This document shows, piece by piece, positions 1 to 64,000 of a stretch of DNA of 64,000 bases. Origin of the DNA: Massalongia carnosa (lineage: Eukaryota); the NCBI GenBank assembly GCA_965645245.1, contig OZ287075.1, positions 434,001 through 498,000 on the forward strand, in the 5' to 3' direction. Under the pieces are notes generated by a model. That model worked only from the letters and a program-made list of their open reading frames with translations. It was not told where the DNA came from and made no database searches. The translations under genes were made by a program, and so were the position numbers. The first letter of the stretch is position 1. The number at the start of each line of letters is the position of its first letter.

Positions 1-1671
1 GTTGTTCCGAAGGTGAAGGCATACTGGAGTTCATTGCGAAACTCTCTCGCACAGCGCGAGTCACCTTATACTCAACCCGCTTCTAGGGGAGTATTAGAGC
101 GTCTTCCTGAGTTGCAACAGGTTGACGAGGTCGCTATCACTGTTCGGAAAAGGTTAGCTACCTTGAAAGACAGTGACGTGTCGGGGACACAGGAGGTGGC
201 GCCCTCCAGCGAGCCATGGTCGGACTCGGACCACTGTCTATTCCATGAAGGAAAGGCCTACATCCCAGCCTCCTTACGAGGAGAAATTCTTGAGTTAAAT
301 CATGATGATCCGCTGGCAGGGCACTTCGGGAAAGACAAGACGATTGAGCTAGTGAGTAGAAAGTACTACTGGCCATCGATGAAGTCAGACATAGCACGCT
401 ATGTAGAGGGTTGCGACGTCTGCATGAGTAGCAAAGCTACGAGGCATAAGCCTTATGGAAACTTGCAGTCGTTGCCTATACCAACTCATAAGTGGAAGGA
501 CATTACGATGGACTTCGTCACTGGCTTACCTAAGAGTAAGGACTGGAGGGGAGTTGATTATGACTCCATCCTATTCGTCGTTGATAGGCTCACCAAGATG
601 GTGCACTATGAGGCAGTGAAGAAAACGCTGACTGCTGAACAGTTAGCTGAAGTGCTAAGGCACTGCGTGTTCAAGTATCACGGCCTACCTGACTCCATAG
701 TCACCGATCGGGGCTCGCTATTTACATCAAACTTCTGGTCATCCCTATGCTATTACATGAAGATAAAGCGTAGGCTAAGCACAGCCTTCCATCCACAAAC
801 AGACGGTCAGACAGAACGTCAAAATAGTACCATGGAAGCTTACCTTCGGTCTTACTGCCGTTTCGAGCAAGATGACTGGGTGCAATGGCTCCCTACCGCT
901 GAATTTGCATACAATAACACCCGTCATTCAAGCACCAAGCTCACCCCGTTCGAGGCTAATATAGGCTACCACCCAAGGATGAGTTATGAAGATAACCAAG
1001 ACCCTCGATCGAAGTCGAAGACAGCTGAGGAACAGGCTAAAAATCTACGCGATTTGTTAGCAGAGTTGAAAAATAACCTGCAATTAGCCCAAGACAATCA
1101 AGCCAAATATCACAATAGAACGGTGAAAGAACGTTGCTACGCTCCCGATGAAATGGTTTGGCTAAACAGCAAACATATTAAGACGAAAAGGAACAAGAAG
1201 CTTGAGCATAAGTTCTTGGGTCCCTTTAAGGTGTTGAGGCCTGTAGGCACTCAAGCTTACAAGCTAGAACTTCCGAAAAGTTGGAAAATACACCCAGTCT
1301 TTCATGTGTCTCTGCTGGAAAGAGACACCACCAGAAGGGAGGTAGTAGACGAACAAATGGCTGAACAGCTTGAATTCGAAGACGATGACATGCAAGAGTA
1401 TGAAGTAGAGTGCATACGAGATAGTGCAGTCTATGCAAAAGAAGCAGAAGACGGACGACCGGCTGGATTATATTATCTAGTGCATTGGAAAGGTTATCCC
1501 GACGCGGAAGACACATGGGAGCCCGTCGCCGGCGTCAAACATCTACGAAAGCTATTGAGGGAATTTCATGAGAAAAATCCTACCAAGCCAATAGCAAAGT
1601 CCACCCCTCAGGCCACTAGGACTCCCTCATTAGCGAAAGAAACAGGACGACGCACAAAGAGGACTAAATAA
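1..1671 (+). CDS. 3' part of Ty3/Gypsy chromovirus Pol: integrase plus chromodomain (5' end outside window)
   Basis: Open frame carrying the integrase HHCC motif (HDDPLAGH...CDVC), DDE core (MDFVTG, TDRGSLF, GQTERQN), GPF motif and a C-terminal chromodomain (EYEVECI...YLVHWKGY...DTWEP). Confidence 0.96.
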   Translation, partial: VVPKVKAYWSSLRNSLAQRESPYTQPASRGVLERLPELQQVDEVAITVRKRLATLKDSDVSGTQEVAPSSEPWSDSDHCLFHEGKAYIPASLRGEILELNHDDPLAGHFGKDKTIELVSRKYYWPSMKSDIARYVEGCDVCMSSKATRHKPYGNLQSLPIPTHKWKDITMDFVTGLPKSKDWRGVDYDSILFVVDRLTKMVHYEAVKKTLTAEQLAEVLRHCVFKYHGLPDSIVTDRGSLFTSNFWSSLCYYMKIKRRLSTAFHPQTDGQTERQNSTMEAYLRSYCRFEQDDWVQWLPTAEFAYNNTRHSSTKLTPFEANIGYHPRMSYEDNQDPRSKSKTAEEQAKNLRDLLAELKNNLQLAQDNQAKYHNRTVKERCYAPDEMVWLNSKHIKTKRNKKLEHKFLGPFKVLRPVGTQAYKLELPKSWKIHPVFHVSLLERDTTRREVVDEQMAEQLEFEDDDMQEYEVECIRDSAVYAKEAEDGRPAGLYYLVHWKGYPDAEDTWEPVAGVKHLRKLLREFHEKNPTKPIAKSTPQATRTPSLAKETGRRTKRTK

Positions 1672-1856
1672 GGCCAGCACTCTTTTCCTACCACCTGCCC
1701 ACGAAAAAAGGTTGGAGGTTTTTAATGAGGCTGCGCTAGGAGCTCAGCAATGTGTTGCAGTAACGTCATGCTCGATTCCATCCAGGCCAGTAGCTCTTTT
1801 CCTAGCACCTTCCCTAGAAGGGAGGTGGGAGGTTTTTAATGAGGCTGAGCCAGAGC
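1671..1856 (+). repeat. Imperfect ~70-bp direct repeat in the retrotransposon 3' UTR
   Basis: AGGCCAG..CTCTTTTCCTA.CACCT.CCC...GGAGGTTTTTAATGAGGCTG occurs at about 1671-1740 and again at about 1784-1856. Confidence 0.8.
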
Positions 1857-2242
1857 ATCAAGTTATGTTATCCTAATATCTTCCAAGCTCTTACAAATCC
1901 CAACTCTTGCTAGCCTGCATTCAAGCGGCCATCGGCACGATTAACCGCTTGCAATTACCACGCGATGATGGGCTGAACGCACGAACTACCTGGGATGAAT
2001 TTCGCAGGAGCTCATTACTAGAAGGGAGGTAATTGTAATAGCGCGGCAATACAGGACTGCGCTAGCTCCTGGGATGACTCACCCAAGAAGACCGGGTGAC
2101 TGATAATCCGGATGCTTAGTCATGATAAGGCGGATAGCAATACTAAGCCATCAGCAATCAGCCTTTAGCTTTAGCACCTACCAATCTATTAGCAGTCACA
2201 CTGAGCATTATAACCCATAAGGACTAGTGTCTACTGTCCCTC

Positions 2243-3103
2243 TTATACCTTGCCATCTCGAACGACTTTACCATGTGTTTTATCCCATTTCCAGATAGGT
2301 TTTCGACTTCCTGGATTACGTAGCTTCATTCGTCTCATGCTGGTTTCTAACGCCCAATTCTCTTTAGCTTCTGATTCTAAAGTCTCATTGAGTTTATCTA
2401 ACTCAATTTGAGCCTCTCTTTTCTCTTTTGCGGTCTCTGTTTTCCAGATATGAAAAGGTCCTTTCTTATCGTACGAAAAACAGCCCCAAAACAAAAACTC
2501 GGAGCATCCTTTCCATCTACGTCGAATACACGTTTTAGCATACATTTCTTTCGAGGTATGCCACTGAAGTCTTCTTCCACGTCTAGAACCCAATATAATG
2601 CTTGTTTCTTCAGTCCGTATAACGTTCTTCCAATCATCAATAGTCCAGTGCTGATATCGCAAACAAAATTGCAGACGAGCCTCTTTCATGATCGAATCTA
2701 GACCTGGCTTTTTCGTGCTTTTACAGGGGCGAAACCCATTCTGTTTAAGCGTACGAAGTATAGTAGTGGAGGAGAGTTTATGATCAAAGCCAATCATAGC
2801 TGATGATTTTTCTCTGCTATTTCGATCTTACACTACATTATTCAATATAGCTTGCTCTACCTCCGGTGTAACCTTTTTAGGTCGTCCTGAACGAGGTGCA
2901 TCTTCTATATATTCTACTTCTAAAACACGAGATACAGCTGGATCATATCCACGCTGTCGTGCTTTGATTTTGAGAGCTGAAATCGATCTTGTGGAGACTC
3001 CAGTCACTGGTTGCACCATTTTTGCCGCAATTCCGTGTTCTACAAGCGCTAAAGCCTGTATTCTTTGTGCAATCGTGAGACTATTGCTCTGTGCATTGGG
3101 CAT
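2243..3103 (-). pseudogene. Tc1/mariner-type transposase, inactivated and 3'-truncated
   Basis: N-terminal HTH (RIQALAL...PRSGRPKKVT), then KPGL..MKEARLQFCLRYQHWTIDDWKNVI and FWGCFSYDKKGP. The two ORFs are in one frame, split by TAA at 2828-2830. The first catalytic motif reads RTEETS where WTDETS is expected. Similarity stops at RDGK. Confidence 0.88.
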
Positions 3104-3310
3104 GATAATGATGATGATTGAAACCTTCTACTGAATATCAGATGTAGTATCACTGTCTTTTTGACGACGAGAACAGAAGCAACTCAAGATTTTCTAGACT
3201 ATTTTAGTACTATATTCCCCTTGTAAGCTAATAAACACTAATGCACGTCTCATGTACGCTAGCAAGGACTTTCAGCGTCATCCTTCGTAAAGTTAAACCT
3301 TTTTCGGTAG
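2248..3310 (-). mobile_element. Tc1/mariner DNA transposon, 5' half; possible terminus at 3310 followed by TA
   Basis: Transposase above. The minus strand reads TA|CTACCGAAAAAGGTTTAACTTTACG from 3312, a plausible TA target plus TIR start. The partner TIR is not in the window. Confidence 0.5.
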
Positions 3311-3616
3311 TATAAACTCGCTTAATTGATTTGCGGAGAAAATCCCCTAACATCTTTTGATCAATCATCTTCTTTTCTTCATTTGTTTATTATTTATTTA
3401 TATGCCTACTACTAGAAGACTTGATGAAGGCATGACAGAAGAAGAAGAAGAAGAAGAAGAAGAAGAAATTATCTTTCTATGTATTATGCTCAGTGTTATA
3501 CTGATTATTCTGATTTTAGAGCAGCAGAATCAGCAGTCTCAATTACAAATTCAATATCGATCTCCGGTTTCTATTTCCAACGGTTATTTCGCTCGATGCC
3601 TTGGATGACGAGTATG

Positions 3617-4643
3617 TGTAATGGGCTACGAGACCAGTAAGCTTATCACGAGCGACACTGATCTCGAAAGGGGAAATGCTCAGCGTGAGAGGTGGAAGAT
3701 AGCTACTACGTGCTGGTCTCCGAGAGTATATGTGATCCAAAGAACTAATGGATGTGGAAGTGCTCAGACCAAGAGATCTCGTCCGAGACCCAAACGTAGG
3801 TTGTTCATAGAATAAAGACTAATTGCTAACGAATACTACAGGATTCGTTCTGGTATTTATCCTACTCACCCCAAGCCTATAGCCTTGGGAGCCTTGGAAC
3901 CTTAGGAGCCTTGCAACCCACTTCTGACCTTATCGCCTTACATCTAACCATCCCTCAGGATCCATCTACGAACTCGGCGTTCGCTGGATCATCTAGTCAG
4001 CCTCGAGCAGCCTTCTAGACCTTCCCTTGCAAGGTAGAACACTTCTACCTCCGGCTAGATCCCTCACTACATTGCTAGCCTGCCTCTAAACATAAAGTCT
4101 AGACGCCGAGGCTATGTAGCTTCATTTCGCCGTCACCACTACCAACGTAGCGATGGAAGGTTACCTCCGACTGAATCTCTATCTACACTGCGGACCTGCC
4201 TCTAGACACAAGGTCTAGACCACAAGGTCATGTAGGTTCACTCAGTCGACATCACTACCAACGTAGCAATAAAGGTGGAAGCTGAAGTTTACACCGGGGA
4301 GGCCGAGCTCAAGCTGCGTCCAGCTAGCCGTGCCTCCTGCTACAACTCTTGATCCATCAAGAGATCGAGTAGCTCCGAGTAGGCCAGTAGATTCCATATA
4401 GAGTTCACGGCTTCTCCACAGGAGTTCGCCTTACTCCATGGCAATCTACCACCACGGCCTCGACAGGTGTTTGATCTGTAAGCAGTCTAGAACGTAGTAA
4501 CAACTAATTCGGAGTTGTGTTGCAAGGTGGCGTCGTGTCAACCTCGACGGCTGTGCGACTAAGTACTACGGCCTGGCTCATGCTAGTTAATCCCGCAACC
4601 GCCGTAGGCGATCACGTATCCTTTTAGCGCCATCCGTATTACA
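3617..4643. mobile_element. Solo LTR, 1027 bp, 5-bp TSD GTATG
   Basis: Ends TGTAAT...ATTACA. GTATG lies at 3612-3616 and 4644-4648. Excision restores the Harbinger frame. Confidence 0.93.
4080..4275 (+). repeat. Internal ~80-bp imperfect duplication inside the solo LTR
   Basis: CTGCCTCTA.ACA.AA.GTCTAGAC...ATGTAG.TTCA...CACTACCAACGTAGC.AT..AGG occurs at about 4080-4160 and about 4196-4275. Confidence 0.8.
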
Positions 4644-5675
4644 GTATGTACGTCGCTGGATGCGATTCACAAAAGATGAAATCCGACTTTTGATTGGTTG
4701 TTTGAGAATTAATACCATTAAATGGCGAACTCGTTATCAACCTACCCCAGAGACAGCTTTTTGTCTTTTGCTGACACGACTCTCCTGGCCCGAACGATTG
4801 TTCACGCTTACTCGGATCTTTCACCGAAGTGAGGCCTGGTTATCTTCCGTGTTTAATGATGTTGTCATGCATCTGCAGCATGAATTCGGCGAATTAGTTT
4901 CATGGCATCCTATGTTGAATAATTACACTCGCTTAAAGAGATACGCGAAGGCTATCAATAAATATCTGAACATTGAAGGCGAGGCTTGGCTATGGGGCTT
5001 TGTAGATGGAACCTTTCGAGGTGTCTGCAGACCAAAAGACGAACAACAAATATTTTATTCGGGTTATAAGAAAGAACATGGCATTAAGTTTCAAGGAATC
5101 GTGCTTCCTAATGGTCTGATCGGATCACTAGATGGTCCGTATGAAGGCAGAATATATGATAGAATGATGTGGCAAAATTCTCGGGTAGAAACTTGCATGC
5201 GTCGTGTAAGTGGAGTCTAAATCAATCAAATCTGCAATAAAATCAATCAAGAACCTAGTTTTAGCGCCGTTATTAATTCTATTCTGATTTAATCAGATAT
5301 GCGAAGGCCGAGCACCCCTTTATCTTTATGGTGACCCTGCATACTCTACTACCTTTGGTGTTATTGGTGCATGGAAAGGTGCACCATTAACCACGGAACA
5401 ACGTCAATTCAACAAGGCCATGTCGAAAGCTCGAATCGCCGTCGAACAAGGATTTGGTATAACTCAAAAACACTCGTCTCATAACTGTTGGGCCCTTCAG
5501 ATGAGACTAGGACTTCAACCGGCAGCAGCCTATTATACTGCCGGAGTGCTATTGACGAACTGTTATACTTGCATACGAAGCAATCAAATTAGCGATCAAT
5601 TCGTATGTTCACCGCCATCGCTACATGAATACCTTAGACTTAATCATATAAATCAAGGTACTTGTCGCACTTTCC

Positions 5676-6128
5676 TCAAGAGTCGGTTGTGTTTTGATGA
5701 ACTTGCACCGCAGCAAGTATTCGTGCTAATTGATCTTGCTGTAGAGCACGATCATTTTTAGCCTCCTCGGCCTCCTCTTCCAACTTGACGAGACGTCTGA
5801 CGAGACTATTATTCGACGAATCAGAGGCTTTCGTCTTGGCGCCATCGTTGATCATTGTCGTCATAGCATCAGCTAGTTTGTTGATTGCCGTGGAAGTGGC
5901 GGAGGCCTCCAGTTTCGCTCGTTTAGCCCTAGTTAACTTTGGAGCATTTTCAGAAGTAGCGCGAGAAGATGTCGATGCAGAACGTGATTGACCCCGAAAA
6001 CCTTGAATTCTCGGAAGCATTGAAGTAGCAGAAGGCTCAATTTGAGCGTATTCCGACCCGAAAAGATCATCCTCGTCAATATCGGTGGGGTCGTTACCAT
6101 CATCACTGTTATCTTCTCGCATTTGGTC

Positions 6129-6160
<32 letters not shown>

Positions 6161-7221
6161 GAGATAGTAGCCTGGTCCAATCATCTCGTTTATCTTTAGC
6201 GTTATCATTTTCTAGTCTTTCTTCCTCAACGGTTTTCTTCTGTTTGTCAACGTCACAGTCATAATTCTGACAAACAAGAATCCATTCATCGATAGCGGTT
6301 GTAAATGATGTTGTCTCGTCTTCTTCACCCGATCCCAGCATGGCCCGAAAATGAAGTCTCTTGTTCATGAGGTTTTTCACATTGTGGAAGGATGAACTGG
6401 GTGGTGTGCGTGGTCCACTACTGCTAGGAGTGCAAGAGAACAAAAAAACAAGAGAAGAAAAGAACAATAGAATATAAACAATAGCTAGACTGATCACTGT
6501 ATGCCTCGTGCCTCGTGCCTCGTGCCTCGTGCCTCGTGCCTGTGAACTGTATGTGTTGATGCTATGTGTTGTGTAGCTATGCTACGAGCATGCTTGCTCC
6601 ATGTCTAAAAGGAAAAGAACTATCTATAACTAAAAGAAAGACTGTCACCTGACTTCCCCGCTACCTTTACCGAGTAGCAGCCGAAAAGAACCAATTCCCG
6701 AACCGCTAGCAAGTTGAATTTTGAGCATCACCGCTCCACCCCCCTACAACATGACGTCGATGATTAGTGGAGTCTTTGTGAAACATGTCATTAAACTTCT
6801 TTCCAATATTTGCCCACCACGCACCCATTCTTTTGGGTATGCCGAAAGTTTCCGAATGATTAAGACATAATTGAATGAGATGCAAATCATCTTCCGGAGT
6901 GAGTTTCGGCTTGGATTTCGTTTTTCTTTGTGCTCCGACGAGCGGGGCAGACGACGAAGGTAGGTCAGCCTCTCGAGACTGTAGCAGGGTGTCGGAATTT
7001 CCTGTTAGTATGGACCATGGAGCCGGAGGCAGAGGAGAGCCCCATAGAATCCCTCGATTGGGAGGACATGAGGCCAAATCGGATGGTAGAGGTGTTAAAG
7101 GTTCGGGAGTGGGAGGAACGGGAGTGGTAGAAATATGGCCTGGTCTCGGAGTACATGACCATGAACAGACGTTGTTTCGGTTAATAATTTCTGGTTTTCG
7201 AAAGGAATTATTGAAAGACAT
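5676..7221 (-). pseudogene. Harbinger ORF2 (Myb/SANT-like DNA-binding protein) interrupted by a solo LTR-like insertion
   Basis: Myb-like segment LTPEDDLHLIQLC...WWANIGKKFN. Removing 6379-6748 gives ...DSTNHRRH-VKNLMNKR... and one 391-aa ORF. It is convergent with the transposase and overlaps its 3' end. Confidence 0.82.
6383..6748. mobile_element. Solo LTR-like insertion, 366 bp, 4-bp TSD ACAT
   Basis: Ends TGTGGAAGG...CCCCCTACA. ACAT lies at 6379-6382 and 6749-6752. Excision restores the frame. Contains (TGCCTCG)5 from 6502. Confidence 0.85.
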
Positions 7222-7365
7222 TTTATCGCAGGTGAATAATCGAGAATGTGTTAAACGAAAAGGTCTGAGGTCGATGTGACGTTGAATCTGAATATAGTGC
7301 TAACCAAAAAAGGATGCAGCTAAACCAAATTCAGTTCGAGGTGCATATGAAAGTTTTTATCATGT

Positions 7366-7746
7366 TGTCACGTTCTAGGAGGTCGCTGAGCCTAGCCCAA
7401 AATAGTTTAGTCTACCACACCTTACCAACACTGATTCCTTTGTAGCGTTGTAGCTCTCTTAGCACTGTTAGGTCAATAGCACCGTCAGCTTCACAGCACC
7501 AGCTCCGTTACAGCACCGTCAGTTTTACAGCACCGTCAGTCTCACAGCACCGTCTCTGTCACAGCACCGTCTTTTCCACAGATTCTTAATGTCACAGCAC
7601 CGTCTTCGCCACAGCAACTAAAGTGTATTTCCACGAATTTTTAGGAGATAGTGAGGTCTAGCACTTATCCTCTATCCTGAGCATCATCTCAATGTGTTGT
7701 AGGCTTCATATTAACTTCTGTCACAACTAGACCATGATCGATGACA
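7366..7746. mobile_element. Probable solo or partial LTR without a matching TSD
   Basis: Ends TGTCA...TGACA around a non-coding interior with tandem repeats. The flanks differ (CATGT versus ACCTA). Confidence 0.45.
7477..7617 (+). repeat. Tandem ~17-bp repeat with ACAGCACCGTC core, about 7-8 degenerate copies
   Basis: ACAGCACCGTC followed by about 6 variable nt, read directly. Confidence 0.9.
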
Positions 7747-7770
7747 ACCTACAAGAGAAAGTACAAGAGG

Positions 7771-8373
7771 CTAATAATCGCAATGTCCACAATAACCACA
7801 ATCTTCGAGGCTACAGGTAGTAAAGTCTGTATGAGACTCTACGCTGTCATCTCCACCATAGACATCACTATCGTCGTCATCATCAAAGCCGCATCTGAGT
7901 GAGGGCATCAATAATGGAGTCGGAATTCTCGGATTCGTCGGATTTCGTGCCATCATGTCCTTCTTGATATCGATGGCTATGCTCCCATACGTTTGCACGC
8001 CAATGATGCTTATTGACTGGGTCCTTCTGGTATAGGTTGATCTCGTAGAAGCGTTCATGGACTATGCACTCAAAAATGTTGGAGGCGTTGACTTTCGCAA
8101 AGTTGAGGTTGATGACGTCGGGACTCATTAATGTCCAGAAAGGGGATTGTTCTATCGTCAGCAACGATGGGTGTGAAATAGCCCAAGCGTAAAATATTTC
8201 ATCTTCCTAAAAACTCGAATGACATAAGATGGGTTGGCTGGGCACTCAGAGGTACGCATAGCAGCAATATATCCATCTGTGCTGCTCGTAAGGAAGTCAT
8301 TGAACTTGTCATGATCGATGCGTTGGGCCCTAAAAGGCGTAATAGACAACCAACAAAAGACTTCTTGAGCCAT
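7771..8373 (-). pseudogene. Frameshifted hypothetical protein with acidic stretch and C-terminal CxxxCGYCGHCDY motif
   Basis: Three overlapping frames join into one protein-like sequence (MAQEVFCWL... / EDEIFYAWAISHP...HHWRANV / DDDDSD...CSLEDCGYCGHCDY). At least two frameshifts are needed. Confidence 0.6.
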
Positions 8374-8740
8374 GATGGTAATACCTCACTAGAACAAACA
8401 AGCTTAAACAGTGCGGATAGCAGATACGCGTTAGCTTCCGTGCTCTCTCGGTCTCTATTTTTCTCCCTCCATCTTTGATTGCTCCGCTCTTTTCTGACAT
8501 ACTCTCATAGCTTGTGCTAAGCCAGCAACTGTGTCGCAGATGCTTAGCTTTTACTGCTCGACTACTCTGTGCGACTACTGCTGAAGAGAAGGTAGGAATC
8601 ACAGTGGCTCACGGCTTTGGCATGGAGACAGTCATGATGCTTTGGGAGCTCCGAGGATCGGCTGCCCTGGCAGCGGCTTTCGAAGGGCATGATTGAACTT
8701 GGTGGGAACGAGGTGGGAGATCTAGTAGGATGTGATTCGG

Positions 8741-9322
8741 CTTGGCTTCCTATTCTCTTATGCCTCCCTCATTGCATATGAGAGCGATTTCAAGATTGCG
8801 CAGGAGAAAAGCTTGCTTTCAAAAGACATGAAGTGGACTGCGTGGGTGACCCTAGCAGAGCAGCTCGGCACTGAGGACGGGAACTTCTATTCTCAAATCG
8901 ATGAACGATTCAAGTACGGAGAGCTCCGTTTGCACCGTTTGAACTTGATATATCGTTTCTCGCGGCAGCCACTATTCCTGGGCGGGTATATGTCACACTG
9001 GAACCAGTACGGAAGCTTCTTTCAGGATAACATTGCCTGGTTGACCGCTGCAACCGACTAAATTGTTGTCGTCTTGACGGCCATGCAGGTTGGGTGGAGT
9101 ACAAGTCTGAAAGAGGACACTAGGTTTCAGCATGCTTCATTTGGCTTCATCGTCTTCTCAATTGTGGGGCCCCTCGGTACCATTGGTCTTATTTTCCTAG
9201 CTTTCTTGGTCTTGTTCGTCTGGAACTGGAGAGCGACAGTGACTTACCAAAAGAAGCGTTCTGACCATCTGGAGTTTTGGAAACCAAGTACCAAAATAGT
9301 CGCGCCTGGCATGTCGGCATAA
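8741..9322 (+). pseudogene. 5'-truncated membrane protein pseudogene (YGELRLxRLN family, recalled as DUF6601)
   Basis: Motifs GFLFSYASLI.YESDF.IA, RFKYGELRLHRLN and VVLTAMQVG. In-frame TAA at 9059-9061. N-terminal half is missing. Confidence 0.8.
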
Positions 9323-9849
9323 ATCATCAAACTCAAATAAGTAAAAGACTATTGAGCGGAGCGAAATCACTTTACATTGTCAATTTAACGGGGTTGAGAT
9401 GGCTCTGGGTTACGTATCAGTCTGTGAGGCACGGAGGCACCTCAAAGGGAGTTTTGAGGCAGGGCGGTGCCGGCACGTGAGACTTGCGGGGAATGTACTT
9501 AATTCAAATGGAAATCCGATGTCAACCTGATATGGAGATTAATTAGGTGATTGATTGCTGCAGAGCATCTATGTACTCGCCCCCTCTAATATAGTGGAGG
9601 TGTGGTAAAAATAGCTACGTCGGCGGTTCAGCTAGTCACGTGGGTGGCTTCATGTGTGCTAACGGCCATATAAAACGAACAAATTTGGCGTGCCTCTCTT
9701 GGATATCATTGGGGTAAATGTCCAAGCCAACTCTTTCTTTGTAGCATTCTGTTTCTTGAGCGGCGAGAAATAGGGAGACTATACATGGGCTATAGAGCGG
9801 CTTGAGGTGCGTTTTTGACGTTATCATAGACATTGAGACTAACTTTTGA

Positions 9850-10944
9850 TAGCGCTTATTTACGCATAATGCTAGGCCACAGGTGATCCTGACCGACTGT
9901 GATCAAGCCCTCTTGAACGCCTTAAAACCTTTCTGGCATGATACGCCTAAGATCCTATGCATATGGCACATTAATAAGAACGTGCTTAAGCACTGCAAAC
10001 CGCTTTTCGAGACGAATGAAGAGTGGACGGAGTTTCAGGGCGACTGGCATAAGGTGCTTTATGCAAGGACAGAGCGGAACTATGAAGAGGCGTTCGTACA
10101 ACTTCTCTTGAAATACGACTATGCTCCCTAGACATATGTAACAGGCCCGGCACGAAAACGAGCGGACTCGGCGGTAACGGGGGGTTTTCAGACATTCATC
10201 AACCGATTACGAGCCATGCTCCTCGACTCGCTCTCTGCTTGAATGACATTTGGCTGTCTAAATTCCATGCAAAATTAGCAAGCGCCTGGACAAACTGACA
10301 TCACCACTTTGGGAATACTGCAACATCGAGGTAGGATTCGTGACCAGTCTGTGAAAACTCTTTACTAATACCCAACCAGGGCCGAATGAGCCCATTCAAA
10401 GCTTAAATCTTATATCGGCACGAGCACGGGCGATATTTTGAAGATTTTCGACAATTTGACTAGAGCTCTAGCTAATGAGTATCCGGAAATACTAGCAAAG
10501 CGGGCATCGGAGCGGCAGCGAAGCATCATCAACTTGCCGAGTTGAGAGTTATATGGAGGACTTCTGAGCCGAGTGACACATAAGGCCCTGCGAAAGATCA
10601 ACGATCAGAGGTTCTTGATTGGTGGTTCTGGTTGGGAGGCAGACGGGTGTACGGGTACATGGATCGTATCTATGGGCTTGCCGTGCAGCCATGTACTTAA
10701 GCATCTATTAGACACACATGGCAGCATTCAAATCGTACACATTCATCGATATTGGCAATATGATCGCCACCATGAGCATCAATATTTGGCTAATCCAGAT
10801 AGACCCTTGCTCGCGCCGCTACCCGTCCGGGCTCGAGGGAGGCCCGGAGGCAGCACTAATATTCCGCAGAGCTCGCAGCAAGCAGCAGCTCGCAGCAGCA
10901 CAAGGCGCAATCCGTCAGGCTTTGAGCATGTTCTGGGATCTTAG
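9850..10944 (+). pseudogene. Mutator-like (MULE) transposase fragment
   Basis: Motifs VILTDCDQALLNAL...LCIWHINKNV, SAWTN*HHHFGNTATSR/AE*AHSKLK, SWIM-like C...MGLPCSH and STRRNPSGFE. Several in-frame stops, 5' end missing. Confidence 0.88.
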
Positions 10945-11229
10945 AGAGGGCGGCGATGTGGAATATGTCAGAGACCGGATCATAACCGTCGAACATGTCC
11001 GTCACGTCCATTGGTACCTTGAGTTGTATATAGATTACACCTAACATTATGTATCTATGGTCATGGCAGAATTTTTGTAACAAGAGCCCAGAAATATATA
11101 TGTAAGAGATTGACGGATGTTCTGCACAACCTTAAATCGTACGCGGTTTTAAAGTACAAACCACCATATTATCTGCAGCTGACAGTGCAAATGTAGTCAT
11201 TCTGAGCTATCCTTGAACCCGAATCAGTT

Positions 11230-11940
11230 GTACGCTGAGGAGAAATTAAAACCTCTAGAACGCGCTGTATTCGACCCAGACTGCATGGAATCCGAGGAGC
11301 AGGAATCCAAGGAGCGGGAACAGAATGTCATCGTGGCACCCGCGTTAAACTCCTCCAGATGATTAAGGAATGGACCACCGGTACAGAAGGAGAATGCATA
11401 TTCTGGCTACAGAGCAAGGCTGGCACAGGCAAGTCTACGATTTCTCGGACCAGGACCAGGAAACTCATCACGGAAAGGCACCTTGTCGCCAGCTATTTCT
11501 TCCCAACGATCTTCCAAGGGGAACCAGATGAGCTTGATTGCGTCAACCCAATTGCTGCCCAGCTTGTCCGGCAATTGTCTTCCATAGCCGTGCACGTGCG
11601 AAGCGCGATTAATGACGTGAATGCTAGGTCCTCCGTAGCCAACTGGTCGAGGATAAAGCAGTTCAAGAAGCTGATTCTAGGACCGTTGCGGGAGATTGAC
11701 GACGATTCGAATACTCCGATGACCATTGTCGTTGTGATTGATGCACTCGATGGGTGTAATCAGATTGATAATATCAAGGACATTCTTCACGTCTTACCAA
11801 AAGTGAAGAAAAAATTACGTTCCATCAAAGTAAAATTCCTTGTGCTAAGCAGACCGGAGGACTATATTCGCGATGTGATGAAAGAAAGTCACTTCACGCA
11901 TCATTGGAAGGGAGATCACATAACCGATGACATGCTATAA
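11230..11940 (+). pseudogene. NACHT NTPase (fungal NLR/HET-E-like) fragment
   Basis: CHRGTRVKLL..IKEW, Walker A IFWLQSKAGTGKST, ASYFF, Walker B VVVIDALD and KFLVLSRPE. Truncated, with no repeat domain. Confidence 0.85.
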
Positions 11941-12117
11941 GAGGCCGCCCAGCTCTTCAGTAATAACTACGGCGTCTAGAGCAAAAGAAGCTACAAAATT
12001 TCTCGATTCATTTGCGAGGCAAGGTGAGTGATCAGAAACAGTTTACATAGCATCTACTGAAAAAGTGTAGGTAGCCGGGTGAAGATGAGTAAGGATCGCC
12101 TTCGTGCTCAGTGTCTC

Positions 12118-13306
12118 TCACCCGATGCCGAGTACTCCTATGTCAGTGTTACCGTGGATGGGCATCTTGCTAGAAATGCGTTTGCCTGCCGTTGAAAGTG
12201 CAACGAACAAAATGTCTTTTCTACGTCGAATCGCTGAGTAAGACGCATCTAATTCGCCTTTCGGAGGTTGGAGTCTCGCTTCATCGCCGGGGATTATTCG
12301 TCGAATACTAGCTGGAAGCGTCTCTCCGATATTTGACATGACTGACATATTGGAAATGAAGGAGGTCCGAACAGCGTTTGTATCACATAGGAGCGGGGGA
12401 ATGCAAAACGTTACGATATTGTGAAGAACTTGGAATGGCAGAGCTTTTCCTTTGCTGAGGTACGTGGGAAGATATAAATACTAAGTTTTTCGACGAACTA
12501 AGAGCCTCATTTCGAGAACGTAAGGTGGACGAAACTTTCTGCCTAATGAAGGGTTCAATAAGCACTAGCCAGGGCAAGCGGTTCCAGGGCTGTGATTCCA
12601 AAGACGGGCGAAGGGCAGACGTCCGGCTACTGTCAGGCACGCTTGAGAAATTGACGGCATATATCGGTCATCCGCCAGAACAATAGTTGCGGGCGGACGA
12701 GCTGGCAGCTACACATGCACAAGCTCAGGTTCGCATGCTATATCATATTTCAGGCTCGCATGTACGCCGCAGTGATGCCTTGCGAGCCCTCTTGCTCTTT
12801 AACTAAGGCTCGAAAAGAAAAGGGTTGCACTTTAAATTCAGTAAAGACTAGAAGCAAGAAAAGATAGCAGAACCAAAATGATTCCATGTACCAGAAGACT
12901 CGTTAGAACGATCCTCAGGCCCTATTTCAGGCTCGCCCTCAACCTCAAGCTCTTTTAAGCAGTCATTGAGCTTTTTTGAAGACGTGCCCAAGTGGCCTAA
13001 TACTTCCTTCGCGTCTGGATATTTCTTAAACTCCGACCAGCTCAACTTCGCTAGGAAAGAGGATCGTCGAATGTGTGCGGGTGAATTTGATGGATTCCTT
13101 GTTATTGTTTGGATCCTTAGAACCACCCAGATTGTCTCGTCGGATTCCTCGACTTCAATTGCGCGAATGCGGACTTCAGGCGGCGAATCGGAGGACAATC
13201 CATTACACCCTTTAGAGGACGTGATGGGGGTAGAAATCAAGTCGATACTAGAAGGATTGTTGCCTCCAGTCCAATCCATTTGATTTATCTTTAAGTTGTT
13301 AGCCAC
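12118..13306 (-). CDS. Possible orphan multi-exon gene or remnant, product unknown
   Basis: Three same-strand ORFs (12848-13306, 12383-12640, 12118-12348) with possible GT donors. No family recognised and no full model built. Confidence 0.25.
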
Positions 13307-13932
13307 AAATCACTTTCACAATTAAGGGAAAAGGAGACGGGCAAGAATTCGGCATGCATGAGAACGTGGCCTTGTCTGAAATCCTTACCCCTGGAGGGCG
13401 TTTGTCGAACTGGAGTTATTTTTTCCTGAGTGTCACGATGAAGCAAAGAATGCGGCAGGGTCACCTGCATAGAGAGCAGAAGAGAGCAAGAGATAGAGGC
13501 AAATGGAAGCTGCAAAATCCAGAATGTGCAAGTATAGCGGGCGTGAATAGGCAAACATTAACAGCCTCGCGGAGCCTTGCGTCTGTTATATAATGATTAC
13601 AAGCACGAGCTCGAGCACCATCCAAGAAACTGAGATATTTCTAATCTCCGCTTATCGCATTATGAGTCGGCTTCGATAAGGTCCGTTGTGCCTTCCGAAC
13701 CCAGCTAATCTAGTGCTGTTTACAGCTCAGATATCTGCCAAACAGTCAAACTAATGTCTACATCAGCTAGGTCAATTCCCTTTTCGACTTGACATTTCGA
13801 AAAGTGTAAGTTGGCGGTTGAGGATTATCGACGCCTTCAGCCACGCCGATGCAGGAAGTTAGAAAGCCGCTAGAACACTATCCGCTGGGATGCCGTCCTT
13901 AGCGAGTTCACGCAAATCTTAGGCTAGGTGAT

Positions 13933-14046
13933 AGTACTCTGTACACAGTACTCTGTACATAGTACTCTGTACACTGTACACTGTACTCTGCACTCTGCAC
14001 TCTGCACTCTGTACACATCCAACTGGTGAAGCTGTACTCTGTACTC
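13933..14046 (+). repeat. Degenerate tandem array of GTACTCTGTAC/CACTCTG units
   Basis: AGTACTCTGTAC three times, then CACTCTG repeats, read directly. Confidence 0.9.
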
Positions 14047-14856
14047 GTAATCGGTACTCGCTCCTGTCGCTATCCATGCGGGAACTCAAATCATGGCAAC
14101 TCAAGTCCTTGAAACCTCGACAATCAATGTGGAATTATTATACTGATTGATAGACCAATCTTCTCTTTCCGTTGCTCAGCCAAGGGGATTTTTGCTCCTC
14201 CAAAATGCATTCGTTTGCTTGGGAGAAAAGCCAAATCTAATTTGCGTATATGCAGGAGATTTTGACTTCTACGGCCAATATAGAAATTCTATCTAGCATC
14301 TATGTAACGGATGTACGAGTGAATAATCCAAAAACTAGGCGACTGCGCAAAACAACCTGCAGTTCCGTACTGCATTCAGTTGCAAGACTGGTCTATCTAT
14401 TCGGCCGATCTGTGTCTTTCTTTGTTCTTTTGTCCCGCCATGGACTCTGGGATGTAAAGCTCGCTATGCAGATCTGTGAGACTATATGGACAACGAAACA
14501 TATAGTCGGTTGCAGGTAATCTTTGAGAGAAGAACAAGAGAAAACTAAACACGATGACAGCAAAGCCTCTTCAGCTTTCCGGATTTGGTTAATTTGGTTC
14601 TGCCTCTACACCTTGTACCGGTGACTTTGCCAGTTGCGGGCACCAGCTTTATCCGAGACAATGGGTACAGATAACGCGTTCCCTTCATGTCCTTCCCTGC
14701 TTCTGCTGCATCAACACGCAAACTTACACTTGCCGTTACCCGTCCTCCTCGCTGTTATTTTCGCTTATTTGAAGTAGCAAAGCAGTCGAGCTGGCTGGCG
14801 AGTTTTAAAGAACATTTCCACATCAGTTAATTTATCTCTCTTATTGCTCTTTCATC

Positions 14857-16671
14857 ATGCCAAGAGGAAGACCCCAAAAAGACCATAAGCAAGGCGCAGA
14901 TACTGTGAGCATAGGGGGAAAAGCCCAAGTGAAGTCAATCGCTCGTTGGAATGATCTGCTCTAAATGTTCAAATAGAAGTATGCAACCTTGCTTAACTTA
15001 CCTTACGGTCCACGTACAAGAGCCAGAGCAAGAGAGGAGGAAATAAAGGAGAAATGCAAAGAGAAAGAGACAAAAGAGGAGGAGAAGACGGAGAAGACGG
15101 AGAAGGAGAAAAAAGAGAAAAAAGAGAAAAAGGAGAAAAAGGAGAATAAGAAGAGAAAAGAGAGGAAAGAGAAGGAGAAGACGAAGGAGAAGACGAAGGA
15201 GAAGACGAAGGAGAAGACGAAGGAGAAGACGAAGGAGAAGACGAAGGAGAAGACGAAGGAGAAGACGAAGGAGAAGACGAAGGAGAAGACGAAGAAGAAG
15301 ACGAAGGAGAAGACGAAGGAGAAGACGAAGGAGAAGGAGAAGGAGAGAAAGAAAACGGAGGAGAAGGAGAAGGGGGAGGAGAAAGAGGAGGAGAAGGGGG
15401 AGGAAGAGGAACTGCCCACAGCCGAAGTTACCCCTGCCATTTCCGCTTGGCTTGCTCAGTTAAAGCCCGTCTCACCTGAAGGCATTCGTGAAGCTCAGGC
15501 CTTGTATATAGCATCTAGTCCTGGTGGCTCACCGGAACCAGGTGACACCATGTTGAAGTCAATAAATATGACGGACGGTGAATCGATGAAAACACCTATA
15601 ACCACATCCTCAACTACGCCTACACAAATGAAAATATCAGACCGAACGCTGGGTTGGCGTGGGGTCAGGACAGAAGCAACTCCAGACGAAAGATTGGAGC
15701 ATTTGAGGGCTGCAATCAACGACCAGCTCAAGGAGCGATCCTTGAAAGAAGTTGAAGATATAGAACGTGTAATCCGTGGGTTTCTTGCAATAATTGCCAC
15801 TCATCCTAATGATAGCTGTTACGATCATATCGACGAGTTTTCGTTCAATATCGACAAGATCAAATTCGAACTAGGTTATCCCATGGTGAACAACAAGTAT
15901 TTTCAGGCAGATCTCAACCGATGTCTTCGCAGCAACGAGGCTGTCCTTCAACGAACGGTTATGCTTCATCTACTCAATCGATACTGGCTGAATGAGATTT
16001 TTGAGTGGAACTGTGAGGGACAGTGGTGTCAGCCGAAAAGTACACGTTTACCGTCTCTTGCAGATGATGCAGTCTCGTTGCCTAAACCAGATCTTGCTGT
16101 AAGCTTTACCGAACAGTCTTTTGTCGCAAACGTTCCTTTCGCAATCCCACTGGGACTTGAGAAGTGCATCGAGCCAGACGGCGGGAAGAGATGGTTTCCA
16201 TTTCTCCTCATGGAAGTCAAGAAGGCGAGGGCAGACCTCGCCAACGCCCAGAGGGTCAATCTACACAACGCCAGCCAAGCGTTGTATAACATATATGGCT
16301 GTATGAAACGTGCCGGACAAACCAAAACTTTTTTCGAAAAGATCCGTGTGTTTTCTTTGGTGTTCAATGCCGAAAGCCTTGAGGTTCGAGTCCATCGGGC
16401 CGTGCAGCAAGGCGACGAGCTCGAATTTCATTTCTCAGAGTACTTGCCCTTAGCCAAATATACCAAAAATCAGGCCTGCCTTTTGGTGGATGCGATCTTG
16501 AGAGATTATGCGGCCAAAGAGCTCCATCCGGCACTGAAGACTGCTTTCACCGAGGTCGTAAACCAGGAATATCAGCAAGTACTGAAGAAACGGAAAGCGG
16601 ATGCTACAGATGATCTTCCGATCGCCAAGCGAACTCAGGCACTCAGGAGGGAGGCAAGGCAAATGGAATGA
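14857..16671 (+). CDS. Hypothetical protein: PRGRP motif, K/E-rich repeat, C-terminal PD-(D/E)xK nuclease-like domain
   Basis: Exon 14857-14904 and intron 14905-14976 (GTGAGC...ATAG) join in frame to the long ORF. C-terminal motifs are LPKPDLAV...FPFLLMEVKK...QRVNLHNASQAL. Confidence 0.8.
15172..15327 (+). repeat. Coding 12-bp tandem repeat AAGGAGAAGACG, 13 units (KEKT)
   Basis: Ten KEKT units, one KKKT, two KEKT, nearly identical at the DNA level. Confidence 0.95.
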
Positions 16672-19271
16672 CCGTTTACGGCCAGCAGTTTGGGCTCCTA
16701 AAACATGGCCCCTAACAACCCGGGGACAGGTACGTGACGCAGGGTGCTTGGTAGTTTCCTCGATTCAACAGCGCCTGAAGGATGTCTTTTCTCTGCCATC
16801 CTGGCACAGGTTATCCGCCATCTTTCCTCTATCCATCTTCTCATTCGTTCAATTTCTCAGTCTAGAATACACTAAATATCCACCCCACCTGATATCCTTC
16901 CCCTCTTCTCTGTCCATCGGTCCGTCCATCCGTGTCCTTGGTTACACTACAAGAAATATTCAAGCAATTTAGGACTCGCCGGGTTCTCCTCGATGTTGAG
17001 ATGTGAGATGTGAAGTAGGCTTTATTCAAGGACCTTCTCGTACCGACGGGGTTATCTTTACCATAGCGGGGTGAGTTTGTGCATAAGGGGTGATGAGTGT
17101 GGTAAAGATGCAGCTGCAAATAGCGACGGCGCATAGGATTTTCAAAAATTAGGCATAGAGGATTTAAAACCGGGGGAGAGGGAGAGGGATGTGGATGAGA
17201 GCAAAGATCCAACCCCTATTCTCACCTATAGTTTCCCTACCCCTAAATACCCTATTACCCAACCAACCAATCAATCTTGCTTTAAGAAACACACAAAGTA
17301 GTCGATCAAGCAGGGTTCTCCCCCCGAGACGTCCTGGCGAAAGAAGGGGGGAAAAACCCCGCGTGAAAAGGTAGCAGGGCATATAGGTAGGTGGATGGGT
17401 TTTTTTCGTGCATTTTCTTTCCTCTTCGCGAGAATCGCGCCCTGCTTGTTTCCTAGCCGTTTTTGAAGGGGGGTTTGGGGAGACTTTCTCTCTTTTCTTG
17501 TTTTTCTTAATTAGTTACTTTGCTTCTTTCGTTCTCTCTCTTTCTTTTCTTCCACTGTGAGATCTCGAGCCAAGTTAACCCAACCGGTTGTGGTGTGCGG
17601 AGTTCTAGGGGCTTGGATACCTACATACATCTATATCTAGCATTCTCTGTTCTGGTTTTGCTGGCTGGCTGGCTGGCTGGCAGGAAGGAGGAGAAGGGGA
17701 AGTAGGCGTGGAGAGGACAGGAAGGGGAGTTTGCGAACTGAAAACGGAGAATGAAGAGAAACCCCCCCCCCCCCCCCTTGGCTGATCGACCGACTAGACG
17801 GGGTTTCTCGACGTTAAGAAAGAAAAAAACTAAGAAAAAAGAAAAGGTAGATAGGAGCGGGCTTTCAAGTCATTTCGTTTCTCGATTAATCTTTTCCTCG
17901 CTTCGCGTTTCTCGTTTCCCGTTTCTGACATTTCCTTCCCGCCAACGAACATATGTACCTAACGAACCATCTACCTAATCCCTATTGGCTCTGCTCTTGA
18001 GATTCTCCTCCTCCTCCTCCTCCTTCCTCCTGAATGAGCACTATCACCACTACTAGAGAGAGAGAGAGTGAGAGAGACACCTCGGCAATCTGTTCTCCCA
18101 GTACCCGATATTCCCCCAGTGCTGGCGTTGCTAGATCTTGTGTTGATGTTAATGATAATACTATCTAGTAAGAGACGGGGCCGAGTAGCCGTACACGTAA
18201 GCGGTGTCATGGTTCAAGGAAACCGTATATATTATATATCTTTATATGTGATGTTATATAAGTGGAAGGGGGAGAAAGACAGGAGGAGGCCTTGAAAAAA
18301 TCCCTATATCTCTCCCTTTTTTATATATTCTCTCAAAAGAACAAAAGAAAAAAAGAAAAAAGAAGCTAGCTAGCTAGACATGAACAGAATTACAGAAAAA
18401 CCGACATCGCGAAGTGATAAGGAAGTAAAGAGTATGGACTTGACTGATTGCCCCCCCCCCAAAAACAACCAGCAGGATGAAGAAAGAAAGAGAGCAGGGG
18501 GGAAAGCTTGGGTGGTGGTGGTTCCTCTCTAACTAGCTAAGCTAAGCCCTCCCCCCCCCAAAAGCCACAATTTGTTCCCCTCCCTCTTGAAACTCATTCT
18601 CGTACGTCAGATTCTACTTATCATCGTATAGACCTTTCCAGGAGAGAGAGAGAGAGGGGGGGGAGGGGGAGCCGGGGAGCGTGCATGCATGCATGCACGC
18701 GCGCGTAAACGCACGGGGAGCGGGGAAAGGGATATAAAAGCTCCCACCTATTTCTGGAGAGTCTGGGAATCTAGAGAGCGCCCGGAGGCTAGGATCTCGA
18801 AAGAGGCCCAAGTTCAGGGCGGACGGATTGGTCAAATGAGGCCGAGTTCCAGATAGCACAAGAGTTAATGTATAGCTATGTACAAGCGGGAAAAGCGCAC
18901 GGGAGAGGATACATGGGTGGATATAGATCACCAAAAGAAAACAGATAAAAATGATGAACGTCTGTAATGGAGGGGGAAAGAAACGTTAAGTCTGTGCTCA
19001 ACGTATTGCCTTGAGCTCGCCTTGAAAGTAGGTAGCTTATGCATGGTCCGCCGAAAAAAAGGAAAGATTGTTGATACATTCCCTCCTCCACAAGTAGCAA
19101 ACCCCCTCACTTTCGGCGCTAAAAGCTTTGCTTCATGCTTCTAAATTAACATAGGATGAAGGCAGGGGAGGAGAGAAACGACCTAATAACACAGCCCTCC
19201 TGCCACCGCCCTCTGAACCTTAAAATTTCCTTGACATTTCTACCGCTCATCATTTCAATCAGCTTCAGCAC

Positions 19272-20024
19272 CTACAATAACAGACCCAGAGCAACCAAAG
19301 CCCCCATAGCCCAACCTCCTTCAACCCTTGCAGCCGCATTCGGCTTGGCGGTCCCGCTCGTGCTCGTAGCAGTGGAAGTCCCCGTAGCACTGGCACTGGA
19401 GCTGCTGCTCCCAGCGGTAGAAGTTGCGACGCTGGCGGGAATATTTCTGGGATCAAGTTTGGGGCAATCCTTGCACGCTTGGGAGCCAGGGTTGTCTTGG
19501 CGGCATTCCTGGAATTGAGCTAGGCAGATATGATTGGGGACCGTGTCGGTGTATTTTCCAATGTCCGGCGGAGGTGAGGAGCCATTTGTGCAGGCGCATA
19601 TGTAGTGGAGGATATCGGACTGGAATTATAGGATAGAATGTACGTCAGATTATATTTCGTATTATGGAAGCTGGGAAGCGTGTTTTGGCATGGGGAGGTG
19701 GAGAGAGGACTTACACCAACACATCTCGTATCTTTTGTAAAGGTTGGGCCACCGCAAAGGTAGGGACAGGCGTTGTTCTGGGATGTCTGCGATTTTGTCA
19801 GATGAGAGCCGAGGACCTGCAGAGGGATCTATGTATACGTACACACCAGGAGTCTAGAGAAGCCAAATTTTAGCAGAGACAGCAAACAGGCACTTGGGAA
19901 GCAAAGTTCAGGAAATACTTTTCATGGCCAGGTCAACGAAGCTCGGGATGGTATCCGAGGAGTTGGTTTGCGCGGCAACGAAGCCCACCAGCACGGAGGT
20001 AAGCAATACGATAAGGGATAGCAT
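19272..20024 (-). CDS. Secreted Cys-rich, Ser/Thr-rich, probably GPI-anchored protein (4 exons)
   Basis: Signal peptide MLSLIVLLTSVLVGFVAA. Spliced core SWC.SQNNACPYLCGG...CAC...IC...C...C..C, then a Ser/Thr stalk and hydrophobic tail MGALVALGLLL*. Three GT-AG introns. Confidence 0.85.
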
Positions 20025-20439
20025 TTTGACTTGATTTATCTATCTCCTGTAGCGACTGAAAGGATATAATTCAAGATGCAAGGTAAGTGAAGTGCAATCT
20101 GCTAAGGAGTGACTGCTGATGGTGAAGTTCGCAGGGGATGGATGTAAATGGGAAGATTAAAGAATATGAGACGATGCAGAAAATTAAGAATGCTTGGCAT
20201 CGTTACGCGCTAAATTCCCGGATCTTTTGATTGAGCAACGCGAGTCATGCACTTAACTAAAGTAGCACTAGTACATATCTGATATCCCACGTGACTATTC
20301 CATACTCCTTACCCCTGAAATCAACAAACCCTGATTAATATAAAAGCGTGTGTATCCTCTTTTCAGTGTGAACAATATCGAAACGCCAAGCACAAATAAT
20401 CAGATAGGCCCCAGAAACTAAGTTTCAGCGCTGTCTCAG

Positions 20440-20442
<3 letters not shown>

Positions 20443-20494
<52 letters not shown>
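20443..20494 (+). repeat. (GA)26 microsatellite
   Basis: Read directly. Confidence 0.97.
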
Positions 20495-20496
<2 letters not shown>

Positions 20497-20794
20497 AAGT
20501 ACATCCTTGTGTACCCTGCACGCCTTCTACTCCACCAATATGCCATATAGATGCTGTCCATCCTCCAGTCTGAAAATTTTGACACCTGTCGCAAAGAAGC
20601 AATATAAATCAGATGGAGATCAGCTAACCAAAAAGGTTTCTCATGCCTCCCTTCCATTCCCTTATGTCCCGCCAAAAAAATCCCCGTTCATGCACCTTCT
20701 GTATCCCCCAGCTATAGACCCCTCGCAGCGAACGAAAATCCGTCGCCGGCAACACAACAAACCCCTCCTTCCTCCATGCTTTAGCATTCCGATC

Positions 20795-22686
20795 TCACAA
20801 CTCCTCAGTCTGCTCCTCCGTCTTAACCTGCTTCCCCTGTTCAATGCGTCCTAAGACATCGCCCATCGCACCCGAAAGTCCTAATCCTAACCTCTGCCGC
20901 GTGGCCTCATCGTCCAGGCCCGACAGGCTCGCCCGCTGCTTCTTTAATGGACTGCCTATGATGTCGTCTGCCAATGCATGCGTCGGAGCCATGGGATCGT
21001 GCGACAAACCAGTGGAGAGAATTGGAGGTGTGGCGATGCTGGTGGAGTCGAGCGGGGGCGTCGATCCTCGGGTGGGGGTGTTCGACGCTGGTGATTTGCG
21101 CGTTGCTGGGGATCCGGCGATTAGTTCGACGGAGTGTTGACGTTTTAACTATCGAGCATATTAAAAAAGGCTTCCGCTAGATGGGTTAGAAAGCCTACCC
21201 TGATCTTTTGAACGCCTTCCGCAAGTTCGCCTTGCCGTTGGGCGTCCTCAGGCGACAGCATCATGGTGGACGAATCTTGGGGTTCAACATCCTCCTGTTT
21301 TACATTCTTGCTCCTGTCATCCTCATCCTCATCGCTATCCATGTCGCTATCCTCCTTCAAGGTCTTCTTCGCATCACCTGAGGACGGAGATCGATGTTCG
21401 CTGTCACGGAATTTGGAGAAACCCAACGTTCCGCCAGGCGTCAGAGGTTTGAGATTTGCAAAGTCAGTCTGCACTGATCGTCGTCTCGCAGTTGACGCGG
21501 CTAGTTTATCGGGGATTTTGGGGGATGGAAGGATGCCCATCTTCTGGAGCTGTTCTACGGGTTGTCAGATTTTACGACTCGGCAGCCACAAAAACTTACT
21601 CTCTCCTCTATAAAGAAATGTAAAGACTGCAAATGGTCGGTCCGGACCATCGATCCCGGTGACGGTTTGAGTGCTGATTGACTTTGGATCTAATGTTTTG
21701 GGCTGGGCAAAGCTAGTCGTATGGTCAACGTCGACCTCTTCGACCGCCTCTCCATTTTGATTCGTTCCATTAACGGTGCTCCTCCCTGGCTCCTCGTCGT
21801 CATCATGAGCATCGAATTGAGGAGAGTATTCCCCTCTCTTGATTTCCCCTGATGCAAGAACCCGAAAGAGAGCGACCTTGATCTGCCCGGTAGCCTCTGG
21901 GACCGGATCATCATCGGAGTCGGAACCCGAAAGAAACATTTCATCATTTTCTGAAATTTGCTCCAACGGCGATAGTTCATTTGCACCATAGCGTAGAACT
22001 CCTTTCTCGGAAGGATCTTTACCACCCCATAGCGAAGATTCAGCCTCTTCATCACTGGCCTTGATGAGCTTTCTCCTCCGCCGCTTTTTATCGATCTTTT
22101 GCCGTCTGCGTTCTATCTTTGCTGCGGCATCCTTCCCCTCCAGATCAAGGCCATTTAGCCATCTTTCCAGCCCTACCTCTCGAAAAAGGAATTCTCGTTC
22201 TGCCAGCCCACCCCCTTCGGATTCAGGTATGCCCACCCACCGAGAATTCACCCAAGTCTCTTCCCCTCGACGTAACAGCGTTGCTACTTCTTCTTTGGCC
22301 CTCCCATCGAAGTAGATGTACGCAGCAACAGTTTCGTTGGGCGATGAGGTCAAGGGAATATATGGGCTAATAATGCTGCCGTATCTGCCACACTCGCCTG
22401 TAAGACTCGGAAGCCCACTGACAATTCGTGGTCTTGGGAAAGGGTCCTCGGAGGTAGGCTTTGGCTGGGAATATGGGACATTCAGACCTGGAGTGAGGAG
22501 CGTAATTGATATCGCAAAAGATGACTGTTCGGGTTTCTTGAAGGTAGATTCTTGCGGCACTTGGGCCGGTGGCACGGGAATATAGGCGCTAATCCGGGAG
22601 AATTTGGACTGCTTTTGAATGGAATACTCTGGCAATGGTCCTTCTGGTGTGTGAATACTAACGGCAAGGCCCTTGAAGCAAGGCAT
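20795..22686 (-). CDS. Conserved fungal hypothetical protein (3 exons)
   Basis: MPCFKGLAVSI..., AAYIYFDGRAKEEVATLLRRGEETWVNSRWV and GQIKVALFRV. Introns near 21600 and 21195 link ORFs 21565-22695, 21145-21540 and 20795-21007. Confidence 0.85.
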
Positions 22687-23633
22687 ATCCAGCAAAACTC
22701 AGTGTGCGATTTGTAAACTACAAAAATGGTAAGCTTCGAGGCCCAAGGGGTAGGGGACTGCTGGCGTGGGACTTTTTAAGCATAGGGAAAGGCGTTAAAC
22801 ATACATAGTGATTCGAACGCCAGTTTCTGTTACCGATAGGGGGTTAGAGGTCGGATTACCTTGGGAAGCCGAGCCACCAAGCCCGTTTTGCAGAGCAATC
22901 AAGCTCGAGCATGCGCTAATCTCTAATATTCTAGAGGTGTCTCATCAAACGGTGGCAAAGAGACAGCATAGAGACTAATATGGGCGGTGGAGAGCAGCCA
23001 TCTGAAGACAGACTCGTTCGCAATGATTTGAACGATCAAAGTAGATTCTGGTGGGTGGGGATGGACTTTCAGCTAGAGGATGGAAAAAGCCGTATGAAAG
23101 GAAGCTCTCTTAAAGGGTACCTTGCGCCAGATATGCCCATAAGGCTAGTTAAACCACCAAGCCAGCGATCTTGCTTTAGCCAATGAAACCTTGCCATTTC
23201 CGCCAAGAGACTCCCTTAGTCATCTTTGTTGAGAAACTCTTTACCTGTAGAGTACTCTGTACTGTACCTGTAGTGTACTCTGTACGTATTGACCAACCAA
23301 TAGTGTCATTGTGTCACAGGGAGAATAGGGTCATAACTCCTTAGCTTCATTTAGGAGGAGTTCACTTTCGTTCGATACAGTATAGAAAGGTACATCCCAC
23401 CGGTGAAAGGAGGAAGAATCTACACCCTTCCAACATGAAATGATAATGCAACACAATGAGAGAGTCGATGAGATAACCAAGAATCCGTTTCACAGGTAGG
23501 TAGAGTATACAGCCCTCAACTAAAAAGTAAACCTATAACCATCCCTGCTTTCAAATACTCCCAAGCCCCGCCAACCAGCCGATCTGAGAACTCAACTTAA
23601 AGGAGACCAACCGAACGCCGAACTAAATCCACG

Positions 23634-25963
23634 TTATGTTGCCACCCAACCGCACTCGCAACCTGTGTATGAATCGCTTCTCTTCTCCAGACCATTCGGT
23701 GCACTCCACCAGCCTCTACGTCCTTTGGGAGCCGTTGGTGACGCAAAGATTGGGTTAGTCTCATGCAGAGGGTACTGAGGTCCAAACAGACTGGCCCTTC
23801 CGTTGTTCATAATTTGCATTTGTTGACAGTAGGGTGACGCAGAATTGGCAGCGTTGTAGCGCTCCTCGATCTTTACCACTTTCGGGTACATTCTTGGGCT
23901 TGAGGATGGCGATGAAACGACTTGGCGTTTACTCCAATGTTCTTTCGCAGCAGCAGTCGTCGTAGCAACGTACTCTGTAGCAACCTCAGAGTCTACGGAA
24001 GAAACCCCTAAACCTCTATTTGTAGAAGTAGCTGTGTATTCCGTTGTACTGATCGGCGCGCTCATTATAGTTTCAGTTGAGGTGGCCATGATCGAGGGAG
24101 CATAGTTGTCGAGGGTCGTTGAGTCGGTAACGTGGTCTTGGGTGACAAATATAAACCCTTCTAGCAACGTTTCATTCCAGTAGCAGAACCAAGGCTTGTC
24201 TGTGACCTTTGCATATTCAGACTCTTCGCCAGCATTGCCTCTCTCATTTAACACTCCATGGTTTTGATATTCACCCCGACCGGTAAACCATCTCTTCGAA
24301 GCAGAGGCGAAAAACTCGCCTTCTCGGAGAATAACAACTTTGTCAAATGATTGTTGGAAGAACGCTGCTGGCCCCCGGTTCGGTTCTTCTTTGTCGCTCA
24401 TAAAAAGGTTTACTGGTGAATCTCCTTGAAACTGAGGTGGTTGTGCACCATATCGGTACATATTACTAGTTTCATTGGATGAAAAGCTTACATTCGGTGG
24501 GTAATCCCCGTCCGGGTCAACTGAGAGTGTCAGAACGGCTCCTGATGAGCAGCTCCACGCAGGACGTTGGGTTGAGTCGGACAAACAATCTTGCGATGAG
24601 ACGGATGGGCTACCTAAAGAAATTTCAAACGTCCCTGTGGGAAGCGGTGGCAAGCCCGTTGTGGTTCCAGTAAAGGGTGTTGCGTCAATGAATGTGGTGG
24701 CTGTGATAGTTGCAGTTACGGGCGGAGGACTGATCTTTAGTTAGCTATGTAAAGGCCGTTTATAAAATGCACTTACGTATTGCTAGATTTCGAGTTTTGT
24801 TCCACTCCTCTAGCACGACCAAGAACGCCTCCAATCACAGCACCTAGTAAGACGGCAGCAATGAAAAGAAATATCATTACAAGCCATAATGGTAGTTTTC
24901 CGAAACAGACCTTTCTCTGCGTTTTTTGCTTAACCCGCTCCTTAAAATACCCTCCTTGATCGGAAGGGCTGGATGCTCCCACGGTCGAAGGATTCAGCTG
25001 GGTGAGACTGTCGTCGATATTTGGATTTCTTCTTATTGGGTCCCCTGTATCAGACGCGTTCAAGGTTTCCTGCGAGACTGCCGGCTGACTTCTGGACCTA
25101 CTTTCCGTGCTCAGATTCTGATGTCTTATTTGCCCTTCAGGAATTCCAGGGACCGCTAGAGCGTTCTTTGGAGGCACATCGTTTGCATATCGAGTATACG
25201 GGGGAAGTTGTTCTGTGTAGCCGTCAGGTCCAACCAGGTCTGCTGCCTCTTCTCCCTCGGGCCCAATTCTTCTTTGATAATTCTGCCGAAGACCAGGAAA
25301 TCCAGGGACGGGCCGAATGGCTTCAGCAACAGGGCCTATCTCATCCTCTGGCACAGTGTTTTGCGGGTACATGCCATAGGGCTGCGTAGGTCCGCTTGAA
25401 TTTGCAAGCAACCTATCGGGCATCCTCACTGTCGAATTCGTAGCCGAACTAGGATTACGGGTAATTCCAATTTCTTGAGGATACATTCCGTACGGATGAC
25501 TGGGCCCAGTCGCGCCTTGATACGGGCTTTGCGTACGCGGCATAGAGAAGGCCGAAATGCTGCTTACGGGCCGATGTGGTATTGATGTCGCCCTATGAAC
25601 GTCTACAGTAGAGCCGATAGGGCCGGGGTGGTTGTAATTATGTGAAAGCCTCGGATGGTACGATGTGGAGTCGTTGAGCCCACCATGCTCTGATGAGTCT
25701 CCACTTGATCTTTGCAAGTCCTGTGCACTGATCGAGGATTGGCGAGAGGCTAGCGGTCGTCGTGGGAAGCCGAAAGACGCAGTAGACTGTGAAGTCCCCT
25801 CATCTCCAGGTGAGGAGGAACCTGAGCCATTGCAAACCTCGAACGGCTCCAAAGCAAAATCGTCACTAAATACGTTGAGGTTGGCAATAGAATTTCGGTC
25901 GTGGAAAGTTTCGAGTTGATGTAACGAGGTTGTTGATTGTCGCTTTGACGCTTGCTCCGCCAT
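23634..25963 (-). CDS. Conserved single-pass membrane protein with Cys-containing C-terminal domain (2 exons)
   Basis: Disordered N-terminus with DGYTEQLPPY and a TM helix WLVMIFLFIAAVLLGAVIGG. Intron near 24735-24778. Exon 2 has LPTGTF...CL...AWSC...PWFCYWN...CECGW. Confidence 0.85.
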
Positions 25964-26577
25964 GCTGAATTCTCCTTGCCCGCGTGGGGTCGGATGAAGT
26001 AATTGTGTCGTGTCTCAATTGTGATCGATTACCGAAAAGCGAGATGCCCCCAGGAATGAGTGCGACACTAAACAGACATACTCGAAGACTGAAGGTCGTT
26101 GGTGTCGAGAAAGCAGGAGTTGGCAAAGCTGATCACTCTTCAGCATGTATTCAGAACGGTAAGATATAAACGGCTCGTAGCGGGCCTTGTTGGGCGTTTT
26201 TAGGTAAAAATAAAGTCTTGATTACTCATGCAATCCCTATCCTATCTTTAATTGGTCGACTGACACCACCTAAGTTAAAGGATACGGAGCTCTCTAAATC
26301 TTTTATCTCATTGGATGATCCGATGCGAGGTTTCAAATGGCTTTGGAGGATGAGGGCAAAAATTACCCTACCACCCTTTCGACGAGACACATGTTGCACA
26401 AATTGCAGGAGACAACAAAACGTGTAGAGCTTGGTCAAAACAGCTCTCTATTTCGGTCTATGAACACAGATACAAATATCAAGCATATCTACAGTCCACG
26501 ATGCCAGGACGATGATGGAAGCCACGGCATTTAAGCACAAACCCCCCCTCTTGGTTGTCTCAGGTGATATGACACGG

Positions 26578-28122
26578 TCATGCTTTGATATCATACTTCC
26601 GTCTGAACATATCGTCAACCTCGGTGAGATAATAGGTCCCCTTAACCACGGTTTCTGAATTCCCTTTTGGTACAAAGTTCTTCTGCAAATGTGCCTTTTC
26701 TCGTAACACACACATCTGGCTGATGTTAGCTATGATCATTCTCGGCACTTACTCAACAGAGCACAAACCTCATCATAGACCTCTGGAGCCACTGTCTTCC
26801 TTGCAGCCAGTCGTTCCTGCAGATTGAGATTATCGACCATCCGGGAGACGTCCCCAACAACCCTCACACTGAAGAAAGAGCTTGCCAGCCCGCTGCCATA
26901 GCTGAAGAACCCCAATCTCTTGCCATTGAGCTGATCGTTCCCCACATTGCTTAATAGACTACAGAGGGATCCATACACACTTGCACAATACATGTTACCG
27001 CACATCGTCGGTACTTGAATCCCGGGCTGGACTCGGGCTTGGAACTTCTTCTTACTGAGGGCCATGAAAGTCTTCTCCACGGTTTTGTCGCTCAATGACG
27101 TCTCATAGTCCATGTTCTGCAACTCCTTTGGCACCGTTTCGAACAGTGAGTCCAGAGGAGAGTTAAGATAGTCGTTGTAAAGCATGCGGGCGTAGGACTT
27201 GGAGACGAGCTTGCAGGTAGGGGAGTGGAAAAGCACGTAATCGAAGCGGTCGAGAGGCGTAGAGCCCTCATTGGTCGGAGTATGTATGCCATTTGTAAGG
27301 CCTTTCTGCTGTAGAGTGGCTTCCCGAGCGTTGTATGCCTTGTAGCATGCGTCGACAGCTTCGGTGTAACATTTGACGGAATAATGACCATCCACAGTAG
27401 GGTATTCCGAGGTCAGATCAGGCTTGTAAAAATCGTAGGCATGCTGCATATAGCTTCCCCGTTTACCCGGCTCAAAGGCCAGTGGAGCATCAGGTCCAAC
27501 AAGCATAGCAACACAGCCCGCACCACCGGTTGGGCGGGCATTGCCCTTTTTATAAAGTGCAATATCTCCAGCACACACGATAGCATCACGGCCATCCCAT
27601 GCCGATGATTCAACCCAGTTTATTGCGTTGAAAAGTGCGTTTGTCCCCCCATAGCACGCATTGACTGTGTCCACCCCTTCGACATTAGTGTTGCCCGAAG
27701 GTTGGAATAATTGCATGAGAACAGATTTTACTGATTTGGACTTGTCAAGGAGTGTTTCGGTGCCGACTTCAAGGCGTCCAATGGACGTAGGATCTATCGA
27801 GTACTTTTTAAGGAGGGAGGAAACGGTAGTAAGGGCAAAGGAATAGATATCTGGAACCCATTCATGTCAGGGCTACCACGACTCCGAGAGATCACTGTAT
27901 CCCTACCTTCTCGATCATCACAGAAGCTCATCTTCGTTTGGCCGAGGCCAATTGTGTATTTGCCCTGACTAACGCCATCAAACTTTTCCAGCTCCGCTTG
28001 GTCAACACACTTGACGAGTTAGCTAACGCTGATTGATTCCACTCGAGACTACCAGCACCCACCTGGCTTGGGAAATATATTTCAATGGCTTTAATGCCGA
28101 TATTTTGAGGTCGAGTTGCCAT
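26578..28122 (-). CDS. ERG13: Hydroxymethylglutaryl-CoA synthase
   Basis: [27 protein letters not shown], catalytic [23 protein letters not shown] and FSYGSG. Last exon ends ...[12 protein letters not shown]. Three introns. Confidence 0.97.
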
Positions 28123-28628
28123 ATTGCTCGAATTACTGGGAGGTAAAGACCTCTTGCTTAAAGAAGAGGCAAAGGATGGATAGATCCAGGTAAGGCTGTA
28201 ATGCAGGAGCCTAAAGTTGAGTATGCAACGAGAAGAGGAATTGTGCTTGAGTTGCAGCGTAGGATCAGGGATTCAACAAAAACAGTAAGACAAGCAATTC
28301 TCCTCAAGAGCAAAAATCAGTATTACAAGTCGATCGTAATCGAGAGGGTTGGGGGGTTCACATATAAGAGTAGGTTCCTCCGTAAGCGCCAACGCAGGCA
28401 TTGGAACGCGGTGAAGAGCTTCAAGCTTGACATTTTGTATTTTTTCTCCTCTCAAGCTACGAACTACATAGACGCTAACCCATAAGCGTGTCCGGCGCCG
28501 ACTTCTTTGCGTTAATAATCATAATAATCGGGCACCGAGTAAAATCAGATAATCTATGGACGAATGTGAAAGTTTTTATCGCCTGCTCATGTAGGTACCA
28601 ACTCACGTTACAGGAATTGCGAGCAGCA

Positions 28629-28647
28629 ATTTCGGTATTACCGAAAT
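28629..28647. promoter_or_regulatory. Palindrome ATTTCGGTA-T-TACCGAAAT (CGG-N5-CCG) in the ERG13/HAD divergent promoter
   Basis: The 9-bp inverted repeat is read directly. A role as a Zn2Cys6 site is inferred. Confidence 0.4.
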
Positions 28648-28729
28648 CAATACGAAGTACTTAGGTATCTACGAAACCAACAATCACTCAACACACGATC
28701 CGTCGATCCGTCAATCACTCGAAAGTATC

Positions 28730-29921
28730 ATGAACCGAATTCGTCTTTTAACACTCGATTGCTTCGGCACCTTGATCAAACCGGTGACACCCATAGGTGA
28801 GCAGTACGCAAAGGTGGCACAGCGCCATGGTATCAAGGGCCTCGTGTCTCAGGACGTCCAAGCTTCTTTTGAGGACGGTATGTTAGCCTTTCGCCCACCA
28901 TTTCCGGCAGGCCGAGATCTCGAAATGTAGGCGATAATATGGGTTTTCGCTACAATGCTGACGAGTCTATTGGTTGCCTTTGATAGCGTTTCGGAAGGAA
29001 CAGAAGGAGTATCCTATGTATGGGAAGGCGGTGGGGATGAAGCCTTCGGACTGGTGGGCTAATGTAGGTGAGATTGTAGACATCTTGAGTGCGAAACGTT
29101 ACAATGTATAGAATTTGAAATGGTGTGGCCGGCATTTCCACCGCTTCTTTGCCCTCTCCATGATGCCACCTACGAACGGATCACATCTAGCTTCCTCAAC
29201 TTTCTGCTTACTTGTTTTAACATTGATTATTCCGTGTAGCTGAACGATGCTCCATTTCTGATTTTTCGTTCGTCACTGTTCAGCAAATATCCCCAGCCTA
29301 CAGGTCTAATCGTGTTAGGTCATCCGCTCCACCTTTCGTCCATTCACTCCGCCCTCCGCCTCTATACCTGAATCACTCATTTTTGAGCTTTGGGCACGCT
29401 TCTCTTCTGACCAAGGCTATCAATTATACAAGGACATCCCTGGATTTTTTCAAACAATGCGCTTAGCCAAACAATCGCCCGACCCAACAAATATACTTTC
29501 CTCGTTGACAGTCGGCGTCATCACGAATTCTGATGACCGCGTATGCTCGGTTCTCTCTAGTCTTGGCCTTCGAGTGGGTCCCCGGAGGCATGGCATGCTC
29601 TCTAATGGACTAAAGGGTGAAGTCTTCAGCGATGAAGATATCAATTTCGTTGTAACGAGCTATGATGTTGGTGTTGAGAAACCTGACATGAAAATATTTG
29701 ATGCTGCGAGAGCGCTGGGTTCGATGGGAAGAGACCTCCAGCCGTCTGAGTGTCTTCATGTAGGCGATAAAGGGAAAGAAGACTTTCAATCGGCCCAGGC
29801 AGCGGGGTGGAAATCTCTCCTATTAGCGCGCGATGTCCGTAGAGACCACATAACCAAAGTGAGAAACTTTAGTGTATTGAAAGACGTGTTAAAGCTGCAT
29901 GGTGAGGTATGGAGGCATTAA
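28730..29921 (+). CDS. HAD-superfamily hydrolase, HDHD3-like (3 exons)
   Basis: Motif I LTLDCFGTL, motif II GVITNSD, SYDVGVEKPD..IF and motif IV LHVGD. Introns at about 28878-28986 and 29064-29318. Confidence 0.9.
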
Positions 29922-30098
29922 GAGAGTTATTATTCTGAATCCTTTGGTGGCAATTCAAAATCTACAAGCACACTCTGCGTTGACATGATGGAAGGAAAGG
30001 TAATGCTAAGAAAAGCTTTCGATTTTCTCAAATTCATGGGGATTGAATCCTGCGCCATACTAATGGAAAGACTTCATTGGCCAACAGCAGGGAGAAGT

Positions 30099-32606
30099 TC
30101 ATTCCCCATCTGAGTCTGCGAACATATCTTCGGCTTTCGGGCGTCTCCTTCTCCCATTTACTGGAGGTTCTTTGGCTTTGTCACTTCTGGCATCTCTGCT
30201 AGGACTGGTATCAACTGCACGCTCTACCCCCGCCGGGGAAGGAATTCCATGAGCGAGATCCTCCCCCACCAGACTGTCTGCTTTCGGTAGGTGCTCCTCA
30301 TCGTCGTCTGCCATTGGCTCTCCGTCAATGTTCTCGTCATCCATAGGCTCGCCATCAAGATATTCGTCATCAGCCATAGGCTCTCCATCTACATCAATAT
30401 CAACATCCATTTCATCCCTCATATCCGGATGGCTGGGGTGAGCGGATTCTGGGGTCCAAGTCTCAGCTTGTGCTTTCTCCTCAACGGTTTTCCACTTTGA
30501 CTTAGCAGCCAGAGCAGCCACCGAGGCTTTTTCTGATGCTACCACTGCTGCCTCTTCCTCCACGGTGAGCGGAGGATTGGTAAAGACTGACGTAAAATGC
30601 TGCTGTGACGCTTCCGGGAAAACACACCAGCCTTCCCAAAGAGTTAAGACGCTGAGCACACTTCTTTTCCATTTGTTTGCTCGCATACGGCCCCAATGCA
30701 TTACTTTCTCCAGGCGGCCAAGACTTTCGAAAACATGGTGTTGTCGAAGAGCCGCTTCAAATAGCTGCCGATATCGCCATGCATGTCGAACCCCGCTAGT
30801 AGAAGATGATGATAGAATATCAGAAATGACGAACAACCCTATGAGCATTGAAGAAGATGTATCTTCCTTCTCGTTGGCTTTTTTTTCATCGTCGGGAGGT
30901 TCCTCATCATCTTTCCCTGTGTCTTCTACTTGTGTCTTGTGATCGGGATTCGCTCCTGAAAATGAAAAAGGGGTTTGAACGTTACTCGTAATCATTTGTA
31001 CCACCTCATCGGCCCCTTCTCCTGCATGTTGTATCGCAAATGCGGTGACACGGGCTACATCCCCACGCCTTAGCTTGGCATTTGTGGTGGGTAGCCGTGC
31101 TAATAGATGTGTCAACTTGGCTTTCTGGAGCGGATTCAAATAAGCTTGATCATCTCCTTCCATGTTTCCTATCTCCGGGGGTGGTGCGCCTCCATGGTGA
31201 TGCAGATGCCGCCGGCGGCCCTCATCTCCCGAATCTTCATCCTCGGAAGAATCATATTCCGAATCGGAAACAAACTGCTCAATACGGGTGGTATACTCAA
31301 ACGGTAAATTTTTCTCCGGGGGAACCCACGTCGCTCCTCCTTCAAATAAGAGATGTGTTGATGAATCGGATCCATGTCTTCCCATTGCATTATTATTCTG
31401 AGCACCGGTAAGAATATCCCATAACCGCCAGCGATAGTAAACCCCACCCGTACTGCGTGAATCCCACAACCAAGCCCATCTTTCTTCCATCTGAATCTCT
31501 CTTCGACTCATCAAGAGTGCCTCAAACTCCGGGCCGTGCGTAAGAAGAGCTTCCAAAGTCTTGTGGATGAGTTTCAGCTGTTTTAGGTCGGAGGGTGGTT
31601 TGACTGTAATTTGCATTTGAGGACCCCCTCTGCCAATATGGATTGGCCCAGATGGTGCATATGATTGAGGTGGCGCAAAGCCACCCCGATGCGAGCCAGG
31701 CGGCGCTCTGAAATTGGAGCCAGGGCCCGTGGGTATAGGTTTCGCGCCAAATGGGAGTGAAGATGAAGACGGGATTCCACTTGTTGACCGCTCTGCGCCT
31801 ACAGCAACCGAAGAGAGGTAACGTGACAAGGAAAGGTAGAAACCACGCCCAAGGTATCTATTTTGGAGCGCACTTACTACCGCATCGATATCAACGGCAG
31901 GGGTGTCTTTGGCCAATGTAACAATCGCTGAATGTGACCGCCGCTCCGTGTTTCCGGGTCCTGCAGGCGGTATGATTTTCACTGCATCTACCTGAAGGGT
32001 TAATGGTAGTAAAGATTTGATCACGGCAGGTGATGTTCCCGGCGGCAATGAGGACATTTTGATGGTAGGTTTTGGGGTAGCTCTTTCTTGTAATCTGGCA
32101 CGGCCACTTTTATCCTCATCATCTAAAGCTAGGAAAGCAGATTTAGGGTCCCCTGTTATGGAATCTTCGAAGGCGAAAAGACTGGCGTTTGGGTCTTTTT
32201 GTAAAGGGTGAGAACCATCATGAGCTCTTTTTCGTGATAGCGATGGAGGTGGCGGGCCTAAACTTCCTGGTCCACTTCCTCTGCCTCCACCAAAACCTCC
32301 CCTCGATGCGGGTCCTGTGGGCGGACCGGAAAAGTGTCGCTTGGATGGTCCTCCAAACGTACGCCCAGCTCCTAAGCTTTCAGACCCCGCTCCTCCTTGG
32401 AAATTTCTATTCCCAACCGAAGTGGAATCATCCGCATCATCAAAAGACTTAATAAAATCTTCATACACCGCTGCTGTTTCTTGTTGCTCACGTTGACGTT
32501 TTGCTTCGGCTTCGGCTTTCTGTCTCTCGAACAGCGACTTCTTGGTTGGAGCTGTAAGTTTGGTGGTAATATCAGGAAACTCTTTGATCTTGGAGCTTTG
32601 CGCCAT
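30099..32606 (-). CDS. U2 snRNP-associated SURP-motif protein (SR140/U2SURP-like)
   Basis: 835-aa ORF: KKSLFERQK...AAVYEDF, an RRM-like segment, SURP (LIHKTLE...GPEFEALLM...YYRWRLW), a CID-like region (ISDILSSS...VLTLWEGW) and DVDGEPM repeats. Confidence 0.88.
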   Translation of the reverse strand: MAQSSKIKEFPDITTKLTAPTKKSLFERQKAEAEAKRQREQQETAAVYEDFIKSFDDADDSTSVGNRNFQGGAGSESLGAGRTFGGPSKRHFSGPPTGPASRGGFGGGRGSGPGSLGPPPPSLSRKRAHDGSHPLQKDPNASLFAFEDSITGDPKSAFLALDDEDKSGRARLQERATPKPTIKMSSLPPGTSPAVIKSLLPLTLQVDAVKIIPPAGPGNTERRSHSAIVTLAKDTPAVDIDAVVSALQNRYLGRGFYLSLSRYLSSVAVGAERSTSGIPSSSSLPFGAKPIPTGPGSNFRAPPGSHRGGFAPPQSYAPSGPIHIGRGGPQMQITVKPPSDLKQLKLIHKTLEALLTHGPEFEALLMSRREIQMEERWAWLWDSRSTGGVYYRWRLWDILTGAQNNNAMGRHGSDSSTHLLFEGGATWVPPEKNLPFEYTTRIEQFVSDSEYDSSEDEDSGDEGRRRHLHHHGGAPPPEIGNMEGDDQAYLNPLQKAKLTHLLARLPTTNAKLRRGDVARVTAFAIQHAGEGADEVVQMITSNVQTPFSFSGANPDHKTQVEDTGKDDEEPPDDEKKANEKEDTSSSMLIGLFVISDILSSSSTSGVRHAWRYRQLFEAALRQHHVFESLGRLEKVMHWGRMRANKWKRSVLSVLTLWEGWCVFPEASQQHFTSVFTNPPLTVEEEAAVVASEKASVAALAAKSKWKTVEEKAQAETWTPESAHPSHPDMRDEMDVDIDVDGEPMADDEYLDGEPMDDENIDGEPMADDDEEHLPKADSLVGEDLAHGIPSPAGVERAVDTSPSRDARSDKAKEPPVNGRRRRPKAEDMFADSDGE

Positions 32607-32830
32607 TGTTGAGACCTGGATAGTTCATTGTAGTAGCAGATTTCATTTCTTCAACTTTACAAGTTTAGACAATTACGCTAACTAATCTAGCGCTGTATAT
32701 CCGCGTTTATAGTTATTAGCCGCCCCAGCATCATCAATACAACATTAAACGGATTTATGATACAAAGGTAATGTGTAGCTAAGCAATCTTGCCACAAGGA
32801 ACGAGGACTAACAAGTTTTTAAGAGATTTC

Positions 32831-34140
32831 ATGATGACTTCAGTGGCTGAAGTTCAAGCATTACTACGTTTCCTTTCTCAAGACGCCAAAATCCCCCTTC
32901 CAACGGCTATGTCGAAGATCAAAGACCTCCAGAAAGCCTCCTTCACAACGTATGTCCCATGAATATCCAACCCCAACCCTAGCCGTGTCAATTCAATCAA
33001 GGATAATGCTGAACCACAGTGAGTCCCGCATCAATCGCTAAATCAAATCCCGAAACGCTCCAAAATTTGTTCCCAGATGAAAAATTGGCGAAACAAATCC
33101 TCAACGCCGCCAAACGCACTTTAAAGAAACGGCCCTCTGTCGCAACCCAGGCCGACTCACCACCAACGAAACATAGAAAGCCCTCTTCTCCCTCTGAAGA
33201 ATTCCTTACGCCCTCGGCAATCGAAGCCTCCCTAGCTCTCCCAATTGCCGACGCAACAGAAGAGGAACTACAAAACACAATTCTCTACACAAACCGCGCT
33301 CCCCTCCTCCTTGCCTTCGCCACTGCACTTTTAAAGTATACCATGCCCTCGCAACCGATCTCCTCACGACTAAGCCTCGCCCAGGCGCTGGTGAGCGCCA
33401 ACAGTCGTTCGAAAGCCGTCAGTTTGGGGATCGACAAAGGGCAGACCGCAGAGGAGGAGGGATGGGGCAAGGGGCAGCCAACGGTGCGAGTGATGGAAAG
33501 GGATATTCGAGTATTGAAGAGGTGGGGGTATGAGTGGGGAGAGGAATCTGGGAAACAAGAAGACCATAAGGATGGCAGGAAGGACGGAAGCAAACTCGAC
33601 TCGCCCGATCAATCTTCCAGTCAGGACAAACCGACAACCAGCCAACCACACCCCCAACCCCTCGACCCAGATCCCCCGCTCTGGGGCCTCGATCTTGAAG
33701 CCCTCCGGTCATCCTCCGCGTCAAACCCCTATCCTTCCTTAACCCTCCCTATCCACACCCCGGCCTCCGCACGCTCCTACCTCCTTAACGCCTTCTCCTC
33801 TCCCGCTTCTGCACCATCCTCTCTATCTATCTCCAATTCTACCTCATCTTCCTCCTCAACCGCTCTGACTACCGCACCTCCTTCATCCTTGTCCACCAAA
33901 AAATCACCATCGGCAGCCAGCCTTCGCGCCCAAAGGTCCCACAACCTCGCTCTCCTCCTCCAAGCTCTCGACCTCCTATACGGGAGCTGGGCTACCGTGG
34001 TGAGTGCGAAAGAACTGGACCGCAAGAGCTGGGGCTGGTATGTGGCCACCCGGCCTGACGTGGAGGCTGGAGTGAGAGGCTGGGGGGGGCGGGGGGAGGT
34101 CCAGCTGAAGATGATTTTAGAGCGGAGGAGGAGGCGGTAA
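32831..34140 (+). CDS. Conserved fungal hypothetical protein (2 exons)
   Basis: Exon 1 MMTSVAEVQALLRFLSQDAKIPL, intron at about 32950-33018, then TNRAPLLLAF...SSRLSLAQA...GWGKGQP and WYVATRPDV..G..GWGGRG. Confidence 0.85.
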
Positions 34141-35167
34141 CTGTTTTGATTATGTATTTGTCGATAAGCGGGCTGAATAGAGACTGTCTTTTTATCCGTT
34201 GCGAGGTTGTCCAACACGAAAGGATGCGAAACTCGCAAGCACGAAATATTGCGACCAGAAGTCTCGACTCGTATTCAAACTCCAAAACCTCAATCCGGAT
34301 TAGTTAGCGCTTTAACGAAGGGTCTTTTTTTCTTCTCAACAATGCGGAAGAATCATCTAGGTAGTTCCTTCTCTTTGACAACTAGTCAAGTCTCGAGGTT
34401 CGATTACTGTAGCTATCCATGTCTTTCCGTCTGGTGTCTTTGACTATTTTTCTCTTTTTTTTAAATAAAAACCCCCCCACCTATTGCCTAATCTATGTCC
34501 CTGACGATCTTACGTTGTACATACATTCTTCTCTCTTAATCGAACCTACCTTGTATCATTTTCCTCACCCCCCCCCTTAACATCCCTCTCTTCTTCTTCT
34601 TCTTCCGCCTAATCCAGTTGTCAGTTTACATGTTCCTGCGGTTCTCCAACCCTTAATTACCCTGTTGAGTCTAGGTAGGAGGGGTTTATTTTATATTTTG
34701 GCGAATGTAGCTTCTGGGAAAAGGGATGGGGATTGGGAGTGGAGAGGCAGGTGTGGTACTGTAAGTAGGGGTGGGGTGGGGTGGGGAAGAGGATTTGTTG
34801 GTGGATGGGGATAGAGAAATGAGAAAAGAGATGATGGATGGATGGATGAATGAACGAATAAACGAAAAGAAGAGGGAGACTTAGCAAGAGATAGGAAAGG
34901 GACAAAGATCAGGGAGAACGCAAAAGCCGCTTCACCGATTCCTCCTAAGCTGCCCCGCCGTATAACTATGCGTACCTCGAGAGTTCTTAGCATTTGATAC
35001 AGCTCACCAACCCCTTCTTTCCTCCAAACCCCCAAACCCCCAAAATAGCCCTCCCTCTTTCCCTTAGACCCGTTTTCTAGCTCTCATTCTAACTTACTCT
35101 CCTCCTTGTCCCCTTAATCCCCTTTAACCCCCTTGTAGAAAATTTCCACGGGAACTTCGAACCGTGA

Positions 35168-37289
35168 TCAAGTCATGAAATACTTCGGTCCCTCCCCCCC
35201 CTGCGGAGTCTGCCAGTTGATATCCTGTGCGGGGGCTTTAATGTCACAGGTTTTGCAGTGGATGCAGCTGAAGCCGAGGAAAAAGGATCAGCTAGCTCAT
35301 TAGAAAAACACACACAGACTTCGCTTTCCTTGTTAAGCCAGCTCTACGCTCCCTTGCCTCTCCACCCAGATTTCAGGAGAGTTTCAAAGTGGATGAAATG
35401 AAAACGAAACCACTCACTTCTGCGCGTTGATTTGAAACCTCACACCAACGTCCTTGCTCCTATCTTCTACGTACTCGTACACACCTGCAGGACAAAATCG
35501 GTTCTCTACCCCTTTGTACTTCGGCCATTGATCCCTAGTGTGCCTTTCCCAGTCTTCGACCTGCAAATGTACCGGCTGATCCTCCTCATGATTCGTCCCC
35601 GTCCTGCTCACGCTTGTGAGAATATCAAAGGACAGCTTCCCATCAGGTGTTGGATACTCGATCTTCGGGCAGTTATCTGCTAATTTGGTGGCTACATGGT
35701 CGGCGCTCCCATGTTTCAGCGTCCAGGGCGTTTTCCCACGGAATACGTACGCTTCCAAGCCGGAGTAGAGGATGCCGCCGTAGAGACCCAGAGGCGAGTG
35801 AAACGAGGGCCGCATGTTGCGCACTTGTTTCAGCTCAGTCCAGATGCTGCTAGCGCGTAACGCGTCTTCGTAGTCGTACAGAAAGACGGTGCCCTTGCTA
35901 GCCTCGTCCACAATTTCGTCATTAGTATTTGTTGTGAGGGCGGAGTAGGCGGCTTGCGCGGCGAGCATGCCGCTGCGCATGGCGGTGTGGGTGCCCTTGA
36001 TTTTTGGTACGTTTAAGAAGCCTGCGGTATCCCCGATGAGCGCACCTCCTGGGAACGCGCATTTGGGAATCGATTGGAAGCCTCCTTCGTTTAAAGCGCG
36101 CGCGCCGTAGGAGATGCATTTGCCACCTTCGAGCACAGATGCATATAGGGGGTGATGTTTGAGTTTCTGAAACTCGCCGTAAGGGGAGAGCCAGGGGTTG
36201 GGGTAGTCCAGCCCAACAACGAGCCCAAGGGAGACGAGGTTATCCCCAAAATGGTAAAGCCAGCCACCGCCGTAGGTCGAAGCAGGGAGCGGATAACCCA
36301 TGGAGTGAACGATCTCCCCTTCCCGGAAGTTTTTAGGTTTCACTTCCCACACCTCTTTAAGGCCAAGGCCATAAGTTTGTGGCTGGCTGTCTCGTCGGAG
36401 GTCGAACTTTTTGGCAACTTTTTTTGTGAGACTACCATGGCAGCCTTCTGCAAATAGTGTGACTCGAGCGTGGAATTCCATTCCTCTCTCGAATGACACC
36501 TTAGGCTTGCCGTCTCGGCCGATGCCCAGGTCATTCGTAGCCACCCCCTTTACGGCCCCATCATCCGCCCTGTAAAGCACCTCACTTGCTGCAAACCCTG
36601 GGTATACCTCGACGCCTAGTTCTTCGGCCCGTTCACCCAGCCATTTGCAGAATTGATTTAAGCTGATGATATAATTGCCATGGTTGTTCATCTGAGGAGG
36701 GGCAGGCATAGGTATAGCATTGTTCTTCGTCAAAAAGCGCATCTTATCATGGGTAGCAGGCGTGGCATGCTGAAAACGGGAAGGGTTCTCAGGAGAAATC
36801 CAACCAGGAAGAAGTTCGTTGACCGCCGATGGTTCGATGACATTTCCAGAGAGGATATGAGCGCCAATCTCGCCAGCTTTTTCCAACAAAAGAACACGAA
36901 GATCTTCCTTACCTGCCTCGTTAGCAAGCTGTTTAAGGCGTATCGCGGCACTGAGTCCAGCAGGACCTAGAAGCCGATTAATAGCTTTACGATCATTTGG
37001 GAGAAACAGATATACCCCCGCCAACGATGCACACATCGACTTCATCCACCTCACGATCTTGGTACCGAGGATCAGATGCTCTGTTAACATGTGCTAAATT
37101 CCTCGAGAGTGAGGTTGAAAATGACTTTATTTTTACATATACAGGACTCTGCCAGATAGATTGAAGTGAACATCGTCGGCGAGAAGGGGGAAAGAGTGTG
37201 TATGCCCTGGTAGCGGTTTGATACGAGGGATCTGTCGAAAACAAAAAACTCCTCCTGGCGACTGCTGTTATCGAGGTCTTTGAAGCCAT
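35168..37289 (-). CDS. CIR2: Electron transfer flavoprotein-ubiquinone oxidoreductase (ETF-QO/ETFDH)
   Basis: Mitochondrial-type presequence, FAD motif [36 protein letters not shown] and Fe-S ligands RFCPAGVYE...[10 protein letters not shown]. Two introns. Confidence 0.96.
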
Positions 37290-37703
37290 CTTCGTAGTAG
37301 CACTGGCTTTGCGAGGAAATAGCAAGCCATGAGGATTGAACTTTCAACATGGCGTTGTCCGCTTTGCCATTCCTCTAACCTCGGCATAGTTACAATATAT
37401 ACATACCTATGACAAAATTTTCAAGTTTTAAAGAGTAGCCAATCATGGCTCCCCTACTCCAATATCTCTTAAGCCATGCATTCCTTCTCAGCTATTCCGT
37501 ATGCTTTACACATATTCAAAGTAGGGTTACAGATCAGGCCTTGTACATGCTTCAACGGACCACATATCCTCGTGTCATGATGGCTAACTATCTATCAACT
37601 TTTTGGATGCTTCATTCAGCTCAAATCCCCGGTTACAGAGACCACCCTTTCTCATCTTATCCATTGCTCAGCCATGATACCTGATGCATCTGCATTCACG
37701 CAT

Positions 37704-40700
37704 TTACTCCCGCACAACGGTGTTCTTCTCCTCTCCTTGCGCCTCGCCATCAAGATACGCTACCAGTCTCTCCTCGGCATCAGTGTCTGGGTTTACCGTG
37801 ATAGCCTTCTCACCCGTCTGGATTATTGCGTCCACCATGGTTTGGTCATGAAGATCAGGTGATGTTGAAGCAGGCGGAGTGAATTCTTTACTACTGCTGG
37901 AATCTTGTGACATCGTTTCCTTGGACGCTGGAAAATCTTCCTCCGTTTCCACAGCGGCAACAGCTTCCGGTGACTTCACAGATGAAGGGTTATGTATCGA
38001 TATAATGTCATTGAAATCTTTTGCTACTGAATCTTTCGTCAGCTCAATCGATGCTGATGCTGAAACCCGAGTAGCCAACGACGGCGTATCTCTTGTTTGC
38101 TCTTCTGGAGACGTGGTGCTTGCGTGTACAACATCGAGCGAACCATCATCATTCGTTTTCCATACAATCCATGGCTGTTGAATTGTCCAGGTCCGTTGCG
38201 CTATTGCTCCCTCCAAAGTTGGATCTTTCGCAACAGCAGCCGTGGATGCTGGAGCAGCATGTTTGCGACGTGCAGGTCCCTTTGCACGGCCCTTACGCGC
38301 ATCTCCCAGTCGCGCTTTCTCCTCTACTATTTCCGGTTCTGCCGATAGCTTCTCTGAAGGCTTAGGAGCTTGTGGCCCAAGTTGAAGCCGTTTATCCAGG
38401 TCTGACAAGAAACCTGCTTTAAGAGATGCGATTTTGCCACCGACTGGCCGGACAGGTAACAGGGGTTTAGGCTTTGGAGCGGGCGGAGAAGTGATACCAC
38501 GTTTATCATCAGGAGCATCTCCACTTGCGATTAAACCGGCTGATGAAGTCTTTGAGAACGGCGTAAAGTCAGAGTTTTCCTGAGCAATAGCTCTGGAGGG
38601 ACGGGCTGGAACTTGAGGTTTTGGTCTATCAGGAACTACCGGAGCTTTTCGGGGTTCTGATGGAGATGCTGGTTTTGATTCGACTGGTGAGAGCTCCGCA
38701 GCGGATTTGGACAACGTGGATAAATTTTCGGCGGTAGGAACTTGGTGCATGCGTTTTGCAGGTCGCGCAGGGACATTAGGAGAGGATTGTACGCTTGGGC
38801 CTGAAGAGTCCACAGCGAGCTTAGATTTAGCAGGTCTTGGTGGAATACTTGGTTTTTCAACAGTAGCTGCGCCAGATGTTGCTCCATCACGAGCTTGCTC
38901 TTCGTTCATCGTACCCTCATCGGGTCCTCCAGATGTGAAGACTCCCGCCCCAGCCTGCACGCCTTGATCTTTAGGATTCTTCCCTGAATGACTCTTGATT
39001 TCGTCATCTTCATAGTCGCCAATGGTTGTCTCGAGTTGAGCATGATCTGGTGAATCCTCCCAGATATCTCGGCTAGGAAACCTCTGCTTCATACTCATTC
39101 TCTGGGACTCGTCAAGCAGATGGGGCTTGAAATGTGAGGTGGCCAAGCGCTCCTCTTTTGGCAATAGTTTTGCCTTCTCATCTTCATCGACCTCCCTTTT
39201 TCGTGCCGCTTCGGTCTCAGGTGATTCAAAGACTGCAGAGGTCTCCTTCGTTATGGTCGCAGCTTGCTCTTCGGTTGATTCTGGAATTTCCACCGTGGCT
39301 TGAAGTTGTAAGCTATTGGGCGTATCTTCCCAGATGTCTTGACTTGGGAACCTCCTCTTGATATTTTCGCGTCGCTTAAACTTGTCAATTGCAGCGACAG
39401 GATGGGCATCTTTATCTTCTTCGGGGAAAAGCGGTTCGTACTCGTCAACATTTTCGAGAGGTGTATGCAAATCTTCCCGCTCATCGTGGGAGATGAATTT
39501 CATGAGACCTGGAAGTGAGCCATGGACGCTTACAGGCCGACTGGATGGTCTGCTATTTGTCGCGCTGCCAGAGCGACTGCTATTTCGGTACCCACTCTGA
39601 TACGATGGAAGCACATCCGAATCAACGCCCGTATAGTAATTGCTTCCTCTTCTCTCCTGCACGGGAGATACCGCTGGCTGCAGATGCTCGATTCCTGGCT
39701 CTTTCGCCACCTCATCCGAAGCAAGAATAGGCACACCATAGCCGGTCTCGTCAATCCAGCCCCCAGCAGAACTAGTGTTCCCTCCATGCGGTCCTAGATC
39801 TTCTGTAGGAGGATCGTAGCCATTCCCGGCATATTTACTCTTTCGGATAGCAGGCGCTTTTACAAGCACCTCATCATCCTCCGTTTCGCTTTCTAGAGCG
39901 GATTCCGACTGAGTGTGTGTCAGCCCATGAGGTTCTTTCGCTTTCTCAAAGGCGTCTTTTCCATCGACATCAACAGGAAAGCTAGCTTTGCGCAATGGAG
40001 ACTCGACATGGGTTTGCGAGTGATTTGAATGCGCCTTTCCCGGATAGGTAACAGATGACGGTGTGTTGATGCGACAGGTGTACTCTTCAGATGCCATGTA
40101 ACCGATTTGCTCGTTGGGTAATCCAGCATGTATTGGTGATGTTCCTATCAGTTATTTGTAAGCCACACGTGTACATCATCCTCGTTCACGCTCGATATAC
40201 CGATGCCCGAGCCCTTACTCGCAGTATCTCGGACTATCTTGTTCAAATCCTCACTGCTAAGAGCCCATTCTCCTCGACCGCCAACACCCGATCCATATTG
40301 TCCATGTTCTTCCCGAACCAATGCATCCGGATGTTTCTCGTACCATGCTTTCCCGAAAGGATCGGTATGCGGAACTCCATGTCCATGCATTCCATAGCTC
40401 CCAGGTGGCCCTCGAAAAACTTCGCGGCCACTACGTGTACGACCATGATGTCTCCCATGTTTCGGTGTTCCATCACTGTGTAAGCCAGCGCCAGGAGAAA
40501 AGGTTGGAGAAAACGGCGATGGCGATGGTGCCTGCACATCCCCTGCATCCGGATGCATTGGCACCCTCTGGCCAATTTCGGGAATTCCATGATCACTGTC
40601 GTTCGCTTGCGCTGAGACTGGAAGTTCGGTCGAAGCCGAGGACTCTGTTCTCGAAAAGCTCACTTTGGAGCGCAGGGTGGGGTTTTGCAAGTTTTTGTCA

Positions 40701-41242
40701 TCGTTCACCACAGGGGTTCCAGCTTTGCCAATGCCAGCCGCAGCTGCTTGAGTAGAGTCGGTGCGGGTCACGGTTGAGACTCTGGCTTTGGCTGTGGAGC
40801 TTGAAAACGATGGTCTGGGAGCATGCAGGGGTAGATCACTACCGACATTACGTGTTTGCGTGGGCTCATTCGGAGATGGATTCGATTCTGTGGCTACCTC
40901 TTGTGGTTTCTCGTACTCAATATCCGCATATTCGTTCCCCTCCTGTCCAATCGAAGGCAGTGACACGCTGGGCGGACGTTGCGGTGCGCCGAGATTCAAA
41001 TCTGATGCATCCTGGTCCCCGTAGCTATGTAACGAACTAGTTTTGTTGCCAAGATTCATAGCCAGAGGTATCTCATTCAAAGGCGACCTCGGAAAGTTAT
41101 CTCGAGTAGGGGATTGCGAGCGTGCAGGTATCCGTTGTGCAGGTCTTGGAGGGATTCTTGGAATGTCAGGGGGCCCGGCAGGAGCAAGTTGCTGATGATG
41201 TACTCTGGCTGGTCGCGGAGGAATTTGAGGAGTCGACATCAT
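37704..41242 (-). CDS. AIM21: AIM21-like proline-rich actin-capping regulator (2 exons)
   Basis: EDLNKIV, PILASDEV, two RFPSxDIWED motifs, KIASLKAGFLSDLDKRL and a CPI-like LGDARKGRAKGPARRK. Confidence 0.8.
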
Positions 41243-42640
41243 GAAGATACTGACTAATGATTCCGGCTATTTTCTGGGAACGAATAGCCACCTGCTCATT
41301 GTGTTAGTCAATCAGACGGCGTTTGGAAGGCATTCCAAGCTGTTGAAGTGTGTCAACATTATCAACGCTGTCATGATCAAGTGATTCTCAGCTTTTGGAT
41401 ATGTCGGGAAAAGGGTGATCAATGTAATCAATTTCAGTGAACAGCAGCTAATCCTCTGATTTAATATGATACATCTGGTGCAAAATCACCTTTGTCTGTT
41501 TGCAACCGCTTGATTGACTGAGAAAAGACAAGAATGTAACACGAACACGGCAAGCAGGCAATCTGACTTACAGGATCTAGAACGACAAGTAGTTGAGGAT
41601 AGGTACACTGTAGTGAGGACGAGATCAACAAGAGAAGTCACACCAGTAGTAGAAGTAGCTATACATTCGGACATTAGGCGCCTCTGTTGGCACCGAGGGA
41701 ACCAATCCCTTTTAAAGGTGAATCTGGGTTTGCAGAAGAACATGAGTGGCAGCGGGACCATCACGTGTTAAAGATCATCCTGCGCTAGTCCTACTTTGGC
41801 CAGCATTTAAACGATCTTAGTGGGACGTGCTAGGATGTCCCGCTGCCTTGGCTGCCACGCTGTCACAGCTTGGCAAGTGAGCAATTTCTTCATCAAAATT
41901 ATTTGCCATGAAACACCAAATCCATATGGAGGACTACCTTAGCTGTACTCTGTATCCGTGTACCAGTCATGTTCTGATGATATATGAAACGATTATCTGT
42001 CCGGAACCAATCCGTCTAACAGCACGATCCGCCCTGACAGCGGCCATCGAAAGAAGCGGGAGAGAGGGGAAGGATCAGCATTGCGTGAACAGAATCCCAT
42101 GATACACTTCCCCTCACGCATGGAAGGAATGAAAGGTGGGAGGGCGTGGTCGATTGGTTCCGGGTTTCGGTTGATTAATGGATAGCTCTGCATATGTAAC
42201 CTTTTCAAATGAGGAAGGGTTAAAGATACTCGTACGTGTCGAACAATTGCCTCTACCAATTCTCGACGCTGATTTTGGTTCAATCAATTTCCTCCCTATT
42301 ATGATTAGACATTTTTCTTTTTCGCCTGGTCCTATCTCCGATTCCTTGTCTTCATTTAAAATACATATGACAGTCGATGTTACATTTGACTATGAGTCCT
42401 GTCGTTGGTGCATATATACGTAGACTGGATTGTCATTCTATAAAGGGCCTCTGGCTTCGGACCCGTTCACGATTAAAATGCTGCACATGAAGAATAGAAC
42501 AAATTGGCTCGATGAAGATATCAAAACAACGCATGGAAAATAATAATCGGTCCTGGCGATTCCCCACGTTCCTGTCCCTCATAAAGCCTCGCCATCCTCC
42601 CTCCTCAAGCTCGACCACTCCCACGCCTTGGATTAACAAC

Positions 42641-43596
42641 CTATAACAGTGGAAGAGGAGGAAGTGTGACGCCTAGGTTGAACAGGATGCATTGAACGGT
42701 GGGGGTCAATAAACCGGGATGCTCGACCAGCCGCCGTGTGCTCTCAATGTGGGTTTTGACTACGCTAACATCGTTATCGAATACTGCCACAAGGTCATCT
42801 TCACCCTGCTTGATTTGCTCTCGGAGACCTTGTGTGCCATCGTACCCGTTGACAATATGCTGTTTGGTACATCAGCGTCCTAGCTTCTCTTTGATATTTG
42901 GGAGAGGGCTTTGAGCAACTCACGTCCCATATACGTGTGGTGGAAAACCTGTCCTTAGCAGTGTTTTTGTCGGTGTAAAGGGCCGCGTATGTGTAGGACC
43001 TGGGGTTGATTTTATATCGGCAGATGAGTTGGTCGATCCTAACTAGATAGGCAAGCAGGCTACGAGAAAGCTAAATTGTCAGGATATGTCTCAGAGAAAT
43101 AACGTTCAAAGGAGCGTTATTTGTCATACTATTGTGAAACCCTGGCTTATGACAGAAATGGTGACCTCCTCACTGTTCTCCACGAAATCTGGATTCTGAT
43201 CAGTTTCCTATATACCGTTAGTCTGCTAAGGGAGGTCAGCAGGAAATGATATTTATATTTTACCTGCTCTACAAAGAGACTACCAAGAACCCCTGCACCA
43301 ACGCCCCTAGTATCATCGTTTAAATCGTTGTCGATACTAGAACTGGAGAGCTACAGAAACCGTGATCCTTGCTCAAATTACGAAGTTAACAGACTTACCA
43401 GGTCTGCCCTCTGACAGGTCGATCCGTCAATATTTACTTTCAAGCCAGTTGCACATGTGAGACCATCCTTGGGAAGTCGTTGAACCAGTCTATCTATTTT
43501 CACAAGCGCGTTAAGAAGATAAGTTAAGAAACGTTCGTGAAAGGCGGTAACTTGACATGCGACGAGCAGGCTGCTATAAAGGGAAAAGGATTTCAT
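42641..43596 (-). CDS. Orphan secreted protein, 242 aa, 5 exons
   Basis: Exons 43596-43399, 43350-43264, 43207-43130, 43070-42924 and 42859-42641 with four GT-AG introns of 48-64 nt give a stop-free spliced frame. The N-terminus MKSFSLYSSLLVACQVTA is signal-like. Confidence 0.75.
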
Positions 43597-44437
43597 GATT
43601 TCGGAGGTGATTCAGATACCAAGTTTTTATTAGGGAATGGTGAAGAACAGAAAAGAGTTGGCTCAACGGCTTTATGAAACATGAAATGGCTGGAATGTGA
43701 TATCATTCCTCCAGTATTTCACCTAACAGTTAGCTGCAGCCCTTACTTTGATATTATTACCACGCATTGTTCTTATCAGCAACGTTCATGTAACACTATG
43801 AAGAATTAATCAGCAATGCAAACTGGTGGAGGGAAGAAAGAAAATGTGGCGATGTAAGCGTAGAATCTAATCTAGGCCTTTGATAAAAAAACTGATGCTA
43901 TCATTGATTCCGTCCCAGGAGATAAGTCAAGACGCAGCAGGCCAAAGAAGCCAAGTCCATTCTTCAAGGTGACCATGACGAATGTTGATTGATGCATATA
44001 CGCGTCGAAGGGAAAGCGATAATCTTGACATACTTTCTAAAGGCCGCTATTTATAATCGTCTAGGATAAATGGCAATGGAATCGTGTGAAATAAATAGGA
44101 AGACCGGGAATTCTTAAAAAACCCCAGAATATGCCTACCATTCGAAAATCGCCCCTCATTAAAAAACTGTTGTTGTCCCTACTCTTGGGAATGAGCAATA
44201 TCCTCACCAATAGAGGCATGAACCCTCGGATCTTAAAGGAAAATAACTTAATTGAACAATAAGAAATCAAAAAGGCAAGCTTAAAATTACATACCGCTGT
44301 CTGAGAATTCCATTTGGCGTTATCAGACTGGACGCTATTTCATAAGGATATATTTTATACCCTTGGCCCTCCCATTGCATACTCGACCTTCGCCTAGGCA
44401 TAGACCAACCACCCAAATCACTTTTCTTAGATAAGGT

Positions 44438-45240
44438 TCACACAATCATCTGTGCAACACCTTGTCCCCCAAGCGTCTTGCTACCCACAAACCCCTGTCC
44501 CTTTAAGCCAGCAATAGCATAGCATACTGCCGCTAACAGCAACACAACGGCCGCGGCGATCAGACTCGTGGCATCTTTAATGATACTAAGCCATTGGATC
44601 AAGCTCATAGTTCCGTAAATGGCGGCACGCATGTAGTTTGTCGTGAATCGCCGTATGAAATTGTCGAATGTGCTTGATGTTGGGCAGATGCGGAGGAGGA
44701 GGGGGATTTCGACGAAAATTAGGATAAGTCCCGAAAGTCTATAAAGGAAAAGTCTATAAGCAAATACAATCAACTATGATAATATCTTTAAAGAACTTAC
44801 AGGCATAGGGCACCAAATAGTATGAGGATTGAGAGGTGGAGCAAGTGTACGATCCCAAGAGCTATGCACAGCAATATGCACAACACACCCAACCTGCAAA
44901 AGAAGGACATCAGTAGTAATCCAGATGCAGTGTGAATCCTACGGTGGGTTTTGCCACATTTTCCTCTGCGTCCGTTTAGAGTTCGTATTTGGAAAACTCG
45001 TAGGCTCAAGATGATTTGAATTCCCCCATTACAACTTTCTGGTTGCCCTAAATGTAGTGGCGTAGCTAATAGATTTCACAGATCATGTGGTCATAGCCAC
45101 TCGAAGATAGGTAGGAAGCTCAATTCACTAACCATTGCCCATAAATACCTGAAAAAGCAAGCTGTCAGCAAACTGTCCCCCCAAGCTCACTTACTATACT
45201 AACTGAAGTTGCGCGACCGGAGCTCTTCAGCTAAAGTCAT
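44438..45240 (-). CDS. TVP18: Golgi membrane protein TVP18
   Basis: Spliced MTLAEELRSRNFSIYGQW...LIFVEIPLLLRICPTS..FD.FI...NYMRAAIY...TLGGQGVAQMIV. Three introns. Confidence 0.93.
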
Positions 45241-45559
45241 TGTGCTTTCTCCCAGCAAGTGAGTCTTCGGAGGCAGTAATCCAGTCCTCTTTGACCAGGT
45301 CGCAGAGACTGGCGTCACTCCTGAGCTGCTCAAACTATCAATGGGAAGTTGGAGGGCGTAAAGTATGCTGAGTGCTCTAGTTTTCTAGGCTATATGCATA
45401 ATCTAAAGGCCGAGAGGAGTGATGGTGATTCGCGAAAAAACAGGATAACAATCGAGCGGGTTCAATGATGCCTGATTCCTTTGTCGTGGCTTCTTGCGAA
45501 CGTTGACAAAGTTACGAAGCTGGCTAGTGTGGTGTGGGTATAGTAAAGACTCACAATAC

Positions 45560-45822
45560 CACGCGGCTGACAAAAAAACCGGGACACCAAAACCTGCTTC
45601 ACGGAACAAATCAAGCAAACTTTTCAAAAAAACATATTTTCTTGAAAATCATTCAGCAACAAAAACAACCTGAACAACCTTGAAGTCTTCTCAGATGACA
45701 GAACACACATCAATCTTAAATTCCTGAAATTATTAAGTGTAGGAAAAAATAATTGCATGATATTGTTCTACGCGTAAGAGTGCTCAAGTTTTTGGTGTCC
45801 CGGTTTTTTTGTCAGCCGCGTG
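45560..45822. mobile_element. MITE, 263 bp, perfect 33-bp TIRs, CAC...GTG ends, 5-bp TSD AATAC
   Basis: CACGCGGCTGACAAAAAAACCGGGACACCAAAA at 45560-45592 has its exact reverse complement at 45790-45822. AATAC lies at 45555-45559 and 45823-45827. The interior is AT-rich and non-coding. Confidence 0.95.
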
Positions 45823-46531
45823 AATACATAGCTCATATTTTGATAAATAATACTTCGTCCTTTTCCGCACTTCGCACTTATCCCATACTCTGAACTCTCA
45901 AGCTGAGTAGTACCACTCAAAAAGAACCCATTGTGAATTCAGCGATATACACGTGGAGGCAAGCATCATTGTACTCCTAATTTACCATGGCTCCAGCTTT
46001 AAGCCACGTCATGTAAGCACGTTTCAATATCGTGTTACTTGCTATATGCTGCAGACCAAGGCAGAAACAATCAGTATTAAATAGTACAGATTGCTGCCTA
46101 CAACTCTTAGAATTCTGCTCCCTTGGTTTTCCTATTCTAATAATTTCAAGATTACGTCTCTACTTATGCCCGCTGCACACCTAGGACACGAAATATTGCT
46201 CAGTACGGATGCTTCTTTGTCCAAAAGGCGCTTAGCGGTAGTTGCTTTTATTCGGGATACATAGGTCATGTTTGAGAACACCAGTCAAGAAAAGGGGAAA
46301 GAGTAGACTTGTAGCATCTAAAGCACTGAAAAAACTACTGGATTTTTGGTTGTTTAGGCTATAAGTGCTGCTGCATCACTTTCGATTTCTTCCACCTACT
46401 GCATGCACAAGCCACTTTAAACTGATTTAAAATTCTAAACATTGCAGATCATGGAGGACTGTGCAGGCTCTCTTTAAGACCCTTCAACCAAAGTGTGTCG
46501 TGTCAAGAGATTGGAAGTACAGAGTAACTTG

Positions 46532-47334
46532 CTACTGCTCATAAACTAGTTTAAAAACATCGTTGAAAAGAAAATAGCTGCCAGCACCGTCTGGAAGCAG
46601 TTGGAACACTTGGGTATAGTTCATCGGCCGCTGCTCCTCATCAACCTAGCATCACAATCACTATTAGCCGATTCATCCGCAAGTCCGCCAGAGCCAAAGC
46701 ATCCAAACCAAGAAGTCATAAGAGAGTTGGAAATATGAATTCTCAGCATACCAACAAGGCTCCAGTCACCAGAACAAGAATCCCACCAGTTTCATTAGAA
46801 GGTTGGGCGTCGAGGGTGGCAACCCGATGAGCAACTTTAGTAAATGGAAGTAACTGGAACGTCACATCAGCCTTATCAAGTATCATTCCAAAAACAGACG
46901 AACCGTAAGTTTCTCGATAATACTGGATACTCCTTGTACAGCATGCGTCTCGAAAGTCAGCATTGAGTTATCTCGCTTTTGCGCCAAGTCTGAGATCAGT
47001 ACTGTAAAGCTATCTCTGGACCTTTGCAAACGTACGTATAAGGCTGCTAGATTACGCCGATTTTCATCAAATGTTTTGTAGTAGAACTGGGTGAACTGTT
47101 CTATAGGGTGATCAGCTTTCCTCTACGGCTCATATGACTTGATCAGACGAGTCTCGCGATAGCACCAGGGAGAATAGGTCGGCGACGTACGTGCAATGTC
47201 TGCAAAGTCTAGAATACGTCGTCAGTATATTTATTTTGCTGCCTATCCTTCTCGACGTCATAGTGGGGATGTGAGGTGAGGGCTAAACTTGGCGTTCCTA
47301 GTAGATGCTAAGAACCATCGTGCTTACCTCCCAT
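46532..47334 (-). CDS. NTF2: Nuclear transport factor 2 (intron-rich, absent from the ORF track)
   Basis: Spliced MGDFADIAQQFTQFYYKTFDENR.NLAALY RDNSMLTFE...LPFTKVAHRVATLDAQPS...VLVTGALL VDEEQRPMNYTQVFQL...FNDVFKLVY. Confidence 0.95.
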
Positions 47335-47588
47335 GGCGGCGGTTTTTTCTTCTTTCTGAGAAGTCTAACGATAGATGCGATTATGCCAAAAGGCCTTTCC
47401 AAGGGAAGTATAGGATCAAATGGGCGTGTTCTGGTGGGGCTCAAAGGATCTGGTGGGATGAAACCGATGAGCTGTAAGTTAGCAGCCGTGCCGGAAAAAT
47501 GTTTTGCCAACCGGTCTTGAGAGGTCGGAAAAGTTTTTTGATAACCTTCATTCTCTTTCAAAAACTATCAGCATAGATTAAACCAGAT

Positions 47589-49640
47589 CTAACTACATCT
47601 AATACCAAGCAAACAGAACACACTCTGAGAATCATTTCCCATTTCATAGGTACGTAGAGCGCTCCTCATTCGTATATAATTCTGCTTCGTTTTATCCATT
47701 TCTCGAATGATGACATCTTCAAACGATAGCTTCTGATTTCTATGAATTAATAACCAAATATTCAAGCTCAACAGTCTGACCCTTGAGAATTGTCTCACGT
47801 TATTGCATTCCCAATTTGAGTAGTTAAACATTCTTCATGCTTACAAGACGTTGCAAAGCTAGGCAGGTACTCCCTGTTTGCGGCTTACGGCGCTTGAGAG
47901 TCGGACTTCAGCGAGGTCTCTTTCAACTGACTCATCAGATCCGCTAGATGCCGTCATGTGGTCTTGTCAAAGTATGTTGTATTTCGAGCTCGATACGATC
48001 TGCGACACCACTTACAACCGAGAGATCGTATTTGGTCACTGATCATGTCTCAATATTACCTTTGCGGCATTGGTGATTTGCAACGATAGTGCTTCTTGCA
48101 ATCAAATCCCACTGCTCATCTAGCATGAGGCTAGCCAAACGTTGGAAAAGAGTCACCGGAAGATTATCAACCACCCTTCTCCAGTGACACTTGACGCCCT
48201 AACATAGGTGTAATATGTCGGATTGCTTTTCAGCACTCTAGCACGTCATCTGACATTTTCTAAGTCTAGCTACTCTTCACTTGGTCAATGTCGCTATAGG
48301 GGGTTTTAAAGTGACTATCGAACATTCTCGAAGTGGACTAAAGTGGACTAGGCTTTAATGAAACAAGAAGGCGAAACTCTCTTCAAGTATGCTCCAATGA
48401 TGGTTTGCTAGGCTGTCTATTGGCAATTCATTGAATTCTCGATTACTTAAGTGTATATGCTTCTCCTACAAGTTTAACATTTCTTCCATAAATGGAGTCA
48501 AAGTCTGAATGTTGTGCCGAATTATTGCAAGTTATTTGATAATGTTTGCTTTATTTGATAGATGATAGTATGCTACTAACATTCATACACCTTAAAACCT
48601 TGAAAATTTCCAAGTATCGCCTGTCACGGTAGATTTAGTAGAGATCAGTGTCATGACTAGCTTATTTCCTCACTTTATCATCTCTGCAGGTATTGATTGA
48701 GAGTTATATGTAGCTCCCTCGATCTGTGTTGTCTAAGCTCATAAAATTTCTCATTTATATATTCACAGTACAACGTTTCACTGTCACCTTCCGTATAACT
48801 TCCTAAAACGCCTCCCGTGATATGGCTAAAAAGGGGCCTTACTCGGCGACTATAAATGCTTTTCTTCCAATGATCTAATGGTAATGTTTTGTGAACTTTG
48901 AGTCTGTTGCGTGCTTCAACACCCTTTTCTTTTAAGGCTTCGGTCTTGGCTGTTACAAATCAGCAAAATACATTATTCTAATGCTTCGCGAGCTTTTTCT
49001 TCGCAAGACCCGGTGTAATAATTGGGTGGTGACATCGATTGACCTTCAAATGCTTACCTGATTGGTTACTTGTCTATGATGTCTGTATCGGATGGTATAC
49101 TTTAACGACATATTTCGCCTCGTTTTAGGTTGTCAGGGCGTGTGGGCTTCATGGCTGATGCTTCCCACGACTCACCAGTCGCTCTTTTTCCAACAACTGT
49201 AGGGCAAACTCTCTGTGTGTCCCGGAGTGGTCTGACCTGTCATGCGGTTGAATTTACGAGAAGACCACTATGTTTAGCACCTTCGTATTGTGCCTTGTTC
49301 AGCGAGATTACGCCCCACCTGTCGAAGCATCATGGAATCTTCTCCACGACCAGCACCAATCACGCAAATGGTGGCATTCGGGGTACGCCCCACAGATCCG
49401 AGCAATGCCTCAATAGCACATTAGCGAAGGTTCGCTGAATTAACCAGGGAGTATTAGTTTGGATTCATCTAGAACATTTGAATCCACCAACCAATGTTCT
49501 ACCACATCCTTTCCAACTTGACAGGGTCCGCACCATTCAGTCAGCGCTAGGAACCGCAAGTGCACGGTGGATGCAGGCAAGGCTTGTTCGACGCCACGAG
49601 TGTGGTTACATGACGCTAGCGTAGATGCGATGCGCTGCAA
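47589..49640 (-). pseudogene. Probable decayed intron-rich gene, family unknown
   Basis: Minus-strand donors and acceptors (CTG|GTGAGT near 49175, CAG|GTAAGC near 49057, GCTGAT...TAACAG near 48950) bound protein-like frames. One open stretch is about 90 codons. Stops and frameshifts prevent a full model. Confidence 0.35.
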
Positions 49641-50395
49641 CCTGATGGCAAAACCTCCGGGCGTTTTGTTTTAGTTGCATGCCCCAGTGGGCTAACCACC
49701 ATATGGTATTCTTTTCGTACAGAGTACTCCTTAGGGAAAATTTTCGTACTTATTGAAGCTCCTATGCAAGAAAGGAGGAGCAAATCTGCCACCTGCCAGC
49801 TTGATGTCTGACAGATTTCGTATCATGCCGTGTGCCAGCCAGGTGCAGGGTTCTCTCGAATCAGTTTGTATTTAGCGGCTCGCTCGACTTTACTTTAAGA
49901 GGTCCAACGGCTGACAATGGGGGCGGCCAGCTCTAATAAGCACACTAAAGCTCAACGTCGGCATGGATCGCTGGATCGCTGGATGCTACGGGACATCCGA
50001 AAGCTTAGCCTGTGGCCTCGACTGAGTACGAGGTCGTCCATTAATCAAAACGTCACATAGTTATATTCATCTTAACATGAACCGGCTTATTCTCCGCATC
50101 GAGAAATCCCATCTCATCCATCTCATCCATCAGCGTTCCTCACATGTTCCTCATATGTTCCTTACATTCCTTAAGCTTACGAGTCCGGCCCCTGCTTTCC
50201 GTTGACCGGCTTCTTCCCAACAAACAACTCGTTAAGGAGACGACGCTTTTTTGCTAGCATATAAAGCACAGAGCTATCCGGTTTAATGAGTTACAGCATC
50301 GACTTCTCGAAACATCTTCATCAGCAAATCAATTGATCAAGAAAATCCATCATCGTCATTGTGAACCCCTCGTTACGGAACAAATCCAGCCAATT

Positions 50396-50947
50396 ATGAA
50401 GTTCTCCATCACCCTAGTCGGCCTCGCCGTCCTCGCTGCATCATCGTTCGTATCCTCTTCATCCCACCGATCCTCTTGCATCACCAATCCAGCTAACTCC
50501 GCTTCACTCTCAGCGCCAACCCTCTCGCCCCTCCAGCGTCAACCTGCACCACCACCCTTCTCACAGTCCGCCCATTCGACTTTAGCCGTACCACCACTAT
50601 CTACGGTGAGACCGTGACTGCCGTTTCACAGGTCGAATGCGACGGTTGTGCCCTTTTCGTTGGGCAGCGCTTCTTGGGTCATGGTCCTGTACGTTTCCCC
50701 GCGCATCTCTTTCCCACTATGATTCCTTTGTTTTCTACCTTGACTTTCTTGCTTCCAAACGCATCTTCCCTACATATATACCCTCTTGTACCCTGCCAGA
50801 ATTCTCTTTACATCAAACCTCCCCCCCCCTCAAAAGCCTATTAATCTAATTCTATTGATCTAGGTTCGTCTGCCACCTACAGCAACAGCCACCGTTAACC
50901 AGACCACCACCACTACCTTCATCTGCTCGCCTACCCCCAAACCTTAG
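50396..50947 (+). CDS. Small secreted Thr-rich protein with 4 Cys, about 100 aa (3 exons)
   Basis: MKFSITLVGLAVLAASS ANPLAPPASTCTTT...VECDGCAL...GHGP VRLPP...TTTFICSPTPKP*. Both introns have CTAAC/CTAAT branch points. Confidence 0.85.
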
Positions 50948-53034
50948 GCGTAAAGGGTTACAGGTGAAACTCGCGAGAAAATCCTTGGCGCAATATCTTC
51001 TTCTCTGCTGGCTTGGCTAGCTCTCCACTAGCCAAACCATGCACACGTTCGTTTGTTCGTTTGTTCGTTCGTTCGTTCATTCGAAATTGTAAAATATAAT
51101 TCAAAAAACCTATTAGACATCGATAAGGATAGCAATACGAAGCATGCGCACAAAACCCAAGCTCGGCGCTGTCTTTTCCCAAAGGCGAAATCATGTACCA
51201 TCCTCACCGTTTAACATCCTGTACGCTTTTATTCACGAACACAATAGCAAAAGTACATCTTACCAAAGCAAACTCTGCCCGTCAGGGCTGGCTCTCTTCT
51301 TTTGATTCCTCTATCACTTGTTGGTTTAAAATTAACGCCGGGCCGGCGTTTTTACTACGGTAGAAATCCCAATAATCTATACATTACCCACCGGTTTCCC
51401 TCTCGAATCGCAGAGGCATCCAAACACAAACCATATTTTGAAAAATCCCCTCGAAAAACCCGTTACACGTAAATCTCAGTATTCCCCCGCCCCCCCCCCC
51501 ATCGCGCACCGAGCAGGCCCAAGGCAGAGATTCTCCCTCCGCAAACCCGAGAAATGTAAAAGGTAGACTCCGTATACTTGTTTTGTTGACTGGTGGCTAG
51601 CATACAACAGCGCTAAAACGCGGGGTGTTGGGATGGGTTGGGATGGGTTGGGTGTCGTCTCCCCTTGTCCTTTTCTTTTTTTTCTTTTTTTTTTCTTTCC
51701 TTACCCCTCCGTCTTGCTGTTTTGGGTCCCAGATATTTGGTGCGCTTAGATACATATACAGTCTCTCGCTCTTCCCTCTTAACAGAAGACCTTCCTTTCT
51801 TCCCTTTCCTTCCCTTTCCGGCTTCCGATCCCCTGCAACATAAGGTGATGTTGGGAGGAGGAGAGGGAGCAGGGGGGGAAAGAAAATGAAATAAACTTTT
51901 TTTGGAAGTAACTAAGAACCGGGGGGAAAAAGGAAATGAAAGGGGGAAGTTTAGTTCATGCTTGTGTATGTTGCCTTCTCAGTGAAATTTTGGGTTTAGG
52001 TACGAGTACTTTGTTATCTACCTAACCCCCTTGAAATTGCTTGGAAACTGTATTTTCGTATTAGGGGGGGGTGTTGATTTCGTTTGGATTGGATTGGAGA
52101 GGTAAGGATGAGGATATTGGGAATGAATGAGGGATGGTAGAATTTTGAGAGGATTTTTTTTTAATACAAAAAAAGGAGAAAAAAAACACAGCGTCATCAT
52201 CTTGATAGAAACTCGATGTGTCAATACCATGGTTACGTCTTCGGTATAGTATATCTATAGTATGTTCCTGTCTTCCATATGATGTCATTTACAGGTTTGG
52301 GCGTGAGTTGTCATTCCCGATATACAAGCTGCAACGATCATAACGCCCTGTAAACTCCATTAAATCATCAGCAGAGGAGAATTCATCAAAAAAGAGAAAA
52401 CGGGAGAGAATGAATCGTGCAGGTTCGTCCTATATCGCCCACGAACTGGCTTTGCAGTTCTGTTTCGAGCAACTGAATCCGTTTCCTCGTCTAAATTCTG
52501 CAAAGATACGACTACAACTCGACCCTTATTTGTGCCTAGCTGATACCATAAAGTTCTGGATCTGAGATCTGATTAGGGTCCAGCCCTCGCGGGAACTAAC
52601 TAGTGAAGTGAACCCACCTGGTCTACGGAATACTGCCGAGTAGGGCTTCCAAGGAGCCAAGTGTGCTGTCGGTCATACCTGTTGTCCTTGGAAGAGCATA
52701 GGAGTAAAAGACAACGTCTTGTTTCGCTGAGTAAACGAGATAAAGACCCAATCCCCGCTGCCTCTTACGTTGTTAAACACCGAAGAAGCAACCCGGGTTG
52801 TCACAAAGCGGAGACCCCCATTCCCCGCACCACCCGCTTGACTAGCCTGATTGACGCCCCTTGTTTGCCCCGTAGCCTGCCTTGGGTAAGAAAAGCTTCT
52901 TGGCTGGGCACCTTGTGAAGGCGCAAAACGATTCCCCCGACGCACTACAAGGTATCCCATTGATGATCGTCGTATCCTCGATTTCCGATCAGGTTCCCTT
53001 AGTCGCTCCGGACTCGTTGAGACACTCGTCGGCG

Positions 53035-53919
53035 ATGCCTTCCGCCCCTCCCCCCCGGCACCTCGACACCATCCACCTGCGCAATTTGCAACTCTCCGCC
53101 GTGATTGGCCCGGACGCCTGGAATCGGCCCGATAAGCTCCAACCGATCGTCTTGTCCCTGCAGTTGCAGATCGACACCACCTCTGCCCCCAACACCGACG
53201 ATATCAAAAACACCTTCAGCTACGGGCAAATCTGCAAAGATGTCACCGCCAAGCTGGATGGCAAGACCTTCGTGAGCATCGATCATCTGACCTCGGACCT
53301 TGCCGGCCTGGCGGACAATTGGCCTGGCGAGACGTTGAAGTTGCAAGCCTTGGCCCCCAAAGGTATGCTCCGGGTGGAAGGAGGCTTTGGCCGGGAATTC
53401 CTCCTGGGCCGAGTCGAGACCAAGACGCATGGCTGGAAGACGCTGAATTGGCACGTGGGAAAGCACGAGTGGGTGGTCAAGGGCTTGAAACTCGCTTGCA
53501 TCATTGGCGTGAACCCCCACGAAAGGCTGGAGAAGCAAAACCTAAGCGTGGATCTGCGCCTCCTGGGTGAAGACGAGGTTGCCGACTACACGCTTCAAAG
53601 CCAGGGCGGATTCGATACATGGCGACGGTTACTAAAGCGGATTTGCGAGGTGAGCCCTTTTCCTTCACCGGTTCCAAGCACGGTTGCTAATGCATCGGTC
53701 CAGGTGGTGGAAGCTTCGAACTTCGAGACCTTGGAGGCGTTGGCAACCCTCATTGCCAAAACCGCTCTCGAGGGGTTCCCCATTCCCCAAGTAACGGTGT
53801 ACGTGGAAAAGCCTAGCGCCTTGACGTTTGTCGATGGCGCAGGGGTGGAAATTATTCGCGATAGACGATGGATGCGGAACTTGAGGACCGAATACAACCT
53901 GCTCAACCAGCTAGCCTGA
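53035..53919 (+). CDS. Dihydroneopterin aldolase (tandem FolB-like domains)
   Basis: DTIHLRNL...IGPDAW...QP...SYGQICK, then ACIIGVNPHERLEKQ...FETLEALA...VEKPSAL...GVEIIR. In-frame 54-nt intron at 53650-53703. Confidence 0.9.
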   Translation: MPSAPPPRHLDTIHLRNLQLSAVIGPDAWNRPDKLQPIVLSLQLQIDTTSAPNTDDIKNTFSYGQICKDVTAKLDGKTFVSIDHLTSDLAGLADNWPGETLKLQALAPKGMLRVEGGFGREFLLGRVETKTHGWKTLNWHVGKHEWVVKGLKLACIIGVNPHERLEKQNLSVDLRLLGEDEVADYTLQSQGGFDTWRRLLKRICEVSPFPSPVPSTVANASVQVVEASNFETLEALATLIAKTALEGFPIPQVTVYVEKPSALTFVDGAGVEIIRDRRWMRNLRTEYNLLNQLA

Positions 53920-54973
53920 ACCCGATCCATGGCTTGGACTATGCTCCCTTTCACCACGAGATTGCCGCCAATTTGGATGTGCAGTAGATCCCACCTCACC
54001 CCCAAACCCATAACCTCCATCCTCCCAATCCATTCATATATACTACCAGGTAGTTACCAGATATTCCGTCACAGTTATCAGTCCCACCTTGCTCATCATC
54101 CCCCGTGAAATATCAACAATCGTCACGTACGGATCCGTGGGTATGAGAAAATGGGGGGGGGAGGACGAAGACGTAGGCAGAGACCTGACAAATGGACATG
54201 GAGATGGATGTCATGGCGAGAAAGGGCGAAAGGGGAAGGACGGATGGAGGGAAGATGGGATCATGCAAATGCAATAACCTGTTTCAAAAATTTGCACCTC
54301 CGTTTTCCATCCAACTTGCATCAATTACCTATCCCTTCCTTCGTACGCGCACCACTTACCCCTCCTCCCACGAAAAAACACAAAAACATCATATTTGACC
54401 GCTCACGGTTTAGCAGGAATTCGTTAGTGTAATACCTAAATCAAATCTGGCTCGCTTTTTATGTCACAAGGGAGAAAAGAGACGCCAGGACCGATTTAAA
54501 CAACTTTGTTGGTCACTTCGCCCGCTCCTCCACTTCGACTCGTGCGTGGGTTAAACATAATAGAGAGTTTAGCTGTCTGCACCTGGTATAGTGGTAGCTG
54601 GTTCGACGTAGATTCTACGTGGTGTACGTGGTCTGAAAAGCACTGGTAAATATCGGCGTGCACGTATCTCAGTTCCCAGTCGAAATTCCCAATTTTCCCA
54701 GATCCTACAATCCAGAAGCATGAGAAACACCTTCCTCCTCCATGAGAGGAGTTCCGAAGTCGCTTTACAGGGCAGCATTAAAAGGGAATCCAGGGTCTCT
54801 GAAGCTAGTTAGCAGAGCACACAACTCGTTACCTTCCAGAACCAGTCGCGAGTCGACGAATAGGAAAGAAGCCCGGTTTTGGAGCGTTGTTCTATCATCA
54901 TAAGCCAATCAAGCTCCCCGACAAGCGAAAACGCAGGAAAGGAAACCCCGACGAGGCAAAGGAGAAGAGAAAA

Positions 54974-56718
54974 TCACCAGTAACGTGGGTACCCATAACC
55001 TCTCGGTAGAGGAGGGGACCTTGCCCGACGCTGATACCCGTTCGTGGGGTACGGATCTTCATAATGACGTGGGCCTGGATAGGGGTCACGGCTGTACGCG
55101 GGATATCCGTTAATCGGAGGGCCACGCGCCTCCTCGCGAGGAGGGGAGCGGTAGCTGGCACGATGAAAGTCGTCATCGTAGCTGTAATGACGATTTGGAC
55201 CAGGGGAGCGACGACGATAACTAGGGTCACGACGTGGACTATACTGACGGGGAGGGGGATCACGACGATTGTAGTAACCGCTGCCTTGCTCTGGAGAATA
55301 ACCTCCGCGACGAAGTGGTGAACGAGAACGGTAGCGACCGTTACGGGGAATTTCGGCTTGGGTCTAGCTCCCATTAGTTAAGCCCAGAGTTTGGCTTTCT
55401 GGAAAAACAAACATCAGCTATGCAGCGAACGTTGGACCCCTTGAACTCTTGGTTGTCCAGTTTCTCAACAGCAATCTTAAGATCGGCCGCAGTCTCAAAT
55501 TCAACGAATCTGCCACAACATTAGTCAGGTAATTTCAGCCTGGACAGATAAGGCCTACCCTTTGCCATCGCGGTCACGGCCAACCTCGGAGTAGACCACA
55601 TCGAGACCGGAACGGCGGGCAAAATCTTTCAAGTCCTATGGCCTTAAGTAAGTCCCAGTCCGGTCCTGAGATACGTTTCCGTGTAGCCCAGTATTCGTTT
55701 AAAAAAATGTGACCATCAGATCTGCCAGCCAGAACTCGGCAGATCCTAATGTACTTGGAGATCGCTGGGTAAAGGAGTCCTGAAACAAGAACAAAGTGAA
55801 CGGCCAAAGGCAAGCCATAGAGGCGCAGCCTGGCCATGGGTAGAGCTACAACAGCCCTTGCAGGCCAGGGATATGCAACAAAATAAATGGCCACCACTAT
55901 AGCAGAGGGGCCTGAAGGAACAGACCCAGGTGTACAGCTAGGAACGGTGACGGTAGAGACAATTTCCAGAACTAAAGGATGGAAAGAGGCAGATCCAAAC
56001 AAAAGCGTCCCAAGATCCGAGCACCAGAAACAAGAGTGTGGAAGGAGAGCTAACCTGCCAGCTGGTTTCTCCTGGAAGCCCAGTGATCTGCATACGATAC
56101 GCAGTTCGTCTTGGACGTGGATGGGGACGTTCAGGCGCGGAGAAATTATCGGGTCGCCGAGAGCCACGAGCGAATTGGACAGTCAGACGAGACCCGGAAA
56201 GATCCGAACCATCTCCTCGCCGCAATAGGATTAGTAGGGTATGCTGAGGTTGTGGCTTCCAGGAATTCACGTACGGAAGGCTAGTATAGGTTAAAGAGGA
56301 AACATACTTTGGCGGAACAACAACATACCAGGAACCACGTCTCTCGCGTCCATGGCATCATCATATTCGATAAAGCCAAAGCCATTCATCAGCTTTACTT
56401 CCGTAATGTTGCCAGTGCCCTCTTTGAAATGGGCCAGGATCTCTTCCTTAGTGACTGTAGCAAGGAGATTCGATAGTCAGCAGCGATCCGGATCATGCGC
56501 AGTGGATACGACGGAGAATTTCCCAAGATCCGGGCGAAATCATGATCGCGATCCCTTGGTTTGCGACAAGGCCTCGAGACACCAGAAGCTTTCACGTCGC
56601 CTCCTCAACCCAAGGCATAGCATCCTGGGCACACAAAAGATCATGGATAATAAACTTGCGTACCTTCACGAGGAAGATTGCCTAGGTAGAGGCGGGTTGA
56701 AGATACTGGTTCAGACAT
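54974..56718 (-). CDS. Two-RRM SR-family splicing factor (Srp2/SRSF4-5-6-like)
   Basis: RRM1 RLYLGNL...GFGFIEY, pseudo-RRM2 signature SWQDLKDF, and an R/D/G/P-rich tail ending ...GYPRYW*. Six introns, including a 6-nt exon at 56275-56280. Confidence 0.93.
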
Positions 56719-57395
56719 GTTGGGTAGATAGGCCCAAGATGGAATGTGGCGATCGGGGAGATGTGACACAAATAGGTCCAGGAAAATCAACAATAGTGGT
56801 AACTTTAGAAACCCGAAAGGCCACGGAAAGTCCGAGAATAGCTGATGATAGAGCGAAGATGGAACCGTTTTCCAGGTGTATCCTACCTGGAGATGATGGA
56901 AAATTCCAAAGTCAAGATGTGAAGGATGGAAGATGGAAGGGTGGAGGTTAGTAACTAGATCATGATGGTGGAGGATAGTAGAGGGCTGAAGAGCAAAAGC
57001 TGTATTTTACGCTAGCGTTAGCTTCGAAATAGGTAACCAGGCTAACCACATTGGGTTTGACATAAACTGGAAACGATAAAGTCGAACCTGGATTCAAAAA
57101 CTAATCTTTAGCCGTGGGACATTCTCCCTGACCTAACACGAATTTAATCACAACATAACAAGAGCATTCGCCATTATAAGATTACTATTGGTGAAAGTCA
57201 AGTATATCAATGGTTCACTATTGGAAGACCATGGCCCTTGGCGCTCGTTATATCTATGTACATTCTGACAGGAACACTTCTTGGCTAATATACAGCAAAG
57301 AAGGCAACATGGGGATGAAGAAGGTGAGAGGGTCATGCGTGACAGCAAAATTCTGCTTGATCGTTACAGCCCACAAGATCAGATCCACCGCAGAT

Positions 57396-58848
57396 TCAGA
57401 ATCCTCCGAGGAGGTCATCGAGCTCCTCAAGCTCAATACTTTCGGGATCCCTGACGTCCCAGCCCGCACCAAACTCACCATCGCCCAAGATTGAAGATGG
57501 GTCCTGCATCTCCACCTCGACAGTTCTTTCTCCTTTAGTCGTTTTTTCCACCAGAAAATGTGAATGCATGGGCTTCAAGATTGGGCTGCCAATAATAGCA
57601 AGGGTGATCTCATGTGGACTCTCGTGATGCCCTCCGAACAACGTTGCTGCGGTTTCTCGATTCCTGGTGGCCTTTTCTTCCTCGCTTTCGTCCAACTGCA
57701 TTTCGGTATCTTCCTCCGCAGGACTCTCGCTTTCTGTCGATTGCCGGATGTTCAGTTCTTCAAAACTCATCCCCCGCATCCGCATGCTACTAGCCGTTTG
57801 GCTGAACTCTCTCTCGTCTCTCTCCAGGGGTGGGCTAGCTGCCCGATGGTTGTGCACAAGGTTGATCCCTCCTGAAGATGAACCATTTGTCCCCTCTCTC
57901 GTCAGACTCGATCGTCCCGAGAATGACCCTGCTGGTGTTGGGGGAGCATTGAGCTCCTCATCCATGCCTGGCGTATCCTCGTCAAGTTCGGGAACTGAAA
58001 GATCGATCTCAGGACTTGGACTCAAGGCATATCGTTTGCGATCTTCGACGCTTTCGCTGTCCTCGTCCATGCTGGCATTACTCAGGCTGGGCGAGATTAT
58101 TCGTTTGCTTCCCTTCCCGCCAGATCCAAATCCATTAACCAGGTGCGATGGCAGTATATCGGAAGAGTCCGCTGGAATATCCTGGCGTGGGAGCGTGGTG
58201 AGATAGTAGAAGACCTTACGCGGGTGGATCGGAATGAGCTCCTTGCCTAGAGGGCAGGGAGATAGAGCACTCCAATCAGGACGGCGCAGGTAGGCTGCCA
58301 GCCGCGAAGACAACAGCGCGGACGGATTGGCAGAACTGGGAATGCAGCAGTCAGTATGTACTCTCATATCACGCGACAATGTGTAAAGCTCCAACCACAT
58401 ACCTTAGTACAGCATCATTGGTCACTGAGAGAACGGTGGCGAGTTCCTTGATCAAATGTGGCCTGTTTCCCGTCTTTTCTAGTTGTTCTATTACGCCAAT
58501 CACAATACCATCTTTGATACCGTCTGTGTCTACCTTCGAGCCGTTGGTAGCTCTAGGAGAAGGCGGTGGTGTGTGATCGTAGGCAGCCCTGCCACTACTT
58601 TTTGGTCGCTCAGCGAACGAGACATTTTTGGTGGATGAACCTGTTGCTGATCGAGGTCGCGATGATAAGATGGGCGACGACAAGTTGGATGAATGCGATC
58701 GTTTTGCCTTTTTGGTTGGTGGTGGTTGGGGTTCTGCAGCAATGGAGGATTTGGCGATGGAAGGGCGGTGAGCTCGGGACCCGTGCGGTAGCTGGATGCC
58801 TAGCGACGGCAAGGAGAGGGATTTGCGACGAGTGTTGTACGGCATCAT
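57396..58848 (-). CDS. GDS1-like winged-helix protein (2 exons)
   Basis: MPYNTRRKSLSLPSLGI, VIEQLEKTGNRPHLIKELA, SANPSALLSSRL..YL, CPLGKELIPIHPRKVFYYLTT and C-terminal PESIELEELDDLLGGF. Confidence 0.8.
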
Positions 58849-60307
58849 GCGATGATGGCAGTGGAATCCACAGGGAGTACGGTGGTGAAGAAGGGAGCCT
58901 TGTGACAAACACGACAGAGATCTTCGTGGTTGTTGCGGCGGTGATGAAGAAAACGTAAGTTTGTTGTTTTGGCAGTGAAAAGGCAAAGAATGCGAGTTGC
59001 GCACGCTGGAGGCAATCCTATTGGCACAGAGGGATGGTAAGGAGGTGCGTTGGAATGCAGGCTGCAGGGTGCAGCAGTGGTTCCTAAGGGGCGAGCGCTG
59101 ATCCGGTCGGGCAAAGGTGTGGGCGATTTGGGCTGATGCAGCGACGGGTTAAATTTCTTTTTCTTTCTGGCCTACACCGTACGTGAGTGGTGACTGGCGT
59201 GGATAAAGTTGGGACGAGCGAGCCAGTGTGCGTGCAGAGATTCTATGCGACTTTGGAGATTCGCTTATGATGATGGTGATTTGGTGCGGGCAGGGGAGGC
59301 ACACGAGGGTTCGTCTCACGGTCTCAGCACCTCTCGGATCACTTTCTGTCACATCTGTCACCGTTTCACCGAGATATTAAGGAGACGATGGACAAAACAC
59401 ACACTTGAAGAAAGGGGAAAGGGAAACGGCAGATTGAATCGCTGACCCGACGAAATGAATGTGGCTTGTAACTACGTAGCAAGGGGGGATGGGGGTGTTT
59501 GTGGATGCGAGTCGATGGGGGTTTGAAGGTGCGAGGAGAGGACGGAAACAAAGGCAAAGGGCAAAAAGGCAAAGGCAGGCAGCGGAAACGCATGGCCTTG
59601 AATGGTAAGGCGCCTTGCCAAGTTTTTCCGTGTGGTCTATCCGTTGTAGGGATAGCCAGTGCATGGCACCATGGCAAACCAGGATGTCCGGCTTTTCTCA
59701 TCCAGAGCTATCGGACTCTTCCCAGTACAGAGAACAGAGTAACTACCTATTTTATTCGAGGCAAAACACTGGTTTGATTGTGCATGACCGCCTTCGTTTT
59801 TCGTCTTTGGGTATGTCTGGTTCGTTTCTTAATGAACGTGAATGTCGTAGCTATCAAACTTGCGAAGACGTTTGTCTGTAATGTGGGGCAAATAAAATAG
59901 CTCAATTAGGAAGGCGCGCTAGACTTCTTGACGGTTAGTACGGGTGGTAGAGTTTGCAGCAACAGGAATCTGGTCACATGTTTGTTGCCTTTTTATTTTC
60001 CCACGCTGGGCTGTAGTAGTAAGTTGAAGTAACTTCAAGAAGCAAGAAGAATTGGGAGGGGGGGACAGCAGCCAATAGAAACAAATCAAAGGAGTTTAGT
60101 TAGGAAATGTTACTGGAATCGCCGCCAATCCCCCCCAAAAGAGAAGACCCCAAGCTAAAATGCTGAGCTAATCAGATCCCTCCAAAGACCCCCAAGCAAA
60201 AAAGTCAGATGGCTAGATTTTTGGGCGGCTTCCCGATACCCCTCCGCCGGCTTCCAGCATGCCTGCCTTCCGTTGTTTCGCTCTAGCGTTGGAAAAAGGG
60301 GAATATT

Positions 60308-60351
60308 TAACCAAGTTTGGTAACCAAGTTTGGTAACCAAGTTTGGTAACC
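60308..60351 (+). repeat. 13-bp tandem repeat TAACCAAGTTTGG, 3 copies plus a partial
   Basis: Read directly. Each unit is near-palindromic (ACCAA-GT-TTGGT). Confidence 0.92.
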
Positions 60352-61482
60352 TAGTCAGGTAGCCGAGGCCTTTTGGTTTCCGTACAAGGCACGTGAGAGA
60401 GACCGTCGTGTTTCTTTCGGTTAGAGTGTTGAGGGTTGAGTGAACGTCAAAATACCTACTTATACTTCTGGTGACTGTGAGGCCGGAGTAGCCTGACCGG
60501 GCATTTTGGTGCAAAGTTCTTCCATGCTTCAGGCTAGTTGGTTACGCGTCGCGTGGAAGTGAGAGTGTGCTCGTATACGAAACTGGAGTGCACTCGAAGG
60601 TTCAATTAACTAACTAGGGCTGTCCGTTGCGTGAAGCACCAAAAGCTTCCGGTGAAACAGTCATTACCTTTGCGGGCTCTTGTTTTATGAAGCGGTATAT
60701 TATTTGAATGAGAGAGCGCGGTGAGCGGTGAAAGAGGAAAAGAAAGCGTTACTGATGGATCCAAATGCTAGCGGTCTTGCTTTTATATATGATTACCTGA
60801 TGAGCGAAGAGATGCTTTCGTTTCTTTCCTGTCGACAATGGACCGCAGCGATGTTCGGCTTTCTTCTTAAACTTGCGCCGCTCCTGGCTGGCAGCCCGCG
60901 GTAGCGTACAGTATCCTCGATATCCCAATTACCTGTGAACCAGCCATGGCTTTTCTTGATCGTTTGGGCAAACACTATGTCCATTTCTCTCCATGATTGT
61001 CCGTTCCTCCACCCTTGACTTTTAAGTAGCACGGTGGCCGCTGGGAAACGTGTAATCTGGGAATCATAGCCGCGTGCGAGCGACCATGCACGTAAGCGTT
61101 GGTGATCGCTCGTTGATCATGGCGCTAGAAAGGCGACCATTCTCTTTTAGGGGGCAATCAGGAGGTGGGGACAAGAAACGGGGGAAAGAAAAGAAAAAAG
61201 CAAATGTGCTGCTACTCTTGGTTCACATGTTTGGATTGCTTTTCCTCTTTATGGGGACAAAAAGAGCTGATCTCAGGAGTAGGAGAACAACATCCTCCAA
61301 ATAAACAAAACCTTCGCCGCCAAAGCGCTAGAAACGAAACACCTGCCGTCATCACGCCCTCGTGTATCATTCAACCATGTTCATCTCCGGTTCAGAACGC
61401 CTCGTGTACTCTTGAAACATGACGAAAAAGAATCAAAAGTGCTGCTCGGCGAACAGGGCTTATTTCCTTGAATCTGCTATGA

Positions 61483-64000
61483 TCATCCCCGCTGATCGCC
61501 TTTCCAATCGTACCACTGCGCTATCCCGATGTCGTCTCCAATGGTGGCATCGTCGCCGCCCTGCAGCATGGTATCCTCGTTCTGCTCCTGGCCGGCCATG
61601 CCCTCCATCTCGCTCGCCGTCGGAAACAGGTTCGGGAACCCAATCCCCGGTGAAAACCCAAACTGATCCAGCCCCAGCGTCTCCAGGTCGCCGAAAAGTG
61701 GTGGCTCGGGCAGTTGGTCGCGGCTATGTCCTTCCAACGACGGCCACGCGCTAGAGCCCGCAGCCCCGTGGTTTGGCGCGAAAGGCCCCGTCGTCGGCGG
61801 AGGCCGGTGGTCGGAGAATTGCGTTGGAAACTGGTCGTCGGGGTCGACGATGTCGGCCGTATTGCCGCCAACCTTGTGCGCCGCGAGCTTTAGCAGCCGG
61901 CTCAGCGTGAGCCAAGACCGAGTGGCCGGACCGCTAGTTGTGCTTATGGCGTGCAGCCAGTTGACGGCTTTCTTGGCGTCCAGGAGGATATCTTCCGACT
62001 CCGAAGGCATGTGGGGCGCGCGGTACGCGAGTTCAAGGATCAGCACTGTGCACGCACGTTTCAGGTGGGGATGGAGCAGCCACCAGAGGGGACCGGAGTG
62101 AAAGACTTGGAGGTTAAACCGGTCGGGGAGGTGGGCGAGAATGGCTCGCGCGGCGTGAACACATTTGTTCGCGCAATCTAGATTCAGTTCGTGGGAGTTT
62201 TTGGACTGATGGGGAATGCGGCGGTCAAGCCTGCACAGGCATGGGCGATGGATGATTGCCCTGGTGCTGTTGAACAAGATGCCGAGAGCCGTACGGTATG
62301 CCTCGCTTTGGGGATTTACCGGAGGGGTTTGGACATCAAATGTTTTTGAGACTTTCGTGCTCCATTGGAGGAGCTCCTGGTCGAGTTCTGTTATGCGCTT
62401 CTGGATCTTTGCCCATTTCAGGTGCTTCACTTCCGGAGCGTAGAGTTTGGTTACGGCCGCCTGGGCCAACGTGTTCAATTCGACGTAATAGAGGAAGTAA
62501 GCGGGTGACTTGGCAGAATCGGGCATTGGGGCAGGAATGACGTTGAACGACCCCAAATCGCGAGCTGCCTCCATCGGGGACGGCGCGTGAGAAATATTAG
62601 AGCTTTGGGTATCGGAGAAACTCTCTTTCCGAGTGCTTAGCGACGGCAAAGGGACAGTGCAATCTCGAGCACGGATCATAGAGGGACGACCTGTGATAAC
62701 TGTCAGGGCTCGCTCCAATGAAACCGTCGAGTGCCAAATGCGCCCTCGAAATTCCTTCTCAGCATCGGGTAGCATAGGAGTCACGTTTTGGAGATGCATG
62801 CCAAGAGCCTGTGCGCACCGGATCGCAAGACCAACCGTCGTCCACGCTCTGGGATGATCGGTTAGCCCAGGGGTTTGAAAGATCGTTTTGCTTGGCTCAC
62901 CTATTGATCTGGTGGATTACCGTAAAGTACATGCCGCCCAAGCCGAACACTTGCACCTGGCCATAATATACCAAGTCATTCAGGACCCCCATTTCCACGC
63001 CGAGGATCCGAGCTCTAGCAAAGTAAAGAAGATGATCTCTATCGTCACCAGCCCATTCTGCTCCCGTCCTGTGCGCGTGGACGGCGCCGATGGCGAACAC
63101 CAGTTGGAGAATCGCGAAGAATGTGCGATCTTTGAAGGATTCGTTTTCTTCTAAACCAAAGTGGTCTTCGTACTGTTGGAAAAAACTCGTTTGATCGATG
63201 ATTGGAAAGGTCGGATGGACAGTAACGAAATATACATTAACAAGAGCATCCGCGGTTGCTTTGACAGGTAAACCATAAGGGTCTATTTGATTCCCAACGA
63301 CTGAAGAATCTAGGTCTTCTGAATATGGAAATGATTCTGTACTATCGATTTTCTGCACACTGCGCGCTGATGCAGGACCAATGGTTGGCAGTTTATGCTT
63401 TCTATCCCCTGGATTTGAGCCTGACAGTTCAAGTTCCAGACGTTGTAACCATTTCTCCTCTGACGCTTGTCCTATGAAAGCCTGCGATTTCTTCCCACCG
63501 TCTACTTCCTGGAAATTCTCCTCATTGGCGTTATCTGGAGACCCAACAGATCCGACTCCAGAGACCACGTCTTCACCGCCGCAGTCTATGCTAGAACTTC
63601 TAGAAGCGTTTCTCAACTCTCTATCTTCTCCCAGTTGCGGGGCCTATGCATGTAAGTTGAAGGTGGTCCAGAGAAGGAAAGTACGTTTACCATAAGCAGA
63701 CACGTCTGAATGGCCGTTTGATCATCGTCGTCAACTTGTGGGATGAACCGAAGAAGAAGCTTCTCATAGGCGGCTAGCTTTTGCCAAAGATTCGCCACCA
63801 ACCTAAGCTCATGTTAGCTACGGTCCAGTTTAGCGGAAAGGTCGTCCTAACTTTTTTTCCATATCCCTCTTTCCATCGGCATAAACACAAGGACATCCAA
63901 CGTTCTTGCAATTTTGACAGAACGGTCTTTCTCCAGGACATCTAGTTTTCCTCTGCCGGCATTGTTCGCAAGCCTGGCTGATGCGCTGAATACGTGGCCC
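61483..64000 (-). CDS. Zn(II)2Cys6 transcription factor with fungal-specific middle homology region (5' end outside window)
   Basis: ACEQCRQRKTRCPGERPFCQNCKNVGCPCVY near 63880-63975, YF.TVHPTFPII, and AQALGMH...EKEFRGRIW...LER...TGRPS. At least three introns. Confidence 0.95.

Follow-up and report, generated by a model that had tools for sequence, protein, structure and literature searches.

Fungal MITEs are mostly derivatives of Tc1/pogo elements, which make TA duplications, or of PIF (3 bp, TWA), hAT (8 bp) or MULE (~9 bp) transposons. The ascomycete MITEs mimp of Fusarium and Guest of Neurospora are of the Tc1/pogo type and make TA duplications; they are a few hundred bp long and non-coding, carry ~30-bp terminal inverted repeats (TIRs), are present in multiple copies and often lie in promoters. 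The element described here resembles mimp and Guest in these respects, but its duplications are 5 bp long and variable in sequence. With its CAC...GTG ends and 5-bp duplication, the family lies outside the usual fungal MITE classes.

As described in PMC1131882, the signature of Transib consists of a 5-bp target-site duplication (TSD) and termini in which CACAATG is followed by a 23-bp spacer and AAAAAAATC. The passages of that paper on the termini name positions 5 and 6 of the nonamer as a conserved A in all Transib TIRs, and the targets are described there as GC-rich. In insects and sea urchin, the TransibN families (Kapitonov & Jurka 2005, PMC1131882) are small non-coding copies found in many places, with a 5-bp TSD, CAC/GTG ends and a TIR of ~33-38 bp. 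In fungi, the same paper reports a Transib transposase in one species, soybean rust. The passages of PMC5751038 that deal with Transib report it absent from 1,730 fungal genomes in a Pfam-based survey and name it as the one cut-and-paste superfamily that fungi are said to lack; for Ascomycota, transposase-based surveys likewise report no Transib.

Transib is one of the lineages of the CACTA/Mirage/Chapaev/Transib (CMCT) clade, which are described in PMC12730594 as ending in CA..TG and duplicating 2-5 bp of the target, 5 bp being the Transib value within the clade. As far as they are characterized in that text, the described fungal CMCT lineages make 2-bp, 3-bp or TA duplications and belong to Basidiomycota. 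In transposon catalogues of lichen-forming fungi, many TIR elements and many MITEs are without a classification (e.g. PMC8773270); the relevant part of this paper gives 18 'TIR' and 4 'MITE' families for Umbilicaria pustulata without a superfamily.

We analysed a 64-kb stretch of DNA, hereafter the window, whose reading frames indicate a filamentous ascomycete with intron-split genes, and the host fungus is probably lichen-associated. The element is 263 bp long (45560-45822 of the window) and has a 240-bp relative in a separate metagenome contig, L008. Its parts are as follows.

45555..45559, no strand: left copy of the target-site duplication, AATAC, identical to 45823-45827 and directly adjoining the TIR
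45560..45592, plus strand: left TIR, 33 nt perfect (to 45595 at 97%), starting with CACGCGG
45593..45789, no strand: AT-rich non-coding core of 197 bp, with a GC content of ~0.33 in 45600-45799
45790..45822, minus strand: right TIR, 33 nt, with CCGCGTG at its end
45823..45827, no strand: right copy of the target-site duplication, AATAC

Read from the window letters, the layout is ...CTCAC AATAC, CACGCGGCTGACAAAAAAACCGGGACACCAAAA ... TTTTGGTGTCCCGGTTTTTTTGTCAGCCGCGTG, AATAC ATAGC, in which CACGCGGCTGACAAAAAAACCGGGACACCAAAA forms the first 33 bases of the element, and the end of the element is their perfect reverse complement. The inverted repeat arms extend over 36 nt (45560-45595 and 45787-45822) at 97% complementarity, with the outer 33 nt being perfect. 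A 29-nt arm of the TIR occurs twice in the window, once per strand, and had no match in 100 shuffles. Among the four inverted pairs of at least 20 nt that are separated by no more than 6 kb in the 64 kb, that of the element is the sole one with more than 85% complementarity. The AATAC repeat stops at 5 bp, as the preceding base is C at the left copy and the final G of the element at the right copy, and an exact adjacent 5-mer would be found by chance in ~1 of 1024 cases. The core has a GC content of 0.33 compared to 0.48 for the window, and ACGCGT is present in it as a motif at 45772-45777. No ATG-started ORF that overlaps the element is longer than 44 aa, and the best match in an Rfam search of the element was sub-threshold (19.6 bits versus a gathering score of 65.3). 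Folded as single-stranded DNA, the element gives a long hairpin of -58.6 kcal/mol in which the 33 terminal bases are paired (z = -8.88), and none of 200 shuffles was equally stable. An initial annotation of this DNA had described perfect 33-bp TIRs of the form CAC...GTG, an exact AATAC TSD and an element without coding capacity, and each of these details was found in place when checked against the letters.

The locus is present in five public runs from three studies, namely a lichen metagenome, three runs of one organism and one of another. For the analysis of the family, contigs of four runs (X1, X2, X4 and X5, from three studies) were placed on positions 45100-46300 at a likeness of at least 85%. 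In all four runs, the depth rises inside the element only, 3- to 38-fold, and the core bins stand 3- to 29-fold over the flanks. From the flank to the TIR bin, the depth goes from 26 to 990 in X1, from 433 to 14833 in X2, from 879 to 32008 in X4, and from 4.4-5.2 to 54 in X5; these are values summed over contigs, which are not copy numbers, and we read them as 'tens' of copies in the genome at most. The element is spanned by none of the listed contigs, and the flank contigs end 18-30 nt into a TIR, as contigs do at a collapsed repeat. Many copies are therefore located elsewhere in the same genome, and the view that there is one copy only, which had been taken from the window, holds for these 64 kb and fails for the genome, where the depth rise and the many different flanks in four runs speak against it.

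The contigs that leave the window sequence define the boundaries of the element. Its termini hold 15 of the 23 loose-end entries listed (29 in all), each with a different flank. At the left end, seven of the listed entries (9 contigs) were found, six at 45558-45560 and a seventh listed at 45570, the letters of which contain the TIR start behind a different flank; at the right end, eight listed entries (12 contigs) lie at 45822-45827. Since different flanks abut 45560 and 45822, the similarity between the copies ends exactly at CAC and GTG. Pieces at least 95% alike make up 47/47 in X2, 113/117 in X4, 22/24 in X1 and 14/14 in X5, which indicates that the MITE family is young. The other family members differ from the window copy at 45601, 45636, 45675 and 45708 in all four runs. 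Five loose-end entries among those listed (behind 45592, and before 45789/45790) share the outer 33 nt and then continue into a different interior, and these contigs are either a second subfamily or a longer partner. For the relatives whose sequence diverges after position 33, a long TIR (>60 nt) was rejected as unproven, as one contig fits either arm.

With its short non-coding sequence, TIRs, flanking duplication and many copies that have different flanks and common boundaries, the element is a non-autonomous TIR element (MITE) from a mobile family. The single copy in the 64-kb window would also suit a palindrome in the TVP18 promoter that is not a transposon, having arisen by chance or serving a function, such as a hairpin or inverted repeat involved in regulation. 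Such a palindrome is next to inconceivable given the 5-bp duplication at the flanks, the arms found in 0 of 100 shuffles and the relative at an unrelated locus, and we count the multiple copies with different flanks in four runs as already refuting it.

The relative was found in a metagenome scan. While a scan with 23 specified TIR bases gave 0 loci, the outer 17-mer of the TIR matched at least 119 loci; 118 of the 119 matches listed were classified by a script as single matches without an inverted partner, and among those listed only L008 holds a real element. Many of the lone matches have a GC-rich motif in common, which runs on as ...CTGGCCACCGA and is presumably a bacterial coding motif. 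Scans with the TIR consensus gave 0 loci in the genome-contig collection and 0 in the viral-contig collection. L008 comprises 8,017 bp of a 159,828-bp metagenome contig, with a GC content of 0.45. As it carries an MFS/TRI12-type transporter gene that is split by introns over several frames, L008 is eukaryotic and probably fungal. The element occupies 3778-4017 (240 bp), and its 33-nt TIRs are complementary to each other at 85%. The outer 20 nt of the better-preserved arm are the same as in the window TIR, which this arm matches at 29 of 36 positions overall. Compared with it, the other arm (the left TIR) shows four C-to-T/G-to-A transitions and one transversion. The interiors of the two elements do not align.

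The L008 element is flanked by ...GGTCTGT and TCTGCTT..., giving a 5-bp repeat TCTGT/TCTGC that matches at 4/5 positions with a C/T transition as the mismatch; at least four matches in five are expected by chance with a probability of ~0.016. The duplication is thus 5/5 in the window copy and 4/5 in L008, the only two elements with both flanks visible, and the 5-bp TSD given in the initial annotation recurs in an independent related element. Among the loose ends listed, the base after GTG is A in 9/12 contigs and the base five positions before CAC is A in 4/5 single-contig entries. These unpaired flank bases weakly agree with a 5-bp duplication in which targets beginning with A are preferred. 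The signal is weak because the left flank is generally A-rich, position -6 being also A in 4/6 of the entries listed. One pair of loose ends in X5, with ACTGG on the left and a two-contig consensus A+CTGC on the right, is suggestive and too uncertain to be counted.

The same flank letters could be partitioned in another way, as a CACTA/EnSpm-like element of 45559-45823 that is one base longer at each end and has a 3-bp duplication (ATA in the window, CTG in L008). Both are exact 3-mers within the 5-mers, C stands before CAC in 6/9 contigs and A after GTG in 9/12 (among those listed), and CAC..GTG ends with 3-bp TSDs are what PMC12730594 describes for fungal EnSpm. The extra bases, however, are not mutually inverted (C/A in the window, T/T in L008) and are not the same in the two elements, and CACTA elements have CAC as their outermost bases. 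In addition, positions 1 and 5 of the 5-mers agree in 3/4 cases (A=A, C=C, T=T, T versus C), which a 3-bp duplication does not predict and which has a chance of ~0.05. On account of the extra bases, which show neither inversion nor conservation, and of the agreement at the outer 5-mer positions, we disfavour the 3-bp partition and consider it very unlikely.

With the 5-bp duplication, the question is which transposase made these ends. The initial annotation had proposed Transib/RAG-type ends with RSS-like TIRs. Like any superfamily, Transib is defined by its transposase, a DDE enzyme homologous to the RAG1 core with C2C/H3-4H motifs. For a non-autonomous member of Transib proper, with a RAG1-core-like transposase and RSS-like TIRs, speak the 5-bp duplication in two elements, the CAC...GTG termini and a TIR of 33-36 nt, which is near the 38-bp Transib consensus. 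The TransibN families of PMC1131882 are alike in these features and in having small non-coding copies in many places, but they differ from our element at heptamer bases 4-6 (CACAATG there, CACGCGG here), in the A-rich nonamer after the spacer and in the GC-rich targets. After CAC, the heptamer CACGCGG shares only the last G with the RSS heptamer CACAGTG. At the 12-bp spacing, the nonamer position is occupied by CCGGGACAC (TIR positions 20-28) and at the 23-bp spacing by AAACCTGCT (31-39), each matching ACAAAAACC at 3/9 positions. Where Transib TIRs have the conserved A at positions 5 and 6 (PMC1131882), the window TIR has G and A at the 12-bp spacing and C and T at the 23-bp spacing. An A-run of the TIR sits 3 bp after the heptamer. 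The likeness to an RSS consequently reduces to CAC plus an A-tract, and we treat it as chance; this part of the earlier proposal is not upheld. The G+C of the two targets is 1/5 for AATAC and 3/5 for TCTGC, which, from two sites, does not fit the GC-rich targets described in PMC1131882.

In summary, the Transib-like features found are the 5-bp duplication in both elements and the CAC...GTG termini, while the RSS-like layout and the GC-rich targets were not found. In addition, Transib would be a candidate by end structure; no transposase was seen here, there is no RAG1-core-like transposase known for the host, and the survey of 1,730 fungal genomes in PMC5751038 gave no Transib. Membership in Transib proper is unlikely on this evidence.

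Other superfamilies can also make 5-bp duplications. A hAT family would be one of them, and TIRs of 33 bp are long for hAT. The existence of hAT families with 5-bp duplications (the hAT5 group) is noted in PMC12730594, citing Repbase Reports 2007, and hAT is listed as a core fungal superfamily in PMC5751038. The hAT5 group thus shares the duplication length with our family. It differs in the shorter TIR and in the third terminal nucleotide, which according to the legend of Figure S7 in PMC1131882 is always G in 22 hAT families, whereas it is C in the window and in L008, and PMC12730594 places hAT5 in an animal hAT lineage. A MITE of the hAT5 group is accordingly an improbable explanation. The second candidate is a MITE of Ginger2/TDD, which has an integrase-like DDE transposase. 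Its TSDs are given as 4 or 5 bp for Ginger2 (PMC10045372) and as 5 bp for TDD-4/5 (PMC2836005), and Ginger is named among the core fungal DNA transposons (PMC5751038). The description in PMC2836005 has Ginger termini of TGTNR and Ginger2 TIRs of 50-180 bp, compared to CACGC and 33 bp here, which leaves the duplication length as the one fitting feature. The rve-integrase ORF at 1-1668 of the window has a chromodomain, belongs to an LTR retrotransposon and does not share the TIR. We regard Ginger2/TDD as a highly improbable source.

Tc1/mariner/pogo was rejected because the sequence next to the ends, in the window as in L008, is not TA. PIF/Harbinger and MULE were also rejected: the duplication is 5 bp, the flanking 8- and 9-mers mismatch, and the DDE_Tnp_4 fragment at 4591-5758 lies without the TIR.

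Judged by the end signature, namely CA..TG, a 5-bp duplication and C as the third base, hAT, Ginger2, Tc1, PIF and MULE appear to fit less well than the CMCT clade, to which the signature points most. The CAC...GTG termini and the 5-bp duplication, seen in the window and in L008, agree with the CMCT description, and the duplication falls inside the 2-5 bp range given for the clade (PMC12730594). Like the fungal CMCT members EnSpm/CACTA, Plavaka and ESTA (Kojima 2025, PMC12730594), the family has CA..TG termini (CAC..GTG in fungal EnSpm) and a fungal host, while the fungal lineages described in that text differ in their 2-bp, 3-bp or TA duplications and in their Basidiomycota hosts. CMCT membership is defined by the transposase, and the assignment to the clade from the ends is tentative, with somewhat less than an even chance of being correct. 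Transib proper and the 3-bp CACTA-type partition are both included in this estimate, and what is left after the CMCT clade, hAT5 and Ginger2 falls to an unknown family.

The explanation that we favour, and hold to be very probable, is broader: a non-coding class II element that is not self-mobile, has CAC...GTG ends and a 5-bp duplication, comes from a multi-copy family and would be served by a transposase in trans. A DDE-type transposase encoded elsewhere would bind the 33-bp ends and excise the element. Insertion would proceed through target cuts staggered by 5 bp, the repair of which would give rise to the AATAC duplication. Superfamily and mechanism are read from the end structure, as neither a transposase nor a long copy nor an excision footprint came to light.

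The site of the window copy was found occupied in junction contigs of all four runs, at the left junction in X1, at both junctions in X2 and X4, and at the right junction in X5. The X1 flanks differ from the window by 4 substitutions and 1 indel in 490 bp and by 6 substitutions in 407 bp, while the flanks of X2-X4 are identical to the window and may come from its own sample. A direct joint of 45559 to 45823, as expected for an empty site, was absent from the contigs listed for X1, X2, X4 and X5, and such contigs show presence, not absence, so that a polymorphic site is not contradicted by them. As the site is occupied in all four runs, the insertion is shared rather than demonstrably recent, and we infer that it is old enough to be common to all four genomes sampled. 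Perfect 33-nt arms are expected anyway at ~1% divergence. The window copy had been called recently mobile, and this is not borne out, given that it is in place in all four runs, one of which has a flank difference of ~1%.

The element lies between two genes of the minus strand, and the left part of the window contains remains of other transposons. These features are as follows.

44438..45240, minus strand: TVP18-family gene, with the ATG at 45240, an intron after the first 13 codons and the main exon at 44438-44773
46743..47122, minus strand: NTF2-like gene, with matches to Pfam NTF2 in two exon frames (E = 2.4e-5 and 0.004)
1-1668: gypsy-type rve integrase with a chromodomain, LTR retrotransposon (profile match)
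2246-2827: Tc3-type HTH (profile match)
4591-5758: PIF-type DDE_Tnp_4 fragment (profile match)

The main exon of the first gene matches Pfam PF10233 (Cg6151-P) with E = 6e-32, which we take to be the TVP18 family. The element is located ~320 bp upstream of the ATG of this gene, at the distance stated in the initial annotation, and downstream of the NTF2-like gene, on its 3' side. A MITE copy 320 bp upstream of TVP18 adds ACGCG-containing motifs to the TVP18 promoter, and this may possibly affect expression. The left 7 kb of the window contain transposon debris according to the profile matches. We considered the transposase fragments therein (1-1668, 2246-2827 and 4591-5758) as partners of the MITE and rejected them, as there is no TIR-like sequence nearby.

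In a full-text literature search, the first 12 bases of the TIR had no match, and searches on the topics of lichen, MITE and Transib returned no description of the family; the TE libraries in supplements of lichen genome papers could still hold it. The terms MITE, Transib, CMC, CACTA and hAT are all absent from PMC13535494. The MITE family is real and, as far as the main texts of the literature go, previously undescribed.

The family provides a moderate lead to a transposase lineage in Ascomycota that has CAC ends and makes 5-bp duplications. That this lineage would be a new one, of the CMCT clade with duplications of Transib length, in filamentous Ascomycota including a lichen-associated fungus and at least one other fungus, is unlikely. 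The 33-bp end sequence can be used directly to retrieve the autonomous partner from any assembly of the host. If the partner is Transib-like, it would fill the fungal gap reported in the Transib passages of PMC5751038; if it is of another kind, 'CAC plus 5 bp' would not be diagnostic of Transib. Should a new CMCT lineage of this kind exist, the cutting geometry of the RAG/Transib type would extend to a major fungal lineage, with a young, high-copy MITE as its natural substrate.

In the contigs of all four public sequencing runs that were compared with window 45100-46300, loose ends, where a contig departs from the window, occur at window 45592/45790. In some of these contigs the match to the element, the 263-bp non-coding MITE at window 45560-45822, is confined to the outermost 33 nt of its TIR and gives way to a different interior, which appears in several variants distinguished mainly by G/A changes. 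The contigs with this alternative interior represent either a second subfamily or a longer, possibly autonomous and RIP-affected, partner of the element. In run X2, at a loose end at window 45827, the right flank of another family copy also starts with AATAC, as the flanks of the element do, before departing from the window. This shared start could be a coincidence or may hint at a target preference, e.g. for A-A/N-T/A-N-S.

A related MITE was found in L008, a locus on a 160-kb metagenome contig that is probably fungal:

L008:3778-4017, related MITE, 240 bp

One TIR of this MITE is intact and the other carries one transversion and four C-to-T/G-to-A transitions, two of them in a CpG context and one in a CpA context. 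This pattern resembles what methyl-C deamination or RIP-like decay leaves behind.

At least 119 metagenome loci were listed as matching the outer 17-mer of the TIR. Many of the chance matches share a longer GC-rich motif continuing ...AAAAAACTGGCCACCGAGGC, presumably a conserved bacterial coding motif, which accounts for their abundance.

Elsewhere in the window, positions 1-7300 are rich in transposons and are followed by a tandem repeat:

1-1668, gypsy-type integrase with SH3 and chromodomain, extending past the window start
2246-2827, minus strand, Tc3-type HTH fragment
4591-5758, PIF/Harbinger DDE_Tnp_4, divided between two frames
7461-7614, 17-bp tandem repeat

The window also holds an AIM21-family gene:

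37707-41266, minus strand, AIM21-family gene, two adjacent ORFs

The two ORFs match positions 1-291 and 285-622 of the Pfam Aim21 profile, which suggests that an intron or a frameshift separates them.

The element itself carries ACGCG-type motifs, which resemble fungal MluI-cell-cycle-box sites:

45560-45566 and 45816-45822, CACGCGG at both element ends
45772-45777, perfect ACGCGT inside the element

Through the insertion of the element, the TVP18 promoter would have gained these putative MluI-cell-cycle-box-like motifs.
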